In this document: one piece after another, positions 1 through 37,418 of the stretch
Numbering within the stretch: the stretch's first letter is position 1
Layout: each line of letters begins with the position of its first letter
IMG/VR virus record: IMGVR_UViG_2695420585_000012
Reading direction: 5' to 3' (one strand)
DNA: 37,418 nucleotides
Source: a virus
Taxonomy: Duplodnaviria > Heunggongvirae > Uroviricota > Caudoviricetes
The notes under the pieces: generated by a model
The model's input: the letters and a program-made list of their open reading frames with translations, nothing else
The model's database searches: none
What the model was told of the DNA's origin: nothing
Made by a program: the position numbers and the translations under genes

Positions 1-258
1 ATGCAAACCGTTATTTTTGGTCGTCCGGGTTGCCCTTACTGTGTGCGTGCAAAAGATCTGGCTGAGAAATTGAGCAATGAACACGATGATTTTCAGTATC
101 ACTATGTAGATATTCGTGCGGAAGGGATCACTAAAGAAGCTCTACAACAAAAGGCAGGTAAACCCGTAGAAACCGTGCCGCAGATTTTTGTCGATCAGCA
201 ACATATCGGCGGCTATACCGATTTTGCTGCATGGGTGAAAGAAAATCTGGACGCCTGA
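1..258 (+). CDS. grxA: Glutaredoxin 1
   Basis: 85-aa ORF with CPYC redox motif; near-identical to recalled E. coli GrxA; synteny with ybjM and ybjL. Confidence 0.9.
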   Translation: MQTVIFGRPGCPYCVRAKDLAEKLSNEHDDFQYHYVDIRAEGITKEALQQKAGKPVETVPQIFVDQQHIGGYTDFAAWVKENLDA

Positions 259-267
259 TCGTCTGAC

Positions 268-300
268 AAGCCCTCGCGTTGAGGGCTTTACTGATTTTTT
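268..300 (+). terminator. Rho-independent terminator between convergent grxA and ybjM
   Basis: Hairpin AAGCCCTC-loop-GAGGGCTT followed by a T-run, directly after the grxA stop. Confidence 0.5.
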
Positions 301-665
301 CTGTGCTGTGGTTTAAACAAACTACTGATAAATAAGAAACACAGTGCCCCCAGCGCACACCAGAACACCGCACTTAATAACCATGCCAGCTCTTGCCAGA
401 ATGAGCGCGTCGGTGAAAAAAACAGCCGCATAATGAGCATCGAACAGGGTGCCGCCAGCATTGCGCCAAACAGAGGTTTCAGGACTTCTCTACGCTGTGA
501 AAAGAAGCTGGCGACTGCTCCAGGAAGAATGAAAAATAGCAAGCCGATTTCAGGATGCCCGGCAGCCCGAAAAGCGCCTTTCATGTGCGTCGCCAGAAAA
601 AGGCACACCACAATGAAGAGGACAAAACAGCAGATTGCCCCCGCCCAACGTTGTTTATGTTTCAC
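288..665 (-). CDS. ybjM: Inner membrane protein YbjM
   Basis: 125-aa hydrophobic ORF; size and position between grxA and ybjL match the E. coli locus. Confidence 0.75.
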   Translation of the reverse strand: MKHKQRWAGAICCFVLFIVVCLFLATHMKGAFRAAGHPEIGLLFFILPGAVASFFSQRREVLKPLFGAMLAAPCSMLIMRLFFSPTRSFWQELAWLLSAVFWCALGALCFLFISSLFKPQHRKNQ

Positions 666-934
666 TCGTTCCTCCTGACACTGCGTCTATCGAACACATT
701 TTTCGCCAGTGTGGCGTTCAGTAAGATAAAGCCGCTTCGCATTCCATGCTAATATAGGCCAACGCAATTCATATAGCCGTTGATACCTAATGTGATTACA
801 CTAGTAAAATATATTGTTACTTTACTATCGTTTAGGTGCGCTGAATGAATCTGCGCCCTGAATTCTGGTAAAAAACATTATCGTAAATTACCATTTCTTT
901 CAACAGCTTACTAGTAAACAAGAAGTTAGCCTCC

Positions 935-2620
935 GTGAATATAAACGTCGCCGAATTGTTAAATGGGAATTACATTCTGTTATTATTTGTGGTCCTCGCG
1001 CTTGGGCTATGTCTCGGAAAGTTACGACTTGGTTCGATCCAACTGGGTAATTCCATTGGCGTTTTAGTCGTATCGCTGTTATTAGGCCAACAACATTTCA
1101 GCATTAACACCGATGCGCTTAATCTTGGCTTTATGCTGTTTATTTTCTGTGTTGGGGTTGAAGCCGGACCGAACTTTTTTTCCATTTTTTTTCGCGATGG
1201 GAAAAATTACCTAATGTTAGCACTGGTGATGGTTGGCAGTGCGCTGGTGATCGCCTTAGGGTTAGGTAAGCTGTTTGGCTGGGATATTGGCCTGACGGCC
1301 GGTATGTTAGCAGGCTCTATGACGTCGACACCGGTTCTGGTCGGTGCTGGCGATACACTGCGTCATTCCGGCATGGAAAGCAGGCAGCTCTCACTGGCAC
1401 TGGATAATCTGAGCCTCGGGTATGCCTTAACCTATTTAATCGGTCTGGTGAGTTTGATTGTTGGTGCGCGTTACTTGCCGAAATTGCAGCATCAGGACTT
1501 ACAGACCAGCGCCCAGCAAATCGCCCGCGAACGTGGCCTGGACACTGATGCCAACCGTAAGGTTTATTTACCGGTGATCCGCGCCTATCGCGTCGGCCCG
1601 GAGCTGGTGGCCTGGACCGACGGCAAAAATCTGCGTGAACTGGGTATTTATCGACAAACCGGCTGCTACATTGAACGTATTCGACGTAACGGGATTCTGG
1701 CAAATCCAGACGGTGATGCCGTGCTACAAATGGGCGATGAAATAGCGTTGGTAGGCTATCCCGACGCCCATGCCCGACTCGATCCCAGCTTCCGTAACGG
1801 TAAAGAAGTTTTCGATCGTGACCTTCTCGACATGCGTATCGTCACTGAAGAAGTGGTCGTTAAAAACCATAACGCTGTAGGTAAACGTCTCGCACAACTG
1901 AAGTTGACCGATCACGGTTGCTTCCTTAACCGCGTCATTCGTAGCCAGATTGAGATGCCGATAGATGACAACGTCGTGCTTAACAAAGGTGACGTTTTAC
2001 AAGTCAGCGGTGATGCCCGTCGCGTAAAAACCATCGCCGATCGCATCGGCTTTATCTCGATTCACAGCCAGGTCACTGACCTGCTGGCATTTTGCGCCTT
2101 CTTTGTTATTGGGCTGATGATCGGGATGATCACCTTCCAGTTCAGCACATTCAGTTTCGGCATGGGGAACGCTGCCGGGTTGTTATTCGCCGGAATTATG
2201 CTGGGCTTTATGCGTGCTAACCACCCGACCTTCGGTTACATTCCGCAGGGTGCATTAAGCATGGTGAAAGAGTTCGGCTTGATGGTGTTTATGGCAGGCG
2301 TTGGTCTGAGCGCCGGTAGCGGTATTAATAACGGCCTGGGCGCGATTGGCGGTCAGATGTTGATTGCCGGATTGATTGTCAGTCTGGTGCCCGTGGTTAT
2401 CTGTTTCTTGTTCGGTGCTTATGTATTGCGAATGAACCGCGCGCTGTTGTTCGGCGCAATGATGGGCGCACGTACCTGCGCGCCGGCAATGGAGATCATC
2501 AGTGATACAGCTCGCAGTAACATCCCGGCGCTGGGCTATGCGGGCACCTATGCAATCGCCAACGTCCTGCTGACGCTGGCAGGGACAATCATCGTCATGG
2601 TATGGCCAGGATTAGGATAA
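935..2620 (+). CDS. ybjL: Putative transporter YbjL (AAE family, two TrkA-C-like domains)
   Basis: 561-aa ORF with GTG start; membrane N- and C-terminal halves around a soluble central region; matches recalled E. coli YbjL. Confidence 0.85.
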
Positions 2621-2731
2621 AACTGAAGTTGCCCTGAAAATGAAATTTTTTTGCACAACCGCAGAACTTTTCCGCAGGGCATCAGTCTTAATTAGTGCCA
2701 CTGCTTTTCTTTGATGTCCCCATTTTGTGGA

Positions 2732-2782
2732 GCCCATCAACCCCGCCATTTCGGTTCAAGGTTGATGGGTTTTTTGTTGCCT
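2732..2782 (+). terminator. Rho-independent terminator downstream of ybjL
   Basis: CCCATCAACC...GGTTGATGGG stem followed by TTTTTT; lies between the host gene and the prophage end. Confidence 0.55.
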
Positions 2783-2855
2783 GAAATTTATGCCTTTTAA
2801 AATCATGATGTTAGAAGCGCTGTTTTTTAACGATGGCGACAAATTGGCGGCAGCG

Positions 2856-3074
2856 TCAAAGAGAGAGCGCCACCTGTCCTGATTTCATTGGATGCGGCTG
2901 AACCGGATTTGACTCTTTTGGCGTTGCAATCGAACGAACAAAAGTTTCATGGGTAACAAAAGTATGGCTGCAGTTAATGTTCTGGCACTGGTTGTAACGC
3001 TCTTTGGTCAATGAAGATACCTGAAAACTGCTGCGAGTATGGGCGGCACTTCCACACAGTGGGCAAATCATCAT
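2856..3074 (-). CDS. ogr: Ogr/Delta-type zinc-finger late-gene transcription activator
   Basis: About 72 aa from internal Met (MMICPLCG...) with CxxC...CxxxxC pattern resembling P2 Ogr; GGGGAGA Shine-Dalgarno upstream; the 83-aa track ORF probably over-extends. Confidence 0.8.
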   Translation of the reverse strand: MMICPLCGSAAHTRSSFQVSSLTKERYNQCQNINCSHTFVTHETFVRSIATPKESNPVQPHPMKSGQVALSL

Positions 3075-3164
3075 TTTTCGAGTTCTCCCCATTTTTGCTA
3101 AATTCACAATAATGATACCGCATTATTCCATTTTGAAAACTTAAAAGTTCTCCATTACGAAGAA

Positions 3165-4265
3165 TCATTCCATTTCGAAATCATCAATCTTCACTTCAAG
3201 CTCCAGACTGGTCGTAAAACCGTTATCCGGGCTGACGGTATGTGTCAGAGTCGTAATGGTCCATTCCGCATCATCTATCGGCTGTTTAAAACCACTGACC
3301 TTCACAGGCATTTCCGTGTAGAGATCTGCCCGCCCTTCCGCCAGTTGTAGCGAGAATGACGCAACGCCGCGTTGCAGGCGTTCCCACTGCATTTTTGCCG
3401 CTCGTTCGGCGTTGCTCCGGTTGGCATAAGTGCGATTAAGTACCAGCACGTTTTCATCCGTCCCCACCAGGTAATCGCCCTGCTTCGCTTCCGGCTCTTT
3501 CTTCTGCTTCTTAGTCCTGCGCTTACGCTTCACCGTAGTGCTTTCTTTCTTCGCGGGTTCGCGGGTATGCAACCAGCTGGCAATTACGCCCGTATAGGCT
3601 CCGCGATCTGCCAGGGTAAAGCGGTGACTGTCGCCGTCCTTGCGTGTGATAGTGATCACCGGCAGAGGTTTACCGCTGGCGCTTTTGCCCTGTCCCTGCC
3701 GGATGAATAACAGATTGCCATTTTTCACCGACGCGATGGCACCGTACTGTCGCGCCAGCCGCATCAGAAAACTGCCGTCACTCTCATTGGTCTGGTCTAT
3801 ATGTTCCACGGGTTTATCTGACAGGTCTTTACCCAGTGCCATCTTCAGTTTGTGCCGCGCAGCTATTTCCTTCACCACTTCCCCAACGGTGGTCTTGTGC
3901 CACGACTTTTCACGACGGGTATTCAGCGTTTCACGAAAATCAGCACTTCGCGCCCGGATAGTCAGGCGGTCCGGTGCGCCAGTGTGTTCAATCTCGTCCA
4001 CCGTGAATGCCCCTTTCGGGAAAAGCGGCTGCCCCTTCCAGCCCAGCGCCAGCGTAATGACCGCACCACGGCGCGGCAGCACGATTTTTCCATCGGCGTC
4101 GTCCAGCTCCAGATCAAGCTGGTCCGCTTCAAAGCCCCGGTTATCTGTCAGCGTCAGCCCCATCAGGCGGTTGTCCAGCACAGTGGTGATATCCCTGCCT
4201 TCAATACTGATGCTGAATGCCGGAGTTTTGTTGCCTTTGTTAAGCAGTTCAGAGCTGAAATTCAC
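3165..4265 (-). CDS. D: Tail protein gpD
   Basis: 366-aa ORF with P2 gpD-like sequence and position (last late gene before ogr). Confidence 0.85.
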   Translation of the reverse strand: MNFSSELLNKGNKTPAFSISIEGRDITTVLDNRLMGLTLTDNRGFEADQLDLELDDADGKIVLPRRGAVITLALGWKGQPLFPKGAFTVDEIEHTGAPDRLTIRARSADFRETLNTRREKSWHKTTVGEVVKEIAARHKLKMALGKDLSDKPVEHIDQTNESDGSFLMRLARQYGAIASVKNGNLLFIRQGQGKSASGKPLPVITITRKDGDSHRFTLADRGAYTGVIASWLHTREPAKKESTTVKRKRRTKKQKKEPEAKQGDYLVGTDENVLVLNRTYANRSNAERAAKMQWERLQRGVASFSLQLAEGRADLYTEMPVKVSGFKQPIDDAEWTITTLTHTVSPDNGFTTSLELEVKIDDFEME

Positions 4266-4747
4266 GACAGCAGCCCTCCCACCGTTTTACTGATATCGCT
4301 TAAGGCAGATGTTGCCGTTCCCTGCAGATTATTCAGTTGCGCACTGAGATCACCGAACATATCGGGCAGGGATTCATCCACGCGTTTTAGCGACAGGGTG
4401 AACTCAATCCGGCGCGGCATACCGTCGCGGAAAAACTCCGTTTTAGTCTGATTCAGTCCCTCAATCACATACATGCCGTAAATCGTGCCGCTGCCTTCAA
4501 TCAGGGGCCATGCTTTCCCCTGTTCTGCCATCTGCTCCAGTGCCAGCAACGACAGCCTGCCGCCTGTTATTTCCGGCATAAGAACACCGGAAAGCGTCAG
4601 CATGTCGTTTTCCGGTCCCAGAAACTGCGTGGACGGACGTCGGTTTACCCGACTGTTTGCCGCATGTCGCCAGCTGCGTTGATACTGCAGTTCCTGATAC
4701 GGAACGGTGCGCAGCATAAACACGTACAATCCCAGCACCATCATCAT
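4262..4747 (-). CDS. U: Tail protein gpU
   Basis: 161-aa ORF; start overlaps T stop and stop overlaps D start; P2 gpU-like order. Confidence 0.8.
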   Translation of the reverse strand: MMMVLGLYVFMLRTVPYQELQYQRSWRHAANSRVNRRPSTQFLGPENDMLTLSGVLMPEITGGRLSLLALEQMAEQGKAWPLIEGSGTIYGMYVIEGLNQTKTEFFRDGMPRRIEFTLSLKRVDESLPDMFGDLSAQLNNLQGTATSALSDISKTVGGLLS

Positions 4748-7700
4748 GCGTCGTATCCCCCCTGATCGCTGTAGTTACTCCTGGCTTTTGCCTTCAGCCT
4801 GCGTTCACGTTCATCAAGCTGGCGTGCCACCTCCCGCGCAATATCCTGCGCACTTTGTCCTGGCTGCGTCTGGATGATGATCTGCGTCGGTGCCTCAATC
4901 CGGTGAACGGGCGGCACAGCAGCTACGCGACTCACCATCGCTTCACCGCCTTTCGCGGGAAGCGCCAAAGGATGCAACGGTGGAAGCTCTGCTGGCGCGG
5001 CAGCAACTCCCATCATTCCGGCGACAACCGCAGCCAGTGCAGCGGTATTTCTCCGGCTGGTCACGTTTGCCGGACCGTTGACAATTTCCGGCCCGTTTTC
5101 ACCGACAATGCCGAACTGCCCGCGCGGGATATAGCCGCCGCTGTCATACATCCCCGCAAAGCCATATCCCCATGACGGAAAACCACCCGATGGCATCATC
5201 ACTTTACCGTCTGCATTCACCGTCGCAGGTTGCTGACGCGTCACGCTTTCCGGCAGTTTCGCCTTTGCAGCCTCTTTACTGACAATGCCGAGTTTCTCCA
5301 GCAACCAGGAAACGCCGGATTTCAGGGAGTCCAGCGGATGCATGACCATATTCAGCCCTTCTGCCAGTGCCTCCCCGAATCGTCGCCCCATTGCCGCTGC
5401 GCTCTGCAGTTCGGCAGAGGTCGACTTAACGGGCGTCAGCAGATCAGTAAACCAGCCCCACAGCGCCTGCACTTTGTCGCCAATCCACTGGAACACGGGC
5501 TTAAGCGGTTCGAACGCTGCACTGATGGGACCTGCCGCCGCTTTGAATCCTTCCACCACGCCACCGAGAAATGCGGTGATGGGTTGCCAGTATTTCCAGA
5601 CAACCAGCGCCACGCCCGCCAGTGCAGTAACCACAAGACCTATCGGACTGAGCAGAGCACCTAACAGACCAGATATGGCATACAGGGTAACGCGCAGCAT
5701 CGCCAGTGGACCAGATGCCAGTACTCGCAGCACCGTGCCTGCGGCGGCCAGTCCACCGCGCAGTACCGCCAGAGGATTCATAAACATCACAGCAACAGCA
5801 CGTAAACCGGATAATCCAGACCGCAAAAGTGCAACCGGCGCACCTGCTACAGTTTTCAGGACATTTCCCGTCAGTGATGCCGTGCGGCGCAAAGACGACA
5901 ACGGCGCAGTAAGTAAACCTGCGGCGTTGCCCGATGAAGCAAGCCCGCGTCGCAGCAGTGCCAGTGGTGCGCCAGCCAGCCAGGACAACGCGCTGCTTGT
6001 TCGAGTTACTGCTGCCGTAACGGAAGGTAACGTTTTGATACCCAGCACAGAGAATCCCAGACGGATCACTGCCAGCGGCCCCAGCACTGCAGCCAGCGCC
6101 ACCGCTAAGGTGCCGAGGCCGACGGTAACCGCAGCCACAACAGCCGATGCTTTCATCAGTGTGCCTGTCAGTTCCGGGTTAGCTTCCACCCAGCGACGCA
6201 ACGCCCCCGTGACGCTTTTCACCGTGTACAGAATATCCATCAGCGGCTGGCGCAGCGTTTCGCCCAGGCTGCTGAAGGTGTTCTGCGCTCCGGTTTTGAC
6301 CAGCAACCACTGCGCAGAAAGTGAATCCTTGTTAATGTCGGATTCTTTCTGCATGGAGCCGAGCGCATCATTGCCCGCTGTCAGTTTTAACTGACGCTGC
6401 AGTTCCGGCAGGTTGTTTGCCAGTTTCGCCGCGTCATCGCCAAACTCTTTACCAAACAACATAGTCATGGCAGACAGACGCTTGTCCTGCGGCAGCGCGT
6501 TTACCTTCTCCAGCACGCGCTGGATGGTTCCCATCGCATCCTTCGTCATCTGCTTTTCAATCACTTCAGGATTGAGTTTCAGCAGATTCATCCCTTCAAA
6601 GAAACTCTTGCTTTGCATGGTGGCAATGGACAATTCACGCACCATCGCGTTTGCTGCACTGGCTGCAACCTCTGGCGCAGCGCCCAGTGTCAGGAAGGTG
6701 GAACCCAGCGCCGCCGCTTTACGATAATCCAGACGGTCAGCCACACCGCCCAGACGTTGCATCACATCAATGATGTCTGCCCCTTTCGACATGGCGTTAT
6801 CATCCAGATAGTTCAGCGCATCACCGAGCTGTTCAATATTGCGGGTGGGGATTTTGTAGAGCTGGGCGATTTTCCCCAGACTTTCTGACAGTTCATCCGC
6901 TGGCAGCTCAAAGGCTGTTGCCGCCTTTGCTGCCGTACTGGCGAAGGCCAGCAGGTCACGTTTCTGATCTTCCCAACTGTCGTCAGGGTTTGCGACGTTC
7001 ATGCGCGCACCACCTTCAACCAGTGCAGCGAAATCCACCGCACCGTTTTCCATCGGCAACTGTTCGCTGGCAGCCTTGATGGCATCCTGCATTTCATAAA
7101 AACGTGCAGTGCGGTTGCCATTATCGTCACGCAGACCATTGACCTGCTTTGCCACACCTTTCATGGCATCTTCCATGCTGGTATAGCTTTTTACTGCCGC
7201 CATCACTGGTGCGCCCATTGCCAGCCCTGCAGCCGTGGTGGTGGCTCCGGCACCTGCAATACGATCACGCACCTCCAGCGAACGGGCATAACTGGCACGC
7301 GCTGCATTCATCCTGCGCTGAGCTTCCCCCAGTCGCTTCAGCCGCGCCTCCTGTTTCGAAAGTTCCTGGTTATAACGTGATGTTTCACGGGCTAAACGGG
7401 CAGTTGCTCCCGCATCGTCTTTCGCAGAAATTCCCGCCCGGTACAGTTCAGCACGCACAAGCGCCGTCTGCTGCTGCAGCTTTTTCTGGCGTTCTTCCAG
7501 GCGCTGAACAGCCAGCCGTTGACGGCCCAGAGCAACAACCTGACGTTGCGAAGGCGGCCCCATCGCTCCCAGTTCCTGACTGAGCAAATTTGCACGCTGG
7601 CGGGCATAGTTCAGCCTGTCGCCTAATTTCTGATTTTCTGCCTGCAGCTTTCGGAAGCTGTCCAGACTGCTCCCGGCCTGATCAAGCTGCTTTATTGCAT

Positions 7701-7821
7701 CGCGGGATTTTTTGACAGCAGCAGCCAGTTCTCTTGAACTGGCCTGCGCAGATCGAAATGGGCGGGTGAGCTTGTCAACCGCATTAAGAATGACCTGCAG
7801 ACGCAGGTTGTTATCACTCAT
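4744..7821 (-). CDS. T: Tail tape measure protein gpT
   Basis: 1025-aa Ala/Gly/Leu-rich ORF with coiled-coil N-terminus and repeated PLAxLRxGL-like motifs; directly follows E/E'. Confidence 0.85.
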   Translation of the reverse strand: MSDNNLRLQVILNAVDKLTRPFRSAQASSRELAAAVKKSRDAIKQLDQAGSSLDSFRKLQAENQKLGDRLNYARQRANLLSQELGAMGPPSQRQVVALGRQRLAVQRLEERQKKLQQQTALVRAELYRAGISAKDDAGATARLARETSRYNQELSKQEARLKRLGEAQRRMNAARASYARSLEVRDRIAGAGATTTAAGLAMGAPVMAAVKSYTSMEDAMKGVAKQVNGLRDDNGNRTARFYEMQDAIKAASEQLPMENGAVDFAALVEGGARMNVANPDDSWEDQKRDLLAFASTAAKAATAFELPADELSESLGKIAQLYKIPTRNIEQLGDALNYLDDNAMSKGADIIDVMQRLGGVADRLDYRKAAALGSTFLTLGAAPEVAASAANAMVRELSIATMQSKSFFEGMNLLKLNPEVIEKQMTKDAMGTIQRVLEKVNALPQDKRLSAMTMLFGKEFGDDAAKLANNLPELQRQLKLTAGNDALGSMQKESDINKDSLSAQWLLVKTGAQNTFSSLGETLRQPLMDILYTVKSVTGALRRWVEANPELTGTLMKASAVVAAVTVGLGTLAVALAAVLGPLAVIRLGFSVLGIKTLPSVTAAVTRTSSALSWLAGAPLALLRRGLASSGNAAGLLTAPLSSLRRTASLTGNVLKTVAGAPVALLRSGLSGLRAVAVMFMNPLAVLRGGLAAAGTVLRVLASGPLAMLRVTLYAISGLLGALLSPIGLVVTALAGVALVVWKYWQPITAFLGGVVEGFKAAAGPISAAFEPLKPVFQWIGDKVQALWGWFTDLLTPVKSTSAELQSAAAMGRRFGEALAEGLNMVMHPLDSLKSGVSWLLEKLGIVSKEAAKAKLPESVTRQQPATVNADGKVMMPSGGFPSWGYGFAGMYDSGGYIPRGQFGIVGENGPEIVNGPANVTSRRNTAALAAVVAGMMGVAAAPAELPPLHPLALPAKGGEAMVSRVAAVPPVHRIEAPTQIIIQTQPGQSAQDIAREVARQLDERERRLKAKARSNYSDQGGYDA

Positions 7822-8250
7822 CGTTGGCCCCGCTTCTCTGAATCGCTTTATACCGCCATTCCAGCACTTCGGTCAGCGGCATAACGTCAGTAACGGATGG
7901 CGGCCAGTGAAAGATGGTGGCGATATCAGCCACCAGATCGTCAACCGTCAGGCTGTCGGTAAACCGGCAAGCACCGACTTCTTCAACAAAAAAGTGACAA
8001 CCTCAACCGACATGGCAGTGAGATCTGCCGGGTCCATCTCTGCAATTTCCTGTGCAGTCAGTGCCGGACTGGAGATGCGGGGGATCACGGTCATCATCGC
8101 GTTCACATCCATATCCATAATGGCCTGCAGGCGTGTACCGCGCAGCGCACCGGACTGCGGTTTACGCAGCACAATTTCGGTAATTTCTGTTTTACCGCGC
8201 TTGATAGGGGTATCCAGTTGAATGGTCTTTTCAGTCTGCTTATCGCTCAT
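7814..8250 (-). CDS. E+E': Tail assembly chaperone E+E' (-1 programmed frameshift product)
   Basis: TTTTTTG heptamer at about 7985-7991 in the E frame; the -1 frame is then open for 57 codons and stops at TGA overlapping the T start codon. Confidence 0.6.
7948..8250 (-). CDS. E: Tail assembly chaperone gpE
   Basis: 100-aa ORF upstream of T; ends ...VTFLLKKSVLAGLPTA with the slippery heptamer inside its 3' end. Confidence 0.8.
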   Translation of the reverse strand: MSDKQTEKTIQLDTPIKRGKTEITEIVLRKPQSGALRGTRLQAIMDMDVNAMMTVIPRISSPALTAQEIAEMDPADLTAMSVEVVTFLLKKSVLAGLPTA

Positions 8251-8304
8251 TTTGTTGTCCTGTAAATTAGGTTCTGGCGCGGAATCCCGCGCCGTTCAGA
8301 TACA

Positions 8305-8820
8305 TCAGAGGCCGAGGGCGTTGCGGTGCGCTTCCATCAGGTCCACACCGTCCACAATTTCCACCATGTTGATAAGGTCCACTTCATAGAGCACCTCACC
8401 ATTGATGGTCAGCTTCGCGTAGCTGTTGGTACTGGTCACTTTGGTGGTGTTGCTTTCGCCCGTCTTCCACTCACCGGAATCCACTTCTTTGTGACGTCCA
8501 CGCACCACAAGCTCCACGGCCTGCACTTCCCCGGTATCGTCACGCTGGATAGAGCCGGTAAAGCGCAACTGGATGCCATCCACCGTGGCTTTGCCCATCT
8601 GCTTAAACAGCAGCAGTTCAGTACCACCAATGGTAAATTCTGTGTCCAGCGCACTGTCATCAAGCCCCAGATCCACATCCACTGCCCCCGGCATTCCGCC
8701 ACCGCGATACTTCTCATATTTGCGGGTGAATTTCGGCAGCGTCAGCGACTCAACGATCCCCTGCCAGTTGTTCCCGTCGTTAAACAGGTTCAGGTGTTTT
8801 AATTTGCGTGGTAAAGCCAT
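8305..8820 (-). CDS. FII: Tail tube protein gpFII
   Basis: 171-aa ORF, P2 FII-like sequence and position. Confidence 0.9.
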   Translation of the reverse strand: MALPRKLKHLNLFNDGNNWQGIVESLTLPKFTRKYEKYRGGGMPGAVDVDLGLDDSALDTEFTIGGTELLLFKQMGKATVDGIQLRFTGSIQRDDTGEVQAVELVVRGRHKEVDSGEWKTGESNTTKVTSTNSYAKLTINGEVLYEVDLINMVEIVDGVDLMEAHRNALGL

Positions 8821-8829
8821 GTTGTCCCC

Positions 8830-10002
8830 TTACGCGCTGACCTGGCTGGCGAAATTCACCAGGTACTGATCGGTGATGCGCTGACGCAACATCAGGTTTT
8901 CAAGTGGCGGCACTGGCGTGTAGTCGTAGTCGATGGTGAGTTTTCCGGCTTTCAGAGTGTCTTTGTCGTTCACCGACTCGTCCAGCCAGCAATCACCACC
9001 AATGAGATACCCCTGACTGACCAGGCTGCGCATTTTGGCGCGGATGCCCTCGATAATGTCGCGCGCCAGCGACGGGTTCAGCGGTTTGTCCACTGCCCAC
9101 ATGTGCGCTTCTGCCATTGTGTCCGTCAGCACCTGCGCCGTGCGGGTGTAGTTTTCGAAGGCAAAGAGCGGGTCATCACTCAGGCAGCGGGAACCCCAGA
9201 AGCGGAAACCGTCTTTACGCACAAGCGTGGTGACGTCGTTCTGGTTCAGCAGACCTGCATCGGTTGCCGGGTCCTGCAGATCCCAGAACACATCTGCAGA
9301 AATTCCGGTGACACCGTTCACGCCCACGTTGGACAGGCTTTTGTGCCACCCAGTCTGCTCATCAATTTTGGCACGCAGACCAAGCGCACGGGCGGTGGCA
9401 TATGCCGTTGCTTCGGCATTCAGCACCGTGTCCCAGCCAGTAAAGTCGGGCCAGATCAGCATTCCTTCGCGCTGGCTGAAGTTTTCACGGTAAGTGATCG
9501 CCTCCTGTACCGTCTTGCAGCCATACGCTGACAGGTAGGCAAACCCACGCAGGCTTTGCGCCACACTCAGCAACTCAGTCGCAACGGCTTTGTTATCGTG
9601 ACCTGGCACGCCGAGAATGCGCGGTTTAACGCCGAGCTGTGTCTGGGCAGATAACAGGGCTTTCATACCTGTTTTTTTACCTTCAGCAGTCACTGCGCCG
9701 ATGATATTGGTCGTGGTTTCGTCTTCCGTTTCACCCTGCGGCACACGCACAACAATGGTCACGGGTTTTGCCTGGTCAGCGATGGCATCCAGCGAACGGG
9801 CCAGAGTACCTGACTCACCCGCTTTACCGCTGGCAGTCAGCACATCAGTGATCAGCACGGGTTTATTAAGAGGAAACATTTTTGCATCGGCATCATCGCC
9901 CGTGCAGACCATACCCACGATGGCGGTGCTCACCGTGGTAATGGATCGGGTGCCTTCGTTGACTTCAACAACGCGCACCCCGTGGTGGTAATCCTGAGCC
10001 AT
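8830..10002 (-). CDS. FI: Contractile tail sheath protein gpFI
   Basis: 390-aa ORF, P2 FI-like; AGGAGG Shine-Dalgarno upstream of the ATG. Confidence 0.9.
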
Positions 10003-10077
10003 AGTGGCGAACCTCCTGATTGGATTAGGCTTCGCCCTATGTTGAAGTGATTGTGCCTGACAAACAGCTAAGCGCAG

Positions 10078-10097
10078 TTGTATCGTTATTCACACAA
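10078..10097 (-). promoter_or_regulatory. Candidate Ogr-binding dyad of the late promoter for the FI-FII-E-T-U-D operon
   Basis: TTGT-N12-ACAA centred about 85 bp upstream of the FI start in an intergenic gap. Confidence 0.45.
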
Positions 10098-10144
10098 AAT
10101 GACGGTATTTGTCTGCTTGCAGGGATAATCAAAATAATGCTGAT

Positions 10145-10720
10145 TCAGGGGGATTCATTACTCTTATTTGCCGGAAATTTTCTATAAATTGTGGAAACAC
10201 CCACATCAAAAATCAGTGCAATACGCTGTCTTGATTCTCCGGCCTCGAGTAAACGCCCAATCTGTGCCCACTGTTCGGTGGTCAACTTAGGACGGCGTCC
10301 ACCTATTCTGCCTTTGGCACGAGCTGCTGCAGCCAGCCCTGCCCTGGTACGTTCAACTATCAGTTCGCGTTCCATTTCAGCCAGGGCACCCATGACATGA
10401 AAAAAGAAACGGCCCATTGGGGTACTGGTATCAATACTGTCAGTCAGGCTTCTGAAATTCACACCACGCTGGCGCAACTCTTCTATCAGCGTAACAAGAT
10501 GCCGCATACTGCGCCCCAACCTGTCCAGCTTCCAGACAACCAGCGTGTCTCCTGCCGATAGTGTCCTGAGTAGTTTTTTCAGCCCCGGTCTGTCGGACTT
10601 AGTGCCACTGATTTTGTCCTCAAAAATCCGCTCACATCCCGCGCAGTTCAGTGCATTACGTTGCAAATCGGTGTTCTGGTCATTTGTTGACACGCGTACA
10701 TAGCCAATAAGCATGATCAT
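10145..10720 (-). CDS. Serine DNA invertase (Hin/Gin/Pin/Cin family)
   Basis: 191-aa ORF; N-terminal resolvase catalytic region (GYVRVSTNDQ) and C-terminal HTH; adjacent to an inverted-repeat-bounded fibre segment. Confidence 0.85.
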   Translation of the reverse strand: MIMLIGYVRVSTNDQNTDLQRNALNCAGCERIFEDKISGTKSDRPGLKKLLRTLSAGDTLVVWKLDRLGRSMRHLVTLIEELRQRGVNFRSLTDSIDTSTPMGRFFFHVMGALAEMERELIVERTRAGLAAAARAKGRIGGRRPKLTTEQWAQIGRLLEAGESRQRIALIFDVGVSTIYRKFPANKSNESP

Positions 10721-10781
10721 CCCCCTGAATAAAAACCGGAGATGATGCCAGTTAGCTGTTACCTCTGCATTTTCTTAAACG

Positions 10782-10803
10782 TTGGTTTGGGAGAAGCGGC
10801 AAA
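10782..10803. repeat. Left inverted repeat / gix-like crossover site of the invertible segment
   Basis: 22-bp perfect inverted repeat with 12288-12309; lies within a hix/gix-like sequence TTCTTAAACGTTGGTTTGGGAGAA. Confidence 0.7.
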
Positions 10804-11128
10804 AATGTCTGCCGCTGCACTTGTCATTAACGGTAATACGTTGACAGCAAAAATCCCGGTAGTTATTAACGGCGTTAACAGGGAGTTTATTATTCAGGCA
10901 TCTCAGATATCCAGCTCAGCAAGCAATGGTGTTATTACCTTCCCATCCGCATTTCCAAATGCGTGTATTGCGATTTTTGCGCATGACTTTGCGACAGCGT
11001 CTACGGATTTATCGAATGTTCGGTTCTATATGCCAGGAAGAACATCAGCATCATGGACAGGGCAAAATATGAGTACAGGTAGTGAATCATCACCTGCAGC
11101 ATGGTGTTGGCTGGCAATTGGCTGGTAA
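10804..11128 (+). CDS. Promoterless alternative tail-fibre C-terminal module (Sv'-like), currently in the silent orientation
   Basis: Plus-strand ORF reading through the left repeat in the same codon phase (GLGEAAK) as H reads through the right repeat; inversion would fuse it to the constant part of H. Confidence 0.6.
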
Positions 11129-11548
11129 ATGGAGAAAACAATGAAGTATTTTACATCTGCTCCGGTTGCTCTTTATAACTCCGATATATCCTCTTATATA
11201 CCCGGTGACGCAGTAGAAATCAGTGATGAAGTATATAACGCACTTATTGCTGGTCAGGAGGCAGGAAAGAATATTACGGCAGACAGTAACGGACTGCCTG
11301 TACTGGCAGAACCCGCACAACCAACTCATGATGAATTGGTTGCAGCATCTGAATTAATGAAACAGCATCTGATTGATGCTGCTATGGCTTCCATCAGTCT
11401 GATTCAACTGAAATTGCAGGCCGGACGTAAATTGACGCAGGCAGAAACAACCCGGCTTAACGCTGTGCTGGATTACATTGACGCAGTGACGGCAACAGAT
11501 ACCAGCACCGCGCCGGATGTCATCTGGCCTGAACTGCCGGAGGCGTAG
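11129..11548 (+). CDS. Tail fibre assembly chaperone for the alternative fibre (Tfa')
   Basis: 139-aa ORF inside the invertible segment; convergent with and overlapping the 3' end of the G-like gene; same domain layout as the G-like protein. Confidence 0.75.
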   Translation: MEKTMKYFTSAPVALYNSDISSYIPGDAVEISDEVYNALIAGQEAGKNITADSNGLPVLAEPAQPTHDELVAASELMKQHLIDAAMASISLIQLKLQAGRKLTQAETTRLNAVLDYIDAVTATDTSTAPDVIWPELPEA

Positions 11549-11939
11549 GCCATTCAATATCTGGCGCACCGGAAGTATCGACCAGTTCCAGTGCGTCCAG
11601 GTAATCCAGCCACAAATTATATTGTGCCAGTTCCTCACCTTTCAGCCGGCCAATAGCCGCTTTACCAGGCCATTGTTTACTGTTCATATAATCGTTGGCC
11701 TGTTCAATAAGTATATTTTTCATTCCCTCCGCTTCAGCTATTTCCTGTTCATGTGTCTTCGCTGGATATTCAGTAAGTACAGGGTAGTTATCCGGGCTAT
11801 TGATAATAATTTTCCCCGTACTCTGACCATTCATAAGTTCATAATAAAGAGCATCTTCAATATCGAAAGCATCATCGGGAATATCGCTGTTGTTTTCAGA
11901 GAAAAATCCCTGAACAGATGGGGACCATTTCATTTTCAT
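11520..11939 (-). CDS. G: Tail fibre assembly chaperone gpG
   Basis: 139-aa ORF directly downstream of H with overlapping stop/start. Confidence 0.8.
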   Translation of the reverse strand: MKMKWSPSVQGFFSENNSDIPDDAFDIEDALYYELMNGQSTGKIIINSPDNYPVLTEYPAKTHEQEIAEAEGMKNILIEQANDYMNSKQWPGKAAIGRLKGEELAQYNLWLDYLDALELVDTSGAPDIEWPTPPAVQAR

Positions 11940-13357
11940 AATTTCCCAATTCCTAAAATATGGACATCATCAGCCTTACGGGCATTCCAGGTGACAGTTA
12001 CATCGGTAGAGTTATGATTAACTGAGATTGCGTATGCTTCGTTAGTCGCGCCAGAAACTTTTGTGGCAAACACAGCAAACAGGACACCAAATGACTGGGG
12101 CCATTTATAGCCTGACAGCTGATAATTACCATTATCCAGTGTTACAGCTTTGACTGCTGCACTTGATGGAATCTTCAGCCACTGGAGTATCAACCCTCCT
12201 GGCAAAAGTTGTTTTCCATAAAAATCCCTCACACCACTAAATGAAACCATATCCGGTATCTGATTTTCCCCTGTTCCCACCCCCCGTTTTGCCGCTTCTC
12301 CCAAACCAAGGTATGCGAGAAGACCAGCTACATCCTTTCCACTCAAATTGGTAAGCGTATTGTCCAGCGGTTGTTTACCTGCCAGCGCATTAAGCATTGT
12401 CGTGGCAAAGTTCGGATCATTCCCCAGTGCCGCCGCCAGTTCGTTCAGTGTATCCAGTGCAGCAGGTGCAGAACCCACCATTCCTGCAATCGCCGATTTC
12501 ACAAAAGCCGTAGTGGCAATCTGTGTATTGTTGACCGACTGCGCCGCCGTGGGGGCTGTTGGCGTTCCGGTGAGTGCCGGACTCGACAACGGTGCTTTTA
12601 GTGCCAGCGCATTGTTAATGGTGGTACTGAAATTCGGATCATTGTTAATGGCTGCGGCTATTTCTTTCAGCGTGTCCAGCGTGGCTGGCGCACCATTAAT
12701 AAGGGCCGTCAGTGCCGCCTGTACAAACGCAGTGGTCGCAACCTGCGTGGTATTATTCCCCGCCGCTGGCGTTGGCGCTTTGGGGGTTCCGGTAAATGTC
12801 GGGCTGGCTTTTGGCGCGTACTGTGAATGCGGGTCCGGTGCGGCAAGATGTTTTGCCATCTGATCATCCGCGTACACCTTCAGCTCCAGTGCCTTGTCAT
12901 CCACATACTTGCGGGTTGCCAGCACTACAGCAGGGTCGATTTTCAGGGTGATATTGTCCGTGCTGCTGGTAATCAGCACCATGCGCACGGTCTGAGTGCG
13001 CCCGCTACCTTCAGCCAGTTGCGGCTTATAGCTTTCCGGGCAGTTGCCCACGGCAATCAATGCCCCGGACTCATCAAACAAGCCCACTTCACGTATCCAC
13101 CAACCGCCCTCGTTTTCAGGGATCACCTGTTCGGCAATAATCTGGCTGCTGTTCTGCGGGTCGATATAAAGCATATTCAGCGCAGCCCGGCGTTTCTCAT
13201 TTACCAGTGCCGTCTGCTTTGCGTCCGGCGTTGGCAATACTCCACCGCCATCGCCCACCGCCATATGGGTAATTTTTAGCGGCACACCGAGCGCGGCGGC
13301 GCTGGCAAGTTTCGCCGCGCCAATATCCGTCAGCAGGGTATAAAATTTTGTGCTCAT
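11936..13357 (-). CDS. H: Tail fibre protein gpH (current 'on' orientation)
   Basis: 473-aa ORF with P2 gpH-like N-terminus (MSTKFYTLLTDIGAAKL); C-terminal 116 aa encoded inside the invertible segment. Confidence 0.85.
   Translation of the reverse strand: MSTKFYTLLTDIGAAKLASAAALGVPLKITHMAVGDGGGVLPTPDAKQTALVNEKRRAALNMLYIDPQNSSQIIAEQVIPENEGGWWIREVGLFDESGALIAVGNCPESYKPQLAEGSGRTQTVRMVLITSSTDNITLKIDPAVVLATRKYVDDKALELKVYADDQMAKHLAAPDPHSQYAPKASPTFTGTPKAPTPAAGNNTTQVATTAFVQAALTALINGAPATLDTLKEIAAAINNDPNFSTTINNALALKAPLSSPALTGTPTAPTAAQSVNNTQIATTAFVKSAIAGMVGSAPAALDTLNELAAALGNDPNFATTMLNALAGKQPLDNTLTNLSGKDVAGLLAYLGLGEAAKRGVGTGENQIPDMVSFSGVRDFYGKQLLPGGLILQWLKIPSSAAVKAVTLDNGNYQLSGYKWPQSFGVLFAVFATKVSGATNEAYAISVNHNSTDVTVTWNARKADDVHILGIGKL
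12288..12309. repeat. Right inverted repeat / crossover site of the invertible segment (inside H)
   Basis: Reverse complement of 10782-10803; encodes GLGEAAK of H. Confidence 0.7.
12368..12808 (-). repeat. Tandem duplication (2 x ~73 codons) within the tail-fibre shaft
   Basis: H residues ~184-256 and ~257-330 repeat (…TGTPxAPTxA…NxTQxATTAFV…APAxLDTL…NDPNFxTT…NALAxK…). Confidence 0.6.
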
Positions 13358-13959
13358 GGATTCACTCTCATTGTGTCAATAACATGGACCGCCCCGCCTT
13401 CATGCGCGGTGCCACCGGAAATAATCGTTTCGTTGATATACGGATAGATCGTGATTTCTTCGCCAAGATAGCTGGCGGCTCCCACCCAATGCGGGCCGCT
13501 GATCTGCAGATTGATGGACATGCCGATCATGTGACGGCTACATGGTTTGGCATCGCTTATCAGTCGCTCAAGTTCCAGATAGGTATCTTCAGTGATGCCC
13601 TGGTCCTGCACGCCGATATCCAGGCGAAACGTGCCCGGTGCCTCTCCGGTCTGCCACCACTCAATAATGCGGATCAGAAAGCCGAACGGCTCCACCACCC
13701 GCCGCACGGCACTGGTGGTCCCTTTATGCTGATGAATATAAAAAGCATCCTTCACCACCTGGCGCTTGACGCTTTCTGTCCAGCCCTCGTCCCAGCGATC
13801 CACAGAGAACGCCCAGGCGAGATAAGGCAGGAAACTGACCGGACAGGTTGCCGGATTCCACAAGTCACGAAGCGGCACCTGCAGATCAGAAATCCCGCTG
13901 CAGGTTTGCGCCAGTCGGCGCTCCAGTGGTGTTGAACCCGGTGGCAGCAGACTATTCAT
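13354..13959 (-). CDS. I: Baseplate assembly protein gpI
   Basis: 201-aa ORF, P2 gpI-like, between J and H. Confidence 0.8.
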   Translation of the reverse strand: MNSLLPPGSTPLERRLAQTCSGISDLQVPLRDLWNPATCPVSFLPYLAWAFSVDRWDEGWTESVKRQVVKDAFYIHQHKGTTSAVRRVVEPFGFLIRIIEWWQTGEAPGTFRLDIGVQDQGITEDTYLELERLISDAKPCSRHMIGMSINLQISGPHWVGAASYLGEEITIYPYINETIISGGTAHEGGAVHVIDTMRVNP

Positions 13960-14861
13960 CCGTTCCTCCGTTGGTTACGCTCCACTGCGTACATGATGCC
14001 GCCTGTGTTTTGTTCAGGACCACATCCGCCAGAGGAGAAGCCAGCTCCACACGCTGCACACCCTCAACATGCAGGGCGGCAAAGATGGCGCTACGGCGAA
14101 TATCCCGACCAAGACGCGTCTGACTGGCGATGTACTTCTGCAGGCTGGCTTTTGCCGCTGCCATTACCGGCTCTGCTTCCGGTCCCGGATAGAGAAAAAT
14201 GGTGGCTTCCACGCGATACGGGATGATTTCTGCGCTGCGAACCGTAAGACGGTCAGCCACCGGGCGGACGTTCTCACTGTTCAGAGCTTTTTCCACCACG
14301 TCCAGCAGGTCTTTTTCTGCAGTTCCATCGCCTTCGCGGCTAAGGACAGTCAGCACCACCTCTGCAGGTGCCGGGCTGGTTGCACTGGCATCCGCCACCC
14401 GACCGTCGGCGCTTCGGGCATGAAATTCATAAGCTGCAGTTGGCCCCGCAACAGAAAGCCCTTCAAAGGCTGCAGGCACACGCAGGCGCAACGCTTCATC
14501 GCTTTCCATCACAGCTGCAACGGGCGGCACAGCATCATTATCAGCAGGCGTCACCGTCAGACGTGTCACGTTGTAGTTGGCAGCGAGCTGGTCAAGATCG
14601 CCGCCCATCGCGTAAGCCACCATCACCGCCTGCGCGGCTTCGTTAATGCGCTGGCGCAGAAGCAACTCACGGTAAGCGTTCTCCTGCAACAATTTAGTGG
14701 CGGGTTCAGATTCCAGTTCCAGCGTGCGGATCACTGCTTCCTGCTCATCTTTCGGATGAAGCGCCACAAATTCTGCCTTGCGTTCGGCAAGCAGCGTCTC
14801 AAAGTCCGGCACATCCACAATCTGCGGTGCAGGCAACTGCGAAAGGTCAATCACTGCCATT
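13952..14861 (-). CDS. J: Baseplate assembly protein gpJ
   Basis: P2 gpJ-like; start placed at internal MAVIDLSQLP by analogy to P2 J, so the track ORF (to 14899) is probably over-extended. Confidence 0.8.
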
Positions 14862-15206
14862 CTCTGCTCCTGTTGATACGGAAAGGGACACAGGCACACC
14901 GTTATTCCGCCGCCCGGTCAGCTCCACCACCATAGAACCGTCAAAATTGCTGTTGATGGTGATGGAATCCAGCGTCATCCGTGGCTCCCAGCGACTCAGC
15001 GCCACATACACTGCCGACATGACCTGCAGGCGTAATGCCGGATTTTGTGGCTGGTCTATTAGCGACGACAGCAGGGAACCATATTCACGACGAGCAATGC
15101 GGCTACCCTGCGGCGTCAGCAGAATGTCCCGCACCGACTGGCGCAGATGGTCAATATCAGTAATGACTTTGCCGCTGGTATTGTTCATCCCGCTATAAAG
15201 CGTCAT
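14847..15206 (-). CDS. W: Baseplate protein gpW
   Basis: 119-aa ORF, P2 gpW-like size and position. Confidence 0.8.
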   Translation of the reverse strand: MTLYSGMNNTSGKVITDIDHLRQSVRDILLTPQGSRIARREYGSLLSSLIDQPQNPALRLQVMSAVYVALSRWEPRMTLDSITINSNFDGSMVVELTGRRNNGVPVSLSVSTGAENGSD

Positions 15207-15781
15207 ACCGGGCCTCCGGTTGTATCGCCGCCTTTCAGGACGCCAGTATGCTGATGCGCATCAACCACGATCCCGTTAGAACTCATCGCTCCGCCGCCCT
15301 GGGTAACGCCACCATTGATCACCACTTCGCTGTTAATGCGCGTGCGGTCAGCCTCCAGTACAAACTCACTGGTTTTCATGGTGATGTTGTCAGCGGCCTC
15401 AATGACCATTGATTTGATGCCCCTGACATACCAGCGTCCGGTGGCGGGTTCGTATTCAAACCAGCCACCGTCAGGATGTTCTGTCACGCAGGCGTCCGCC
15501 GACGTCGACGGTGGCGCGAACTGATTCGAATAGATGGCGGGTAACGCAAAGGCGGTTTCCAGATTGCCGCCCAGACTCAGCAGCACCACCTGCTCACCTT
15601 CCGATGGTCGCCACCATGTGCGGGCATTCCCGGCACGCAGCGTCAGCCAGCTGATCCAGTTGGTTTCAAGCTCGCCCGTTTTCACCCGGCAAAGCCAGTT
15701 TTCCCTGTCCACTTCGGTGACTACCCCAGTGCGGATCAGGTTGGTGATAAGGCGCATGATTTCGGTTAATTGTGCGTTCAT
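15203..15781 (-). CDS. V: Baseplate spike protein gpV
   Basis: 192-aa ORF, P2 gpV-like; first gene of the fibre/baseplate operon. Confidence 0.8.
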   Translation of the reverse strand: MNAQLTEIMRLITNLIRTGVVTEVDRENWLCRVKTGELETNWISWLTLRAGNARTWWRPSEGEQVVLLSLGGNLETAFALPAIYSNQFAPPSTSADACVTEHPDGGWFEYEPATGRWYVRGIKSMVIEAADNITMKTSEFVLEADRTRINSEVVINGGVTQGGGAMSSNGIVVDAHQHTGVLKGGDTTGGPV

Positions 15782-15826
15782 AGGGAAAGGTTGCCATCAG
15801 GGGAAGAAAGGCGGCAGTGCTGCAAC

Positions 15827-15846
15827 TTGTATCAGTGCTGATACAA
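15827..15846 (-). promoter_or_regulatory. Candidate Ogr-binding dyad of the late promoter for the V-W-J-I-H-G operon
   Basis: Perfect palindrome TTGTATCAG-TG-CTGATACAA (TGT-N12-ACA core) in the S-V intergenic gap. Confidence 0.5.
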
Positions 15847-15849
15847 AGA

Positions 15850-16296
15850 TCACCCCGCCAGCCATTGCAGAATCATGTCGCTGGTCATTGCCTCAACATC
15901 ATCATTTACACCCAGCAGGCGGCGCTCTGCGTAACGGACCTCCGGTCCTTTGCGACTGACGCGATCACGCAGGCCGTAATGGTGAACACGGGCAATACGC
16001 TGCACCTTGCCTTCAAACTGTACGCTGGCAGAGTCGGCGCTGGCGGCAGTTTTCAGGTATTTTGTGGTGCGCAGCTTTGCAAACATCTGACGTTTGATGC
16101 GGCCTTTTTTGCTGCGTGCTGTTACCCTGCGCGGTTCATAACTGCTGCCATCTGGATTGCGCTGCATCCTGATATTCTGCTGCTGTGTCCGGCGCAGTTC
16201 CTGCGCCAGCTGGCGCATCATGCGGCTTCTCGTGGCTGGTTCCAGATTCGCCAGCAAGGCACTCAGCCAGTCGTCCACCTTCTGCAGTTCAGCCAC
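15850..16296 (-). CDS. S: Tail completion protein gpS
   Basis: 148-aa ORF, P2 gpS-like. Confidence 0.8.
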   Translation of the reverse strand: MAELQKVDDWLSALLANLEPATRSRMMRQLAQELRRTQQQNIRMQRNPDGSSYEPRRVTARSKKGRIKRQMFAKLRTTKYLKTAASADSASVQFEGKVQRIARVHHYGLRDRVSRKGPEVRYAERRLLGVNDDVEAMTSDMILQWLAG

Positions 16297-16741
16297 GTTT
16301 CACCGTCCACATTTCTTCAGGTTCATCGGGTTCTGCTACAGCTTCAACGCTCGACACACTGCCGTCAGTACTGACCAGCACACGTTCCGTCAGTTGCAGG
16401 TTAAGGCTGATATCACAGACATCGTTGCGCAAAATATCCACCTCAAAGGTGAATAGCTTTTCCCGTAACGCCGGGTTATTGATGGCATCGGGCTGGTTAT
16501 CCCGAAGCCACAGTAAAACCGGGGCCATCAGCAGATTCTGGTCGCCGCTGAAATCCTCTATCACCACGTTCAGGGTATAGCGGTACTCCCATGACATGGA
16601 GCTGGCCCCCGTGGCAACCAGCGAACCGTTATCCACAAACAGATGCAGTTTGTCCGGGTTATTGCGGACATAAGGCACCGCTTTATTGAGGGCGTGGCGC
16701 AGGGATTGTGGTTTGTTCACTGTTTCGCTCCTGACACGCAA
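16289..16741 (-). CDS. R: Tail completion protein gpR
   Basis: 150-aa ORF, P2 gpR-like. Confidence 0.8.
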   Translation of the reverse strand: MRVRSETVNKPQSLRHALNKAVPYVRNNPDKLHLFVDNGSLVATGASSMSWEYRYTLNVVIEDFSGDQNLLMAPVLLWLRDNQPDAINNPALREKLFTFEVDILRNDVCDISLNLQLTERVLVSTDGSVSSVEAVAEPDEPEEMWTVKRG

Positions 16742-16973
16742 TAATCATGTCCACTTTGTCTGCACAGACCGCCCAGGCGGCCTCCGTTTCATCCAGCAAC
16801 GCGTTCAGGTCACCGTTAGTGCGCGGCGCTGCCTGCCCCAGCCGACACGGCGTCATTCGCGGACAACCACTGACGGTAAGCTGCACCTCCGGTGAGTGTG
16901 GGGCGTTCCCGCAGCCGGATAATGTCAGCAGGCAAAGGAGTATCAGCCCAGCGGCGTAAATCCTCGTTCTCAC
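16683..16973 (-). CDS. lysC: Outer-membrane spanin lipoprotein LysC (Rz1-like), nested in an alternate frame
   Basis: ORF overlapping the 3' part of lysB and 5' part of R in another frame; lipobox-like LLTLSGC; Pro-rich. Confidence 0.6.
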   Translation of the reverse strand: MRTRIYAAGLILLCLLTLSGCGNAPHSPEVQLTVSGCPRMTPCRLGQAAPRTNGDLNALLDETEAAWAVCADKVDMIIACQERNSEQTTIPAPRPQ

Positions 16974-17244
16974 GTTTCAGTTCCTCAATCCGGTGTTGTC
17001 GTTGTCTCAGCAGTACACTGGTCTGTTCTGCTTCGGCATAGAGCCGCGCCTGCTCCCGGTTATTGGTTTCAGTCAGAATGGACAGGCTGATAAGCTGGCT
17101 GTTGCTCTTTGCCAGTGACTGGCTTTTGCTCCGAAGCTCGTCTGCCTGCGTGCTGATGGTCTGGCTGGCATCAGCCAGCCGCCACGTCTGCCAGCCCAGC
17201 GCCGCCAGTAATAACGCCAGCACAACCAGCAGCAAACGGTTCAT
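16816..17244 (-). CDS. lysB: Inner-membrane spanin LysB (Rz-like)
   Basis: 142-aa ORF with N-terminal TM segment then coiled-coil region; P2 lysB position. Confidence 0.75.
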   Translation of the reverse strand: MNRLLLVVLALLLAALGWQTWRLADASQTISTQADELRSKSQSLAKSNSQLISLSILTETNNREQARLYAEAEQTSVLLRQRQHRIEELKRENEDLRRWADTPLPADIIRLRERPTLTGGAAYRQWLSANDAVSAGAGSAAH

Positions 17245-17690
17245 GCTGCTACCTGTTGCGCAATCTGATTACGGATCATCCAGAAGGCAATAACGGTCAG
17301 CAGATAAAAGACCAGGGTAATAGCCCACCCCGTCCAGGCGAAACTTACGACAATCAGCAATCGCATCACCCAGCTGATAAATACGTTTTCTTTTCGGGTA
17401 ATGGTCTTTAGCAAAGATGCCCTCAACTCCTGCCAGAGCGGGCCGTTCTTAATTAACGCAGCCAGTGCTACCGGAATTACCGCCCATGTCAGCAGACAGG
17501 CTACCCAGACACCGGACGCTGCCAGTACCGGAAAAATCCCCTGTGGATACACCATTGCTGCGATCAACAGCGCCATCCATAACATCAGAAACAGCCCGCT
17601 GATTACTTTCTTTTTCATTTCAGTTTGCTCCCTGTAAGCACCAGGCCATCTCCCGCGCACGGCGGTTATCCAGCCCCTGATTAAAAACAC
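17241..17690 (-). CDS. lysA: LysA lysis-timing membrane protein
   Basis: Multi-TM ORF following the endolysin; track start is GTG, true start may be the internal MKKKVISGL Met. Confidence 0.65.
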   Translation of the reverse strand: MFLIRGWITAVRGRWPGAYREQTEMKKKVISGLFLMLWMALLIAAMVYPQGIFPVLAASGVWVACLLTWAVIPVALAALIKNGPLWQELRASLLKTITRKENVFISWVMRLLIVVSFAWTGWAITLVFYLLTVIAFWMIRNQIAQQVAA

Positions 17691-18132
17691 CTTTCACATA
17701 AACCCAGCGCGGCAACTGTCGGCACGCATCCGCCCAGCGCCGCTGATTGAGTAATTTCACCAGTGTGGAACTGCAGGCATTGCCCATTCCCACGTTGAAG
17801 GCAAACGACACCGCAGCGTCATACACCTTCTGCGGCGGCTGTTGCTTCACACACCTTTCCAGCGCCCGCTCCACACGCAGCACGTTGGAGATCAGCCCTT
17901 CTGCTGCCTGTCGCTCCGTAATGGTTTTGCCGGGAATGACGCCCGACGTATTACCAATGCCGTCGGTCCAGACACCCGCGCTGCACTGATACGGCTGCAG
18001 ACGACAGCCTTCGTAATCAGCAATCAGTTTCAGCCCCTCCACGGAGGTGTGAAGCTGCTGAAAACCCGGCAGCGTGGCAGCAATAGCCAGCACGGCCCCG
18101 ACAAGGCAGCGTTTAACGATTGATGGATTCAT
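17620..18132 (-). CDS. K: Endolysin gpK (phage lysozyme)
   Basis: 170-aa ORF, P2 K-like sequence between holin and lysA. Confidence 0.85.
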   Translation of the reverse strand: MNPSIVKRCLVGAVLAIAATLPGFQQLHTSVEGLKLIADYEGCRLQPYQCSAGVWTDGIGNTSGVIPGKTITERQAAEGLISNVLRVERALERCVKQQPPQKVYDAAVSFAFNVGMGNACSSTLVKLLNQRRWADACRQLPRWVYVKGVFNQGLDNRRAREMAWCLQGAN

Positions 18133-18328
18133 AGTCCTCCCGCGAAATCTGCCCGTCGCGCAGAAGCTGGTAGGCTTTGTGTTTGTAGTACCAGTTGATA
18201 GCCAGCATCAGTACACCAATCATCAGGCCGCCCAGCGTTGAGGCATCCTTGATGGACAAATCGCCCAGCCAGGCCAGCACGACGGCGATGCAATACGTGA
18301 TAAAGGCGCTGATTCGCTCAAGCGTCAT
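18113..18328 (-). CDS. Y: Holin gpY
   Basis: 71-aa ORF with two hydrophobic segments and charged C-terminus, immediately upstream of the endolysin. Confidence 0.6.
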   Translation of the reverse strand: MTLERISAFITYCIAVVLAWLGDLSIKDASTLGGLMIGVLMLAINWYYKHKAYQLLRDGQISREDYESINR

Positions 18329-18331
18329 AAT

Positions 18332-18535
18332 TCAGTCCCATAGCTGGACGGTCTGCACGGTGGTGGTGGTCGGAATGTCCGGCAGCTCCACCTGCAGCCC
18401 GTGAGGTAAAAAGGGGCCGTATTCGGCAAGCCCCGGATTTGCCTTCAGTACCTGCTCCGTGACCCCCTGCGTGCGCCCGTAATGACGCCAGCAAAGCGCG
18501 TCCACCGTGTCATACTGATGCGCACGCACTTTCAT
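18332..18535 (-). CDS. X: Tail protein gpX
   Basis: 67-aa ORF, P2 gpX-like size and position. Confidence 0.75.
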   Translation of the reverse strand: MKVRAHQYDTVDALCWRHYGRTQGVTEQVLKANPGLAEYGPFLPHGLQVELPDIPTTTTVQTVQLWD

Positions 18536-18999
18536 CAGATAAGCTCCACTGTGCAGTGCGGCGCATCCTGCACCCGGCTGATGGCCCAGCGGGCGTCACG
18601 CCACAAATCACCGCTGGCTTCCGCCAGTTCTTCGCCTCGCTTCACACCGGATGCCGTGGCGTCATAGTCCTGGTATCGTTCGTTGAGCATGGCGCGTGCC
18701 CAGCAGTAAACCGCGTTGAAATAGTGCTGAATGCGCTCACTTTTCCCGTCCAGCTGTTCCGCCGGAACCTCTGCCAGCGAGGCATACCCCAGCATCTGCT
18801 GGCGTCTGCGAAACTCATACAGCTCTGCGTTGACCTCCGAAATTGCCGACAGGGCAACCTGCTTTAAACGCGGCTGCGTCACCGTGCCGTCAGTGCGCAT
18901 GACACTGCGAAACTCCGACAGGTCCACATCAGGCCAGAACGGCGTATTTCTGATGATTTCCGCCTGTTCCGGTGCCTGTTCTGGCGCAACAAACTTCAT
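18535..18999 (-). CDS. L: Head completion protein gpL
   Basis: P2 gpL-like; start placed at ATG (MKFVAPE) preceded by AGGAG; track ORF to 19062 begins with GTG and contains that Shine-Dalgarno. Confidence 0.75.
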   Translation of the reverse strand: MKFVAPEQAPEQAEIIRNTPFWPDVDLSEFRSVMRTDGTVTQPRLKQVALSAISEVNAELYEFRRRQQMLGYASLAEVPAEQLDGKSERIQHYFNAVYCWARAMLNERYQDYDATASGVKRGEELAEASGDLWRDARWAISRVQDAPHCTVELI

Positions 19000-19094
19000 G
19001 CTGCTTTCTCCTGAAATAGAGGGCGGTGGACGGGGTTTTGATGAGGCTGTGCCTTTCGCCACCCCGTGCCGCCCGTGCGCGGGGGCACGTTCTG

Positions 19095-19745
19095 TCAGCG
19101 GCTGTCATTGCGCAGTCTGCGCTCCAGCTGCTGTTTGTCTTTTTTCACGCCACAGCGGGGATCGAGCTGTAACGCATGGTTGAGATGATTAAGGGCGGAC
19201 GCCGGATTGCTTTCACTCAGGACAGCGCCAATCGCTTTATGCAGACGCGCCCGTGACTGGTCCGGCATATCCAGACCGTCTGTCAGCTCCAGCGTCTGCA
19301 GCAACAGATCAGCATCAAAGCCGGTGGCGGCAAGCATTGCGCTCTGCGCGGCGTCTGCCATTTCCTCTGCCAGCACGGTCTGCACGTTGCGGTTACCCAG
19401 CGGCATCACCCAGCCATGACGCAGGGCATGACGCCCGATCTCCAGCGCTCCGGCATAATCTCCGGCATCAATGCGCCACAGCATCACGTACATCAGCACG
19501 TCATCCTGTTGAGCGCCTCCGGCAGCCAGGACACCCTCTGCCCAGGCGGCGTACTTCGGCAGCAGCTCCACCTTGATTTCCGCTTTTTTGACCGTGGACT
19601 GAACGCCCTTGAGACGGCGGCGGTCTTCCGCCAGTTGCAGCAGCATCAGGTCATAGCCCGATGCGTGGCGAACACTGCCGCCCTCGCGGGCGGCCTGTTC
19701 AGCCTGAACGCGCAGGCGATGCTGCCGTGCGGGACTCAGGCTCAT
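19095..19745 (-). CDS. M: Terminase small (endonuclease) subunit gpM
   Basis: 216-aa ORF, P2 gpM-like, between N and L. Confidence 0.8.
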   Translation of the reverse strand: MSLSPARQHRLRVQAEQAAREGGSVRHASGYDLMLLQLAEDRRRLKGVQSTVKKAEIKVELLPKYAAWAEGVLAAGGAQQDDVLMYVMLWRIDAGDYAGALEIGRHALRHGWVMPLGNRNVQTVLAEEMADAAQSAMLAATGFDADLLLQTLELTDGLDMPDQSRARLHKAIGAVLSESNPASALNHLNHALQLDPRCGVKKDKQQLERRLRNDSR

Positions 19746-19748
19746 GGA

Positions 19749-20807
19749 TTACGCTCCTGTTTCGGCTGCGGCGGCGCTGAAGTCACCAATCTGGATGTTT
19801 TCCACCAGTGCAGCGCAGCGATAGTCCTCAACCACATAGGCTTCGTTAACGGATTCAAAATTTTCAATCCGGTCACGTTTCGGGTTGTCGATAACTGAAC
19901 GGCGGCGGGTATCTTCCTGCCAGTAGATGGACAGGTTATCCAGACGGGTGATCAGCAGCGCATTCGGCGGGAAGAACGGCGCACGCACCGCCTGCAGGCC
20001 ACCCATGCGTTTCTGACTGATGATCATATCGGCAGCCAGTTTTTCACTGTTTTCCTGCTCTTTGTTGACCAGCGGGAAATACTTGTCAGACAGCAGTTCA
20101 CGCCCGCAAATCACCACCAGATCGTCATCGTCCTGGTAGACCACGTCGATAAGCTCATTGACCGCATCCATCACCACAGCGTCCAGGTTGGCATATTCGC
20201 CACCTTTCCCGACTTTCACCGCACCCGGTGTGGTTTCGCCGCCCGTGGTGGTGCTGCCCATGACGTGATCCGGTGCATCCTCACGGATTTTCTGCAGCCA
20301 GCCTTTGTTCACATCCTGCAGCAGCGGGTTTTCACTACGGTTGGAGGTTTTCGCACGCTTCACGCCGTTAAAGCCGATCATGATGCGGTCCAGTGCCTGA
20401 CGTTTCACGATGGCGTCACGGATACGCACCTGGAAATCCTGAAACTTCGCCCACAGGTCCAGCTTCGCGTAGGTCAGCACCGTGTCAAAGTTGGTCTGCT
20501 CGCATTTATATTCCACATCGACCATCAGCGTCGGATCGACAGGTTCACGCTCTTTCGCGGTGGTATCAGTGGTTCCGGCAATGGTGCTGCCAACACCCAG
20601 CCCCAGCAGCTGACCGGACTGCTCAGTCACTGGCGTGACGTTAATCAGCGTCAGGAAAGCGGCGGACTGCTGGATCTGGTCTTCCAGCGTCTGCTGCACA
20701 GACGGCTCCACAGTGAATTTGCTGGACAGTTCTTCAACTGCCACACCGTTCAGACGCGCCAGCTGCTGCAGGTAAGCGTTAAAAGCAAAGCGGGTATTCT
20801 TTTTCAT
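19749..20807 (-). CDS. N: Major capsid protein gpN
   Basis: 352-aa ORF, P2 gpN-like. Confidence 0.9.
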   Translation of the reverse strand: MKKNTRFAFNAYLQQLARLNGVAVEELSSKFTVEPSVQQTLEDQIQQSAAFLTLINVTPVTEQSGQLLGLGVGSTIAGTTDTTAKEREPVDPTLMVDVEYKCEQTNFDTVLTYAKLDLWAKFQDFQVRIRDAIVKRQALDRIMIGFNGVKRAKTSNRSENPLLQDVNKGWLQKIREDAPDHVMGSTTTGGETTPGAVKVGKGGEYANLDAVVMDAVNELIDVVYQDDDDLVVICGRELLSDKYFPLVNKEQENSEKLAADMIISQKRMGGLQAVRAPFFPPNALLITRLDNLSIYWQEDTRRRSVIDNPKRDRIENFESVNEAYVVEDYRCAALVENIQIGDFSAAAAETGA

Positions 20808-20823
20808 CGGGTTTTGTGCTCCA

Positions 20824-21657
20824 TCAGCAATTGGTCAGAGTGTCAGCGGGGGCGTTACCGCCTGTTGCACGCTGGCGGTAGTCCTGGCGGCTGTCTTCAT
20901 GACTCAGCTTGTCCACCAGTTCGTTAAAGGCGGTTTGCTGTGCCTGCAGGGCAGTCTCCAGCTCAGACAGGCGTTCTTCCTGCTCAGACAGGGATTTTTC
21001 GGTGCGTGCGTTCAGGTTCTGCTGCTCAGTGGCGACCAGCTCCACGGCCTTATGCACATCAGAGAACCGGGCGTCATCGGACTGCTCTTTTTTGGTAAAC
21101 AGCGCCGTGACGCGGGCAAACAGGGACGGTTTGTCGTCCTGGATTTCTTCCAGTTCGATCACCGTTTCCTCTGCAGCGGTAAAGAGATTGGCAGGATTCT
21201 GCTTGCGGTTTGCCAGCGGGTTATGGGCTGCACTGGCGCTGAATGTCAGCATTTCCGTACCCAGACTGGCAGGGTCATCAGTGGCAGCCAGGCCGACCAG
21301 GTAGGCTTTGCCCGTATCAGCGAACTTCGGGCTGACTTCCATAGAGGTGAATAATTTCTGGCCTTTTTTCACCAGTTCCACCAGGGACTCCGTTGGCTCA
21401 ACGTCGGCATACAGCGCCATCTTGCCTGCCAGCGGACCTTCCGTGATTTCTTCAGCAAACAGCGCCGTCACCTTGCCGTAGCGGTTAAAGGTGCTGTCCG
21501 GCAGATAAGACTTGATGTGCTCAAGGTTAATCAGCGCGGTATACACCGCCGGGTTGTAGCTGGCTGCCATCTGTTCCAGCCATTCACGCTGGATTTCGCG
21601 TCCGTCGGTGGTGGCACCTTCCACCCCGATGCGAAAACGCTTTGCTTTCACTGTCAT
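20824..21657 (-). CDS. O: Capsid scaffolding protein gpO
   Basis: 277-aa ORF with acidic coiled-coil C-terminal part; divergent from P. Confidence 0.85.
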   Translation of the reverse strand: MTVKAKRFRIGVEGATTDGREIQREWLEQMAASYNPAVYTALINLEHIKSYLPDSTFNRYGKVTALFAEEITEGPLAGKMALYADVEPTESLVELVKKGQKLFTSMEVSPKFADTGKAYLVGLAATDDPASLGTEMLTFSASAAHNPLANRKQNPANLFTAAEETVIELEEIQDDKPSLFARVTALFTKKEQSDDARFSDVHKAVELVATEQQNLNARTEKSLSEQEERLSELETALQAQQTAFNELVDKLSHEDSRQDYRQRATGGNAPADTLTNC

Positions 21658-21733
21658 GAGCCGTGCTCCGTTAGAAAAAACTTACTGGAGCCTTATGGTT
21701 GCGGTGATGGGGGCAGTGAAACAATGCGCGGTA

Positions 21734-21755
21734 TTTGTACCGACAACCACACAAA
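21734..21755 (-). promoter_or_regulatory. Candidate Ogr-binding dyad in the O/P divergent late promoter region
   Basis: TTTGT-N12-ACAAA centred about 87 bp upstream of the O start. Confidence 0.45.
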
Positions 21756-21799
21756 CCGCAGGCGGGGAAAGCCTTCATTCAAGGCTGTAGGTTTGTGCC

Positions 21800-23566
21800 A
21801 TGAACACCACACTGACACCCGCAGATCTCGATCCCCGTCGGCAGGCCATGCTGCTGTACTTTCAGGGATACCGCGTAGCCCGCATTGCTGAAATGCTGGG
21901 CGAGAAAGTTGCAACCGTTCACAGCTGGAAAAAACGCGACAAGTGGGGTGACTATGGGCCGCTGGATCAGATGCAGCTCACCACCGCCGCACGCTACTGC
22001 CAGCTCATTATGAAGGAGCACAAAGAAGGGAAAGATTTCAAAGAGATTGACCTGCTGGCGCGCCAGTCGGAGCGCCACGCGCGGATCGGCAAGTTTAACA
22101 ATGGCGGCAACGAAGCCGACTTAAACCCTAACGTCGCCAACCGCAACAAAGGCCCGCGCCGTCAGCCGGAAAAGAATGTTTTCACCGATGAGCAGATTGA
22201 GAAGCTGGAAGAAATCTTCCATTCCTCCATGTTCAACTACCAGCGCCACTGGTGGGAAGCCGGAAAAGCCAACCGCATCCGCAACCTGCTGAAGTCACGC
22301 CAGATCGGCGCGACCTTTTACTTTGCCCGTGAAGCCCTGATTGACGCCCTGCTTACCGGACGTAACCAGATTTTCCTTTCCGCCAGTAAGGCACAGGCCC
22401 ACGTCTTTAAACAGTACATCATCGACTTCGCCAAAGAAGTGGAGGTGGAGCTGAAAGGCGATCCGATGGTGCTTCCCAACGGGGCCACTCTTTACTTCCT
22501 CGGCACCAATGCCCGCACGGCCCAGAGTTACCACGGCAACCTGTATCTGGATGAATATTTCTGGATACCGAAATTCCAGGAGCTGCGCAAAGTGGCTTCC
22601 GGTATGGCTATTCACAAAAAATGGCGACAAACCTATTTTTCCACGCCATCCAGCCTGACCCACAGTGCTTATCCGTTCTGGTCCGGTGCGCTGTTCAACC
22701 GTGGACGCAACAAAGCCGACAAGGTGGACATCGACCTGTCCCATAGCAATCTGGCCCCCGGCCTGCTGTGCGCAGACGGGCAATACCGCCAGATAGTCAC
22801 CGTGGAAGATGCGGTGCGCGGCGGCTGTAACCTGTTCGACCTTGACCAGTTGCGCATGGAGTACAGCCCGGACGAATACCAGAACCTGCTGATGTGCGAG
22901 TTCGTGGACGATCTCGCGTCCGTGTTCCCGCTCAGCGAGCTGCAGGCGTGCATGGTGGACAGCTGGGAAGTCTGGACCGACTTTCATGCTCTGGCCCTGC
23001 GCCCGTTTGGCTGGCGCGAAGTGTGGATCGGTTATGACCCGGCAAAAGGTACGCAGAACGGCGACAGCGCCGGATGCGTGGTGGTGGCACCGCCAGCCGT
23101 GCCGGGCGGTAAGTTTCGCATTCTTGAGCGTCACCAGTGGCGCGGGATGGACTTCCGCGCCCAGGCTGACGCAATCAAAAAACTGACCGAGCAGTACAAC
23201 GTGACCTACATCGGCATCGACTCAACCGGCGTTGGTCACGGGGTTTACGAGAACGTGAAAGCGTTCTTTCCTGCCGTCCGGGAGTTTGTCTACAACCCCA
23301 ACGTTAAAAACGCCCTGGTACTCAAGGCCTACGACATTATCAGCCACCGCCGTCTGGAGTTTGACGCCGGACATACCGACATTGCGCAGTCATTCATGGC
23401 AATCCGTCGCGCCACCACCGCCAGCGGCAACCGCCCGACCTATGAAGCCAGCCGCAGCGAAGAAGCCAGCCATGCCGATCTGGCCTGGGCAACAATGCAC
23501 GCACTGTTTAACGAACCGCTGCAGGGCGAGTCCGCCAATACCAGCAATATTGTGGAGATTTTTTGA
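21800..23566 (+). CDS. P: Terminase large (ATPase) subunit gpP
   Basis: 588-aa ORF, P2 gpP-like; divergent from O and overlapping Q start. Confidence 0.9.
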   Translation: MNTTLTPADLDPRRQAMLLYFQGYRVARIAEMLGEKVATVHSWKKRDKWGDYGPLDQMQLTTAARYCQLIMKEHKEGKDFKEIDLLARQSERHARIGKFNNGGNEADLNPNVANRNKGPRRQPEKNVFTDEQIEKLEEIFHSSMFNYQRHWWEAGKANRIRNLLKSRQIGATFYFAREALIDALLTGRNQIFLSASKAQAHVFKQYIIDFAKEVEVELKGDPMVLPNGATLYFLGTNARTAQSYHGNLYLDEYFWIPKFQELRKVASGMAIHKKWRQTYFSTPSSLTHSAYPFWSGALFNRGRNKADKVDIDLSHSNLAPGLLCADGQYRQIVTVEDAVRGGCNLFDLDQLRMEYSPDEYQNLLMCEFVDDLASVFPLSELQACMVDSWEVWTDFHALALRPFGWREVWIGYDPAKGTQNGDSAGCVVVAPPAVPGGKFRILERHQWRGMDFRAQADAIKKLTEQYNVTYIGIDSTGVGHGVYENVKAFFPAVREFVYNPNVKNALVLKAYDIISHRRLEFDAGHTDIAQSFMAIRRATTASGNRPTYEASRSEEASHADLAWATMHALFNEPLQGESANTSNIVEIF

Positions 23567-24603
23567 TGGGAAAGAGTAAGAAAAACCGCGCTGCGGCGAC
23601 GAATCAGATCCAGTATAAAAAACAAACTTCAGCCGAAGCATTCAGCTTCGGTGATCCCGTTCCTGTTCTGGACCGCCGCGAATTACTGGACTATGTGGAA
23701 TGCGTACAGATGGACCGCTGGTACGAGCCACCCGTAAGTTTTGACGGACTGGCGCGAACATTCCGCGCCGCCGTACACCACAGTTCACCAATTGCAGTGA
23801 AATGCAACATTCTGACCAGTACCTACATCCCTCACCCGCTGCTCAGCCAGCAGGCTTTTTCACGTTTTGTGCAGGACTATCTGGTATTTGGTAACGCCTA
23901 CCTGGAGAAACGCACGAACCGCTTCGGTGAAGTTATCGCCCTTGAACCTGCCCTGGCAAAATACACCCGACGCGGATTAGACCTGGATACCTACTGGTTT
24001 GTGCAATACGGCATGACCACGCAACCGTATCAGTTCACGAAAGGCAGCATTTTTCACCTGATGGAACCGGACATCAACCAGGAGATCTACGGCCTGCCCG
24101 GTTATCTTTCTGCCATTCCGTCAGCCCTGCTCAACGAGTCCGCCACGCTGTTCCGCCGAAAGTATTACATTAACGGCAGTCATGCTGGCTTCATCATGTA
24201 CATGACCGATGCTGCGCAGAACCAGGAGGATGTGAACAACCTCCGCAACGCAATGAAAAGCGCCAAAGGTCCAGGCAACTTCCGCAACCTGTTTATGTAC
24301 TCACCTAACGGCAAAAAGGATGGTCTTCAGATTATCCCGTTGTCAGAAGTCGCGGCAAAGGATGAATTTCTGAACATCAAAAATGTTAGTCGCGATGACA
24401 TGATGGCCGCGCATCGTGTTCCGCCACAGATGATGGGGATTATGCCGAATAATGTTGGGGGTTTTGGGGATGTGGAGAAGGCTAGTCTTGTATTTGTTCG
24501 CAATGAATTGATGCCACTACAGAAGCGACTACATGAACTAAACGAATGGGTGGGTGCAGAAGTAATACATTTTGATGACTATGTTTTAGGTGTTCAGGAA
24601 TAA
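23563..24603 (+). CDS. Q: Portal protein gpQ
   Basis: 346-aa ORF, P2 gpQ-like. Confidence 0.9.
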   Translation: MMGKSKKNRAAATNQIQYKKQTSAEAFSFGDPVPVLDRRELLDYVECVQMDRWYEPPVSFDGLARTFRAAVHHSSPIAVKCNILTSTYIPHPLLSQQAFSRFVQDYLVFGNAYLEKRTNRFGEVIALEPALAKYTRRGLDLDTYWFVQYGMTTQPYQFTKGSIFHLMEPDINQEIYGLPGYLSAIPSALLNESATLFRRKYYINGSHAGFIMYMTDAAQNQEDVNNLRNAMKSAKGPGNFRNLFMYSPNGKKDGLQIIPLSEVAAKDEFLNIKNVSRDDMMAAHRVPPQMMGIMPNNVGGFGDVEKASLVFVRNELMPLQKRLHELNEWVGAEVIHFDDYVLGVQE

Positions 24604-24606
24604 AAG

Positions 24607-24632
24607 AAAAGGCGCTAATCTCAGCGCCTTTT
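24607..24632. terminator. Bidirectional rho-independent terminator between Q and the convergent cargo operon
   Basis: AAAA-GGCGCT-aatctc-AGCGCC-TTTT: perfect 6-bp stem flanked by an A-tract and a T-tract. Confidence 0.6.
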
Positions 24633-24649
24633 ATCTAACTAACCATATA

Positions 24650-24988
24650 TTAACAAACAGCGTATAAACCATCAAATCCAACGGAATGAACCTTTTTTGA
24701 TGCTACTTCATTGCTACGGCGTTGGATCACTTTTGCAATACTTTTTAAAATTGAAGGGGATGCATTGCGAACCTTAACCTGACTCAAAACTTTGGTTACA
24801 CCGAATTTCACTACCAAAACACCAAAGATTTCATCAGAGTATGATTCTGAAATTGAATAAACACCGCTCAGGTCTAAATCTACGGTATACCCTTCTTTAA
24901 TGAACCCTTCAATCTTGTGTCGTTGGGGGATAGCCTGATTGCGCGAAGCCAGGTCACCCTCGGGTAACTTGTATGCGATTTTGTTCAT
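24650..24988 (-). CDS. STAS-like (anti-sigma-factor-antagonist-like) small protein, cargo
   Basis: 112-aa ORF whose start overlaps the stop of the upstream ATPase gene; central DLSGV...SISESYSDEIFGVL segment resembles STAS/DUF4325-type domains (recalled, not searched). Confidence 0.45.
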   Translation of the reverse strand: MNKIAYKLPEGDLASRNQAIPQRHKIEGFIKEGYTVDLDLSGVYSISESYSDEIFGVLVVKFGVTKVLSQVKVRNASPSILKSIAKVIQRRSNEVASKKVHSVGFDGLYAVC

Positions 24989-25962
24989 TACTCTCCTCCT
25001 AACGCCCGCATTATTTCCATAAGCTGAGGGTCATTTTCTTCGCTATCTTTATCGACTGCCAGTTCATGAATCTTAAAACGGCAAGAAATTGCTACACCCG
25101 GCCATTCAGTACGTAATTCAGTATAGCTCACTTCATCACCTATTGCTTCTAAGCATACATTTCCTGAAGCCAGTTGCAATTCCCCATTATATGTTTTTAT
25201 CAATTTCATCAAGTGATATAACCCAAGCCCTTGATGATTATTATCTTTTTCTTTGACCGAAACCCCGTGACCAAACACACTACCCCCAATAAAATCCTGG
25301 GGAAGTTGCTGTGCCCAATCATCCTGCAAATCAGCATGCTTAGATGAATGTCCCTCTTGAATACACCATGCGATCGCATCCTGGTGAGTCTCAATTCCGG
25401 GTATACCAGCTCGCCGCAATTCTCGGAGAAATCCTAACCCACAGTCCGCCAAAGAAAATTCTAAATAGTGCTCTTTTCTTTGTGTGTGGGGTACAGCCGA
25501 ACGTTGTGCAAAAGAAAAACCCGTTGATTTTCCATGCGACCAAACGTTATCGTGAAGCTCACCTATAACATGTGTTAGATCTGTAAGTCCCTTGGGATAA
25601 TCTCTCGGATCACGATCAGGGAATGTTAACTGCCTTACACAACTGTTAATACTACCAGTGGCAACGTCAACAGCTTCAACATTGGTTAATGCTGTAACCA
25701 AACTGTAATTTCTCCCAACATTTACACGTTCCTGTTGATACTGATCCTCGCCCCATAAAGCACCATGTAAATTGATAGCTCGCATATAGTCAGGGCATGA
25801 CAAAACGCAGTTATCTTCGGTAATTTTGTGATGATTCACGTAAGCTGCTAAGACAGTGATAAAACCAGGATGCCAATGGTTGTTTGGCAATTGCAATTCA
25901 TTAGTTTCCTTTTGATGAAACGCAGCGGTATGCACAATAGCGTCTTTTAATCCTAACCCCAT
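24988..25962 (-). CDS. GHKL/Bergerat-fold ATPase (histidine-kinase-like, RsbW/SpoIIAB-type) with N-terminal extension, cargo
   Basis: Visible N-box ELHDNVWSH, G1 box DCGLG and G2 box GLGLYHL; lower GC than structural genes. Confidence 0.6.
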   Translation of the reverse strand: MGLGLKDAIVHTAAFHQKETNELQLPNNHWHPGFITVLAAYVNHHKITEDNCVLSCPDYMRAINLHGALWGEDQYQQERVNVGRNYSLVTALTNVEAVDVATGSINSCVRQLTFPDRDPRDYPKGLTDLTHVIGELHDNVWSHGKSTGFSFAQRSAVPHTQRKEHYLEFSLADCGLGFLRELRRAGIPGIETHQDAIAWCIQEGHSSKHADLQDDWAQQLPQDFIGGSVFGHGVSVKEKDNNHQGLGLYHLMKLIKTYNGELQLASGNVCLEAIGDEVSYTELRTEWPGVAISCRFKIHELAVDKDSEENDPQLMEIMRALGGE

Positions 25963-25991
25963 GAACCGAACCTTTTTTATGCATTTTTCTT

Positions 25992-26020
25992 ATCATATAA
26001 CTTAGGACTGATCAGCGCAA
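25992..26020 (-). promoter_or_regulatory. Possible sigma70 promoter for the ATPase/STAS operon
   Basis: On the minus strand TTGCGC, 17-nt spacer, TATGAT, about 30 bp upstream of the ATPase start. Confidence 0.3.
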
Positions 26021-26075
26021 AGATCCCGACACTCTTGAATCATACTAAATTAAGGCATATACCACACAGCGCGCG

Positions 26076-26094
26076 CTCGTATCCCCGCCACGCC
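26076..26094 (-). other. cos: Candidate cos site (cohesive-end sequence)
   Basis: Minus strand reads GGCGTGGCGGGGATACGAG followed by CGCGCGCTG, closely matching the recalled P2/186 ends (GGCGAGGCGGGGAAAGCAC followed by TGCGCGCTG). Confidence 0.35.
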
Positions 26095-26294
26095 TGCCCA
26101 CTTTATGTAGTGGTTTTCATGCACCTGCATGACATAAGCAAAAGCACGCCAGTTCTGGCTGGCATCAGCGAAAACGATCGTCATACTATCATGCGATCTC
26201 ATGCGCCATATGAAGTTTTCCTGACACAGCCTTGGGTTGGGATAACACCTAACTCAGGAAGATTTTTTGTGTGTTTGTAACCCACACCTAGAGT

Positions 26295-27464
26295 TTACCA
26301 ATCCATGTTTGCGGCATTATCCATCTCACGAGTTAAGTAATTAACAAATAAGTCCATATTCCTTTCTGATTTCATCGCCTCCGCATAGGTTCCATTAGTT
26401 ACGTAAGATAGTATTAAAGGACATCCAGATTCAATATAAATTTTTGCTGGGGACAGTTCTCCCTGCCACAAATTTTCAAGAAAATCGTTAATTAATTGCA
26501 TTGCTTCAGGTGCCAAAAAATGCACACCATTTCCAAACTTGAAACGTTCTTTATTTTCTCGATGAGGCAGCAATAGTGGCACAGCCCCTACACTTGAGTG
26601 AAATTCCAATGCTTGCCCATCCTTACCGAAGGCGCCATGGGCTACAAAATTACGCACCTGTTTTCTGAGTATAAGTAAACGATCATAGAACAATTTTAGA
26701 CTGGAAGAGTTAATATCAATGGCTAATTTGAATTTCTCCCCCCATTCTTTTCCAACTTTATCAGCCACATCATTCCCATTTTTTATCTCACCCTTCAAGA
26801 TTGCAATAAGAATGAAAACATGCTCGGTCCAATTGAAAAATGACTCAATTGCAGACGTTGCTAACCACATAGCCTCTCTTCGGAGTTCAATTATCTTATT
26901 TGATTGTTCAAAAGTGGATTGTAACAGGCTGAAAAAATTATCAGACTTAAACTCACTATCAACTTCCAGTTTAGACTCTTGGCCAGCAGCAACTTCATCA
27001 AGCTTCTGTTTATATAGCTCTAAAAAATAGCAAAACCTATCATAAAGAGAATTAGCATTGTTATTAACATTTAGATTTGAAGTCTTTGCTGCATTGTCTG
27101 CAAGCGAGTCAAAAAAATTCGTAGCAGCTTTAACCCCTGCGCAAATATGTCTCAAAACAGTTTTAGCTTGCTCTATATCATCATCACTCTTGATAAATAT
27201 ATCTAAACCAAGTTTACGATGTTCTATAATTACGACAGTCCCATCAATCCGGACTGGGATAGAAAAAGAAATCTTCTCATCAACCCCACGATTTTTAAAT
27301 TTCAGTAAATCTACCAAAAGAAAATAAACGAGATAATACGGAGGTAATGAGTCTCCCAAACCCGAGCGCTTACCCCAAAAATATTCATCAAGCTCGGCAG
27401 ACTCCATTGTCCCTATGACTCTTCGGACGCGTTCTTCAACTTTAGCCAGATCCATTCCCCACAC
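26295..27464 (-). CDS. Hypothetical cargo protein with HEPN-like RNxxxH motif (possible Abi-type RNase)
   Basis: 389-aa AT-rich ORF between the SOS-regulated small gene and cos; motif ILRKQVRNFVAHG. Confidence 0.55.
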   Translation of the reverse strand: MWGMDLAKVEERVRRVIGTMESAELDEYFWGKRSGLGDSLPPYYLVYFLLVDLLKFKNRGVDEKISFSIPVRIDGTVVIIEHRKLGLDIFIKSDDDIEQAKTVLRHICAGVKAATNFFDSLADNAAKTSNLNVNNNANSLYDRFCYFLELYKQKLDEVAAGQESKLEVDSEFKSDNFFSLLQSTFEQSNKIIELRREAMWLATSAIESFFNWTEHVFILIAILKGEIKNGNDVADKVGKEWGEKFKLAIDINSSSLKLFYDRLLILRKQVRNFVAHGAFGKDGQALEFHSSVGAVPLLLPHRENKERFKFGNGVHFLAPEAMQLINDFLENLWQGELSPAKIYIESGCPLILSYVTNGTYAEAMKSERNMDLFVNYLTREMDNAANMDW

Positions 27465-27625
27465 CGCCTTTCAATATCACTTAAGGTATTACAGCCAATG
27501 ACATCGATTAAATACAGCGTAGATAATAGGCAACTTGCTACTGTTTTCAAGGGCTTTCTGTTTCAATCCTTAGTTGACCTTGCTGACGCGAGAATCTAGT
27601 TCTCACGCCAGCAACGCCCCTGCTG

Positions 27626-27814
27626 CTAACCGAGAAGATCCATTACACGGTTATATTCATGGGCACGAATTTTCGCCATCAACTCATCAGTCAGCTCTGA
27701 AACCCACTGCAGAGCCAGCCCCTTCTCTTCATCACTACACTCACTAGCCGCTACAAGCTTAAGAAAAAAATCAATGCGCTGGAGCTTCAAAGACTCCAAA
27801 AAATAGTCCTGCAT
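27626..27814 (-). CDS. Small SOS-regulated protein, possible Tum-like antirepressor
   Basis: 62-aa ORF from the internal ATG with GGAGG Shine-Dalgarno; LexA box in the promoter; the 96-aa track ORF would begin upstream of the operator. Confidence 0.5.
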   Translation of the reverse strand: MQDYFLESLKLQRIDFFLKLVAASECSDEEKGLALQWVSELTDELMAKIRAHEYNRVMDLLG

Positions 27815-27856
27815 TTTTCCTCCTATGACACCACAAGCAATACTGTATGCATAACC

Positions 27857-27872
27857 ACTGTTTATATTTACA
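27857..27872 (-). promoter_or_regulatory. LexA box (SOS operator) overlapping a putative promoter
   Basis: CTGT-TTATATTT-ACAG matches CTGT-N8-ACAG with AT-rich spacer; minus strand has TTTACA, 17 nt, TACTGT around it. Confidence 0.6.
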
Positions 27873-27967
27873 GTATATAATAATCTTACTGATGTAAAAC
27901 GTTTTTTTACGTTCATCAGCCTGATATGCCTGGTATTATTAAGAGCACGAATTGTTAATCCGCGTAA

Positions 27968-30382
27968 TTAATACAGGTTCCGCCACTTATCATCTTCCCA
28001 CAAACGCTGGTTCCGATAGAAGATACGCAAGCCTGCTCCTGACGGAATACTGCCGCCGCGAAGGAGTAAATCGACCTCTTTCTCGCTGCCATCAAATCCT
28101 CTGGACTTCAGCTCATAGACGAGCTGCAGTCGCTGATGGTCTGTAATTCGCTGTTTGTAGTCTTTACGCCGTTTCGGTTTAACCAGGCGTAACCTTGCTG
28201 CCAGTTCCCGGCGCTCTTTTTTGCTCATACTGTGCAGGTAATCGTGCAACTCCTTGTCATCCATGCGGGTAATGTCCGTTCTGGTGTCCCCATCAGCTGA
28301 TTTATCTTTCTCCTGTTGGTTCAAATTTTCAGCAAGGGGACAGTTATTGCCACGAGTCCAAGGGGCGCAAGCGCCCTGGTCGGCTGCCGCCTCCTGAACG
28401 TCAACGGCTTTACGAACCATTTTCCACTTCACTGCATGAGTGCAGATCTTGCCCTCTGCAATGGGTGACCAGATGCCATAAATACGAATGCCGTGATCGC
28501 CATAGGCGGTCGGCTCTTCGTTGATTTCATAAGCGGTTCTGATGAGGTGATATTTACGGGGAACCAGTACGCCGCCCTGCTTCATGATGTAGGTGGCAAA
28601 ACAACCAGCATCAGCAGCAGCCAGAATGGCATCAAGACGCGGGTTATCCAGTACCGGCACACCTGCTTTTTTGTCACCCTGTTGCCTTGCCGCCTGACCA
28701 GCCAGCAAGCGAAGTTCACGGTAAGCCTGACGCCCCGGAATACCAAAGAAGCGGAATTGCTGAACACGATGCAGAGACGCCCAGGCATTCACGTATTCAG
28801 CGTTATCACGCAGAGATTTACCCGTTTCCTTGCTGATCTCGCCAGCCAGACCACGACCGTCAATGTTCTTACTGATATATTTCGCGATGTAGCTTGTCGG
28901 CGTTCCTTTGCGCGGGTTAATCAACTCAGACTTAAAGCGCGGCCCAGTGTTATTGCCCAGCTCCTCGCGGTCTTCACGGATGGCAAACTTACGCAGTAAT
29001 GCAGTGATGGCACGGCGGTCTTTTTTGCGCATGAAACACAACAGGTGCCAGTGAACTGTGCCATCATGATGCGGCTCAGCCACCCGCACGCCATACCAGC
29101 GCAACCCGGCTTTGTGCATCGCCTTACGAAATGCAGCAAACATGCCGACCAGATAATCGCTGCTTTGTCTTACCGTCGCGTTTGTCCAGGTCGGGTTTGG
29201 TCTGCCGTTATTTAGCGTGGAATGGAAACGCGACGGACAGGTGATAGTGTAGAAAACGGCGCAGTCACCGCGCATTTCCGCGATAAGCTCCAGACCTTTA
29301 ACACAGGCCATCATCTCATTGCGGCGATGCGCAGGGTTGCTGCTGCTGGCGTTTACCACATCCTCCATGTCCAGCGTGTCGCCGTCTTCGTGCACCAGTT
29401 CATGAGAACGGAAAAACTCCAGCGACTTACGGCGCTGCTCACGTTTATGCATCACGGCTTCATAGCTGACATAAGGAGATGCTTTTTTGCTGACCAGGCA
29501 AACAGCGCGCAACTGCTCTTCCCGCCATTCGCAACGCATCTTCCATAATTTCCGATACCACCAGTCGGCGCACAACATACGCGCCAGCGAACCCGGAATG
29601 AGTTCATAGGGCACGGGTTTACGGCGGTTTCTTTTCCGACGGAGTTGCTCAAACGCAGGTGGGATGACATCCAGACGCAGGGTTTCCGCTGCCACCTTTT
29701 CCCATGTCTTGCGGATTTCTTCTGGCTTAACGTCATCGGTGGCATACAAATCACCACAAGCTGCATCAAGGCACATACTCATATGCGCAGCTACCAGGGT
29801 GGACAGGCGTTTCACCTGATCCTGACTCATTTCAGGCAGGATCAGCAGGCCGTCCAGCCCTTCATGGCTTGCCATAAAGCGAAAAGATGCAGATAGCTGA
29901 CTGTCGCGTACATGCTCCAGTCGTTCCAGACATGGCTTAATCGTCTCACGTAAATAGCGGGAATAAGCCTTTGGCCTGCCCAGGCTGCTGAAGTATTCAA
30001 TACGTTGCATCAGCGGCTTGCTGATATGGGAAGGCTGGGCGTTGACGTCCGCCAGAATGACCATGTCTGAATTAAAACGCTGCTGCTCATGCGCCAGCTT
30101 TGCCCGGCTAATGAGCTTATCCTGCTCCATTTCGCGCTGGACAGGATCACGTGATTCATTAAAGAAATAACGCTCCCAGACCTGATCACTCAGTGCCTCG
30201 CGGCGCAACTGTTCCTGCTCGTTATCGGCAGCGTACAGAGTGATCAGGTTTGAAAGCGTAGAAACCGGCGCAACTTCCGCCGGGTCCAGATAAGGGTTAA
30301 TGGCCTTTTTCGGGCTGTTCCATGAGAATGCTGCGGCAGCCTCGTTAAAGCCGCAGCAGTTGTTCATATCGGCATGACTCAT
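27968..30382 (-). CDS. A: Replication initiation protein gpA (rolling-circle nickase)
   Basis: 804-aa ORF, P2 gpA-like size and early-operon position. Confidence 0.85.
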
Positions 30383-31236
30383 GCACGTACTCCGTACACG
30401 GCAGAACTATCCACGCCACGCGAATAATCAAATCCCATCCAGCAGCGCGGCCCGGAAACAGCAATGATTTCTGTTGCTGATTTACCCTCGCCAGCTGCCA
30501 CACCGATGCTGCGTTTTACCTTGATATAGTGGTGAGTAAAATTGCGATACAGCGAACGGATCAGGGATGTGTCACTGTTAGAAACAATGACCGGATGTCC
30601 TTCTGATGACCGATGTTCAAGAACGGATGCCAGGTGATACTGGTCATCTTCAGTGAAACCATCAGTGTGATAGCCGGAAAACGTACCGTCATATGGCGGA
30701 TCGCAATACACCACATCTCCCGCCTTCAACATCGCCAGCGTTTCATCAAAGCTGGCGCAGATAAACGTTGCTCGCTGGGCTTTTTCTGCAAATGTGCGAA
30801 GTTCTTTTTCAGGGAAATACGGATTTTTATAATTACCGTAGGGAATGTTGAAATGCCCGCTCTTGTTATAGCGACATAAACCACGGTAACCGTGACGATT
30901 GAGATACAGGAAATATACCGCTTTCATGAAATCAGTAATTTCAGTTGAGCAGTTAAACTCCTGCCTTATGTTGTAATAAGCCACCTCCCTGTTTGCGATC
31001 TCAAATAAAACTCTGGCGCGAGATATAAACGATTCACAATCAGCGGCAACCTTTTTATAGAGGTTGATTAAATCAGGATTAATATCCGCAACCAGATAGC
31101 TGGGATAATCCGTTTCCATCATCACAGCACAGGAACCCGCGAAAGGTTCAACCAGTCGCGGGCCAGCAGGAAGGTATTTTTTCAGTTCTGGCATAATGGC
31201 GGTTTTATTTCCCGCCCATTTCAGGATGGTGCTCAT
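30379..31236 (-). CDS. DNA adenine methyltransferase (Dam-like)
   Basis: Motifs LKWAGNK near the N-terminus and DPPY; start placed at [11 protein letters not shown] overlapping the upstream stop. Confidence 0.85.
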
Positions 31237-31460
31237 ACAGCACCTCCGTTGTAATGTTTGCCTTTCAGTTCTGCGATTTCCTGACAGGTAATGCAAAGCT
31301 GCACACCCGGAATGGCGCGGCGTCGTGCTGGCGGAATTGGAGCTTCACACTCAATGCAAAGCACACGAGACACGCCCGGTGTTTTGGCACGGGCAGCACG
31401 GATATGGCGCTGGCGTTCTTCTTCAACGCGCTGCTGTACGAGATCCATTGCATCAGCCAT
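31233..31460 (-). CDS. TraR/DksA-family C4 zinc-finger protein
   Basis: 75-aa ORF with CIECEAP...CITCQ (CxxC-x17-CxxC). Confidence 0.75.
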   Translation of the reverse strand: MADAMDLVQQRVEEERQRHIRAARAKTPGVSRVLCIECEAPIPPARRRAIPGVQLCITCQEIAELKGKHYNGGAV

Positions 31461-31699
31461 TAGTGGATCTCCTGCGCTTCGTTCTGGATTGCTTCAGCAG
31501 TCACACGCAGCAGTTCTGCCGCTTCCACGTGGTTTAGCTGACGGGATGAGATATGACACGCCAGGCTATCAAGGCGAGCTGCCATTGCTTCAGCCCTTGC
31601 CCGGCGTTCTTCCAGACGAGCCTCTGTCAGTAAAATATTAAGCCCTGCGTCATCCGGTCCGGTTTTAGTCGTGAGGGTTTCAATATTACGCATAATCAA
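31460..31699 (-). CDS. Hypothetical early protein
   Basis: 79-aa ORF tightly packed in the early operon. Confidence 0.5.
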   Translation of the reverse strand: MIMRNIETLTTKTGPDDAGLNILLTEARLEERRARAEAMAARLDSLACHISSRQLNHVEAAELLRVTAEAIQNEAQEIH

Positions 31700-31760
31700 T
31701 TCTCCTGAATTTAGATAAAGGGATGCCCGGCGGGTTTACGCCATTAATTTCATTAGTTGG

Positions 31761-32102
31761 TTAATTCGGCATGGTTAGCCGTCTGGGAAATAAGCTCACC
31801 ACTGCACGAAAATGATTCATTGCTTTAATCAACTCCCGCTTTTCGTCAGTGGTCAGCTCATTAATGCTGATGCTATGACGTTCAGCTGGAATTTTTGCCA
31901 TAAAGAATATGGCAGCCAGTGCTCGTTTATTTTGTTCGTTATTGATATCCCGTGGATCACGCATATCTTTAATAAACCGCTCAAGCTCTGACTCAATATT
32001 CAGGCCAAAAACTTTCGCCCTTAACTCCGCAATATGGTTAAGTCCATTCAGCCGTTCACCGGGGCTTAATGGAACAGTCGCCGCAGCGCCTTCAATAGCC
32101 AT
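31761..32102 (-). CDS. Hypothetical early protein
   Basis: 113-aa ORF in the early operon; start uncertain because of 37-nt overlap with the upstream ORF. Confidence 0.45.
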   Translation of the reverse strand: MAIEGAAATVPLSPGERLNGLNHIAELRAKVFGLNIESELERFIKDMRDPRDINNEQNKRALAAIFFMAKIPAERHSISINELTTDEKRELIKAMNHFRAVVSLFPRRLTMPN

Positions 32103-32272
32103 TTGTTCCCCCGTTTTTTCGTAGATAGTTCTGCCAGCAATTCATCTTGTAAACGGCACGGATGCCAGCGTTTACCATCCTCCCCCATGATCCAGCCGTG
32201 ACCGTAGTGCATTGCCGGGCTTTGTTTTACCAGCAGCGATGCAAATGATGGTTCTTTCGTCAGCATAAGCAC
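32066..32272 (-). CDS. Hypothetical small early protein
   Basis: 68-aa ORF directly downstream of the CII-like gene. Confidence 0.4.
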   Translation of the reverse strand: MLMLTKEPSFASLLVKQSPAMHYGHGWIMGEDGKRWHPCRLQDELLAELSTKKRGNKWLLKALRRLFH

Positions 32273-32273
32273 C

Positions 32274-32792
32274 TCACAGCAAACCGAATGAGGCGCCGAG
32301 GCCAGTCACGGTATCAACTGCACTCGCCATCGCAGGGTTAGCCTGTAAACGGGCCTGCAATGAAACAGCAGCCAGCGCCATCAGTCGTGTTACAGAGTTA
32401 ATGCTGCTGATAGCATCACGACGACCTGCACTGGTTTTTACATCGCCAGATACCGCACCTGCAGCAACACGCCCGATCTCTGCGGTTGCACTCATGACGT
32501 AATGCGGCAGTTTCTCTTTTGCTACCTCATTAATCGGTACACATGGCAGGCAGTGAATCTGTGCCAGAAAACCATCTATCAGCGTTGAATCTTCAGTCAG
32601 ATCGGTAAGCAGCCAGATTTCTGGTGCGGTTAATAAATGAGGTTGAGCTGGGTTCAGCTTGTTCCGCAGAATCTGCACATTCATGCCTGCACGTTCTGCC
32701 AGTTGCACCAGGTTGTGGCGCAATGCGAATGCACGACAGGCTTCATCAAAATGTGGATGTTTGGAAACTTGGTAATCAAACATAGTCGACAT
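32274..32792 (-). CDS. Phage regulatory protein CII-like (186 CII family)
   Basis: 172-aa ORF downstream of the Apl/Cox-like gene; resembles recalled 186 CII-type proteins. Confidence 0.6.
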
Positions 32793-32815
32793 CCCTGATG
32801 TATCTCAAAATGGAA

Positions 32816-33037
32816 CTAGTTGAATACAACATTGCAATCAGTCAGTGCATCAACGGTAAGAGCAGCAAGGTTGATCATTACCTTTTCTCTTTTCTTGTCT
32901 TTACGGAGACGATGCCGAGGGATGCGACCATCAGCCAGCATATCGTTGATTGTGTCGATCGAAAGACCAGTAAGTTCGCTATAACGCTCAATTGTGACGT
33001 GTGGCGTATTCAGAGTTATTGAAATGTTAGGGGTCAT
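32816..33037 (-). CDS. Apl/Cox-like HTH excisionase / switch regulator
   Basis: 73 aa from ATG with AGGAG upstream; divergent from the repressor; first early gene. Confidence 0.55.
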
Positions 33038-33125
33038 GATGCAACATCTCCTATTGTCTTGTGATAAGCAGGTTTTAATCGTGACTTCAACTTCACAAAT
33101 CGGAGAATAGGATCGCAAAACGGAT
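33038..33125. promoter_or_regulatory. Lysis-lysogeny switch region (divergent early and repressor promoters/operators)
   Basis: 88-bp gap between divergently transcribed Apl-like and CI-like genes; individual operators not resolved. Confidence 0.4.
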
Positions 33126-34082
33126 ATGTCAACACACAAAATCACATTTCGCCATGTTGATGATGCAATGAAAACTGTAATCATGCAGAATCGTGGAGGA
33201 CAACAGGTCATTGACCGAATTTTGAAAGCTTATGGCTTCACTTCACGTCAAGCATTCTGTAACCACTTAGGGATATCCCAAAGCACAATGGCGAACAGAT
33301 ATGCTCGTGATACCTTCCCTGCCGACTGGGTCATAATCTGCAGCATGGAAACTGGCGTGTCGGTTGAATGGTTGGCATTTGGTACCGATAACACAGTAGA
33401 GGCTGTCACACATAATACAGAACAGAACCACCATAAAGATGGTAAGGAGATTCATTCTCTCACTTTAGACACAAAATCCCCAAATGAGAACAATACTCAC
33501 CGAAAGAACGAGAGCCTCATTGAGGTTAATCAAGGAGGAAAAGCGGCAATCGAGCGAATAGTTATCGCCTATGGATTTAAGACAAGGCAAGCTCTAGCGG
33601 ATCACATTGGTGTTTCAAAAAGCACATTAGCCAATCGTTACATGAGAGATACCTTTCCAGCTGATTGGATCATCCAGTGCGCACTTGAAACCGGAGCTTC
33701 ATTAATGTGGCTAACAACCGGTAATGGTCCTGTCTTTGAAGACGCTAAGAGCGATATTATTGCTATCACACGGAAAAAAGTTATAAATGGTATGTTGTTT
33801 GATACAAATTATCTCCCTTTTGATAAAACCATGTTACCCAGCAAGGTGAAAAAACCCATATCTATAGTAGATGAAGGAAATGTATATCTTGCAGACAAAG
33901 CATTTGATGAAGTAACCGATGGAAAATGGTTAGTTGAAATCGAAGGAAAATTTAGTGTTAGAGATCTAACCAGAATTCCAATTGCAAAAGTAAAAGTATC
34001 TAATGAAAGTACAACTTTTGAATGTCTATTAGCGGATATTAATGTAATAGCAAAATGTTTTGGTATATATAAGGATATTTAA
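33126..34082 (+). CDS. CI-like immunity repressor with duplicated N-terminal domain
   Basis: 318-aa ORF; two ~62-aa repeats each with an AYGF...ANRY.RDTFPADW...ETG...WL.G pattern, ~58% identical to each other, then a C-terminal domain; resemblance to 186 CI is from memory. Confidence 0.7.
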   Translation: MSTHKITFRHVDDAMKTVIMQNRGGQQVIDRILKAYGFTSRQAFCNHLGISQSTMANRYARDTFPADWVIICSMETGVSVEWLAFGTDNTVEAVTHNTEQNHHKDGKEIHSLTLDTKSPNENNTHRKNESLIEVNQGGKAAIERIVIAYGFKTRQALADHIGVSKSTLANRYMRDTFPADWIIQCALETGASLMWLTTGNGPVFEDAKSDIIAITRKKVINGMLFDTNYLPFDKTMLPSKVKKPISIVDEGNVYLADKAFDEVTDGKWLVEIEGKFSVRDLTRIPIAKVKVSNESTTFECLLADINVIAKCFGIYKDI

Positions 34083-34865
34083 ATGACAGACCTTCCTAAC
34101 AATGAAGAGATGCTTCTTTATGCCAAAAGGAACCTTGAGTTTTTCATTAAAACATTCTACTTACACTTTTATTCTGACATTGAGTTATTGCAAGCCCCAG
34201 CTCAACCTGAAACAGAAGAACAACGACTGAAACGCTTAATATCCGAAAAAGAGAGTTTCTTTCAATCTGGCTTGGTAATACTTTTTAATTCTGCTGAAAT
34301 ATATCTAAAGTCTATAATTGCTGAGCATAGTGTTTATTTACTTTTAAAAGAAGTAAAAGACTGCTATAAAAACAAATCTTTTTTCGAATGTTCAACATTA
34401 GACGCAACCGAACTACATAGAATAGCACAAAGTATCAGTGGGCGAAATCTTTCACCGCGCTTTAATGAAATTTATGATATTTTGCGCAAAGAAAGAAATA
34501 AAGTAATTCACTTAGGTAAAAGTAATAATAAAGAAATACGTAAAGACTTTTTAAGTGCATTTCTAATTTTTCGAGAGGAGATATATCAAGAGCCTCTTAA
34601 TAACCTGGTTCATTGCTTGATAAATGATAAAAACATGCCTGAACAAAAATTAGTCGAGGCAAAGAAAAACTATGCAGCAAGCATTATAGACATGATGAAA
34701 ATATTTTTTCCTTTAGATGATATTTTAGCCAACATATATAAGATTGATGGAAAACCGAAAAATTGGAATGTTTGTACTAATTGTCAAACTCCGGGGAAAA
34801 CACTCGCCGTCATATCTAAAACTAAATCAATTTGCTTATCATGTGATTTTAAAATAGGATTGTAA
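34083..34865 (+). CDS. Hypothetical cargo protein with HEPN-like RNxxxH motif and C-terminal CxxC...CxxC ribbon
   Basis: 260-aa AT-rich ORF starting immediately after the repressor stop; motif ILRKERNKVIHLG; C-terminal CTNCQ...CLSCD. Confidence 0.55.
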   Translation: MTDLPNNEEMLLYAKRNLEFFIKTFYLHFYSDIELLQAPAQPETEEQRLKRLISEKESFFQSGLVILFNSAEIYLKSIIAEHSVYLLLKEVKDCYKNKSFFECSTLDATELHRIAQSISGRNLSPRFNEIYDILRKERNKVIHLGKSNNKEIRKDFLSAFLIFREEIYQEPLNNLVHCLINDKNMPEQKLVEAKKNYAASIIDMMKIFFPLDDILANIYKIDGKPKNWNVCTNCQTPGKTLAVISKTKSICLSCDFKIGL

Positions 34866-34867
34866 AC

Positions 34868-35938
34868 ATGGAAAACTTAAAATACATACCTTTTAATCAA
34901 GTAGATTTTTCTGATGTTTTTTTTGACTCTTTAAAATCCGATTATGCTCATGGGTTTATTGATTGGTTCCATTCTAAATGTAAATCAAATGATTATGCAT
35001 ATGTCCTTTATGATGAACAAAATAAAATTGATGGTTTTTTGTATCTAAAAACAGAAGTAGGTATCATTGAAGATACAAAACCAAATATTCCTGATGGTAT
35101 TCATCTAAAAGTTGGAACATTTAAATTTAATCCAAAAGGAACTCTTCGTGGTCAACGATTTTTAAAAAAAATATTCGATCACGCTCTAGATAATAATGCT
35201 AACAATATATATGTGACTGTTTTTGAAAAACATGACTACTTAATTAGACTATTCAAAATCTATGGCTTTATAGATATTGGAGTAAAAGAATCTGAAAATG
35301 GTGTAGAGCGAGTACTAATAAAAGAAATGAATAGTAATGCTCTTACGGGCGATATACTGTCAGATTATCCATTTATTAATAACAGAGGCAGTGAAAATAA
35401 ATTCTTGCTTTCAATATACCCCGTATTTCATACTCGTTTATTCCCTGACTCAAAATTAATTACAGAGTCACCAGACGTTGTTGCTGATGTATCATATGCA
35501 AATAGCATTAGAAAAGTATATATTTGTGGCATGTCAGATGTTGAATTAATGAAGCCAAACGATATAATCGTTATATACCGAACATCCGATAATCAAGGGC
35601 CTGCATATTACCGTTCTGTTGCTACTTCTTTATGTGTAGTAGAAAAAGTTAGAAATATAAACTCTTTCGTTACAGAGAAAGAATTTCTAAATTACTGTTC
35701 TAGATATTCTGTTTTTACAGAATCTGAGCTTAAAAGTTTTTATAGAACAAAAAAATACCCATATATTATAAGCTTTACATATAACCTTGCTTTGCCCAAA
35801 AGACTAAATCGTGCTAAACTTATTTCTGAAGTAGGATTATCCCCGCGAGCTTACTGGGGGATCATGAAGTTAACAAACGAACAGTTTAATAGCATTATTA
35901 AACTTGGTGGCGTCAATGAAAGTATTATTGTCAATTAA
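34868..35938 (+). CDS. Hypothetical cargo protein, possible GNAT-like N-terminal domain
   Basis: 356-aa AT-rich ORF 2 nt after the preceding stop; segment GTFKFNPKGTLRGQRFLKKIFDHAL...YGFIDIG loosely resembles a GNAT acetyl-CoA-binding region; C-terminal half unassigned. Confidence 0.45.
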   Translation: MENLKYIPFNQVDFSDVFFDSLKSDYAHGFIDWFHSKCKSNDYAYVLYDEQNKIDGFLYLKTEVGIIEDTKPNIPDGIHLKVGTFKFNPKGTLRGQRFLKKIFDHALDNNANNIYVTVFEKHDYLIRLFKIYGFIDIGVKESENGVERVLIKEMNSNALTGDILSDYPFINNRGSENKFLLSIYPVFHTRLFPDSKLITESPDVVADVSYANSIRKVYICGMSDVELMKPNDIIVIYRTSDNQGPAYYRSVATSLCVVEKVRNINSFVTEKEFLNYCSRYSVFTESELKSFYRTKKYPYIISFTYNLALPKRLNRAKLISEVGLSPRAYWGIMKLTNEQFNSIIKLGGVNESIIVN

Positions 35939-36287
35939 CCCAGAGCATGTAGAAAAAATCCTTAATGGAACAAAGAAATTTGAATTCCGAAAAGGAATTT
36001 TCAAAAAACCGGATGTAAAATCTGTGGTTATTTATTCAACAATGCCTGTCGGTAAAGTTGTTGCTGAATTTGACATTGCAGATGTTATAGAAGACAAGCC
36101 AAGTATTGTATGGGAAAAAACAAGCCAATACGCAGGTATCAGCAAACAATTTTTTGACTCATATTTTCATAGCAAAGAAAAAGCCTTTGCTATAGAAATT
36201 GGCAATCTAAAAATCTATGATCAACCGCTTCATCTAAGTTCATTAGGTGATAACATAACGGCCCCGCAATCATATCGGTACTTATGA
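35916..36287 (+). CDS. ASCH-domain (PUA-like) protein, cargo
   Basis: About 123 aa from MKVLLSINPEHVEKILNGTKKFEFRK, matching the ASCH hallmark GxKxxExR as in E. coli YqfB; overlaps the end of the preceding gene. Confidence 0.6.
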   Translation: MKVLLSINPEHVEKILNGTKKFEFRKGIFKKPDVKSVVIYSTMPVGKVVAEFDIADVIEDKPSIVWEKTSQYAGISKQFFDSYFHSKEKAFAIEIGNLKIYDQPLHLSSLGDNITAPQSYRYL

Positions 36288-36365
36288 TGTATGTAACCTC
36301 AAGCATCATACATTGACACTGGTTATACATACAGTAAAAATGCTCTCCACTGGAGGGCATTTTTT

Positions 36366-37418
36366 ATGGCAGTACGAAAACTCACCACAGGAAAATGGCT
36401 TTGCGAATGTTACCCCGCCGGACGCAGTGGGCGTCGTGTGCGTAAACAATTCGCCACCAAAGGCGAAGCACTGGCTTTTGAGCGCCACACGATGGAAGAA
36501 ACCGAAGCAAAGCCCTGGCTGGGTGAATCAGTGGATCGTCGAACACTGAAAGACGTGGTTGAGCTATGGTTCAAACTACATGGTAAATCTCTGACAGCTG
36601 GGCAGCATGTCTATGACAAATTGCTGTTGATGGTTGACGCTCTGGGCAATCCTCTTGCAACCGATCTCACCTCTAAAATGTTTGCCCACTATCGAGATAA
36701 ACGCCTGACAGGCGAGATCTACTTCAGCGAGAAATGGAAGAAAGGAGCAAGCCCGGTCACCATTAACCTGGAGCAAAGCTATCTAAGTAGTGTTTTTAGC
36801 GAACTATCCCGTCTGGGCGAATGGTCGTATCCGAACCCACTGGAGAACATGCGAAAATTCACCATCGCAGAAAAAGAGATGGCATGGCTTACCCATGAGC
36901 AGATTGTTGAATTGCTGGCTGATTGCAAACGTCAGGACCCAATTCTGGCACTGGTAGTTAAGATATGCTTAAGCACAGGCGCACGCTGGCGTGAAGCCGT
37001 AAATCTTACCCGCTCACAGGTGACCAAATACCGAATTACCTTTGTCAGAACGAAGGGGAAGAAAAACAGAAGCATCCCTATCAGTAAAGAGCTTTACGAA
37101 GAGATCATGGCGCTTGATGGGTTCAATTTCTTCACAGACTGCTATTTTCAATTTTTATCCGTGATGGAAAAAACGTCTATCGTGCTCCCTCGCGGTCAAC
37201 TCACACACGTTCTGCGCCATACGTTTGCGGCGCACTTCATGATGTCGGGTGGAAACATTCTGGCCTTACAAAAAATTCTCGGACACCACGATATAAAAAT
37301 GACTATGCGTTACGCACATCTGGCACCGGATCATCTAGAAACGGCGCTCCGTTTCAATCCTCTGGCAACGCTGCCAAGTGGCGACAAAGTGGCGGCAGCG
37401 GTTGGCATTACCCCGTAA
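36366..37418 (+). CDS. int: Tyrosine integrase (P2 Int family)
   Basis: 350-aa ORF with conserved C-terminal R...HxxR...Y catalytic region (LSTGARWREA, HVLRHTFAAHF, RYAHL); stop codon is the last 3 nt of the window. Confidence 0.9.
   Translation: MAVRKLTTGKWLCECYPAGRSGRRVRKQFATKGEALAFERHTMEETEAKPWLGESVDRRTLKDVVELWFKLHGKSLTAGQHVYDKLLLMVDALGNPLATDLTSKMFAHYRDKRLTGEIYFSEKWKKGASPVTINLEQSYLSSVFSELSRLGEWSYPNPLENMRKFTIAEKEMAWLTHEQIVELLADCKRQDPILALVVKICLSTGARWREAVNLTRSQVTKYRITFVRTKGKKNRSIPISKELYEEIMALDGFNFFTDCYFQFLSVMEKTSIVLPRGQLTHVLRHTFAAHFMMSGGNILALQKILGHHDIKMTMRYAHLAPDHLETALRFNPLATLPSGDKVAAAVGITP

Follow-up and report, generated by a model that had tools for sequence, protein, structure and literature searches.

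A P2-like prophage tape measure protein of 1025 residues with a unit-wise variable repeat array in its hydrophobic region

The tails of tailed phages are built according to a ruler principle in which a longer tape measure protein (TMP) gives a longer tail, and the tube protein FII and the sheath protein FI of P2-like phages are polymers whose length is set by the TMP. To our knowledge, the TMP of P2, gpT, has never been tested by in-frame deletions. In siphophages, TMP length varies by gain and loss of short units (Belcaid et al., 2011; PMC3271669), and in phage TP901-1 the tail becomes shorter when units are deleted from the TMP. The shortening is proportional to the in-frame deletion, and it was also seen when a hydrophobic region was affected, with a reduction from 118 to 107.6 nm (PMC5099701). 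In three Burkholderia P2-like phages measured in one study, TMP lengths of 842, 920 and 1075 aa go with tails of 140, 150 and 160 nm, respectively (PMC3091744), while the tail of P2 itself measures 135 x 18 nm (PMC2771037). Here we demonstrate the identity and synteny of a TMP gene in a stretch of 37,418 nucleotides (the window), the repeats that the protein contains, and the sites at which its length differs among relatives. The gene was already known: it is the ordinary, correctly annotated TMP gene of a common P2-like prophage of E. coli, belonging to the Wadgaonvirus/Fels-2 group.

The gene occupies positions 4744..7821 on the minus strand, starts with ATG and stays open through 1025 aa, which bears out the length given in an earlier sequence-only reading. 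Judged by its sequence it encodes a tail tape measure protein, orthologous to gpT of P2. The profile TIGR01760 (tape_meas_TP901) matches aa 200-567 over positions 2-349 of its 349 with 310.6 bits (cut-off 28.8) and PF10145 matches aa 246-457 with 67.4 bits (cut-off 33.2), both above their curated cut-offs, and phrog_28 matches with an E value of 1e-198. The gene neighbourhood is that of the F operon of P2. On the minus strand, from 10002 down to 2856, the genes for sheath, tube, E, E', T, U and D and an Ogr-type zinc-finger ORF follow one another, and the annotated order FI, FII, E, E+E', T, U, D, ogr is common to P2, Fels-2 and Escherichia phage 500465-1. Tail tube FII (8305-8820; PF04985, 202 bits) and tail sheath FI (8830-10002; PF04984, PF17482, PF22671) together span 8305..10002. 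The tail assembly chaperones gpE (7948-8250; PF10109) and gpE+E' span 7814..8250; the latter, reconstructed from the sequence, comprises 145 aa and arises by a -1 frameshift at T TTT TTG (7993-7987), an arrangement matching that of P2, and its stop (7814-7816) overlaps the TMP start. The TMP gene is thus directly downstream of the frameshifted E/E+E' pair, and it is directly followed by gpU (4262-4747; PF06995, 150 bits) and the hub protein gpD (3165-4265; PF05954, 96.5 bits), which together cover 3165..4747. Profile matches and gene order both confirm that the ORF had been identified correctly as a tape measure gene. We rejected a fusion or mis-annotation of the ORF, since a match to at least 80% of the gene is present in 964 complete E. 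coli genomes, its length is exactly 3078 nt in most of the matches listed, and PGAP calls it a TMP gene. A similar gene is present in 1089 of 5426 complete E. coli genomes, and the annotation 'phage tail tape measure protein' is carried in about one fifth of them.

The closest described TMP is that of Escherichia phage 500465-1 (Wadgaonvirus, Peduoviridae; NC_049342, YP_009949239), annotated as such, which also has 1025 aa and is 99.3% identical in amino acids and 98.7% in nucleotides, differing by a handful of substitutions; its flanking genes and repeat array match those of the window. The gpT proteins of Fels-2, SopEPhi and RE-2010 (Felsduovirus) have 935 aa and are 76% identical over the whole length, agreeing in gene neighbourhood, in the order of domains and in the C-terminal motif, but their repeat array is far shorter. 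They lack a block of 86 aa (aa 609-694; 5740..5997, minus strand), which equals four units (two super-periods of 43 aa) and appears as a single contiguous alignment gap. Of the 90 residues that the TMP of Fels-2 is shorter by, 86 are explained by this gap. At the DNA level, the Fels-2-type gene stops resembling the window near nt 1760 of the gene, immediately ahead of the array. P2 gpT is more distant (29% identity in a global alignment), and blocks at either terminus and behind the hydrophobic region are conserved; tblastn of the TMP against P2-type records aligns aa 4-874 in two pieces (E 1e-29), so that homology extends along the protein. In both proteins, N-terminal helices precede a TP901-type core, and the central hydrophobic region terminates with KYW(Q/E)P and is followed by a conserved segment. 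Gene T of P2 (NC_001895, 19850..22297) comprises 2448 nt and encodes 815 aa, as in a second P2-type record; the roughly 800 aa given for P2 in the earlier reading were therefore correct, and the difference to the window TMP amounts to 210 aa. These are distributed over the array (112 aa), the C-terminal third (about 82 aa, within aa 862-1025) and other sites (about 16 aa). The central hydrophobic region measures 204 aa in the window TMP versus 92 aa in P2, in which it contains no PLAxLR units. The extra length relative to P2 comes mainly from the run of 21-22-residue repeats.

The repeats are embedded in a protein of mostly helical prediction. An AlphaFold2 model of the full TMP with 32 homologues has a mean pLDDT of 40.9, and DSSP assigned to it a mostly helical structure over aa 3-843 that is confident only at about aa 30-160 (pLDDT 72-89) and in a shorter stretch around aa 210-250 (59-76). 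The N-terminal region of long helices (aa 3-192; 7246..7815, minus strand; helices 3-86, 92-128 and 136-192) gives weak matches of the SMC/Rad50 coiled-coil type and is likely a coiled coil. It is followed by the TP901-family core (aa 200-567; 6121..7224) and by a first transmembrane-like segment (aa 554-581; 6079..6162), which is strongly hydrophobic (Kyte-Doolittle mean 1.88, 19-residue window maximum 2.38) and, being the place where the self-match at a lag of 43 aa begins, is itself a diverged repeat copy. In a search of solved structures marginal matches to TMP chains were obtained only (9j1k_J, E 0.008; 8kea_G, E 0.16). The C-terminal third (aa 862-1025) is mostly coil in the low-confidence model, and its approximately 82 extra residues probably do not serve as a ruler. 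It includes a conserved motif at aa 885-926 (...GGYIPRGQFGIVGENGPEIVNGPANVTSRR...; 5044..5169, minus strand), predicted to be non-helical, most of which is missing in P2 gpT; the latter is without the GQFGIVGENGPEIV... motif, aa 900-938 lying opposite a gap in the alignment. In tblastn, TMPs of unrelated Vibrio, Xanthomonas, Acinetobacter and Pseudomonas phages matched the window TMP in this stretch alone, with 55-69% identity. The motif is common to the window TMP and siphophage TMPs.

The array consists of about eight units of 21/22 aa with a super-period of 43 aa (aa 582-746; 5584..6078, minus strand). Each of the first seven units has Pro or Leu-Pro at its start and then some form of L-A-x-L-R, and the last (aa 726-746; PIGLVV...) is without Arg and represents the second transmembrane-like segment. 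Six strict matches to the pattern P[LVI][AS]x[LIVM]R are located at aa 582, 619, 640, 662, 683 and 705, with spacings of 37, 21, 22, 21 and 22 aa; in shuffled sequences the pattern was found 0.02-0.03 times on average and twice at most, six being reached in none of 5000. Ungapped self-comparison of the protein yields its best diagonal at a lag of 43 aa (score 138, aa 554-698), followed by outstanding lags of 64, 21 and 86 aa. Whole-protein shuffles gave a mean score of 37 and a maximum of 53, composition-matched shuffles of aa 550-760 a mean of 39 and a maximum of 68, and the observed score was reached in none of 300. Kyte-Doolittle peaks of 2.4 in a 19-residue window (aa 554-598 and 711-745) flank the array, and within aa 582-746 there are 11 Arg and 3 Lys residues and no Asp or Glu, while Leu, Ala, Val and Gly account for 60%. 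The PLAxLRxGL-type repeats and their placement in the hydrophobic centre, both noted before from the letters alone, hold up in these analyses. Tandem Repeats Finder reported no repeat in the window DNA, and pairs of array units are about 50-63% identical in nucleotides; the array in the window is thus no recent duplication and its units are old. A search with the array against 1.84 billion representative proteins returned 36 matches, mostly fragments and all within this TMP family, so that the array is not a domain shared more widely. With the repeat-bearing TMPs of siphophages the protein shares the gain and loss of units, and with that of TP901-1 also the TIGR01760 family. However, the units in TP901-1 and those of Belcaid et al. 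are 11 or 18 residues long, carry Trp or Phe as markers and are found away from the hydrophobic regions, whereas those described here have 21/22 aa, are Pro-initial and Arg-rich rather than aromatic, form the hydrophobic region itself and belong to a contractile-tailed phage. Lags of 11 and 18 aa are absent from the top 20 self-similarity lags of the window TMP. It resembles the unit-gain/loss TMPs without being a member of the aromatic repeat class.

What the extra units do can be proposed by analogy with characterised TMPs. The chaperones gpE and gpE+E' would hold the TMP, its C-terminal part would anchor it in the gpD/gpU hub, and it would thread the growing tube as an extended, mostly helical oligomer, at the end of which the polymerisation of tube and sheath would stop. 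Among the 210 additional residues, the 112 contributed by the array of cationic hydrophobic 21/22-aa units starting with P-L-A-x-L-R would lengthen the tail. We lean towards a tail that would be measurably longer than that of P2, and infer a length of about 150-170 nm versus 135 nm. The less probable alternative, which nevertheless carries some weight, is that the extra units are not part of the ruler, that the array forms helical hairpins or is otherwise compact and serves chaperone binding or insertion into the inner membrane as a DNA conduit, and that the tail stays near the 135 nm of P2. Helical hairpins add half the length per residue. The strongest self-similarity, at 43 aa or two units, would suit a hairpin, and the array, free of acidic residues, is bracketed by two transmembrane-like segments. 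The AlphaFold2 model, with a pLDDT of about 30 across the array and the low mean given above, is useless for telling a hairpin from a straight helix. The tails of the Burkholderia trio do grow with TMP length, but with a slope of only about 0.086 nm per residue, about half the 0.15 of an alpha-helix, so that not every added residue adds length (PMC3091744). The authors of the TP901-1 study tie hydrophobic regions to chaperone recruitment, yet the deletion within such a region shortened the tail (PMC5099701). Yersinia phage MLG42, the TMP of which has 1021 aa and is 75% identical, is the one relative found with published dimensions, namely a tail of 234 nm and a head of 128 nm. Its tail:head ratio of 1.82 is lower than in phages with an 813-aa TMP in the same table (about 2.2), but these dimensions are unreliable, since a head of 128 nm is implausible for a genome of 31 kb and points to a problem of scale, and they were discarded as evidence on tail length. 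For phages with this TMP we found no reliable micrograph in the literature, nor did we find a relative with equal TMP length and standard P2 tail dimensions. Cartapus has never been visualised by EM (PMC9928086), papers on Anderson typing phages, tailocins and urinary coliphages give no tail lengths for this clade, and the SEN8 paper states tail dimensions only as a range and for other phages.

The length of the array is polymorphic in nature, and natural alleles of 935 (Fels-2), 961, 1003, 1025 and 1047 aa are known, with TMP alleles found on megabase-length contigs and protein clusters of 9661 members for 1025 aa and 1764 members for 1003 aa. Indels among the 120 closest homologues fall mostly within aa 582-733, with sizes in the array including -22, +22, +11, -37, -50, -64, -75 and -101. 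The unit at aa 683-704 (PLAVLRGGLAAAGTVLRVLASG; 5710..5775, minus strand) is present in zero, one or two copies in close relatives: it is missing in 1003-aa alleles, with three different crossover points, and exactly doubled in 1047-aa alleles, in which a 66-nt tandem duplication (2.3 copies, 96% match, in L007) lies at an unchanged chromosomal site. Direct repeats of 20 nt mark unit starts at 5691-5710, 5757-5776 and 5949-5968. They are spaced by 66 and 192 nt. Adjacent copies fit the -22/+22 classes, and the outer pair (first and third), at a distance of 258 nt, fits the 86-aa difference from Fels-2. Array length shifts by whole units, probably through unequal recombination or slippage, which would act between the conserved 5' ends, about 20 nt long, of the units. 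It is very improbable that the 1003-aa, 1047-aa and rarer length variants are artefacts of assembly or gene calling. The odd lengths of 856, 891, 922, 924, 950 and 975 aa are indeed singletons, many of them from automated read-archive assemblies, and some deletions, which may leave the protein without function, take out the second hydrophobic segment; the 1047-aa protein, however, was found on 24 contigs, including one of more than 1 Mb, the large 1003-aa class is also present on a 5.1-Mb contig in addition to its three layouts with distinct crossover points, and the DNA identity between units (about 55-60%) is too low to mislead an assembler. That the repeats are a mere by-product of the Ala/Leu/Gly/Val bias in the hydrophobic stretch can practically be dismissed, for although aa 582-746 is of low complexity, Tandem Repeats Finder reports no repeat in the window DNA and the array is confined to a narrow family, the shuffles stay far below the observed values (68 versus 138 for the best diagonal, two versus six motifs) and the differences among relatives are whole units, a perfect duplication of 22 aa among them, by which a chance or compositional source was rejected.

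The account as a whole, that of a gpT-orthologous TMP with a unit-wise variable array and probably a somewhat longer tail, is in our judgement likely to be right. A bolder proposal, which we regard as unlikely, is that each unit of 21/22 aa would act as a tick of the ruler that adds about one ring of tube and sheath to the contractile tail. By our own arithmetic, 135 nm for the 815 aa of P2 correspond to 0.166 nm per aa, and 22 aa therefore to about 3.6 nm; the rise per ring is approximately 3.8-4 nm in P2-related tails. With Arg and no acidic residues, the units might dock to the lumen of the tube one ring at a time. For P2-like phages or the related R-type tailocins, we found no direct test of the number of residues per ring in the literature. 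If the proposal were true, the alleles of 1003, 1025 and 1047 aa and the short array of Fels-2 would represent a ready-made series of quantised tail lengths. As a discovery the finding is of small value, concerning a correctly annotated TMP of a very common E. coli prophage. Its practical value is modest and lies in near-isogenic natural alleles that are one 22-residue unit apart from each other and four units from Fels-2. Such a series is usable to gauge how many TMP residues correspond to one ring of tube and sheath in contractile tails, and it could show whether residues of the hydrophobic region count as part of the ruler.

The minus-strand ORF at 4744..7821 (1025 open codons, ATG start) is securely identified as a tape measure protein (TMP). 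It matches TIGR01760 (TP901-family tape measure core) with 310.6 bits (cut-off 28.8), PF10145 (PhageMin_Tail) with 67 bits and, with an E-value of 1e-198, the phrog_28 family "tail length tape measure protein". The flanking genes are those of the P2 F operon, arranged as in P2 and comprising sheath FI (8830-10002), tube FII (8305-8820), gpE (7948-8250), T itself (4744..7821, -), gpU (4262-4747), gpD (3165-4265) and an Ogr-type ORF (2856-3107). Upstream of the TMP, the slippery heptamer T TTT TTG as in P2 (7993-7987) yields by -1 frameshifting a 145-aa tail assembly chaperone E+E', the stop codon of which (7814-7816) overlaps the TMP start; this mirrors P2, in which E has 91 aa and E+E' 142 aa (PMC3091744). 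The window TMP is a known and routinely annotated protein rather than a new one: PGAP labels it "phage tail tape measure protein" in complete E. coli genomes, 1089 of 5426 of which show a megablast match to the gene (964 with at least 80% of it), 80% or more of the gene's length is found in each of 32 phage records, and the TMP of RefSeq Escherichia phage 500465-1 (Wadgaonvirus, Peduoviridae) likewise has 1025 aa and is 99.3% identical. The record of Yersinia phage vB_YpM_MLG42 (PP599993) wrongly labels its TMP gene "tail fiber assembly protein".

The sequence-only reading had described a TMP longer than the roughly 800 aa given for P2 and carrying PLAxLRxGL-type repeats, and this is confirmed in full for length, P2 comparison and repeats. 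That value was correct, since canonical P2 gene T has 2448 nt and encodes 815 aa, which makes the window TMP 210 aa longer; gpT of Fels-2 has 935 aa and the TMPs of the 186-type Yersinia phage MHG7 and the Fels-2-like MLG42 have 813 and 1021 aa. Parsed from a three-way TMP alignment, the excess over P2 comprises 112 aa (8 + 86 + 18) in the central hydrophobic region, approximately 82 aa (26 + 39 + 10 + 3 + 4) in the C-terminal part and approximately 16 aa net elsewhere. In P2 gpT the hydrophobic stretch at this central position has just 92 aa and is devoid of PLAxLR units. Fels-2 gpT is 76% identical, and nearly everything that the window TMP has in excess of it falls in a single uninterrupted block of 86 aa (aa 609-694).

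The motif P[LVI][AS]x[LIVM]R recurs at aa 582, 619, 640, 662, 683, and 705 (spacings 37, 21, 22, 21, and 22), while shuffles of the whole TMP or of aa 550-760 contained 0.02-0.03 such motifs on average and two at most, six being reached in 0 of 5000. Ungapped self-comparison also bore out the repeats, with a top lag of 43 aa (score 138, aa 554-698) and further peaks at lags 64, 21, and 86; the shuffle maxima were 53 for the whole protein and 68 for the composition-matched region, and the observed score was reached in 0 of 300 shuffles. Because of the motif spacings and these peaks, aa 554-746 read as about nine units of 21/22 aa, paired in a 43-aa super-period. The diverged first segment (aa 554-581) and the diverged last unit (aa 726-746) are the two most hydrophobic, transmembrane-like segments. 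The 165 consecutive residues of aa 582-746 (5584-6078, -) include 11 Arg and 3 Lys but neither Asp nor Glu. This stretch, cationic and hydrophobic, could be turned towards the lumen of the tube or towards the membrane. In the array AlphaFold2 reached a pLDDT of ~30, too low for a usable model. Pairwise identity of the units is 10-55% for amino acids (most pairs 20-50%) and ~50-63% for nucleotides, and Tandem Repeats Finder detected no DNA tandem repeats in the window, so the array here is an old one. A query with aa 575-731 against 1.84 billion representative proteins returned only 36 matches, mostly fragments of the same protein, and the array is confined to this TMP family.

Aligned individually to the window TMP, the 120 closest homologues (at least 75% identity) range from 842 to 1186 aa, the extremes being a truncated entry and gene-fusion calls, respectively, and most indels lie in aa 582-733. 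The classes are -22 aa (1003 aa; 14 entries, one a cluster with 1764 members), +22 aa (1047 aa; 6 entries, one on 24 contigs), +11 aa (1036 aa), -37 aa (988 aa), -50 aa (975 aa), -64 aa (961 aa), -75 aa (950 aa), and -101 aa (924/925 aa). Unit 683-704 is absent from the 1003-aa alleles, with three different crossover points within the PLAVLR/PLAMLR motif, and is present in two identical copies in the 1047-aa alleles. In one 1047-aa allele, compared as DNA, the gene contains a 66-nt tandem repeat (2.3 copies, 96% match) and elsewhere matches the window in alignment base for base; three units are missing in the 961-aa alleles and four in Fels-2. Three unit starts in the window (5691, 5757, and 5949) are marked by a 20-nt direct repeat whose copies are 75-85% identical, adjacent copies being 66 and 192 nt apart, which fits the -22/+22 classes, and the first-to-third distance of 258 nt fits the 86-aa difference from Fels-2. 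Because these spacings match the allele length differences, we infer that units are likely gained and lost via unequal recombination or slippage between their conserved 5' ends. The host gene at the ogr end of the prophage (935-2620, +) encodes an Asp-Al_Ex/TrkA_C permease, and the prophage with the 1047-aa allele (DNA records L007 and L008) adjoins the same gene, hence both are alleles at one chromosomal site. No array indels were found in the 1021-1025-aa homologues of 80-84% identity from Citrobacter, Enterobacter, Klebsiella, Lelliottia, Scandinavium, and Salmonella, and the long array is therefore the stable, modal state.

The TMP is mosaic beyond the array as well. A 1139-aa class (relatives P0001 and P0015-P0037) has 114 extra residues, an insertion placed at aa 894-928. 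In a 1053-aa class (P0065) an unrelated Gly-, Asp-, and Glu-rich segment stands in place of the PLAxLR array, and a 1107-aa class (P0042) has a C-terminal extension. The C-terminal motif at aa 885-926 (5044-5169, -; ...GGYIPRGQFGIVGENGPEIVNGPANVTSRR) is 55-69% identical in TMPs of unrelated Vibrio, Xanthomonas, Acinetobacter, and Pseudomonas phages and is probably a module for hub binding that has been widely exchanged; P2 gpT differs in that it lacks most of it (aa 900-938).

Elsewhere in the window, a Gin/Cin-type serine invertase (Resolvase + HTH_7; 10145-10720, -) adjoins the tail-fibre genes (11936-13357 and neighbours), which implies that a host-range segment is invertible here, as in Fels-2 and 500465-1. 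The CI-type repressor (33126-34082) and the integrase (36366-37418), the ORF of which continues past the window end, flank a two-gene cassette of very low GC (34083-35938, +; GC 0.30). The first ORF of the cassette (260 aa) shows no more than a weak DUF3644 match, and its second (356 aa) matches PDC-M11A, a candidate defence family of PADLOC (E 2e-130). The cassette resembles a defence moron at the hotspot usual for P2-type phages. In the repressor ORF (33126-34082, +; listed as 318 aa) two stretches match the Phage_CI_repr HTH domain, in addition to a match to the CI C-terminal domain, and either translation really begins further downstream or the ORF has two copies of the N-terminal DNA-binding domain. 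A second low-GC island (24650-27916, -; 0.40-0.45), flanked by the portal-side genes and by the replication gene gpA, contains ORFs of 324 and 389 aa with no match in Pfam or PADLOC and a 112-aa ORF weakly matching part of DrmA (E 2e-6).

TMPs are established rulers of tail length. In TP901-1, the type member of TIGR01760, the tail shortens linearly with deletion size from 118 to 65 nm, and deleting within the first hydrophobic region likewise yields a shorter tail, of 107.6 nm (PMC5099701). A tail longer than that of P2 is a reasonable prediction from the longer TMP. Starting from the P2-type tail of 135 x 18 nm (PMC2771037), strict proportionality would give ~170 nm, 0.15 nm per extra residue ~166 nm and the Burkholderia slope of ~0.086 nm per aa ~153 nm; a single study of P2-like phages reports 842 aa/140 nm for KS14, 920 aa/150 nm for KS5, and 1075 aa/160 nm for KL3 (PMC3091744). 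The lower end is favoured because of this low slope, the 43-aa super-period, which is compatible with helical hairpins, and the C-terminal additions, which are predicted to be non-helical and are probably hub-binding; the proportional reading is probably an overestimate. For phages of this TMP clade no trustworthy published tail dimensions were found. The Cartapus virion was never visualised by EM, and the values published for MLG42 (tail 234 nm, head 128 nm) are implausible for a P2-like phage with a genome of 31 kb and point to an error in the scale bar, the tail:head ratio being 1.82 versus ~2.2 for others in the same table. Given tails of 133-176 nm among phages with identical 813-aa TMPs and the 128-nm MLG42 head, this table is not decisive on tail length.

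We know of no description of an array with unit gain and loss in TMPs of P2-like phages. Unit duplication or loss as a route of TMP evolution is a described idea (PMC3271669; PMC13585406), and the gain and loss of units in the P2-like TMP is a variant of this known theme. What is added is only that an array of 21/22-residue units, gained and lost in nature, makes up more than half of the length surplus over P2 and almost all of that over Fels-2.

Follow-up and report, generated by a model that had tools for sequence, protein, structure and literature searches.

A two-state Pin/Gin-type inversion switch, very probably functional, in the tail-fibre operon of an apparently complete 186/P2-type Escherichia coli prophage

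The tail-fibre region considered here is part of a window of 37,418 nucleotides, the whole stretch of DNA that was analysed, whose P2/186-type set of virion and replication genes is apparently complete. A sequence-only reading had described a serine invertase gene beside a segment of roughly 1.5 kb, and both are borne out by the Pfam domains of the protein (Resolvase and HTH_7) and by a segment length of 1,528 bp. The features of the locus, with their coordinates and strands, are the following.

10145..10714, minus strand: gene for a serine DNA invertase (189 aa) of the Pin/Cin/Gin family (Pfam, the Mu Gin structures and a Pin/Cin/Gin alignment)
10625..10696, minus strand: homologue of a Fis-dependent recombinational enhancer, nt 19-90 at the 5' end of the invertase gene (homology to the P1 Cin enhancer)
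10770..10795, plus strand: invertase-side 26-bp crossover site, TTTTCTTAAACG-TT-GGTTTGGGAGAA, core at 10782-10783 (aligns with gix, cixL and pix)
10782..12309, no strand: invertible segment, 1,528 bp including its 23-bp repeats (perfect inverted repeats at 10782-10804 and 12287-12309)
10805..11128, plus strand: silent alternative tip (tip B), 107 residues, in frame with the repeat (Pfam Gp53-like_C, E 1.2e-10)
11129..11548, plus strand: silent alternative chaperone gene, cognate to the silent tip (Pfam Caudo_TAP, E 3.4e-23)
11520..11939, minus strand: tail-fibre assembly chaperone gene (gpG/Tfa type) in the expressed position, cognate to the expressed tip (Pfam Caudo_TAP, E 2.4e-22)
11936..12286, minus strand: variable H tip in the expressed position (tip A), the 116 residues after GLGEAAK (94.8% identity with the tip that Escherichia phage Cartapus expresses)
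12296..12321, minus strand: H-side 26-bp crossover site, TTCTCGCATACC-TT-GGTTTGGGAGAA on that strand, core at 12308-12309
12310..13357, minus strand: constant N-terminal part of H (P2 gpH type), outside the segment and collinear in both isomers (Pfam Phage_tail_fib N-terminal domain, E 5e-65)

The segment is bounded by a perfect inverted repeat, as had been claimed, with a length that comes to 23 rather than 22 bp and an imperfect extension to 35 bp (10770-10804 and 12287-12321). No perfect inverted repeat in the window whose arms lie within 3 kb of each other is longer; in 30 shuffled versions of the window, repeats of this kind came to 12-16 bp. The crossover sites at the two ends are of the 12-2-12 kind, with 12-bp imperfect half-sites around a 2-bp core, and stand in inverted orientation; the proposed comparison with known crossover sites aligns them with gix, cix and pix. 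The core reads TT in both sites when taken from outside to inside, and the P1 record annotates the crossover point of cixL at the equivalent dinucleotide. The H-side site lies within the H coding sequence, in the codons for LGLGE, and the alignments of natural inversion isomers have their breakpoints there, while the invertase-side site shares 26/26 positions with its counterpart in a P2-type locus of EPEC E2348/69. A 19-nt site pattern allowed up to three mismatches finds two matches in the whole window, with none expected from 100 shuffles. The switch is a simple two-state one, and a multi-site system such as a shufflon, Min of p15B or the four-state P2 locus of EPEC was ruled out, as there are only two sites even with three mismatches.

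The complete H gene (11936-13357, minus strand) encodes 473 aa, of which 116 follow GLGEAAK, and its stop codon is overlapped by the start of the chaperone gene at 11520-11939. The silent tip module has neither a start codon nor a promoter of its own. As the sequence-only reading had it, the two chaperone genes are convergent and overlapping (by 29 nt, both of them Caudo_TAP); they are 38% identical to each other, and no similarity between the two tips is detectable (E 12). Both tips read through the repeat in a common frame, GLGEAAK, and inversion of the segment in silico yields an uninterrupted H of 464 aa, which agrees with the earlier description of two alternative C-terminal modules in the same codon phase. 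Of the sizes then proposed for the exchange, the 116 residues after GLGEAAK stand and the alternative of about 108 is corrected to 107. Compared with 50,697 phage records, tip A matched Cartapus and, weakly, a Cronobacter phage (34% identity), tip B matched no deposited phage, and a receptor clue emerged for neither.

The open reading frame of the invertase extends over 10145-10720, with an upstream ATG at 10720 and a second ATG at 10714. The latter is the likely start, because Gin, Cin and Pin all begin MLIGY and only the 189-aa form is found in public databases; an exact protein look-up there recovered this form, on 58 public contigs, and did not recover the 191-aa form. The protein has an N-terminal catalytic Resolvase domain (E 5.7e-52) and a C-terminal helix-turn-helix, HTH_7 (E 1.4e-15), matches the Mu Gin structures 3UJ3 and 4M6F from end to end (E 1e-91), and has 86% identity with Pin, 78% with Cin and 74% with Gin. 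The label of Gin/Hin type, under which the segment had been described, is thus right as to close kinship with Gin, Cin and Pin, and is to be refined in that the nearest system is Pin/pix of e14 and not Gin or Hin. The reading frame is full length, and the catalytic Ser9 together with Y5, R7, R42, D64, R65 and R68 is invariant in the alignment of the four proteins. In the same alignment, Q151, R154 and L155 are invariant columns, and K46, K47 and R50 are the counterparts of Hin basic residues 47, 48 and 51. In Hin, Q151, R154 and L155 and the basic residues 47, 48 and 51 are named in PMC3798978 as residues specific to Fis/enhancer-dependent invertases.

The only anomaly of the invertase is an in-frame additional alanine at about residue 128, at the C-terminal end of helix E (AGL-AAAA-RAKG). 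The spacing from ERT to GRxGGR is 11 residues in the window's protein against 10 in 119/120 family representatives (the 119 being those of the 120 that were matched by the spacing motif), and the helix-E spacing of gamma-delta resolvase is of Gin-like length. The alanine run that the insertion extends adjoins the flexible arm of the enzyme.

In the P1 record, nt 19-90 of cin are annotated as the Cin enhancer. The four invertase genes align over this stretch without gaps, and there the window has 88% identity with pin, 78% with cin and 72% with gin. A canonical Fis-type 15-mer, GNNYRNNWNNYRNNC, is present at 10630-10644, and each of the four genes matches it at nt 71-85; a degenerate Fis motif did not pick up the other Fis site expected, making one found of the two. 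Where the amino acid is invariant, the four genes use the same codon at 5 of 19 positions inside the enhancer interval and at 7 of 70 outside it, a comparison that is suggestive only, since coding conservation confounds enhancer conservation. The homologue lies about 90-100 bp from the nearer crossover site, and by homology the window's invertase would depend on Fis and the enhancer. Scans for consensus sigma-70 promoters of the invertase over 10715-10850 on the minus strand found nothing convincing; upstream of Mu gin there is a sole weak sigma-70 match (8/12), which overlaps gix, and the window reads GAAAAT at the equivalent position. Also in this region, at 10753-10734 on the minus strand, is a weak hairpin resembling a terminator, which on inspection of the sequence is apparently not kept as a hairpin in e14.

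A search for both orientations had been proposed in the sequence-only reading, and public genomes contain both. When complete E. coli genomes were searched with the whole locus by megablast, one record had at least 80% coverage, and the exact cassette pair in the window's orientation was absent from that collection; junction-specific queries and exact-protein look-ups were then used. The junction as it stands in the window occurs in 23 complete E. coli genomes, and the silent tip occupies the expressed position, at 97.5-99.8% identity, in three complete genomes. In E. coli IZSBS22 the flanks are collinear with those of the window and the entire segment is inverted, at 97.5% identity. Among the 24 longest contigs with the invertase allele, all the fully flanked places listed had the window's orientation, similar places having been collapsed, which could hide flipped isomers, and the predicted fusion protein was therefore looked up directly. 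The exact 464-aa flipped H was found on 6 contigs and the 473-aa H on 44, a skew that could reflect biased or rare switching. Sources of the isomers include SRR22201892 and GCA_958329345.1 for the window's orientation, and SRR35394479, ERR15416037 and SRR14099310 for the inverted one.

The clearest of these cases is a public contig, L016, which aligns with the in-silico inverted window over 11,395 bp at 100.00% identity with 0 mismatches, such that inversion of exactly 10782-12309 reproduces it, with an identical invertase allele. Since nothing else differs over 11.4 kb, the inversion must have been very recent relative to point mutation. Several of the flipped contigs are independent, and two more contigs (L015 and L021) end at or within the switch, as would be expected from mixed-orientation reads. 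A single orientation combined with a lesion that inactivates the invertase had been put forward as evidence that would speak against a switch; instead, both isomers occur and the flipped isolates carry the allele with the extra alanine too. That the isomers are found in different isolates suggests ongoing switching in the strain of the window.

With the anatomy of the locus, the kinship of the invertase and the two natural isomers in hand, the region can with considerable confidence be read as a functional two-state inversion switch of the Pin/Gin type that an apparently complete 186/P2-type prophage of E. coli carries in its tail-fibre operon. The mechanism is already known, being the textbook one of invertase-driven tail-fibre switching, which has been shown experimentally in E. 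coli P2-type prophages. In the window, transcription of H would come from outside the segment, the constant part of the gene ending in a 26-bp crossover site, and the module of tip and chaperone adjoining the H-side site would be expressed, while the other, lacking a start and a promoter, would stay silent. The adjacent serine invertase would bind both inverted 26-bp sites and, by homology, act with Fis on the enhancer in the 5' end of its own gene; cutting at the central TT/AA dinucleotide would be followed by rotation of half of the complex and religation. The interval 10782-12309 would in this way be flipped, taking H from 473 aa to 464 aa with an unrelated tip and that tip's own chaperone, and a population of lysogens would release particles of two receptor specificities. 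Host range would, by analogy, depend on orientation.

It is quite unlikely, though conceivable, that the inversion is real and that its selected function serves the bacterial host, through retargeted tail-like particles or fibre-derived proteins that block adsorption. There is a precedent in PinQ and PinR of cryptic prophages, which are reported to give rise to fibre-derived proteins that block the adsorption of other phages (PMC12529663; bioRxiv 10.1101/2025.03.28.646004). A deletion derivative, contig L017, would also fit, as it keeps the fibre switch region and no longer has the invertase or the tail genes from the sheath to D. The window itself, however, has its apparently complete virion and replication gene set, and the free phage Cartapus has the same arrangement. 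The equivalent switches in Mu and P1, moreover, have an established role in host range.

A second alternative concerns the extra alanine, which might cripple the resident invertase and leave the flipping to another Pin-family invertase acting in trans, such as Pin of e14 or that of another prophage. The departure from the family spacing described above, which gamma-delta resolvase does not share, is in keeping with this, as is the inner half-site common to the window's sites and e14 pix. Gin, Cin, Pin and Hin can substitute for one another, and the invertase region is matched in some form in more than half of the complete E. coli genomes. Yet the allele is intact in all other respects, persists on 58 contigs and is carried in both orientations, the insertion lies beside the flexible arm, where a one-residue shift may be tolerated, and nothing in the data points to a second invertase in the hosts, all of which makes such a division of labour very unlikely. 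A broader notion, that the alanine alters the behaviour of the invertase in some manner, be it biased or slower switching or the need for a second invertase in trans, seems unlikely, and slowed or biased switching would be consistent with the 44:6 skew in orientation. If the effect were true, the lineage would offer a natural experiment in which the length of the linker from helix E to the arm sets the geometry of a DNA invertase.

The remaining alternative is a fossil switch, in which the two orientations stem from rare past events, possibly RecA-dependent at the 23-bp repeats, with no useful rate at present; the fully flanked places listed among the 24 longest contigs and the 44:6 skew would agree with it, but it is judged highly improbable in view of the recent inversion in L016, the independent flipped contigs, the breaks of L015 and L021 at or inside the switch, repeats shorter than an efficient RecA substrate, and breakpoints at a canonical invertase site identical to one that flips in culture and is itself skewed, 93:7.

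The two-state switch favoured here has some practical bearing, as the prophage of the window is present in dozens of public assemblies and in both orientations. For annotation, it means that one genome can specify two valid fibre proteins, and that what look like 'extra' tail-protein fragments are silent cassettes; for assembly, that such loci can break short-read assemblies at the repeats. The two tips are in effect ready-made, interchangeable receptor-binding modules with matched chaperones, of use in phage engineering and in phage-host prediction.

Among known systems, P2 shares the tail-gene order V-W-J-I-H-G ... FI-FII-E-T-U-D with the window and, as had been pointed out before, lacks the switch: the place between G and FI is taken by the lysogenic-conversion gene fun(Z), and there is no invertase and no second cassette. 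In Salmonella, the cluster 'serine-type DNA invertase Fin' is 84% identical to the window's invertase in a comparison made at the protein level, and Fin is encoded by the P2-like prophage Fels-2. A pair of DNA invertases is reported to have a part in the phase variation of flagella in LT2 (Kutsukake et al. 2006, cited in PMC4272514).

The G segment of Mu with Gin and the C segment of P1 with Cin follow a common logic with the window, in which the constant part of the fibre is outside, the variable part and chaperone are inside, the sites are 12-2-12 and the enhancer, in the window its homologue, is within the invertase gene. Their segments, at about 3 kb in Mu and 4.2 kb in P1, carry much longer variable parts than the 1,528 bp of the window, the core is TC in Mu and TT in the window, and the invertase gene faces the site with its 5' end in the window, in Mu and in e14, but in P1 it is the 3' end of cin that adjoins cixL. 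The phages also belong to different groups, Muvirus for Mu and Punavirus for P1 as against Peduoviridae.

In EPEC E2348/69, the P2-type loci have the switch where the window has it, with the fibre genes on one side and the sheath gene FI on the other. The simple locus there (2977580-2979467), the one whose invertase-side 26-bp site is identical to the window's, was seen by sequencing in both orientations inside clonal cultures, in a ratio of 93:7 (Goldberg et al. 2014, PMC4272514 Table S1). It has an invertase that is about 78-80% identical, a gp53-like tip and two chaperones; it is a remnant, with the constant part of the fibre truncated beside an integrase fragment, and its cassettes differ from those of the window except for part of one chaperone gene. 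The other P2 locus has three repeats and four states, unlike the two sites of the window.

The P segment of e14 in E. coli K-12, with Pin, has the closest invertase among Gin, Cin and Pin (86% identity), and its pix site is identical in the inner half-site GGTTTGGGAGAA and the TT core, with 11/12 positions shared in the invertase-side outer half-site. The genes follow one another as in the window (constant part of the fibre, tip, chaperone, chaperone, tip, invertase), the invertase gene has its 5' end beside the segment, the leader region of the invertase resembles that of the window, and the segment has been shown experimentally to flip at about 50:50 (PMC4272514). The element as a whole is a defective lambdoid remnant with different tips and a pseudogenised stfE, in contrast to the apparently complete P2/186-type prophage of the window with its intact H. 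The closest deposited phage is Escherichia phage Cartapus (Peduoviridae, Elveevirus; NC_070909), which has an identical gene order and an invertase, annotated as a Gin homologue, that is 99.5% identical and without the extra alanine; it carries a different silent cassette, and hence 71% of the query is covered.

Annotation of the window revealed a 186/P2-type prophage lying between two host genes and a truncated integrase gene, with tail genes D, U and T, tube and sheath, baseplate, capsid and terminase genes. It also encodes an origin-nicking replication initiator, a CI repressor of the 186 type and a Dam-type methylase. The minus-strand tail genes run in the order J-I-H-G, followed by the fibre switch and then FI-FII-…-T-U-D. 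In phage P2 the slot between G and FI holds fun(Z) and no invertase, in agreement with the earlier sequence-only reading, which had stated that P2 itself lacks the switch. The features are as follows.

288-665, ybjM-like host gene
935-2620, YbjL-type permease, a host gene
10145-10720, minus strand, ORF of a Resolvase and HTH_7 protein (Pfam), the invertase
10325-10336, one-alanine in-frame insertion at invertase codons ~128-131, GCT GCA GCA GCT, AAAA versus AAA
10742-11128, plus strand, ORF with a Gp53-like_C tip domain
10770-10795, invertase-side crossover site, TTTTCTTAAACG-TT-GGTTTGGGAGAA
11129-11548, plus strand, Caudo_TAP chaperone gene
11520-11939, minus strand, Caudo_TAP chaperone gene
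11936-13357, minus strand, tail-fibre gene H, with a P2-type fibre N-terminal domain
12296-12321, H-side crossover site, TTCTCGCATACC-TT-GGTTTGGGAGAA
30379-31296, D12-class (Dam-like) N6-adenine DNA methyltransferase gene, adjoining the replication gene
36366 to the window end, truncated integrase gene

The invertible segment is bounded by a perfect inverted repeat (10782-10804 and 12287-12309) within a 35-bp imperfect one. The sequence-only reading had put its length at 22 bp; the repeat itself was found, at 23 bp, and the window contains no longer perfect one with arms within 3 kb; 30 shuffles reached 12-16 bp. The two convergent, overlapping fibre-chaperone genes were confirmed (both Caudo_TAP, with a 29-nt overlap), as was the claim that the two fibre frames cross the repeat in the same phase, reading GLGEAAK. 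Inversion of 10782-12309 in silico gave an open H of 464 aa, compared with the observed 473 aa, in line with the proposed tip swap, and the alternative has 107 residues instead of about 108. These two lengths and the invertase start were all that needed correcting. No similarity was detectable between the currently expressed tip A and the silent tip B (E = 12), and the two chaperones are 38% identical.

The same prophage exists naturally as both isomers, with the inversion alone setting them apart. The check for both orientations called for earlier was run in silico on public sequences, and L016, a public contig of this prophage, matched the window with 10782-12309 inverted at 100.00% along 11,395 bp, free of mismatches and gaps; both natural isomers therefore exist. 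Further flipped contigs, L018 to L021, differed from the inverted window by 0 to 48 mismatches. Junction queries found the observed H-tip junction in 23 complete E. coli genomes and the predicted flipped junction in 3 (97.5-99.8% identity over all 401 nt), and an exact-protein look-up recovered the 473-aa H on 44 contigs and the predicted 464-aa fusion, letter-perfect, on 6. E. coli IZSBS22 is collinear with the window on either side of the segment; 10779-12312 aligns reverse-complemented (97.5%) and the inversion breakpoints overlap the repeats.

Two short-read contigs of the same prophage end at the switch, L015 (GCA_018019055.1, contig start) and L021 (GCA_049875405.1, contig end), breaking just outside the invertase-side site (window 10761) or inside the segment (window ~11545), the expected pattern for samples with reads of both orientations. 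A flipped derivative, L017 (Logan ERR1622634 contig 44, locus 7203-8405), lacks the invertase, sheath and tube genes, U, D and most of T; at its junction, ~50 bp of the segment end adjoin a 106-bp piece of T, after which come the ogr region and ybjL. The result is a tail-defective, orientation-locked remnant.

The gene beside the segment, with its start probably at 10714, proved to encode a serine invertase as claimed, matching solved Mu Gin structures (E 1e-91). It shares 86% identity with Pin of the K-12 element e14, 78% with P1 Cin and 74% with Mu Gin, and in the alignment of the four the catalytic serine and the remaining active-site columns do not vary. The equivalents of Hin Q151, R154 and L155 and of basic residues 47, 48 and 51 in helix B, named by McLean et al. 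(PMC3798978) as specific to Fis/enhancer-dependent invertases, are all conserved. Such enzymes form a very large family, with >1,900 database clusters at E ≤ 1e-60. A perfect 12-bp inverted repeat, ATTCAGGGGGAT / ATCCCCCTGAAT (10143-10154 and 10719-10730), flanks the ORF almost exactly, and one arm contains the invertase Shine-Dalgarno sequence; since shuffles of the window gave 12-16 bp, it may be meaningless.

Where helix E ends on its C-terminal side, directly before the GRIGGR arm, the enzyme carries one additional alanine (AGL-AAAA-RAKG), which looks like a triplet slip. Neither the Cartapus phage invertase (99.5% identical) nor the EPEC (E. coli E2348/69) enzyme has it, and it is also missing from Pin, Cin, Gin and three further close relatives, as well as from 119 of the 119 family representatives matching the spacing motif (120 compared). 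The insertion is genuine, since 58 public contigs carry the exact protein. The identical allele was found in the flipped isolates L016 and L019, and the extra alanine also in L018 and L020. The flipped isolates themselves carry the alanine, and the insertion has therefore not prevented inversion; there is a small chance that another Pin-family enzyme catalysed it in trans.

The proposed comparison of the repeats with known sites was made by aligning the Mu gix, P1 cix and e14 pix sites outside-to-inside with those of the window. Both window sites share the 12-2-12 layout, their core falls at the cixL crossover annotated in the P1 record, and the inner half-site and TT core of pix are identical to theirs. 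There is no third crossover site in the window, which makes this a two-state switch; a shufflon was rejected, as only two sites are present. According to the P1 record, the Cin enhancer spans cin nt 19-90, an interval over which the four invertase genes align ungapped. Its window counterpart, the putative enhancer 10625-10696, shares 88% identity with pin, 78% with cin and 72% with gin, values confounded with coding constraint. All four share a canonical Fis 15-mer (10630-10644), the one Fis site of the two expected that was resolved. Coordinate arithmetic puts the near edge of 10625-10696 ~86 bp away from the crossover core, not far from the figure of about 100 bp given for Hin in PMC3798978.

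Most likely, H would be transcribed from outside the segment with the late baseplate/fibre operon, and the module adjoining the H-side site expressed together with its own chaperone; the other module, having no start or promoter, would stay silent. The invertase, presumably dependent on Fis bound at the putative intragenic enhancer, would exchange strands at the TT/AA core and swap the modules. Promoter scans found no consensus match for the invertase promoter. Switching within cultures of the window strain is probable, and inversion may alter host range. Among deposited phages, tip A matches only Cartapus, with a weak Cronobacter-phage hit, and tip B none, and thus no receptor can be proposed.

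Elsewhere in the prophage, two ORFs between the CI repressor and the integrase (34083-35938) probably form a cargo locus for defence against phages. ORF 34868-35938 hits the PADLOC candidate defence family PDC-M11A (E 2.4e-130), and 34083-34865 weakly matches DUF3644. Between a 346-aa ORF (23563-24603), probably the portal gene, and the replication genes lie three minus-strand ORFs (24650-27464), an arrangement resembling the variable old/tin-type hotspot of P2-like phages. One is DUF4325/STAS-like (112 aa, with a weak DrmA-region match); neither of the others (324 and 389 aa) matches anything in Pfam or PADLOC.

Homology with the related loci L001 and L004 (window 10779-11713; 11477-11713) stops at the crossover sites and inside the conserved 3' termini of the overlapping chaperone pair; the cassettes therefore look like units swapped among prophages. 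Cartapus, MFDS1016424 and PCP06235 each combine one window cassette with a different partner. In the related prophage L003 (E. coli E41, NZ_CP069707.1, locus 669-3802), the same two cassettes lie in flipped orientation, with an IS1A insertion between the chaperone gene and H, a different invertase (50% identity only) and one further ORF separating invertase and segment.

Both orientations were reported within clonal cultures for e14 (51:49) and the simple P2-type locus of E2348/69 (93:7) (Goldberg et al. 2014, PMC4272514). The latter, fetched using the coordinates and repeat sequences of Table S1 there, has an invertase-side site identical to the window's (26/26 positions), an invertase ~78-80% identical and a matching gene order (tip, chaperone, chaperone, tip, invertase, sheath). 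This layout recurs in Cartapus, a Peduoviridae phage already in the databases, whose annotation names a Gin homologue. The earlier reading holds but describes something ordinary: switches of this kind are known, and this very element is found in public data. By everything that sequence can test, the switch belongs to the Pin/Gin/Cin invertible tail-fibre systems, and it is closest to e14 P/Pin and the EPEC P2-type loci.

Follow-up and report, generated by a model that had tools for sequence, protein, structure and literature searches.

Two-component spanins are encoded in three architectures: embedded, as in lambda; overlapped, as in P2; and separated, as in T4. P2 is an experimentally tested example of the overlapped class (Kongari et al. 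2018, PMC6139136). Lynch et al. describe P2 lysC as beginning out of frame within lysB and ending within R, and treat LysB and LysC as the equivalents of Rz and Rz1. Lambda Rz1 has a mature length of 40 aa with 25% Pro (10 in 40) and one Cys, and its gene lies wholly inside Rz (Kongari et al. 2018, PMC6139136).

The locus described here has the P2 layout. It lies in a 37,418-nt stretch of viral DNA, hereafter the window, whose ORF listing contains a minus-strand ORF at 16683..16973 of 96 codons, with a GTG start and a TAA stop, translated as MRTRIYAAGLILLCLLTLSGCGNAPHSPEVQLTVSGCPRMTPCRLGQAAPRTNGDLNALLDETEAAWAVCADKVDMIIACQERNSEQTTIPAPRPQ (96 aa). We conclude, with a probability of about 95%, that this ORF is lysC, the P2-type (Rz1-like) o-spanin gene of a P2-like (Peduoviridae) prophage in E. 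coli. The first-pass annotation had placed a 96-aa ORF at the same coordinates, without naming the strand, and had described it as an embedded gene in an alternate frame across the lysB/R boundary. The coordinates and the frame are as it reported, with the ORF lying in the +1 frame of lysB and ending within R. The arrangement, however, is of the overlapped class rather than embedded, as only the 5' part of the ORF lies within the i-spanin gene. For a 99.4% identical E. coli locus (NZ_CP027591.1), RefSeq likewise notes "substantially overlapping although not fully embedded". The genes and segments of the region are as follows.

18113..18328, minus strand: holin of the HP1 family, 71 aa (PF16080, 36.7 bits vs 28.8)
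17620..18132, minus strand: endolysin (Phage_lysozyme) with a hydrophobic N-terminus (PF00959, 137 bits)
17241..17618, minus strand: membrane protein at the lysA position, 125 aa, DNZ54_00345 family (NF038378, 125 bits)
16816..17244, minus strand: lysB CDS, i-spanin, 142 aa (TIGR03495 phage_LysB, 171 bits vs 92.75; PHROG 89)
16816..16973, minus strand: lysB/lysC dual-coding segment, 158 nt common to both, lysC in the +1 frame of lysB
16721..16815, minus strand: lysC-only segment, 95 nt, from the lysB stop to the R start
16683..16720, minus strand: lysC/R dual-coding segment, 38 nt, the same length as in P2
16728..16732, minus strand: R Shine-Dalgarno sequence AGGAG, 7 nt upstream of GTG 16720, within lysC codons C-Q-E
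16289..16720, minus strand: tail completion gene R, 143 aa from GTG 16720 (PF06891, 160 bits)

Holin, endolysin, the lysA-position gene and lysB lie upstream of lysC, and R and S lie downstream, the order seen in P2 (Y-K-lysA-lysB-lysC-R-S). A script run on the window placed R in the +1 frame of lysC, just as lysC is in the +1 frame of lysB. All three forward frames are used in turn, never three at once, and the last 133 nt of lysC lie beyond the lysB stop. lysC and R each have their ribosome-binding site within the gene before them. LysB has a hydrophobic N-terminal transmembrane domain (MNRLLLVVLALLLAALGW) and contains no Cys, whereas P2 LysB has two. The lysA-position gene, whose stop overlaps the lysB start by 4 nt, is labelled antiholin or membrane protein in relatives. 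A TTG start for R at 16741, as called by PGAP in CP019275.1, was rejected in favour of GTG 16720 on the grounds of the Shine-Dalgarno sequence, the start of the GpR profile and the P2-like 38-nt overlap; PF06891 begins at residue 9 of the longer TTG ORF (16289..16741), and R is annotated at 432 nt in relatives.

The holin is named "HP1 family phage holin" by RefSeq in the 99.4% identical locus. The endolysin N-terminus, MNPSIVKRCLVGAVLAIAATLPG, resembles a signal-anchor-release (SAR) domain, and the holin and endolysin genes overlap by 20 nt (17620-18328). The lysis cassette may be of the pinholin/SAR-endolysin type rather than the Y/K type of P2.

The identity of the lysC product was clear from every family model it matched. 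It scored 122.5 bits, where the cut-off is 27, against the NCBIfam equivalog NF038368 ("P2_Rz1, Rz1-like lysis system protein LysC"), in an alignment that spans positions 2-85 of the 85 in the profile, and 56.3 bits against Pfam PF23793 LysC (cut-off 27; positions 1-68 of 69), the only Pfam family matched at E<=0.01; the lambda Rz1 model was not matched. PHROG 952 (E 9e-29) and PHROG 456 (E 3e-18), both "Rz-like spanin", were also found, and a search of PDB chains with the LysC sequence gave no match at E<=1. The alignment with P2 LysC that the first-pass annotation had suggested as a check runs end to end (BLASTP, 43% identity over 92 aa, ungapped, E 1e-26). Together with the family scores above cut-off and a consensus lipoprotein signal, this homology bears out its reading of the ORF as a spanin lipoprotein. 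The exact 96-aa sequence is already public, in a 216-member cluster named "Rz1-like lysis system protein LysC", and RefSeq labels the gene in the 99.4% identical locus "lysC: Rz1-like lysis system protein LysC". The gene is thus already known, and forms with lysB an ordinary P2-type overlapped spanin pair.

P2 LysC (NP_757382.1; gene 8202..8492 of NC_001895) matches the protein described here in its 96-aa length and its aligned start; both carry the lipobox Cys as residue 21, along with four more Cys in common and the motif TNGDL, and P2 lysC likewise runs in the +1 frame inside lysB with a 38-nt R overlap. It differs in having an ATG rather than a GTG start, a lysB overlap of 146 rather than 158 nt, a CAGC lipobox with Thr at +2 in place of LSGC with Gly, and 10 rather than 8 Pro in the mature part. 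Closer relatives are the Felsduovirus/Wadgaonvirus-type LysC proteins (SEN8 AQT27290.1, KP12, 500465-1) and those of RefSeq E. coli prophages, at 74-95% aa identity. These share the GTG start, the LSGC lipobox and the overlaps; the Shine-Dalgarno region reads cGAGGAactgaaac in four of five relatives and carries two changes in ST13-OXA48phi12.1. They differ by few substitutions and in how the gene is annotated, as 96, 82, 57 or 38 aa or not at all.

The lipoprotein signal was judged by a scripted PROSITE PS51257-type rule and by eye. The rule calls for a Lys or Arg within the first seven residues, a Cys between positions 15 and 35, and six residues without D, E, R or K followed by [LIVMFWSTAG]x2-[LIVMFYSTAGCQ]-[AGS]-C. 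LysC passes every part of it, with Arg2 and Arg4, Cys21, and residues 11-21 reading ILLCLL-TL-S-G-C; the h-region is uncharged at residues 5-18, giving a 14-residue hydrophobic core. The LLTLSGC string reported at first pass is present, and its Cys is residue 21. The predicted features of the protein are as follows.

16914..16973, minus strand: lipoprotein signal peptide, residues 1-20, with n-region MRTR and h-region IYAAGLILLCLLTL
16911..16922, minus strand: lipobox L18-S19-G20-C21, with the Cys21 codon at 16911..16913 and Gly at +2
16686..16913, minus strand: mature LysC, 76 aa, with four further conserved periplasmic Cys (C37, C43, C70, C80) and TNGDL

An Asp at +2 acts as a Lol-avoidance (inner-membrane retention) signal; the +2 residue of LysC is Gly and not Asp, and LysC therefore lacks an inner-membrane retention signal. 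The mature protein is predicted to begin with Cys21 in acylated form. The u-spanin literature gives the lipobox consensus as [LVI][ASTVI][GAS]C and LSGC as the wild-type lipobox of the T1 u-spanin, and the LSGC of LysC agrees with that consensus.

The first-pass annotation had regarded the true start of the ORF as uncertain. We consider it settled as GTG 16973, the sole canonical start that keeps the signal peptide and the homologue of the P2 start. Two sequence elements lie immediately upstream.

16977..16979, minus strand: TGA in frame with lysC, two codons upstream of the GTG, read from the sequence
16982..16986, minus strand: lysC Shine-Dalgarno sequence GAGGA, 8 nt upstream of the GTG, within lysB codons I-E-E-L

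The in-frame TGA means that lysC cannot start farther upstream, and between GTG 16973 and Cys21 there is no further ATG, GTG or TTG. In the alignment, GTG 16973 falls at the position of the ATG that opens lysC in P2 and Wphi. All 12 aligned relatives start at this codon, the P2 group with ATG and the Felsduovirus-like group with GTG, and all 12 have GAGGA or GAGG at an equal distance from it. The position of the Shine-Dalgarno sequence and start is kept although the overlapping LysB residues differ there (IEELKRE vs ITRLLNE). The homologous start is the one annotated in P2, Wphi and SEN8 (96 aa) and in the Burkholderia phages Momento (94 aa) and KS14 (92 aa).

Several records nevertheless carry a shorter gene, and we considered whether the real product could be a non-lipidated LysC made from an internal codon: CTG 15 (82 aa), ATG 40 (57 aa) or a codon near 59 (38 aa). 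RefSeq/PGAP calls a 249-nt lysC of 82 aa from CTG codon 15, 42 nt downstream of GTG 16973, in NZ_CP027591.1 (L017:1570-1818), the 99.4% identical locus, and within the 90% cluster the 81-82-aa forms rank with the named members found most often, one of them on at least 1000 contigs. The gene is called as 57 aa from ATG codon 40 in KP12 (L001:2345-2518) and as 57 aa in MLG42, as 52 aa in Midge and MDG94-186, and as 38 aa from near codon 59 in 500465-1 (L002:2402-2518) and also in ST13-OXA48phi12.1; CP019275.1 (L016:19399-19474) has no lysC CDS annotated. Set against these calls, the 82-aa form begins MLTLSGC and fails the lipoprotein rule because its Cys is at position 7, where the rule requires 15-35, and no Lys or Arg occurs in the first seven residues, while the 57- and 38-aa forms lack the lipobox Cys altogether. 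The NF038368 alignment begins at residue 5 of the 96-aa form, and the upstream start is both annotated in the five phages named above and conserved with its Shine-Dalgarno sequence across lineages despite differing LysB residues. Wrong o-spanin starts are moreover a documented annotation artefact: among 528 spanin systems, 64 had wrong starts and 196 had unannotated o-spanins, so mis-annotation of the lysC start is to be expected (Kongari et al. 2018, PMC6139136). We regard a short product in place of the lipoprotein as very unlikely. Equally improbable, in our estimate, is that CTG 15 or ATG 40 gives a second, non-lipidated isoform besides the full-length lipoprotein; if true, such an isoform would modulate spanin stoichiometry or lysis timing, in agreement with the old "lysis regulator" genetics of P2.

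The lysC frame is widely conserved among Peduoviridae. A tblastn search with the 96-aa LysC found it in 276 phage records, 236 of which cover at least 80% of the query, with hosts in Escherichia, Klebsiella, Salmonella, Yersinia, Erwinia, Pseudomonas, Burkholderia and Shewanella. Loss of the overlapping frame in related phages, which the first-pass annotation had named as evidence that would count against the gene, is contradicted by these 276 records. An alignment of 12 diverse relatives shows no variation in Cys21, C37, C43, C70, C80 or TNGDL; over the range from Escherichia to Burkholderia the frame and the five Cys persist, with the most distant relatives at 35-48% identity, and frequent stops or frameshifts were not seen in the lysC frame of relatives. 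Identity to P2 is about 42-43% for LysC vs 29% for LysB, making LysC the better conserved of the two.

Substitution patterns were counted in six gap-free relatives. In the 95 nt that encode lysC only, 10 of 17 variable sites fall at lysC codon position 3 (binomial p = 0.027; small sample). The density of variable sites is 0.19 in the lysB/lysC overlap vs 0.365 in the lysB-only part, and this lower variability fits dual constraint. In the 38-nt lysC/R overlap, six of nine variable sites are at R codon position 3; R therefore constrains the overlap while the LysC tail drifts, which accounts for the lack of conservation of the LysC C-terminal tail, including IPAPRPQ. The Pro-rich tail of the first-pass annotation thus holds weakly for this copy, with three Pro in the last seven residues, but is not a feature of its relatives.

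Taken on its own, the presence of an open frame here could reflect nothing more than the codon usage of lysB and R, with no protein made. Among the six-frame ORFs of the window, 83 reach at least 96 aa, many of them clearly spurious, and as a control the lipoprotein rule fired on 7 of the window's 1226 ORF/start combinations, so that lipobox-like strings do arise by chance and the pattern alone is no proof. ORF length alone and the lipobox pattern alone are accordingly weak evidence for lysC. Synonymous-codon resampling of lysB and R, however, yielded a +1 ORF that bridges the gap and reaches at least 96 aa in only 32 of 5000 replicates (0.6%), the curated HMM scores are 2-4 times cut-off, the frame and its five Cys are kept from Escherichia to Burkholderia, and the 95-nt segment that contains no other gene has a coding-type substitution pattern. 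A chance frame is effectively refuted. At the level of sequence, we take homology and conservation of the frame to be the decisive evidence for lysC.

Other elements were sought in the same region. Putative opposite-strand ORFs on the plus strand (16686..16895, 16747..16959, 16892..17041, 16643..16744 and 17063..17293) gave no PHROG match at E<=0.01, and the plus-strand ORFs across lysC were treated as spurious. No known Rfam-type RNA family was found in 15500..18800 at E<=0.1, and a terminator scan of the minus strand found none in 16683..16973. Within its own lysC-only segment P2 has an annotated "putative transcription attenuator" hairpin at 8399..8417 (L006:2100-2118), with an 8-bp perfect stem and a z of about -2, that is not conserved here: a 7-bp hairpin at 16760-16800 of the window lies about two codons away from the P2 site and has a z of -0.8 to -0.9 vs shuffles. 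The 12-sequence consensus fold of the lysC-only segment reached -2.3 kcal/mol without compensatory pairs. A conserved RNA element in this segment was rejected, as the hairpin is no better than shuffles and shows no covariation in the 12 relatives.

LysC resembles lambda Rz1, an outer-membrane lipoprotein, in its predicted type and location, in being encoded in the +1 frame relative to the i-spanin gene, and in its proposed role in the last step of lysis. It differs in having a mature length of 76 aa, 8 Pro in these 76 residues (10.5%, moderately Pro-rich), four periplasmic Cys and a gene that lies only partly inside lysB. The features that define the lambda Rz1 family (a wholly embedded gene, sequence similarity and a short domain of ~25% Pro) are absent from LysC, which is a putative functional analogue of Rz1 and not a member of its sequence family. 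As LysC is moderately Pro-rich and has no lambda Rz1 Pfam match, the analogy rests on the cited P2 experiments.

The records of P2, Wphi and several Yersinia phages label LysC "non-essential; regulation of lysis" or "lysis regulatory protein", and on this older P2 annotation LysC would be a regulator of lysis timing rather than a structural spanin subunit. Later literature instead has P2 LysB/LysC as a tested overlapped two-component spanin (PMC6139136) and as Rz/Rz1 equivalents, and the combination of outer-membrane lipoprotein signals with a type-II inner-membrane partner suits a periplasm-spanning complex. We consider a purely regulatory LysC extremely unlikely.

For LysC as a structural o-spanin, we propose the following course of events. 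Translation from GTG 16973 via the GAGGA within lysB would give a 96-aa prolipoprotein, whose signal peptide is predicted to direct Sec export and processing by Lgt, LspA and Lnt, with cleavage before Cys21 and acylation of that Cys. Lol transport would then deliver LysC to the inner leaflet of the outer membrane, a destination we infer from the Gly at +2 in place of the Lol-avoidance Asp. By homology to P2 LysB/LysC and analogy with lambda Rz/Rz1, the periplasmic domain of LysC would bind the C-terminal end of inner-membrane LysB to form a periplasm-spanning complex. Once the peptidoglycan is gone through the action of holin and endolysin, the complex would complete lysis by fusing or disrupting the inner and outer membranes. 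For this allele, lipidation, sorting to the outer membrane, binding to LysB and membrane fusion are thus predictions. Disulfide-linked spanin oligomers are proposed in general terms in the spanin literature; since LysB here has no Cys and mature LysC has four conserved ones, disulfide-stabilised oligomerisation, if needed, would have to occur via LysC.

The window is a piece of E. coli chromosome, and the prophage in it is integrated beside ybjL, because the left flank of the window (1-2700, grxA-ybjM-ybjL) is 100% identical to several E. coli chromosomes. No tRNA or tmRNA genes were found anywhere in the window. The late region is about 96-97% identical to Klebsiella phage KP12 and related records.

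Several other genes of the prophage merit mention. A plus-strand ORF of 356 aa at 34868..35938 matches the PADLOC candidate defence family PDC-M11A (433 bits), and the 260-aa ORF at 34083..34865 on the same strand has a weak DUF3644 match (E 2.4e-5); the ORFs of 34083-35938 had no Pfam match at E<=1e-5 and no NCBIfam match at E<=0.001. The pair sits between CI-type repressor and integrase genes and is probably anti-phage defence cargo of the prophage. The repressor ORF (33126-34082, plus strand, 318 aa) contains two separate Phage_CI_repr helix-turn-helix stretches and one Phage_CI_C, and may reflect a duplicated HTH or an over-extended start. Two minus-strand ORFs between the portal gene and the replication region, at 24988..25962 (324 aa) and 26295..27464 (389 aa), are further prophage cargo; searches of NCBIfam and PADLOC (E<=0.001) and of Pfam (E<=1e-5) gave no match for either.

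A resolvase-type DNA invertase gene (Resolvase + HTH_7; 10145-10720, minus strand) adjoins the tail-fibre genes, and in CP019275.1 (L016) a Hin-type invertase adjoins oppositely oriented tail genes; an invertase beside tail-fibre genes suggests an invertible host-range switch. CP019275.1 itself, a 37.4-kb circular E. coli "plasmid" held in the phage collection, contains a related P2-like prophage together with the chromosomal genes recN, bamE, smpB and ssrA, and many of its CDSs are frameshifted. It has the look of a piece of chromosome that was mis-circularised, not of a plasmid or phage genome.

Roughly a fifth of complete E. coli genomes (1023 of 5426) carry near-identical DNA of the lysB-lysC-R stretch, and lysC here brings no new biology. 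Its value is for annotation: lysC is easily missed or mis-started, the 38-, 57- and 82-aa calls remove or cripple the lipoprotein signal, and automated lipoprotein or spanin calls on such mis-started entries would fail. The lysB-lysC-R arrangement is also a compact case of three consecutive genes in three frames, with ribosome-binding sites embedded in the upstream gene.

What the first reader, a model, noticed from the sequence alone, without database searches (positions are those of the whole stretch)
24650..26030. STAS-like plus GHKL-ATPase gene pair as cargo between portal gene Q and cos
Two translationally coupled minus-strand genes occupy a position where P2 has only non-coding DNA next to cos. 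The 324-aa protein carries a complete Bergerat ATP-binding signature (ExxxNxxxH, DxGxG, GxGxxL) like anti-sigma-factor serine kinases but with an ~110-aa N-terminal extension; its partner is a 112-aa STAS-like protein. This resembles a partner-switching kinase/antagonist module transplanted into a phage variable region. The region between the replication genes and the portal is a recognised hotspot for anti-phage cargo in P2-like prophages.
Basis: partly seen in the sequence, partly recalled or inferred. Interest (0 to 1): 0.7.

Follow-up and report, generated by a model that had tools for sequence, protein, structure and literature searches.

The report
Prophage kinase plus STAS-partner cargo cassette
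A P2-like prophage carries, in the slot between its portal gene and its DNA-packaging site, a foreign two-gene cassette encoding a serine-kinase-type ATPase and its small STAS-like partner, which is a stripped-down, untested relative of the recently described VapK-VapS and CapK-CapS immune switches and is most likely an anti-phage module.

Summary
Two minus-strand genes, 24988-25962 (324 aa) and 24650-24988 (112 aa), overlap by one base (TAATG). They lie between portal gene Q and a cos site that I place at 26076-26094. P2 itself has no gene in this slot.

- **Partner:** it is a Pfam DUF4325 STAS-like protein (E 9e-10).
- **Pairing:** the kinase gene is followed by a DUF4325 gene in 45 of 46 species-representative genome loci and 64 of 64 viral contigs. 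No third gene is conserved.
- **Context:** neighbours are integrases, phage genes and known defence genes.
- **Closest characterised relatives:** VapK-VapS-VapC and CapK-CapS (EMBO J 2026). VapS is also DUF4325, and the VapK profile matches at 91% probability.
- **Differences:** this family lacks the PIN toxin, any DNA-binding domain and a conserved partner tail, and it has its own lid insert.

I read it as a self-contained kinase/STAS switch carried as anti-phage cargo. Its output target is unknown. It is a new variant of a known kind, and its function is untested.

The parts
24607..24632 (.). Bidirectional intrinsic terminator between the convergent portal gene Q and the cassette
   Evidence: Terminator scan: 11-bp stem, GGCGCT/AGCGCC, flanked by T runs on both strands. 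The position corresponds to P2 tQ.
24650..24988 (-). 112-aa DUF4325 (STAS-like) partner protein: a bare STAS core (about aa 1-93) plus a short, non-conserved tail
   Evidence: Pfam PF14213 E 9.3e-10, above the gathering cutoff. Homologues are named 'STAS-like domain-containing protein'. It matches the C-terminal end of phrog_5816. The tail is absent or variable in relatives of 93-97 aa.
24842..24850 (-). Codons for Ser47-Glu48-Ser49, the candidate phospho-acceptor loop of the partner
   Evidence: Among distinct partners, S47 is invariant (46/46), S49 is 45/46 and position 48 varies. VapS Ser48, the experimentally supported phosphosite, aligns with position 48 by hhalign and by the Pfam register (PMC13373217).
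24988..25962 (-). 324-aa kinase-type GHKL protein (whole gene)
   Evidence: ORF. The family has about 166 clusters at E<=1e-30, all about 300-330 aa. phrog_3364, 'unknown function', E 1.7e-67. AF2 model pLDDT 84.3.
25063..25596 (-). GHKL (Bergerat-fold) kinase domain, aa 123-300, with N-box E135/N139, G1 box D173-G175-G177 and G2 box G245-G247
25240..25338 (-). Family-specific insert of about 30 aa in the ATP-lid region (aa 209-241), with conserved D214, W216, Q218, P221 and G226
   Evidence: The insert is absent from VapK in the profile alignment. The model is low-confidence here, pLDDT 54-64.
25597..25962 (-). N-terminal alpha/beta domain of the kinase (aa 1-122), possibly a degenerate STAS-like sensor domain
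25963..26075 (-). Upstream non-coding region with a candidate promoter (TTGCGC-17 nt-TATGAT) and an AAGG ribosome-binding site
   Evidence: Read directly from the sequence. This is inference only: the consensus scan found no site at its threshold.
26076..26094 (-). Putative 19-nt cohesive end (cos)
   Evidence: GGCGTGGCGGGGATACGAG matches P2 cosL GGCGAGGCGGGGAAAGCAC at 14/19, followed in both by GCGCGCTG. It lies inside the only block conserved with Klebsiella/E. coli P2-like phages between Q and A, 26067-26210.

Best explanation
The cassette is a horizontally acquired, self-contained two-gene 'moron' occupying the Q-cos cargo slot of a P2-like prophage. It has a candidate promoter of its own (unconfirmed) and its own terminator. 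It encodes a SpoIIAB/VapK-type GHKL serine kinase with an extra N-terminal domain, translationally coupled to a bare DUF4325 STAS-like protein that is its cognate substrate or antagonist.

Most likely it is an anti-phage (superinfection-exclusion or abortive-infection) switch expressed from the lysogen. The proposed sequence is as follows. In the resting cell the kinase and the STAS partner form an inert complex. An infection cue is read by the variable N-terminal domain; by analogy with CapK/VapK this would be single-stranded DNA or a phage product. The cue activates the kinase. The kinase phosphorylates the partner in the invariant Ser47/Ser49 loop, and the complex dissociates.

The partner has no output domain: no tail, no wHTH and no toxin partner. 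The output therefore most probably sits on the kinase, which would bind or phosphorylate a target encoded elsewhere in the host or in the invading phage, using its N-domain and its 30-aa lid insert.

- **Shown here:** gene structure, folds, catalytic-motif conservation, obligatory pairing, absence of a third conserved gene, mobile-element and defence-island context, and homology to VapK/VapS.
- **Inferred:** kinase activity on the partner, the cue, the anti-phage phenotype and the nature of the target.
For: - **Partner identity:** it is DUF4325, the same Pfam family as VapS (E 2.7e-17). The E. coli vapKSC locus reads kinase, then DUF4325, then PIN.
- **Catalytic residues:** N139, D173/G175/G177 and G245/G247 are invariant.
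- **Homology to VapK:** profile-profile match at 91% probability, E 1e-6. VapK also links to the P4-hotspot 'HATPase_c | DUF4325' kinase at 88%.
- **Pairing:** 45/46 genome loci and 64/64 viral loci, with start/stop overlap or gaps of a few bases in most. A PHROG family appears to carry both parts in one 441-aa protein.
- **Candidate acceptor:** an invariant Ser lies next to the position aligned with VapS Ser48.
- **No third gene:** none is conserved. No PIN, sigma-factor or PP2C family appears among the commonest neighbour families.
- **Independent contexts:** P2-like Q-cos; a P22-like prophage between antiterminator Q and the lysis genes; a P4-like element; integrase-adjacent islets.
- **Defence neighbours:** PD-Lambda-1, MADS, AriA, AbiLi, ZorD, DpdE and PDC families.
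- **Published hotspot:** the slot lies in the P2 hotspot, and Rousset et al. list this partner as unknown system 112, with 28 occurrences.
- **Slot is variable:** relatives carry AIPR or reverse-transcriptase genes there.
- **Foreign origin:** low GC.
- **Sensor-like variation:** the N-terminal 60 aa are the most variable segment.
- **Experimental precedent:** VapKSC protects against phage Bas42, and CapK is activated by ssDNA (PMC13373217).
Against: - No experiment exists for this family. It is absent from PADLOC 2.0 models and from the tested systems in Rousset et al. Table S2.
- No effector can be named.
- The residue that aligns exactly with VapS Ser48 is Glu or variable, not Ser, so the acceptor is uncertain by one position.
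- Only 15 of 46 genome loci show a mobile-element marker with my limited seeds.
- The defence-neighbour counts have no background control.
- Sequence profiles for HATPase_c are below threshold, and a profile search of PDB sequences found nothing.
Confidence: 0.55

Rival explanations
1. Toxin-antitoxin or addiction-type module. The kinase is a growth-arresting toxin, like the HipA or HipT kinases, and the STAS-like protein is its pseudo-substrate antitoxin. Any defence would be a by-product of antitoxin loss when host transcription is shut off, and the primary role would be stabilising the mobile element.
For: It is a compact two-gene, translationally coupled cassette on mobile elements. The relative VapKSC is a toxin-antitoxin system in which the DUF4325 protein is the antitoxin (PMC13373217). 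A HigB/HTH toxin-antitoxin pair sits close by in the Salmonella prophage context. Several genome loci carry a truncated kinase next to an intact partner, as expected if the kinase is costly: L050, L052, L053, L055 and L056.
Against: The kinase-first gene order is unusual for type II systems. No toxicity data exist. In VapKSC the kinase is the sensor, not the toxin. The partner has no DNA-binding domain for autoregulation. This hypothesis overlaps with the best explanation rather than excluding it.
Confidence: 0.2
2. Regulatory or lysogenic-conversion module rather than defence. [quoted passage not shown]
For: The best structural matches are anti-sigma factor kinases. CapK-CapS are pure regulators activated by DNA damage. 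P2-type prophages carry accessory regulators in this region: DinI appears in relatives.
Against: The partner lacks the wHTH of CapS. The cassette is followed by a terminator and the convergent portal gene, not by an operon. No sigma factor or PP2C phosphatase is among the commonest neighbour families, and no neighbour is conserved at all. The cassette moves between unrelated elements and hosts, which argues against a dedicated local regulatory target.
Confidence: 0.15
3. Counter-defence cargo. The phage-borne kinase/STAS pair interferes with host CapK-CapS- or VapKSC-type immunity, for example as a decoy substrate or a competing kinase, to help the phage or its satellite.
For: It is homologous to components of host immune switches and is carried by phages. 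Phage hotspots are known to mix defence and anti-defence genes (PMC13586616 abstract).
Against: The partner and VapS share only the Pfam family, and direct similarity is weak (hhalign E 1.5e-3). The cassette also occurs in chromosomal islets without phage genes. Its own promoter and terminator and its opposite orientation to the late genes fit expression in the lysogen.
Confidence: 0.05
4. Conserved packaging or structural accessory of P2-like phages, or spurious ORFs.
For: Only the proximity to cos and the portal gene.
Against: P2 has no gene there. Close relatives carry unrelated genes there. The same pair occurs in P22-like prophages, P4-like elements and chromosomes of Pseudomonas, Acinetobacter and Vibrio. 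Protein conservation down to 33% identity with invariant catalytic motifs excludes chance ORFs.
Confidence: 0.01

Closest known systems
VapK-VapS-VapC (vapKSC) anti-phage toxin-antitoxin system, Chambers et al., EMBO J 2026 (PMC13373217)
   Same: The gene order is kinase then DUF4325 protein. Sizes are similar: about 300 aa for the kinase and about 115 aa for the partner. The kinase has no DHp histidine domain but has an extra N-terminal domain. The partner belongs to the same Pfam family, PF14213. Kinase profiles match at 91% probability over the GHKL domain. Both are associated with mobile elements and defence islands.
   Different: There is no PIN/VapC gene in any of about 110 loci. The partner's C-terminal tail, which in VapS inhibits VapC, is not conserved here. 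The residue aligned with VapS Ser48 is Glu or variable, flanked by conserved Ser47 and Ser49. The kinase has a family-specific insert of about 30 aa. The N-terminal domains show no detectable sequence similarity.
CapK-CapS transcriptional controllers of immune operons (same paper)
   Same: It is a GHKL anti-sigma-type kinase followed immediately by a STAS-family substrate with a conserved serine, encoded on defence-associated DNA.
   Different: CapK has an N-terminal HTH, and CapS carries a wHTH DNA-binding domain and represses a downstream operon. Here neither DNA-binding domain nor a downstream operon exists.
SpoIIAB-SpoIIAA and RsbW-RsbV partner-switching modules of Firmicutes/Actinobacteria
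   Different: No sigma factor or PP2C phosphatase was found among neighbours. The kinase is more than twice as long, with an N-terminal domain and a lid insert. The partner is the divergent DUF4325 branch, not canonical STAS. The cassette sits on mobile elements of Proteobacteria.
'HATPase_c | DUF4325' cassette of the P4-satellite hotspot (system 69 in Table S1 of Rousset et al. 2022, PMC9122126)
   Same: It is a kinase with an N-terminal STAS-like region (Pfam STAS E 0.003) plus a 112-aa DUF4325 protein, next to cos in a P2/P4-family element. It is related to VapK at 88% probability.
   Different: It shows no BLASTP similarity, and only weak profile similarity, to the window kinase. It has a third gene encoding a predicted membrane protein. 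It too is untested.
P2 cos-proximal cargo genes old and tin, and the gpA-gpQ hotspot systems of Rousset et al. 2022 and Vassallo et al. 2022
   Same: It lies in the same hypervariable interval between replication gene A and portal gene Q, as a moron-like unit.
   Different: old and tin lie on the A side of cos. This cassette lies on the Q side, where P2 has only 167 bp. The proteins are unrelated.

Membership tests
GHKL (Bergerat-fold) ATPase/kinase superfamily | N-box with Mg-coordinating Asn (ExxxN) | tested here: met
   E135 is nearly invariant and N139 invariant in 41 homologues; codons checked.
GHKL (Bergerat-fold) ATPase/kinase superfamily | G1 box DxGxG and G2 box GxG | tested here: met
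   D173, G175, G177, G245 and G247 are invariant.
GHKL (Bergerat-fold) ATPase/kinase superfamily | Bergerat alpha/beta sandwich fold | tested here: met
GHKL (Bergerat-fold) ATPase/kinase superfamily | Pfam HATPase_c score above the gathering cutoff | tested here: not met
   13.7 bits against a cutoff of 26.4, E 0.089. A profile search of PDB sequences gave no hit. Membership rests on structure and motifs.
DUF4325 / STAS-like (PF14213) | Pfam score above the gathering cutoff | tested here: met
   38.5 bits against a cutoff of 23, E 9.3e-10, aa 26-80. All 61 homologues carry PF14213.
Anti-sigma serine kinase / STAS partner-switching module (SpoIIAB-SpoIIAA type) | GHKL kinase without a DHp histidine domain, adjacent to a single-domain STAS protein | tested here: met
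   Fold matches; pairing in 45/46 and 64/64 loci.
Anti-sigma serine kinase / STAS partner-switching module (SpoIIAB-SpoIIAA type) | Conserved phosphorylatable Ser at the start of STAS helix 2 | tested here: inconclusive
   S47 is invariant and S49 is 45/46, but the column aligned with VapS Ser48 is Glu or variable. No structure of the partner was made.
Anti-sigma serine kinase / STAS partner-switching module (SpoIIAB-SpoIIAA type) | Cognate sigma factor and PP2C phosphatase in the locus | tested here: not met
   No conserved third gene. Neither family is among the 25 commonest Pfam families of 120 neighbouring ORFs.
Anti-sigma serine kinase / STAS partner-switching module (SpoIIAB-SpoIIAA type) | Kinase phosphorylates the partner; complex exchange with a target | not testable with these tools
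   Needs biochemistry.
VapKSC | VapK-type kinase domain | tested here: met
   hhalign probability 91%, E about 1e-6, covering aa 58-297 against 87-283 of the VapK family.
VapKSC | STAS domain at the N-terminus of the kinase | tested here: inconclusive
VapKSC | DUF4325 partner with a C-terminal inhibitory helix | tested here: not met
   The domain family is shared, but the tail is variable or absent: partners are 93-129 aa.
VapKSC | VapC PIN toxin as the third gene | tested here: not met
   A PIN gene is present in the control locus L124. It is absent from the window, and no conserved third gene exists in this family.
CapK-CapS | HTH on the kinase, wHTH on the STAS protein, downstream immune operon | tested here: not met
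   There is no HTH hit on either protein. The partner is 112 aa. A terminator and the convergent portal gene follow.
P2 cos-proximal defence hotspot cargo | Located between gpA and gpQ next to cos, variable among relatives | tested here: met
   The hotspot definition is in PMC9122126. The partner is listed there as system 112.
P2 cos-proximal defence hotspot cargo | Demonstrated anti-phage activity | not testable with these tools
   It is not among the tested systems (no DUF4325 entry in Table S2) and has no PADLOC model.

The most novel reading that the evidence does not exclude
A minimal, effector-less immune switch in which the GHKL kinase is both sensor and effector. On sensing infection through its fast-evolving N-terminal domain, it escapes its bare STAS antagonist and directly phosphorylates or sequesters a host or phage protein, for example a transcription or translation factor. 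That would make it a phosphorylation-based anti-phage mechanism distinct from VapKSC (toxin release) and CapKS (derepression), and the founder of a broader class of 'STAS-GHKL kinase + DUF4325' defence modules that also includes the P4 hotspot system 69.
Probability: 0.3. Interest if true: 0.75.

Novelty: new variant of a known kind. Interest (0 to 1): 0.58.

Why it matters
Kinase/STAS pairs were linked to bacterial immunity only in 2026, as a regulator (CapKS) and as a toxin-antitoxin trigger (VapKSC). This family shows the same two-protein core travelling alone, in at least four kinds of mobile element across Proteobacteria, with no toxin or DNA-binding output.

If it defends, the output must be the kinase itself or a factor acting in trans. 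That would add a new effector logic to this module class and give a simple two-gene system for studying how such kinases sense infection. It would also assign a function to PHROG 3364 and to 'unknown system 112' of the P2 hotspot catalogue. Finally, it shows that the Q-side of cos is a cargo slot separate from the old/tin slot.

Tried and rejected
- **P2 cos search:** searching for the P2 cos 19-mer with up to 3 mismatches found nothing. The site was found by alignment with relatives and with P2; it has 5 mismatches.
- **Library and PDB sequence searches:** NCBIfam gave no hit for either protein. PADLOC gave no significant kinase hit and only an internal DrmA-model match for the partner. A profile search of PDB sequences with the kinase alignment found nothing. 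With the partner alignment it found only chance hits to nitrosocyanin and ribosomal protein L17; the VapS/CapS entries were not matched.
- **Profile comparisons that failed:** kinase N-domain against VapK N-domain (E 0.62); kinase N-domain against the partner (E 0.35); window kinase against the P4 system-69 kinase (BLASTP no match; hhalign E 0.024).
- **Apparent fusions in MAG loci:** L054 looks like an internally deleted pseudogene joined to a SWIM-like ORF, and L051 is an overlap artefact of my ORF caller. I did not use either as fusion evidence.
- **389-aa neighbour as third component:** rejected. It is separated from the cassette by the conserved cos block and a terminator-like hairpin, and it is absent from all other contexts.
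- **Literature:** searches for DUF4325, STAS-like plus phage, and SpoIIAB plus anti-phage found nothing on this family beyond the CapKS paper.
- **Lookups that returned nothing:** supplements of PMC13586616 are not held. One context lookup, P0073, was not on record.
Full report
**What is in the sequence**

The window is a P2-like (Peduoviridae) prophage. Terminase gene P (21800-23566, +) and portal gene Q (23563-24603, +; Pfam Phage_portal, E 3e-17) are followed by a bidirectional terminator at 24607-24632. Two minus-strand genes come next: 24650-24988 (112 aa) and 24988-25962 (324 aa).

The two genes overlap by one base. The minus strand reads GGAGGAGAGTAATGA, so the kinase stop TAA shares its last A with the partner ATG, which is preceded by a GGAGG ribosome-binding site. 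The cassette has 41.7% GC against 56.3% for the structural genes.

Upstream of the 324-aa gene lie 113 bp of non-coding DNA and then GGCGTGGCGGGGATACGAG (minus strand, 26094 to 26076). This matches the P2 left cohesive end at 14 of 19 positions and is followed in both phages by GCGCGCTG. It lies in the only block (26067-26210) that is conserved with related Klebsiella and E. coli phages between Q and replication gene A.

In the P2 reference, cosL is at 1-19, terminator tQ at 160-181 and the Q stop at 187, so P2 has no gene in this slot. The one small exception is that the third motif reads GLGLYHL (GxGxxxL).

**The slot is a cargo slot**

Relatives at about 91% identity in Q and A carry other genes between Q and cos:
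- an AIPR/Abi-alpha-like gene (NC_049452);
- a reverse transcriptase plus a hypothetical gene (KY271398);
- a frameshifted hypothetical gene (CP019275).

Rousset et al. defined the whole gpA-gpQ interval as a defence hotspot (PMC9122126). Their Table S5 lists the near-identical partner protein (MNKIAYKLPEG...) as system 112, 'DUF4325', with 28 occurrences and without a function. No DUF4325 entry appears in their table of tested systems. The cassette occurs in 25 of 5,426 complete E. coli genomes, always chromosomal.

**What the proteins are**

The 112-aa protein is a DUF4325 STAS-like protein (38.5 bits, cutoff 23), and all 61 homologues found carry that domain.

The 324-aa protein has only 'hypothetical' homologues without Pfam domains. 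It scores below threshold for HATPase_c (E 0.089). It belongs to PHROG 3364, 'unknown function' (E 2e-67).

An alignment of 41 homologues shows invariant N139, D173, G175, G177, G245 and G247 and near-invariant E135. These are the N, G1 and G2 boxes of the Bergerat fold.

**The pair is the unit**

- **Genome loci.** In 46 loci from species-representative genomes, the kinase gene is followed on the same strand by a DUF4325 gene in 45. These come mostly from Gammaproteobacteria, with some Betaproteobacteria, Planctomycetota and Magnetococcales. The one exception is cut off by the contig end. In the loci with an intact kinase gene, the gaps range from -25 to +41 bases.
- **Viral contigs.** In 64 IMG/VR viral contigs the pairing is 64 of 64. 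About 45 of them are P2-like, with the order gpA, cos, kinase, partner, Q, P. In these, kinase identity falls to about 60% alongside correspondingly diverged portal genes.
- **Other contexts.** These include a Salmonella P22-like prophage between antiterminator Q and the lysis genes, a Pseudomonas P4-like element (AlpA, DUF927 primase), a Vibrio integrase-adjacent site and an Acinetobacter chromosomal islet.
- **No third gene.** All-against-all clustering of neighbouring ORFs found no third conserved gene. The most recurrent neighbours are integrases, recombinases, a lysozyme and CI-like repressors.
- **Neighbour families.** Among 120 neighbouring ORFs, the commonest Pfam family is Phage_integrase (8). 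PADLOC models hit PD-Lambda-1, MADS mad3/mad8, AriA, PDC-S57, AbiLi, ZorD, DpdE and several methyltransferases. No PIN, sigma-factor or PP2C family is among the top 25. These counts have no background control.
- **Possible fused form.** One PHROG (5816, 441 aa) matches the partner with its C-terminal end and weakly matches the kinase upstream, which suggests a fused form exists.

**Closest characterised relatives**

Chambers et al. (EMBO J 2026, PMC13373217) describe two related systems:
- **CapK and CapS.** CapK has HTH, STAS and GHKL domains and is activated by ssDNA. CapS has STAS and wHTH domains and is a repressor released by phosphorylation of Ser54.
- **VapKSC.** VapK has STAS and GHKL domains. 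VapS is a STAS protein with a short tail that acts as antitoxin to the PIN toxin VapC and is released by phosphorylation of Ser48. The system gives about 2 logs of protection against phage Bas42.

I recovered the VapK and VapS sequences from their supplementary model file. The comparisons gave the following:
- VapS is itself DUF4325 (E 2.7e-17).
- An E. coli vapKSC locus reads kinase, DUF4325, PIN.
- The window kinase family matches VapK, and a 22-member VapK alignment, at 91% probability (E about 1e-6) over the linker and GHKL domain.
- The main difference in that region is a family-specific insert of about 30 residues (aa 209-241) in the ATP-lid region of the window family.
- The N-terminal domains are not detectably similar (E 0.62).
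- VapK also matches the kinase of the P4-hotspot 'HATPase_c | DUF4325' cassette (88%), whose N-terminus gives a weak Pfam STAS hit.

There is thus a wider clade of kinases that pair with DUF4325 proteins, and the window family is a distinct branch of it.

**The phosphosite**

The partner and VapS align in register by hhalign (weak, E 1.5e-3) and by their positions on the Pfam model. VapS Ser48 falls on residue 48 of the window protein. Among 46 distinct partners that column is Glu in 27, Gly in 6 and Asp in 4, and otherwise variable. Ser47 is invariant and Ser49 is present in 45 of 46. L13, R16, R23, D52 and R91 are also invariant. A conserved serine loop therefore sits at the expected place, but which serine is the acceptor is unresolved.

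**How it most likely works**

The partner is a bare STAS-type domain. Its C-terminal tail is variable and is missing in the 93-97-aa forms. It has no DNA-binding domain and no toxin to hold. In partner-switching systems with bare STAS proteins (SpoIIAA, RsbV), the output lies on the kinase. Here the kinase is the component with extra surfaces: an N-terminal domain whose first 60 residues are the most variable part among close relatives, and the conserved lid insert.

Some viral contigs have a kinase only 74% identical to the window's but a partner 94% identical, with divergence concentrated at the kinase N-terminus. This fits either diversifying selection on the N-terminal domain or recombination inside the gene.

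I therefore propose a self-contained switch expressed from the lysogen, consistent with its own terminator and a candidate promoter TTGCGC-17-TATGAT. An infection cue activates the kinase. The kinase phosphorylates the partner and is released. It then acts on a target not encoded in the cassette.

The fold, the motifs, the pairing, the context and the homology are shown here. The enzymatic step, the cue, the target and the phenotype are inferred.

**Rivals**

- A kinase-toxin/STAS-antitoxin addiction module is compatible with most of the data and overlaps with the main model.
- A purely regulatory role is weakened by the lack of any DNA-binding domain, downstream operon or conserved neighbour.
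- Counter-defence is possible but unsupported.
- A packaging role and chance ORFs are excluded.

**Verdict**

The family is catalogued as unknown in PHROGs and in the P2 hotspot table, and nobody has tested it. It is best described as a new, effector-less variant of the VapK-VapS/CapK-CapS kind. Interest is moderate to high, mainly because the missing effector makes a new output mechanism likely if the cassette is shown to defend.

Noticed in passing
window 26295-27464 (-): A 389-aa gene occupies the other cargo slot, between cos and gene A (the old/tin position). It has no PADLOC, PHROG or NCBIfam hit and no tblastn match in 50,697 phage records. There is only a weak Csx1_HEPN Pfam hit (E 0.05) over aa 222-282, a stretch that contains an RNFVAH (Rx4H) HEPN-like motif. 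It may be an uncharacterised single-gene HEPN RNase defence candidate.
   Followed up: partly
window 34083-35938 (+): An island of 29-31% GC lies between the 186-type CI repressor (33126-34082) and the integrase (36366-37418). It holds two genes: a 260-aa protein (weak DUF3644 PADLOC hit) and a 356-aa protein that matches the PADLOC candidate system PDC-M11A at E 2e-130. This is a third cargo locus in the same prophage.
   Followed up: partly
window 10145-12017: A Hin/Gin-type serine invertase (Resolvase + HTH_7, E 6e-52) sits next to a tail-fibre C-terminal fragment (Gp53-like_C) and tail-fibre assembly genes, in a lower-GC stretch. This looks like an invertible host-range segment, as in Mu or P1, within a P2-like phage.
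   Followed up: partly
window 30379-31296 (-): A 305-aa orphan, Dam-like DNA methyltransferase lies immediately upstream of replication gene A (PADLOC oMTase, E 2e-110).
   Followed up: no
window 24650-24988 (-), aa 14-96: The DUF4325 partner matches an internal stretch (positions 314-397 of 1750) of a PADLOC DrmA (DISARM helicase) model at E 2e-6. This suggests some DrmA proteins embed a DUF4325-like domain.
   Followed up: no
L093-L097 (IMG/VR), kinase at about 8001-8978: These are mosaic cassettes. The partner is 94% identical to the window's but the kinase only 74%, with identity rising from 55% (aa 1-60) to 91% (aa 301-324). This indicates either a recombination breakpoint inside the kinase gene or fast evolution of its N-terminus.
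   Followed up: partly
L081, L082, L084 (IMG/VR), 9366-9827: In three viral contigs of about 50 kb, the cassette (84% identity) is followed only by a roughly 150-aa fragment resembling portal Q (62%). No terminase, gpA or cos block was detected. The cassette may have moved into another phage type together with a piece of Q.
   Followed up: no
window 27626-27916 (-): Only aa 35-95 of the 96-aa ORF match PHROG 698 (63 aa), and relatives annotate a 62-aa gene here. The real gene is probably the shorter form, starting at the internal Met.
   Followed up: partly
L124/L125 5001-6860: The E. coli vapKSC locus used as a comparator lies directly next to P2/HP1-type tail-fibre and tail genes, so VapKSC itself seems to sit at a prophage edge.
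   Followed up: no
L050, L052, L053, L055, L056 (genome loci): In these loci my six-frame ORF caller finds only a shortened kinase ORF (139-270 aa) next to an intact partner gene. This suggests kinase pseudogenisation; in L053 and L056 the shortened ORF lies more than 300 bases from the partner gene, which fits a disrupted kinase reading frame there.
   Followed up: no

Follow-up and report, generated by a model that had tools for sequence, protein, structure and literature searches.

The 37,418-nucleotide stretch of DNA analysed in this work (hereafter the window) very probably carries the SOS induction module of a P2-family Escherichia coli prophage of the Fels-2/DuoHS type (186-like), in which LexA controls a small gene, tum, whose product acts against the CI immunity repressor of the prophage. 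In an undamaged cell, LexA would be bound to an operator covering the -10 element and the start of the transcribed region, and tum would be silent; upon DNA damage, RecA would become active, LexA would undergo self-cleavage and the tum promoter would fire. The Tum protein (62 residues, a predicted helical hairpin) would then accumulate and inactivate the 186-type CI by binding rather than by cleavage, and the consequent release of the early lytic promoter would commit the prophage to lytic growth. For the window itself we infer the occupancy of the site by LexA, the binding of two LexA dimers and the action of Tum on the window CI. The mechanism is one that is already known, viz. the LexA/Tum switch of 186-like P2-family phages, present here in the Fels-2/DuoHS (TumA-type) form without DinI; because it is textbook knowledge for phage 186 and has been genetically tested in a near-identical prophage, no new question is opened by its identification.

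The tum gene (tumA-type; 27626–27814, minus strand, with the ATG at 27814 and the stop at 27626; MQDYFLESLKLQRIDFFLKLVAASECSDEEKGLALQWVSELTDELMAKIRAHEYNRVMDLLG) encodes 62 amino acids (aa), and the region directly upstream of its promoter is occupied by the replication gene A (P2 GPA family; 27968–30382, minus strand; Pfam Phage_GPA 5.6e-127). It is thus a small gene located after gene A and before the cos/portal end (portal gene, 23563–24603) of a P2-family phage with a 186-type CI. Read along the coding strand, the region consists of TTTACA, 17 nt, the operator TACTGTAAATATAAACAGTGGTTATGCATACAGTA (27875–27841), 17 nt, GGAGG, 4 nt and the ATG at 27814. The -35 element TTTACA (27893–27898, minus strand) was read directly from the sequence; it agrees with the -35 hexamer at 5 of 6 positions, and its TT.AC is at least 90% conserved in 39 aligned upstream regions. 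The -10 element TACTGT (27870–27875, minus strand), at a distance of 17 nt, constitutes the left half of the main LexA box (box 1), in agreement with the original prediction that the box overlaps a -35/-10 pair. This promoter, the -10 element of which is covered by box 1, was recognised by its sequence and conservation; a generic promoter scan missed it because TACTGT matches TATAAT at 3 of 6 positions. The ribosome-binding site GGAGG (27819–27823, minus strand) is located 4 nt before the ATG, and both AGG.AA and the ATG are at least 90% conserved in the 39 loci. The previously proposed 62-aa reading frame with its GGAGG (27823–27819) is confirmed, with the correction that it is read from the minus strand. 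The RefSeq annotation also corresponds to the 62-aa version. A longer reading frame of 96 aa (ATG at 27916), which is favoured by some gene callers and would span the promoter and operator, was rejected, since the upstream indels are not multiples of three, and conservation is seen instead at the ribosome-binding site and start codon that belong to the 62-aa frame. A search of Rfam with positions 27300–28000 gave no match.

Experimental evidence that bears on what this gene does comes from its relatives. The 62-aa protein is identical at 57/62 positions (92%) to ECHS_RS04495 of the E. coli HS prophage DuoHS, a gene of 189 nt annotated as 'hypothetical protein' and flanked by the genes for the replication endonuclease and for a DinI-like protein. 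In DuoHS, either an in-frame deletion of ECHS_RS04495 or the lexA(Ind-) allele abolishes induction and lysis by mitomycin C, and the tum deletion blocks induction with the SOS reporter unimpaired (PMC12055606). The published deletion primers (NHR24 and NHR28) flank exactly the 62-aa ORF of DuoHS and, taken together with the locus tag, they identify this ORF as the gene that was deleted. The protein from the window is also 93% identical to STM2728 of Fels-2, the upstream member of a split tum, whose gene is found 5' of a DinI-family gene annotated as TumB-like. In both Fels-2 and PSP3 the tum gene is split in two, and the upstream gene of PSP3 has antirepressor activity (PMC3121763). For phage 186, Tum is described as binding CI and preventing it from binding to its operators (Shearwin et al., 1998, as cited in PMC3121763).

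The prophage switch upon which Tum would act is, as judged from the encoded proteins, 186-like rather than P2-like, which bears out what had been proposed for this prophage. The presumed target of Tum, the CI immunity repressor (318 aa; 33126–34082, plus strand), contains Phage_CI_repr twice (9.6e-58) and Phage_CI_C (7.2e-31), and the window also encodes a CP76-type CII and a 186-like Int; it is the combination of these features that assigns the switch to the 186 type. Residues 132–318 of this CI are 47% identical to the CI of DuoHS and 36% identical to that of 186, and the protein carries an extra N-terminal HTH domain, so that its HTH is duplicated. For the window prophage, the inference is weakest where a near-invariant Tum is paired with a divergent CI, and this pairing is the basis for an alternative explanation, viz. 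that Tum is LexA-regulated but does not inactivate its own CI, being either ineffective or active mainly in trans on other 186-type prophages that share the cell. The disparity between a Tum that is 92% identical to its DuoHS counterpart and a CI that is 47% identical and has a duplicated HTH favours this explanation, as does the documented ability of trans-acting antirepressors to induce heteroimmune prophages in the case of Gifsy and Fels-1 (PMC3121763). However, in the alignment of residues 132–318 the HTH domain is visibly much better conserved with the DuoHS CI than the C-terminal part is, which makes a conserved Tum-binding surface on CI plausible, and about 1100 E. coli genomes retain an intact module of tum and LexA box beside gene A amid many cargo variants, which suggests that the module is under selection within each phage. 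We consider it unlikely that Tum leaves its own CI untouched, and the action of Tum on the CI of the same prophage is the reading that is followed here. It may also be that one near-invariant Tum acts on many heteroimmune CI repressors and thereby cross-induces co-resident P2-family prophages.

The relationship of the 62-aa protein to the Tum of 186 was investigated at several levels of sensitivity. By BLASTP and tblastn, no alignment of the protein to either 186 Tum or PSP3 TumA was obtained, and the homology to Tum hence rests on profiles and comprises 40 residues. In the PHROGs collection, the protein matches phrog_698 (4e-36; 'unknown function'), phrog_8554 (3.7e-8), and phrog_1993 (0.0025), and the N-terminal 67 residues of 186 Tum match the same three families in the opposite order of strength (phrog_1993, 1.8e-23; phrog_8554, 3e-12; phrog_698, 5.9e-6), with residues 7–44 of Tum aligning to positions 7–44 of the phrog_698 profile; PSP3 TumA belongs to phrog_1993. 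When 26 diverse relatives of the 62-aa protein were compared by hhalign with a Tum N-terminal family (186 Tum 1–63, 14 stand-alone relatives and PSP3 TumA), the two families matched with a probability of 95.9% and an E value of 5.3e-9, residues 4–43 being aligned on Tum residues 4–43 in the same register with a conserved Cys26 in common. On the strength of the PHROG links and the hhalign match, the protein is a remote homologue of the antirepressor half of Tum and not of its DinI half. The suggested alignment to Tum therefore fails in pairwise comparison and succeeds at the profile level, and the proposal of an antirepressor resembling that of 186 is upheld both by this homology and by the equivalent position of the gene between gene A and the cos/portal end.

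The DinI-like domain is an accessory to Tum that is dispensable for antirepression. No DinI-like sequence (tumB) was detected within the window; among 38 related loci, dinI directly follows the small gene in about 22 and is absent in about 14. A profile search of 1.84 billion representatives yielded 87 small relatives of the protein and no Tum-DinI fusion, and by itself it provided no bridge to 186. The AlphaFold model of the protein is a two-helix hairpin (helices 2–23 and 28–61; pLDDT 90), for which a Foldseek search against the PDB returned generic or designed helical hairpins with E values above 1 and no solved homologue. Searches of Pfam and PADLOC gave nothing for this protein, and a sub-threshold match to MafI in NCBIfam (E 0.029) was dismissed.

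This scarcity of annotation, with no curated family or solved structure matched and the databases recording a 'hypothetical protein', could also be taken to mean that the gene encodes a small SOS-induced protein of some other kind (a modulator of RecA or LexA, a toxin or an exclusion protein) and that induction of the prophage proceeds by another route. We regard this as very improbable, because the deletion of the 92% identical orthologue blocked induction of DuoHS and left the SOS reporter unimpaired (PMC12055606), and because the profile homology is to the half of 186 Tum that is the antirepressor.

The operator that would place this gene under SOS control is box 1 (27856–27875, minus strand, with its core at 27858–27873), the 20-mer of which reads TACTGTAAATATAAACAGTG on the coding strand. 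Its core, CTGTTTATATTTACAG, is the sole match to CTGT-N8-ACAG in the 37.4-kb window and is situated 44–59 nt before the ATG, in accord with the predicted distance of about 45–60 bp from the ORF. The bare pattern proves nothing on its own, since 0.52 matches are expected by chance per window, and at least one match was present in 41 of 100 shuffled sequences. A more discriminating measure was provided by the LexA weight-matrix scoring that had been suggested as a check of the original prediction. In this analysis, the 20-mer of box 1 is the highest scoring LexA site of the window (23.8 bits), and 200 dinucleotide-shuffled versions of the complete window never attained its score (shuffle maximum, 22.3). 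The matrix was constructed from E. coli sites, and the LexA scores, as well as the heterology-like index of box 1 (about 4.4), are approximate. The 20-mer also agrees with the consensus TACTGTATATATATACAGTA at 17/20 positions. The consensus LexA box that had been proposed at this location is thus confirmed in its presence, its resemblance to the consensus, its rank in the window and its conservation, and box 1 is a predicted gammaproteobacterial LexA operator (SOS box) that stands well above chance when its context and conservation are considered.

The conservation of the region was studied in a sample of one genome per species, which provided 36 loci from at least 15 genera (including Escherichia, Citrobacter, Enterobacter, Klebsiella, Raoultella, Kluyvera, Lelliottia, Leclercia, Buttiauxella, Serratia, Pantoea, Erwinia, Tatumella, Izhakiella, Dryocola, and others), and 39 distinct upstream regions were aligned with MAFFT (these promoters include Salmonella besides Escherichia, Citrobacter, Enterobacter, Klebsiella, Serratia, Pantoea, Erwinia, Tatumella, Izhakiella, and others). 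Wherever the upstream region is complete, its best-scoring site is a strong LexA box of 15–28 bits. The only columns that are conserved in 90% or more of the 39 regions are an A-run with TT.AC (the -35 element), TATACTGT, A..CAGT (ACAGT), and AGG.AA followed by the ATG; in the spacers of the promoter and of the box, and in the leader, the sequence is free to vary and indels occur. The CTGT and ACAG half-sites are fixed in nearly all of the loci and the spacer between them is variable, and a promoter occluded by LexA would be expected to leave this pattern of conserved columns as its footprint. With few exceptions, the small gene of the related loci follows gene A. Within E. coli, the segment comprising the gene A end, the promoter and the small gene is present in 1101 of 5426 complete genomes (about 20%), and across this segment the window is 100% identical to E. 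coli S43 and EA7. The shuffle statistics of the bare pattern would allow box 1 to be an AT-rich palindrome that arose by chance in an intergenic region, with no SOS control of the promoter, but this is hardly credible in view of the matrix score of the 20-mer, the retention of CTGT and ACAG around a varying spacer in nearly all of the 39 divergent promoters, the sharing of the same architecture with the p95 promoter of 186 and the tumA promoter of PSP3, and the block to induction imposed by lexA(Ind-) in DuoHS, which has the same operator (PMC12055606).

The tum promoter probably carries two overlapping LexA boxes and not one. The second and weaker box (box 2; 27841–27860, minus strand, with its core at 27843–27858; CAGTGGTTATGCATACAGTA) has a low matrix score of 14.4–14.5 and contains GTGG where CTGT is expected. 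The cores of the two boxes are offset by 15 nt and have one base pair in common, which is the geometry of colicin-type operators. A box of more than 13 bits at the same 15-nt offset is found in 24 of the scanned loci, mostly from Enterobacteriaceae; in the Erwiniaceae relatives box 2 is missing and a single box is located nearer to the ATG. A 43-nt query made from the Fels-2 version of the operator matched 1204 plasmid records, and in the one such record that was examined, a 9.3-kb ColRNAI plasmid (L041, 1503–1537), the matching sequence TACTGTATATAAAACCAGTGGTTATATGTACAGTA is located just 5' of the gene for a colicin-like tRNase (cloacin-type) bacteriocin, which is followed by immunity and lysis genes. 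Over its 35 nt, this cloacin-type operator is identical to the operator of the window at 29 positions and to that of Fels-2 at 32. Two LexA dimers are reported to bind to colicin operators of this double kind, and in colicin operons their cooperative binding is associated with tight repression and late induction (PMC2994835). By analogy, two LexA dimers probably bind the double operator of tum in a cooperative manner, and we would infer that it serves to keep a gene that commits the cell to lysis tightly repressed and late to be induced. No description of two-dimer LexA binding at any tum promoter was found in the literature searched.

Another LexA-like box has been identified in the window at the promoter of the integrase gene (36313–36341, plus strand, with its core at 36319–36334, CTGGTTATACATACAG), where it is located between a TTGACA and a weak -10 element. 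The TTGACA (36313–36318) is a perfect -35 hexamer, the 20-mer at 36317–36336 (CACTGGTTATACATACAGTA) has a matrix score of 23.8, equal to that of the tum box, and the box is positioned about 30 nt upstream of int (36366–37418). It is identical in E. coli HS, and in phage 813R9 CTGG..ACAG is kept with a different spacer; the region of this box is present in 885–998 of 5426 E. coli genomes. At present we regard the LexA-like box at int as a lead and not as a finding. A possible reading, which we advance tentatively and hold to be somewhat doubtful on balance, is that the prophage possesses a SOS regulon with two nodes, viz. the double operator on tum and a LexA-controlled int promoter (36313–36341). 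If this were true, the node at tum would keep the gene very tightly repressed and make the commitment to lysis late and threshold-like, and the node at int would make integrase available for excision only once damage has occurred, in prophages where cargo genes separate int from cI. Neither a LexA-controlled int promoter nor a double tum operator is described for P2-family phages in the literature searched.

On the other side of tum, a stem-loop is located just after the stop codon (27580–27614, minus strand), with a 15-bp stem and no U tract; its minimum free energy of -33.1 kcal/mol (z -4.35) was equalled in none of 200 shuffles. The stem-loop recurs in other dinI-less loci, with bases of the stem that differ yet still pair (L051, L006, L008, and L040), and it is found after dinI in a locus from Tatumella (L028). 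As its pairing is kept in dinI-less loci and its position in Tatumella is behind dinI, the stem-loop has the appearance of a 3'-end element, and it is probably that of the tum SOS transcript. Further downstream, a promoter-like site (TTGAAA-16-TATTAT; 27523–27550, minus strand), which matches the consensus at 10 of 12 positions, precedes a cargo gene of 389 aa (26295–27464, minus strand); the region in which this gene is located, bounded by tum and the portal gene, is variable. The cargo gene is present at the same position in only 10 E. coli genomes. Its product is one of a family of about 1000 unnamed proteins in which R271, N272, and H276 are invariant, and a 61% homologue is encoded in a Klebsiella island next to genes for type I restriction. 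It had been suggested that the 389-aa gene could be linked to the SOS response by read-through from tum. Such read-through has a precedent in 186, where transcription of tum continues past a partial terminator into orf97, but in the window the suggestion received no positive support: the hairpin and a separate promoter-like site intervene, and they argue mildly against read-through. We lean toward an expression of the cargo gene that is independent of SOS.

For the annotation of this and related genomes, these results indicate that agents which damage DNA, quinolones and mitomycin C among them, should induce the prophage, and that the Tum antirepressor is what about one-fifth of complete E. 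coli genomes encode after gene A as a 'hypothetical protein', still without a name in the databases (PHROG 698, 'unknown function'; RefSeq, 'hypothetical protein'). If borne out, the double operator, the LexA-like box at int and the combination of a near-invariant Tum with a divergent CI would refine the understanding of how induction and excision are timed in P2-family prophages.

Of the known systems with which this module can be compared, the operons for colicins and cloacins share with it the double SOS boxes (two 16-bp boxes with one common base pair) and the control of a product that kills the producing cell; in their promoters, however, the boxes are downstream of a separate -10 element, whereas in the window the -10 element is contained in box 1. 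The antirepressors of Gifsy and Fels-1 (GfoA and GftA) and AntC of N15, in each of which a LexA-repressed small antirepressor binds a non-cleavable repressor (PMC3121763), follow the same regulatory logic as that proposed for the window. A sequence relationship of these antirepressors to the 62-aa protein was not found, and in Gifsy the gene order is reversed, with dinI first.

The similarities to PSP3 and 186 extend to the organization of the locus. In PSP3, too, gene A is followed by a LexA box and a short antirepressor gene (60 aa) that stands alone, and the tumA promoter has the same -10/LexA layout as the window, but PSP3 TumA is a member of a different subfamily (phrog_1993, versus phrog_698 for the window protein), and PSP3 has a TumB (DinI) that is absent in the window. 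In 186, the p95 promoter is annotated with a -35 element TTCACA and a -10 element TACTGT, with the LexA site starting at the -10; tum is likewise located between gene A and the right genome end, its N-terminal 40-residue core is homologous at the profile level, and CI belongs to the same Pfam families as the window CI. The differences from 186 are that its Tum has 146 aa with a DinI-like C-terminal half fused to it, the window protein corresponding to the N-terminal part alone and having no BLAST-level similarity to it; that a single LexA site is annotated in the 186 record and a matching second box is lacking; that the operon also includes orf97, which is preceded by the partial terminator t95a; and that cI and int overlap and there is no int promoter of the kind seen in the window.

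DuoHS and Fels-2 differ from the window in that their tum is followed, at a distance of about 10 nt, by a DinI-like gene (tumB type) and then by an orf97-like gene, both of which are replaced in the window by the hairpin and unrelated cargo. The last five residues of Tum also differ, because the break in homology (near 27638) is inside the 3' end of the gene, and the CI of the window, with its duplicated HTH domain, has diverged from that of DuoHS to the extent described above. In the remaining features of the module the three prophages correspond: each has a Tum of 62 aa encoded after gene A, the same promoter and double operator with few bases differing, and a switch of the 186 type.

A LexA-like box (core CTGGTTATACATACAG) is located on the + strand at 36313-36341, about 30 nt 5' of the start of the integrase gene int (36366-37418, +), where it is flanked by a perfect -35 element (TTGACA) and a weak -10 element. 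In a weight matrix built from E. coli LexA sites, which gives approximate scores, this box scores equally with the box of the 62-aa antirepressor gene tum. The same sequence is present in DuoHS, the E. coli HS prophage, the box is retained with an altered spacer in phage 813R9, and roughly 900-1000 of the 5426 E. coli genomes carry the region, whereas phage 186 has no counterpart, because its cI and int genes overlap. The presence of this box at int suggests that integrase expression is under SOS control; no description of it was found in the literature searched.

In the window, int is separated from the cI transcript by an insertion of three cargo genes (34083-36287, +), encoding proteins of 260, 356, and 127 aa, of which the first two have no Pfam match and the third contains an ASCH domain. 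The adjacent CI repressor (33126-34082, +) contains two tandem Phage_CI_repr HTH domains and a Phage_CI_C domain, and at 318 aa it is longer than the CI proteins of DuoHS and 186 (189-192 aa). Compared with DuoHS, CI is only 47% identical (over window residues 132-318), whereas Tum is 92% identical.

Other cargo is present on the - strand. The 389-aa protein encoded in the P2 variable region (26295-27464) was assigned to no family, and a fold search gave nothing informative; its invariant residues R271, N272, and H276 form an HEPN-like Rx4H pattern, it has a sub-threshold match to Csx1_HEPN, and a 61% homologue lies after hsdS-hsdR in a Klebsiella integrase island. We regard this gene as a candidate defence gene of the variable region. 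In a two-gene pair adjoining the portal gene (24650-25962), the 324-aa product shows weak HATPase_c-like similarity (phrog_3364), and the other product is a STAS-like DUF4325 protein of 112 aa, which PADLOC weakly matches to part of DrmA.

Directly 3' of the tum stop codon is a strong hairpin (27580-27614, -) that has no U tract; its stem differs in sequence but retains pairing in several relatives lacking dinI (loci L051, L006, L008, and L040), and in another related locus, L028, the hairpin is placed 3' of dinI. This hairpin may terminate transcription in a non-canonical way or stabilise the 3' end of the RNA.

The tum operator of the Fels-2 type closely resembles the double SOS operator of cloacin and colicin plasmids, with which it shares nearly the same 35-nt sequence, as seen in a 9.3-kb ColRNAI plasmid carrying a cloacin-type bacteriocin gene (L041, 1500-1540) and in 1204 plasmid records matching a 43-nt Fels-2 operator query. 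This likeness may reflect either shared ancestry of the phage and plasmid operators or their convergence on LexA binding.

Follow-up and report, generated by a model that had tools for sequence, protein, structure and literature searches.

Tandem DNA-Binding Heads in a Class of 186-Type Prophage Immunity Repressors

Introduction

The genetic switch of phage 186 is the textbook alternative to that of lambda, and a sizeable share of the natural relatives of 186, PSP3 among them, have an immunity repressor with two N-terminal DNA-binding domains (heads) per polypeptide. To our knowledge, all mechanistic work on the 186 switch assumes one head per subunit. In 186, three operators are placed at regular two-turn spacing over the lytic promoter pR (PMC3675496). 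Distal sites, FL and FR, lie about 300 bp away from them, and SOS induction of 186 goes through a LexA-controlled antirepressor, Tum, and not through self-cleavage of CI. Of the PsP3 CI protein, Nilsson et al. (2011) said only that its C-terminal domain is longer than that of 186 (PMC3448106), and our literature search found no paper describing tandem heads in CI. For mycobacteriophage repressors, heterotypic immunity, or two domains acting on an asymmetric site, has been described (PMC12700041, PMC9283540).

Here we analyze a two-headed CI encoded in a 37,418-nucleotide stretch of Caudoviricetes DNA (IMG/VR record IMGVR_UViG_2695420585_000012), which we refer to as the window and whose relevant features are collected in Table 1. 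The locus has the layout of 186: a lysogenic operon running from cI to int faces apl and cII across candidate convergent promoters, with int beginning at 36366, downstream of cI and three cargo genes.

Table 1. Features of the window discussed in the text, in order of position.
Feature	Position	Strand	Basis or remark
62-aa ORF, candidate SOS-controlled antirepressor	27626..27814	-	phrog_698 (function unknown); assigned by position only
Perfect LexA-box consensus, CTGTTTATATTTACAG	27858..27873		44-59 nt upstream of the 62-aa ORF
cII-like gene	32274..32792	-	PF06892, E = 4e-42
apl/cox-like excisionase-repressor gene, 73 aa	32816..33037	-	phrog_575, E = 1e-31; RefSeq CDS
Candidate lysogenic promoter pL (TTGAAA, 17 bp, CAACAT)	33019..33047	+	Read from sequence; faces pR
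Inverted repeat GTGA-N8-TCAC, weak	33081..33096		Centered 37.5 bp before cI ATG
Candidate operator a, TCACAAATCGG	33093..33103	+	Over pR start site; kept in tandem type I loci
Candidate lytic promoter pR	33104..33132	-	-35 TTGACA 33132..33127, 17 bp, -10 TATTCT 33109..33104
Candidate operator b, TCGCAAAACGG	33113..33123	+	In pR spacer
cI gene, immunity repressor, 318 aa	33126..34082	+	ORF; two PF07022 and one PF16452
N-terminal arm, residues 1-22 (MSTHKITFRH...)	33126..33191	+	Kept in type I tandem and D1-only proteins
Candidate operator c, TCACATTTCGCCAT	33142..33155	+	Upstream of pR -35, inside cI codons 6-10
D1, first helix-turn-helix domain, residues 23-87	33192..33386	+	Five helices, pLDDT about 90
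Disordered linker (residues 88-128) and pre-D2 arm (129-136)	33387..33533	+	pLDDT, identity, alignment
Relic of the D2-class palindrome, TCCCCAAATGAGAA	33477..33490	+	Inside the linker coding region
D2, second helix-turn-helix domain, residues 137-201	33534..33728	+	pLDDT about 90
186-type C-terminal (oligomerization) domain, residues 214-318	33765..34079	+	PF16452; Foldseek
Three-gene AT-rich cargo cassette between cI and int	34083..36287	+	260 aa; 356 aa PDC-M11A; 127 aa ASCH/PDC-M11B

Results

Domain Architecture and Predicted Structure of the Repressor

A BLASTP comparison of one half of CI against the other aligns residues 16-92 to residues 128-204 with 53% identity over 77 residues (E = 4e-32), and over a 66-column core the two heads, D1 and D2, are 59% identical, close to the figure of about 58% given in a preliminary description of the gene. 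Two stretches of the protein match Pfam family PF07022 (Phage_CI_repr; whole-protein E = 1e-57) and residues 214-312 match PF16452 (Phage_CI_C; E = 7e-31), all within a single polypeptide; the S24 peptidase family is not among its Pfam matches. The arrangement is therefore that of the preliminary description, with two consecutive N-terminal domains followed by one C-terminal domain. The solved structure of 186 CI (2fjr) matches residues 141-318 only, so that the first ~130 residues are extra relative to 186; the preliminary description was right in taking the protein for a 186-type CI and in giving 186 CI a single N-terminal domain.

An AlphaFold2 monomer model built on 41 tandem homologues contains two five-helix domains, with helices spanning residues 25-85 and 138-198, and a beta-rich C-terminal domain that Foldseek superimposes on 186 CI (2fkd_A) with a TM score of 0.92 and an rmsd of 1.3 Å. 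In the N-terminal arm a helix is predicted at residues 13-20 (pLDDT about 69), and residues 90-132 are disordered (pLDDT below 50). The pTM of the model is only 0.44, with no confidence in the relative placement of the domains, D1 and D2 included; for a single-chain dimer, a conceivable arrangement, the model gives no indication either way. Both heads keep the recognition-helix motif S-x-S-T-[LM]-A-N-R-Y-x-R, neither is decaying, and the recognition helix of D1 is invariant among type I proteins, the tandem proteins with the same kind of D1 as the window. Purifying selection on both heads is strong, and each is an intact, well-folded helix-turn-helix domain; the layout of the class is an arm with D1, a disordered linker of roughly 45 residues, an arm with D2, a hinge, and the 186-type oligomerization domain.

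The preliminary description called the gene AT-rich and translationally fused to the cargo cassette. The former is true of the C-terminal domain (31% GC) and not of the two N-terminal domains (43-45% GC). As to the latter, the cI stop codon TAA (34080-34082) abuts the next ATG (34083), a junction that is compatible with translational coupling and is not a protein fusion.

RefSeq/PGAP begins cI at M20 (33183, 299 aa). We favor the start at 33126 because this ATG is kept in all seven tandem loci aligned and codon 20 is ATA in L082 and CTG in L002, neither of which is a start codon there. The ATG at 33126 overlaps the -35 element of the candidate pR, and D1 stays inside the CI protein with either start. 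Start annotation is inconsistent across the tandem-head class, in which other homologues have been called from the upstream ATG.

Distribution of Tandem Heads

Among the best 120 homologue clusters (90% identity), 47 have the tandem layout (291-330 aa) and 73 a single head. Several of the tandem clusters hold 100-400 member sequences, and their sources are Escherichia, Klebsiella, Citrobacter, Enterobacter, Salmonella, Kosakonia, and Edwardsiella; tandem CI proteins are also encoded in deposited phage genomes, for example those of Klebsiella phages ST11-OXA245phi3.1 and 4LV2017 and of Salmonella and Escherichia phages. When D1 alone was searched against 1.84 billion representatives clustered at 50% identity, 187 family members were found at E <= 0.001, and two or more heads are present in 22 of the 139 listed proteins that match the CI head profile. 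One group of these multi-head representatives contains the CI of reference phage PSP3. A 218-base D1 probe matches 236 of 5426 complete E. coli genomes (~4%, a match being counted when at least 80% of the probe was covered), the sampled matches being annotated as CI genes of 292-312 aa, and the window cI itself is present, at 99% identity or more and with a continuous frame, in 28 complete E. coli genomes.

The tandem-head architecture is thus established in the databases and functionally unstudied, and the window gene is an ordinary member of the class. The rarity implied by the preliminary description does not survive the counts among the best clusters and among the listed representatives at 50% identity, or the sharing of the layout by PSP3. 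Tandem heads are the norm for a large subfamily and are not uniform across the family, which goes part of the way toward the family-wide norm that the preliminary description named as evidence against it.

Some relatives depart from both layouts. The metagenomic proteins P0124, P0170, P0184, P0229, and P0232 (380-1480 aa) have four to six stretches matching the CI head, and three heads of P0170 are confirmed by a stricter head profile. P0049 of locus L003 (Dryocola sp. BD586) is a protein of 229 aa with both heads and without the C-terminal domain, apparently a truncated tandem repressor.

Descent of the Two Heads and Mosaic Structure of cI

The nearest relatives of the two heads are found in different single-headed repressors. 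D1 is 82-83% identical to the sole head of repressors of 207-208 aa, P0083 (83%) and P0104, and repressors of this type share with the tandem CI the arm MST..IT.RH...MQNRGG. The sole head of P0056 has 91% identity to D2 and an identical recognition helix (VSKSTLANRYMRD), and D2 with its preceding arm (residues 129-136) aligns with the N-terminus of a class of single-headed, single-domain CIs that we call S-long (MSTSKYPNEIKINPNQGG...). D1 and D2 thus come from different head lineages, and for either lineage there are single-domain repressors that have it as their only head. On these comparisons the tandem CI is not a recent duplication within the gene and is better read as two divergent paralogous heads joined together. 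The simple duplication put forward in the preliminary description accords poorly with heads that are closer to P0083 and P0056, respectively, than to each other (59%).

In further tandem proteins D1 is of a different kind (beginning MDL.. or MNF..), with yet other single heads as its nearest relatives. The heads of a Shewanella tandem protein are 68% identical mutually and 37% or less identical to all else compared, and those of PSP3 CI are 52% identical mutually and 28-45% identical to the window heads. Based on these D1 kinds and head identities, we suggest that head stacking probably arose several times, or that heads were swapped repeatedly.

From 33546, at the start of D2, into int, the window has 78% DNA identity to a prophage of Enterobacter roggenkampii (L089), a match that spans D2, the C-terminal domain, the three cargo genes, and the start of int; the CI of L089 is single-headed, and D1 and the linker are absent from it. 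The leftward part of the locus, up to 33389 at the end of D1, is 90% identical to an E. coli tandem locus (L085). Judging from these alignments, cI is a recombinational mosaic in which D1 travels with the early/switch region, and a second unit extends from D2 through the C-terminal domain and the cargo genes to the start of int. GC content also changes within cI, from 43-45% in the heads to 31% in the C-terminal domain, which resembles the cargo in this respect.

Compared pairwise, tandem proteins have a mean identity of 0.82 in D1 (type I) and 0.78 in D2, against 0.34 in the C-terminal domain and 0.15 in the linker. Heads that are about 80% identical beside an oligomerization domain that is 34% identical are the opposite of what is expected if immunity specificity resides in the heads. 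By changing fast, the C-terminal domain might keep repressors from forming mixed oligomers or from being cross-induced.

Switch Region and Candidate Operators

The candidate pR is a sigma-70-like promoter with 10 of 12 consensus matches in a promoter scan; it points towards apl, is kept in seven tandem loci, and has the position relative to cI and apl of the annotated 186 pR. The facing pL, inferred from the sequence and not scored by the promoter scan, lies in a block that is kept across loci, in an arrangement that mirrors the annotated 186 pL. Three similar 11-mers in one orientation, TCACAAATCGG at 33093, TCGCAAAACGG at 33113, and TCACATTTCGC at 33142, are distributed across pR, and we treat them as candidate operators a, b, and c, their motifs having been defined after looking at the sequences. 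They are spaced 20 and 29 bp apart, and each is asymmetric, one half being TCACA and the other CGS. Codons are identical in all seven loci at 14 of 99 invariant-residue columns, and four of the 14 are the consecutive cI codons 7-10 (ACATTTCGCCAT, 33144-33155), whose identity extends to synonymous sites and so points to constraint at the DNA level on this segment.

The search for operator arrays near cI that the preliminary description had proposed yielded the three related candidate sites over pR, whose spacings of 20 and 29 bp differ from the regular two turns of 186; nothing convincing was found in the window that would be an FL/FR-like distal copy of any candidate operator. There are no perfect 6-bp inverted repeats in the window within -420 to +480 bp of the cI start. 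The weak inverted repeat GTGA-N8-TCAC has the same center as a palindrome in the single-domain loci L089 and L092. A repeat search of the PSP3 switch region gave nothing interpretable.

The S-long loci, in which the sole head is of the D2 class, have an element of another kind. In all seven, from different sources, the palindrome T[AC]CCCAAWTGGGAA stands 44 bp upstream of the cI ATG, and in five of the seven a copy also lies 15 bp downstream of it; one candidate S-long operator reads GTACCCAATTGGGAAC. Counts of this and two further elements by locus class are given in Table 2, where TCAC-N5-GTGA is the form of the annotated 186 FL and FR sites. The D2-class palindrome is absent near the cI start of all 13 tandem loci. 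The TCACAWWWCGS motif is found in every tandem type I locus but the cargo copy in L096 (described below), which does not adjoin pR, and the D1-only locus L091 has sites of the same kind, ATCACAAAACGCCA and ATCACATTACGCCA; ATCACAAAACGCCA is the equivalent of b, and c too has its equivalent there. Promoter-region elements, as compared across these loci, follow the class of the first head, a pattern to be read knowing that D1 physically adjoins pR and that linkage alone would make D1 and promoter sequences co-vary.

Table 2. Loci with each element by class of repressor, counted from -130 to +60 bp of the cI start (CCCAAWTGGG with <=1 mismatch).
Class	Loci	CCCAAWTGGG	TCAC-N5-GTGA	TCACAWWWCGS
S-long, single head	7	7	0	0
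S-short, single head	9	0	5	0
D1-only (L091)	1	0	0	1
Tandem type I (including L095)	11	0	0	10
Tandem type II (L087)	1	0	1	0
Tandem, MNF-type D1 (L088)	1	0	0	0

Across the whole 37-kb window the D2-class palindrome has two one-mismatch matches, fewer than chance expects. One of the two, a homology relic within the linker coding region, TCCCCAAATGAGAA, matches natural S-long operators as well as those match each other; its function is doubtful given that it is kept in only four of the nine tandem loci examined.

SOS Element and Cargo Genes

Directly after the replication gene, in the position of p95/tum in 186, the window has a LexA box and a 62-aa ORF, and a comparison of this ORF with 186 Tum found no sequence similarity. 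In the near-identical E. coli prophage L001 the 62-aa ORF is followed by a DinI-like gene; the window instead has there a 389-aa ORF (26295-27464, minus strand) without a PHROG match.

Two of the three cargo genes (34868-36287) match a candidate defense system of PADLOC, PDC-M11 (PDC-M11A, 2e-130; PDC-M11B, 5e-48), and the PDC-M11B protein carries an ASCH domain (Pfam). The first cargo gene, of 260 aa (34083-34865), has only weak matches (DUF3644). The GC content of the cargo is 27-33%. The PDC-M11 cassette also follows the single-headed cI of E. roggenkampii L089, and other related loci have different cargo between cI and int, for example an AAA/SMC-like ATPase or DUF4747.

In locus L096 (524-2067; E. 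coli 18KM2445, NZ_CP151004), a single-headed cI of 189 aa adjoins the switch, and a complete tandem cI of 307 aa is present as a second gene, in the cI-int hotspot and without a pR region of its own. This locus shows that extra repressor specificities are carried as cargo, and its arrangement is a plausible intermediate for head fusion.

Discussion

Proposed Mechanism and Alternative Readings

Taking these results together, we think it fairly probable that the window encodes the immunity repressor of a 186-like (P2-family) prophage, of the tandem class, in which D1 runs the resident switch and D2 has its target elsewhere. The C-terminal domain would build dimers and perhaps a 14-mer wheel of seven dimers by analogy with 186, an assumption based on the 30-33% identity that it has to its 186 counterpart. 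D1 would read the three candidate sites of the TCACA-WWW-CGS type that cover pR, and its binding there would shut off lytic transcription and free the facing pL from interference, as in 186 (PMC3675496). One head at least has to read the resident operators, and we take D1 to be the most likely reader given that the palindrome of D2-class heads, CCCAAWTGGG, is absent from the switch. That the recognition helix of D2 is kept while its usual palindrome is absent from the switch suggests that D2 probably acts elsewhere, either on incoming phages of the S-long class or as an extra DNA contact of low specificity. Induction would probably proceed through the LexA-controlled candidate antirepressor and not through self-cleavage.

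The reading closest to the preliminary description is that both heads act on the resident switch, through neighboring or composite half-sites, so that contacts per wheel are doubled and operator geometry and immunity specificity are changed. Both heads and their recognition-helix motif are conserved, on its long flexible linker D1 could contact sites at a distance of one to several turns, and the candidate sites, with their unlike halves, have the asymmetry expected for two unlike heads; however, L091 has the same asymmetric sites with a D1-type head only, and D2 shares its recognition helix and 85-91% identity with heads whose loci all have the palindrome that is missing from every tandem locus. 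We therefore do not favor a reshaping of the resident operators by both heads and consider it unlikely, though deserving of attention. In vivo, D1 could conversely be a regulatory or decoy module, for example a docking site for an SOS antirepressor, leaving D2 to read the operators. D2 does adjoin the C-terminal domain in the geometry native to single-headed repressors, and D1 sits on a disordered tether; yet the D2-class operator is absent at pR, the D1 recognition helix is invariant in type I, D1-type domains serve as the sole head of P0104-like repressors, and promoter sequences follow the class of D1, all of which make a decoy role improbable. A further alternative is an artefact, in which D1 would belong to a gene of its own upstream of cI and only an error in sequencing or in calling the frame would have linked the two; the difference between the RefSeq start (M20) and the start of the longest ORF might speak for it. 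We reject this explanation as having next to no likelihood: the frame is open in the 47 tandem clusters, from many genera, and in the 28 complete E. coli genomes, and D1 is part of the protein whichever start codon is used.

A more specific version of our preferred assignment of D1 to the resident switch is that CI is a bivalent repressor, in which D1 keeps the phage's own lysogeny and D2 represses incoming 186-like phages of the S-long group. This is a tentative proposal, and we regard it as rather doubtful. It fits the probable repeated evolution of the layout, the tandem cI carried as cargo in the defense hotspot of L096, and the presence in the same species of S-long-type prophages, about 173 of the 5426 complete E. 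coli genomes having one. If it is true, one protein confers two immunities and head-stacking is a recurrent defense strategy; immunity of this kind to a second phage group would make domain stacking a simple and overlooked means of phage-phage competition and would help in predicting immunity groups from sequence. A second head that did no more than add contacts would make the tandem CI a natural variant of the wheel model, worth one structural study.

Comparison with Known Systems

The mycobacteriophage repressors cited above (PMC12700041, PMC9283540) provide conceptual parallels only, belonging to unrelated protein families. The closest system with solved structures is 186 CI (PDB 2FJR, 2FKD), whose N-terminal and C-terminal domains are of the same families as those of the window CI. 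The 186 protein has one N-terminal domain and 192 aa, whereas the window CI adds an arm, a head, and a 45-residue linker at the N-terminus. The two switches also differ in that the cI start codon overlaps the -35 element of pR in the window and is 15 bp away from it in 186, and in their operator sequences, with no clear FL/FR sites found in the window.

The S-long CIs lack D1 and the linker, and their pR regions carry CCCAAWTGGG, unlike that of the window. Among them, P0035 of E. roggenkampii is 75% identical to D2 and the C-terminal domain of the window CI and is accompanied by the same PDC-M11 cassette, and P0056, from Citrobacter, has the same recognition helix as D2 of the window.

The same architecture is found in the CI of the Salmonella phage PSP3 (NP_958086, 286 aa), a phage of the same genus-level type (Eganvirus) as the window. 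This functionally uncharacterized protein has two PF07022 domains and one PF16452 domain and is collinear over its full length with the window CI at 30% identity, with a shorter linker. Given that D1 and D2 of PSP3 are more similar to each other (52%) than to the window domains (28-45%), the two tandem arrangements may have arisen separately, a suggestion based on these identities. Relatives of PSP3 CI with the same architecture are encoded by SEN1, SW9, and Midge.

Follow-up and report, generated by a model that had tools for sequence, protein, structure and literature searches.

Three genes that a 186-like E. coli prophage carries between its repressor and its integrase raise two questions, namely what such cargo does and whether the three genes act together or are only neighbours. 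In the window, i.e., the whole stretch of 37,418 nucleotides that was analysed, they are tightly packed at positions 34083-36287 on the plus strand, and the open reading frames match the arrangement described in the initial annotation. Gene 1 (34083-34865, 260 aa) encodes a HEPN domain and a C-terminal CxxC...CxxC zinc ribbon, gene 2 (34868-35938, 356 aa; equivalent to GevT/PDC-M11A) a GNAT domain (residues ~1-155) followed by a PUA-like EVE domain (~175-356), and gene 3 (35916-36287, 123 aa; equivalent to GevA/PDC-M11B) a stand-alone ASCH protein. The ATG of gene 1 abuts the TAA of the repressor gene, gene 2 starts 2 nt past gene 1 and gene 3 overlaps gene 2, resulting in spacings of 0, 2 and -23 nt. 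On the left lies the 186-type CI repressor (33126-34082, + strand, 318 aa), which has a duplicated N-terminal HTH domain and matches Pfam Phage_CI_repr in two stretches (E 9.6e-58) and Phage_CI_C (7.2e-31); RefSeq places its start at a later ATG than the start of the open reading frame at 33126. The right border of the cargo slot is formed by a tyrosine integrase (36366-37418, + strand, 350 aa; Pfam Int_N 3.2e-32, Phage_integrase 7.2e-22). All three cassette genes have homologues that keep conserved motifs down to 34-58% identity, showing that they are not chance open reading frames.

The cassette was initially described as AT-rich cargo, and its GC content of 0.313, compared to 0.505 for the whole window and 0.522 for the upstream sequence, is the lowest of any 2.2-kb stretch in the window. 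However, the AT-rich variable segment is larger than the cassette that was named: it reaches with sharp borders from ~33771, inside the cI C-terminal domain, to ~36304. Similarity to E. coli prophages with other cargo ends at 33770 and a flank identity of 98% resumes at 36305, and the part of cI encoding the C-terminal domain (33771-34082, + strand) forms the left part of the segment and is exchanged along with the cargo. The C-terminal stretch of cI (33701-34082) has a GC content of 0.317 compared to 0.438 for its N-terminal part. That the cargo is variable is supported by its distribution, as this cassette is present in 28 of the 1136 E. coli genomes matching a query of the cassette plus its flanks (window 32800-37418), most of which matched the integrase flank only.

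From cI to the end of gene 3 no terminator-like site was found on the plus strand, and co-transcription of the cassette with cI from the lysogenic promoter, as had been proposed, is plausible. An internal promoter cannot be claimed, since promoter-like sites inside the cassette (20) are no more common than in shuffled sequences (16.6 +/- 4.1). The spacer before int (36288-36365, + strand) is structured, with a predicted RNA fold of -27.3 kcal/mol (z -6.06) that was equalled by none of 200 shuffles, and a second hairpin in this spacer (36336-36364) is terminator-like and contains the Shine-Dalgarno sequence of int. In strain EC0880B an IS4 insertion is located within the gevA-int spacer, outside of the genes, and is thus uninformative on toxicity.

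The GNAT-EVE and ASCH pair

Genes 2 and 3 are an already described pair and are therefore known, while their role in defence has the status of a candidate. The statement in the initial annotation that the combination matches no named system does not hold: running PADLOC, which had been suggested there as a check, matched gene 2 to PDC-M11A (E 2e-130) and gene 3 to PDC-M11B (E 4.9e-48), and GNAT-EVE plus ASCH operons were reported for gamma-proteobacterial prophages as a predicted toxin-antitoxin pair (Bell et al., 2020; PMC7641849). In phage PhiR47_2 the pair is annotated as "GevT toxin/GevA antitoxin" (GenBank PV340567.1). The names GevT/GevA occur in this one GenBank record only, and PDC-M11 is listed as a candidate in PADLOC. 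A literature search on PDC-M11, GevT/GevA, GNAT-EVE plus ASCH and 8xMP returned no experimental paper; a preprint on H-NS with EVE domains deals with a different protein and not with GevTA.

For gene 2, a GNAT-like N-terminal half had been recognized correctly, but the fused C-terminal PUA-like EVE domain (EVE-census match, E 5e-37) had been missed, and the locus thus has two PUA-like domains. The Pfam GNAT score is low (E 0.03) and the acetyl-CoA motif is atypical (RGQR). Gene 2 aligns to positions 154-500 of the 501-residue PADLOC model PDLC04422, and some PADLOC models of the family carry N-terminal extensions of ~150 aa; such an extension is absent from all 120 closest GevT homologues, which are 301-364 aa long. 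GevA and the EVE domain of GevT have the fold alone in common, and a comparison of their sequences (BLAST E 0.086; hhalign probability of 17% over 23 columns) does not establish homology.

The assignment of gene 3 as an ASCH protein stands (Pfam ASCH 3e-5; ZmASCH E 5e-8), and it also resembles the ASCH domain fused to ribosomal protein L22 (NF008917, E 1e-12). Its start is likely ATG 35916, which has a GGTGG Shine-Dalgarno sequence and yields 123 aa and a 23-nt overlap with gene 2. The 123-aa product is also annotated by RefSeq, and an overlap of 23 nt recurs in homologues from other loci; TTG 35904 was rejected as start. The four defined residues of the ASCH octapeptide G18-x-K20-x-x-E23-x-R25 do not vary among 45 distinct GevA sequences with identities down to ~49%. 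Within the general octapeptide GxKxx(E/T)xR, the Lys and the Glu/Thr are catalytic (10.64898/2026.02.27.708502). Other ASCH proteins cannot deacetylate ac4C in tRNA without the Lys/Glu dyad, and all 19 ASCH proteins tested deacetylated tRNA in vitro, among them ZmASCH, the closest solved relative of GevA, which was active on tRNA but not on the free ac4C nucleoside. Moreover, ZmASCH binds nucleic acids and was also reported to be a ribonuclease for ssRNA. This report and the inactivity on free ac4C suggest that deacetylation is not the sole possible activity of GevA.

The pair is widespread, with 2613 homologues detected for GNAT-EVE/ASCH pairs. It is present in 310 of 5426 complete E. coli genomes (5.7%), including O157:H7 and strain 536, mostly in lambdoid prophages directly 3' of cI, i.e., in the position of rexAB. 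An ASCH gene adjoins the GNAT-EVE gene in all 95 surveyed loci with GNAT-EVE, and in 94 of these it lies directly downstream on the same strand, usually with an overlap of 23 nt; in the one other locus (L001), as well as in a locus fetched later (L102), the ASCH gene is adjacent on the opposite strand. GevTA occurs without any upstream gene in 282 of the 310 E. coli genomes and in all lambdoid loci; in the 186-type clades, by contrast, all 35 loci have one.

The upstream gene and its exchange

Gene 1 is predicted to be a HEPN-type RNase with a zinc ribbon that is rare and was previously undescribed. It has the four-helix fold of the HEPN superfamily and its Rx4-6H motif. The RNKVIH motif noted initially corresponds to R138-N-K-V-I-H143 and is invariant in 16 homologous sequences, as are the cysteines C231/C234/C251/C254 of the CxxC...CxxC ribbon. 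Searches of Pfam, NCBIfam and PHROGs gave no significant match, a sequence profile search of the PDB gave none, Foldseek against viral predicted structures gave none at an E of 0.001 or better, and the match to the PADLOC DUF3644 HEPN model was weak. The close family comprises 24 clusters only, and a scan of 185,579 species-representative genomes revealed a single locus. Remote HEPN-zinc-ribbon relatives form about 350 clusters, and the Rx4-6H motif is present in 146 of 148 of them. A HEPN-GNAT-EVE fusion was sought among the best 150 of these relatives, all of which have at most 403 aa.

Comparison of the cI-int junction across related prophages revealed variable content at a fixed position, in agreement with the initial view of the cassette as cargo and not as core. 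Related prophages are inserted at the same chromosomal site, next to rcdA, and their cI-int slot contains PD-Lambda-1 (E 2e-120), a membrane protein of 314 aa, or GevTA along with a protein of 354 aa. With its fixed position, its variable content and a known defence gene, the cI-int gap of 186-like phages is a defence hotspot.

In sister prophages, the position of gene 1 is taken by unrelated, mostly membrane, proteins, an exchange that the initial annotation had missed. At least five unrelated types were found upstream of GevTA: the HEPN-zinc-ribbon protein, a 355-aa protein that has a membrane helix at its C-terminus, 8xMP (PF24838), and two further proteins, one DUF2207_C-like and the other PDC-S48-like. 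These types are interleaved in the GNAT-EVE tree, where the sister of L026 (HEPN) is the DUF2207_C-like L025 and that of L023/L004 (HEPN) is L024, which is of the 355-aa type. The upstream genes are exchanged between near-identical gevT alleles, and the junction of the swap lies exactly at the start of gevT.

Proposed function and alternative explanations

The best explanation, to which we give a probability of roughly 0.55, is that the cassette is cargo expressed in the lysogen, consisting of GevTA as an acetylation-based toxin-antitoxin or abortive-infection pair with the HEPN protein attached to it. Expression in the lysogen is suggested by the tight gene spacings, the lack of a terminator-like site after cI and the rexAB position of the pair in lambdoid phages. 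Acetylation of aminoacyl-tRNA by GNAT toxins is a precedent for growth arrest. According to the proposed mechanism, the EVE domain of GevT would dock on RNA or on a modified base, and the GNAT domain would then acetylate the amine of an aminoacyl-tRNA or a nucleobase, which would result in translation arrest. GevA, with its Lys/Glu motif intact, would remove the acetyl mark or compete for the same site and thereby keep the lysogen healthy, and infection by another phage would upset the balance between GevT and GevA so that the cell is killed or arrested. Gene 1 may be a latent HEPN RNase, encoded immediately upstream in the role of the fused PIN domain of PIN-GNAT-EVE proteins. That GevA might act as an eraser is based on the invariant G18/K20/E23/R25, on the requirement for the dyad elsewhere and on the similarity to ZmASCH.

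The explanations differ on whether gene 1 belongs to the pair. In all 12 lineages in which the close family of gene 1 was seen, it immediately precedes gevT, the codons of the two genes overlapping or abutting, and these lineages include a remnant prophage and a chromosomal locus outside of prophages with convergent gevA. In none of the three different genomic contexts was the close family seen without gevT. Together with the PIN domain fused at the same place in relatives and with the finding that no candidate inhibitor for a HEPN RNase other than GevT/GevA is encoded in the operon, this argues for a coupling, and we lean slightly towards gene 1 being a functionally attached effector rather than an unrelated neighbour. 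Alternatively, two independent systems might be stacked in the hotspot, in which case gene 1 would be an autonomous single-gene HEPN defence or exclusion system, self-inhibited until a phage component is sensed, as for the prophage-encoded HepS, and merely a neighbour of GevTA. This is a serious contender, although we judge it to fall somewhat short of even odds. It would account for the exchange of at least five unrelated proteins between near-identical gevT alleles and for the cases in which a DUF2207_C-like homologue or PD-Lambda-1 is alone in the cI-int slot. It also fits the abundance of remote HEPN-zinc-ribbon relatives, the sole one of which with a readable neighbourhood (L100) has no GNAT-EVE gene nearby. 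Against it stand the constant linkage of the close family to gevT and the absence, in the 186-type clades, of pairs without an upstream gene. Moreover, the 355-aa family was seen only together with GevTA, and its 26%-identical relative in Photobacterium again shares an operon with a GNAT protein and an ASCH protein resembling GevA.

Some observations go against the preferred explanation of a toxin-antitoxin pair with an attached HEPN protein. GevTA is mostly complete without an upstream gene and the upstream types are interleaved in the tree; the homologue of an alternative upstream gene stands alone in the slot and L100 lacks a nearby GNAT-EVE gene; and the atypical RGQR motif, the Pfam GNAT score and the reported ribonuclease activity of ZmASCH do not fit easily with acetylation and deacetylation.

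GevA might also neutralise GevT without catalysis, by binding or sequestering it or by regulating the operon as a DNA-binding protein, which we consider rather unlikely. Most type II antitoxins act through binding, and ZmASCH binds nucleic acids. Furthermore, HTH-ASCH fusions exist, for which a regulatory DNA-binding role was suggested (Bell et al., 2020; PMC7641849). However, the strict conservation of the four octapeptide residues goes beyond the needs of a binding scaffold, and Pfam identified no HTH in GevA.

An extension of the preferred explanation would unite all three genes in one system, in which GevT writes acetyl groups on tRNA/rRNA, GevA erases them and the HEPN-zinc-ribbon RNase is the executioner, either reading the marked RNA or being itself switched by acetylation, with the membrane proteins as interchangeable executioners. 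We regard this extended form as unlikely. Effector swapping of this kind would resemble CBASS and Thoeris, with a writer/eraser pair instead of a nucleotide second messenger.

It is improbable that the pair is a base-modification system serving the phage, in which the GNAT protein acylates a DNA or RNA base and the ASCH protein reads or trims the mark, as a means of escaping host restriction or of tuning translation. Mom of phage Mu is a GNAT-fold base-modifying protein. For phage GNAT-EVE proteins a possible protection against host restriction-modification was suggested by Bell et al., EVE and ASCH domains are known as readers of modified bases, and acetylation of a DNA base by GNAT-EVE was proposed by Iyer et al. 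(2013), as relayed by Bell et al. (2020; PMC7641849). However, the pair resides in the repressor operon of two unrelated phage types, which indicates expression in the lysogen and not during lytic DNA synthesis; it is kept in a decayed prophage and at a non-prophage chromosomal site, the depositor annotated it as toxin/antitoxin, and relatives of GevA act on RNA. A module chiefly for addiction, stabilising the prophage against loss with no role against other phages, is equally improbable: the toxin-antitoxin-like architecture, the adjoining int and a Dickeya prophage remnant with an intact cassette, a truncated cI and no int would fit, but the slot elsewhere holds the validated anti-phage gene PD-Lambda-1, the place of the pair in lambdoid phages is that of rexAB, PDC-M11 was derived by PADLOC from defence contexts, and arms-race cargo is where fast exchange of an adjacent gene is more typically seen.

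GevTA is widespread in repressor operons of temperate phages. The conserved motif of GevA and the recently reported deacetylation of tRNA by ASCH proteins lead to a testable hypothesis, i.e., a toxin-antitoxin in which an acetylation writer and its eraser act on the translation machinery. The E. coli cassette lends itself to use as a model, being short, present in a tractable host and available in natural variants that have HEPN, membrane proteins or no gene at all in the upstream position. Should the HEPN protein prove to work with the pair, the three genes would make up a three-part system of a new kind, and GNAT-EVE would have recruited a second RNase family; otherwise, the cI-int junction of 186-like phages would still be a defence hotspot, and an unannotated HEPN-zinc-ribbon superfamily of about 350 clusters would be added.

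Comparison with known systems

The described GNAT-EVE plus ASCH operons (PDC-M11/GevTA) share with genes 2 and 3 the two proteins, their order, the 23-nt overlap and full-length HMM matches, and in gamma-proteobacterial prophages they are also located directly after the repressor. The locus analysed here differs by the additional HEPN-zinc-ribbon gene in first position and by its location in the cI-int operon of a 186-type phage. The term HEPN does not occur in the survey of Bell et al. (PMC7641849), nor do the terms GNAT and ASCH in the HEPN census. PIN-GNAT-EVE systems similarly place an RNase module N-terminal or upstream of GNAT-EVE with an ASCH partner (PMC7641849). However, their PIN domain is fused in one polypeptide and they are typically linked to type I restriction-modification, whereas here a HEPN protein with a zinc ribbon is encoded by a separate gene in a prophage; gene 2 begins at the GNAT domain with no N-terminal extension and is not a member of this group.

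With the HEPN toxins (HEPN-MNT type VII, Csm6/Csx1, RnlA/LsoA, HepS and EC042_2821/DUF3644) gene 1 shares the HEPN fold and the Rx4H motif, HepS is likewise encoded by a prophage, and zinc-ribbon fusions were noted for the DUF3644 family in the HEPN census. Unlike these toxins, gene 1 has no MNT, CARF or RnlB-type partner, and its constant neighbour is the GNAT-EVE protein. As its neighbours are cI and GNAT-EVE and no nucleotidyltransferase is encoded near gene 1 in any locus, an assignment to HEPN-MNT type VII was rejected. Type II GNAT-RHH systems (TacAT, AtaRT, KacAT, ItaRT) also contain a GNAT toxin, as proposed for GevT. In these systems a single-domain toxin is combined with an upstream DNA-binding RHH antitoxin, whereas in this locus an ASCH protein encoded downstream is the partner, and GevT, the putative toxin, has an EVE domain in addition; since the defining partner is absent, membership was rejected here as well.

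Regarding the genomic site, lambda rexAB and the P2/P4 hotspots are alike in carrying cargo that is, or here would be, co-transcribed with the repressor and variable content at a fixed site, while the proteins found here are different; the classical P2 hotspots are reportedly not the cI-int junction used by 186-type phages. The logic proposed for GevTA is that of the anti-phage system DarT-DarG, in which the toxin modifies a nucleic acid and the antitoxin reverses this enzymatically, with ADP-ribosylation of DNA and a macrodomain eraser in DarT-DarG compared to putative acetylation and an ASCH amidohydrolase in GevTA. Finally, GevA has the same GKER-type octapeptide with the Lys/Glu dyad as the ASCH ac4C erasers YqfB, TthASCH, EOLA1, TRIP4-ASCH and ZmASCH. 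Those are housekeeping or stand-alone proteins, whereas GevA, as a putative enzyme, is tied to a GNAT-EVE partner in mobile elements.

The cI-int cassette and its flanks

The cI-int junction, a defence hotspot, here holds a GNAT-EVE/ASCH module (GevTA, PDC-M11) with a rare HEPN-zinc-ribbon partner. The window represents a 186-like E. coli prophage of the P2 family. The portal gene, the replication gene A, Fil and CII/CP76 lie on its minus strand, and a CI repressor of the 186 type, with two Phage_CI_repr domains and Phage_CI_C, and a tyrosine integrase on the plus strand. Between cI and int, three plus-strand ORFs encode proteins of 260 aa (gene 1, 34083-34865), 356 aa (gene 2, 34868-35938) and 123 aa (gene 3, 35916-36287). 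The ATG of gene 1 directly abuts the cI stop codon and a gap of 2 nt separates it from gene 2. Gene 3 most likely starts at the ATG at 35916 behind GGTGG, overlapping gene 2 by 23 nt, a start also supported by RefSeq and homologous loci. The GC content of the cassette is 0.313 compared to 0.505 for the window. Both the tight packing and the AT-richness described in the initial annotation were confirmed. A scan revealed no plus-strand terminator-like site from cI to the end of gene 3 and no enrichment of promoter-like sites in the cassette, making a putative co-transcription with cI a reasonable inference. Comparison of the cI-int junction across related E. coli prophages integrated at the same site in the chromosome, as had been proposed, showed that its content varies from ~33771, within the C-terminal domain of cI, to ~36304.

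The CI repressor (33126-34082) has 318 aa, with two tandem Phage_CI_repr HTH domains followed by the C-terminal domain, compared to typically 186-217 aa in related loci; the long form is also present in prophages L032, L035 and L111 (L-numbers denote loci from other genomes). The C-terminal oligomerisation domain is AT-rich like the cargo (GC 0.317 over 33701-34082) and similarity to E. coli prophages that harbour different cargo ends at 33770; this domain (33771-34082) is thus apparently swapped along with the cargo. The spacer preceding int (36288-36368), part of the conserved int-side flank, has a strong fold (-27.3 kcal/mol, z -6.06). Its second hairpin (36336-36364) is intrinsic-terminator-like and is predicted to sequester the int Shine-Dalgarno sequence, which suggests int attenuation or translational control. 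In strain EC0880B (L117) an IS4 is inserted in this spacer.

A second region of lower GC content (~0.40-0.42) is located on the minus strand at 24988-27464, flanked by the portal gene and replication gene A. It contains ORFs of 324 and 389 aa, one matching phrog_3364 (function not assigned) and neither matching Pfam or PADLOC models, and probably represents additional cargo at another variable site of the P2 type.

The GevTA pair

The initial annotation had matched the cassette to no named system, which does not hold for genes 2 and 3: the suggested PADLOC analysis resulted in full-length matches of gene 2 to PDC-M11A (E 2.4e-130) and of gene 3 to PDC-M11B (E 4.9e-48). These correspond to the GNAT-EVE and ASCH proteins of Bell et al. 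(2020; PMC7641849), who described the architecture '(PIN)-GNAT-EVE' and found a second PUA-like protein (ASCH) almost always encoded in the operon. AlphaFold predicts a two-part structure for the gene 2 product (pLDDT 89.0), and membership in the GNAT-EVE group was tested with residues 222-356, which match an EVE domain of that census (44% identity, E 5e-37). The pair also directly follows cI, in the rexAB position, in the lambdoid phages 4A7, D2, 1W, 3W, PhiR47_2 and others; the PhiR47_2 record labels the genes 'GevT toxin' and 'GevA antitoxin'. Literature searches found no paper behind these names, and PDC-M11 is mentioned in the searchable literature solely in one line describing a strain.

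For gene 2, 2613 homologues were detected. An ASCH gene adjoins the GNAT-EVE gene in all 95 surveyed loci carrying one, directly downstream in 94, usually with a 23-nt overlap; it is on the opposite strand in L001 and, outside this survey, in L102. Judged by gene neighbourhood, the pair is obligate and common. It was found in 310 of 5426 complete E. coli genomes, 282 of which carry the ~65%-identical form that lambdoid phages also bear; gene 1 is present in 28 of the 5426, the same 28 that bear the near-identical pair.

In L001 (Photobacterium swingsii, 7889-10129, minus strand), an operon encoding a 405-aa relative of a Klebsiella 355-aa protein found upstream of gevT, a 185-aa short GNAT and a GevA-like ASCH converges on cI-HEPN-GevT, and no ASCH gene follows gevT on the plus strand. 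In L102 (4001-6851), HEPN-zinc-ribbon (34% identity) and GevT (51%) genes are followed by a convergent AAA_17/AAA_18 kinase-like gene and GevA (49%), fitting the AAA_17 association given by Bell et al. (PMC7641849).

The octapeptide G18-x-K20-x-x-E23-x-R25 of GevA is invariant in 45 distinct sequences and the closest solved relative is ZmASCH (E 5e-8). According to a 2026 preprint (10.64898/2026.02.27.708502), 19 diverse ASCH proteins including ZmASCH strip N4-acetylcytidine from tRNA in vitro, the Lys/Glu pair of the octapeptide being essential. The EVE domain of GevT carries YPxFHTxLFPDS instead of the octapeptide and is related to GevA at the fold level only. The simplest reading is that GevTA may form a writer/eraser pair. 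GevT, targeted by its EVE domain, would acetylate an RNA-linked amine, either of a nucleobase or of aminoacyl-tRNA, which is the acetylation target of GNAT toxins; GevA would strip the mark or block the site, and phage infection would tip the balance between both. The predicted HEPN RNase might act as an additional or a separate killing module. Moreover, GevA matches the C-terminal 120 residues of NCBIfam NF008917 ('50S ribosomal protein L22/unknown domain fusion protein', E 1e-12), suggesting that GevA-type ASCH domains are fused to ribosomal protein L22 in some bacteria, which points to the translation apparatus as possible target of GevTA. Alternatively, GevA might be a non-catalytic antitoxin, GevTA might perform a Mom-like base modification serving the phage, or the cassette might have a pure addiction function.

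Gene 1 and its possible coupling to GevTA

R138-N-K-V-I-H143, a canonical Rx4H motif, and the four C-terminal ribbon cysteines are invariant across 16 homologues of gene 1. The domain calls made initially were correct. The close family is small, with 24 clusters among 5.8 billion proteins, from Enterobacterales and one Photobacterium, and relatives at one locus in 185,579 species-representative genomes. Searching 1.84 billion representatives with a profile recovered only three close clusters and ~350 remote relatives of ~300 aa; motif and ribbon are both kept in 117 of the 148 best remote relatives checked, and none of ten tested has a Pfam family. By homology, gene 1 thus belongs to a larger HEPN-zinc-ribbon superfamily that lacks annotation.

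Whether gene 1 is part of the same system as GevTA stands at roughly even odds, as the evidence points both ways. A gene of the close family immediately precedes gevT, the codons of the two genes abutting or overlapping, in 12 of 12 lineages examined (E. coli, four other 186-type viral contigs, Enterobacter hormaechei, Dickeya, Hafnia, Yersinia, Pectobacterium, Photobacterium and one further genome). This order is kept in a degraded prophage next to a T6SS locus (L004) and, outside prophages, at the chromosomal locus L102, in which gevA runs convergently and the AAA_17 gene lies in between. Furthermore, the PIN RNase fused in relatives shows that an RNase upstream or N-terminal of gevT is a recurring design, and a predicted HEPN RNase in a lysogen would need restraint, for which the operon offers no other candidate inhibitor. 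However, most pairs have no upstream partner, and in 186-type prophages this position is occupied by at least five unrelated proteins (HEPN-zinc-ribbon, a 355-aa protein with a C-terminal membrane helix, 8xMP membrane protein, DUF2207_C-like and PDC-S48-like), which interleave among near-identical GevT alleles in the GevT tree. Nucleotide similarity picks up again exactly at the gevT start codon, and a DUF2207_C-like homologue as well as PD-Lambda-1, a validated defence gene, occur alone in the cI-int slot of other E. coli prophages. On the other hand, none of 35 surveyed loci of the 186-type clades has the pair without an upstream gene, and the 355-aa family was found solely alongside GevTA, its Photobacterium relative (26% identity, E 4e-21) lying in an operon with GNAT and GevA-like ASCH.

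Other prophages illustrate the variability of this slot. At the same rcdA-adjacent site (L097, 1451-3127; L098, 1774-2718) it holds PD-Lambda-1 (DUF4041, E 2e-120) in some E. coli; in others a membrane protein of 314 aa stands alone there, sharing 51% identity over its C-terminal two-thirds with the product of the gene upstream of gevT in L025. A separate 186-type clade (L039-L045, L060; ~4382-4990) has an 8xMP membrane protein (PF24838, E 1e-25) before GevT; no literature on this family was found. In the mosaic prophage L111 (3019-7687), GevA and int are near-identical to those of the window, the GevT allele is different and the upstream gene, overlapping the gevT start, is of the 355-aa type (381 aa), which shows recombination inside the cassette.

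Comparison with known systems

Among named HEPN groups, the DUF3644/EC042_2821 type comes nearest to gene 1 (PADLOC model, E 2.4e-5). For this group the HEPN census notes zinc-ribbon fusions in the context of restriction-modification and mentions no link to GNAT or ASCH. GevTA itself is an already described, experimentally uncharacterised kind of module, and what is new here is its rare HEPN-zinc-ribbon partner.
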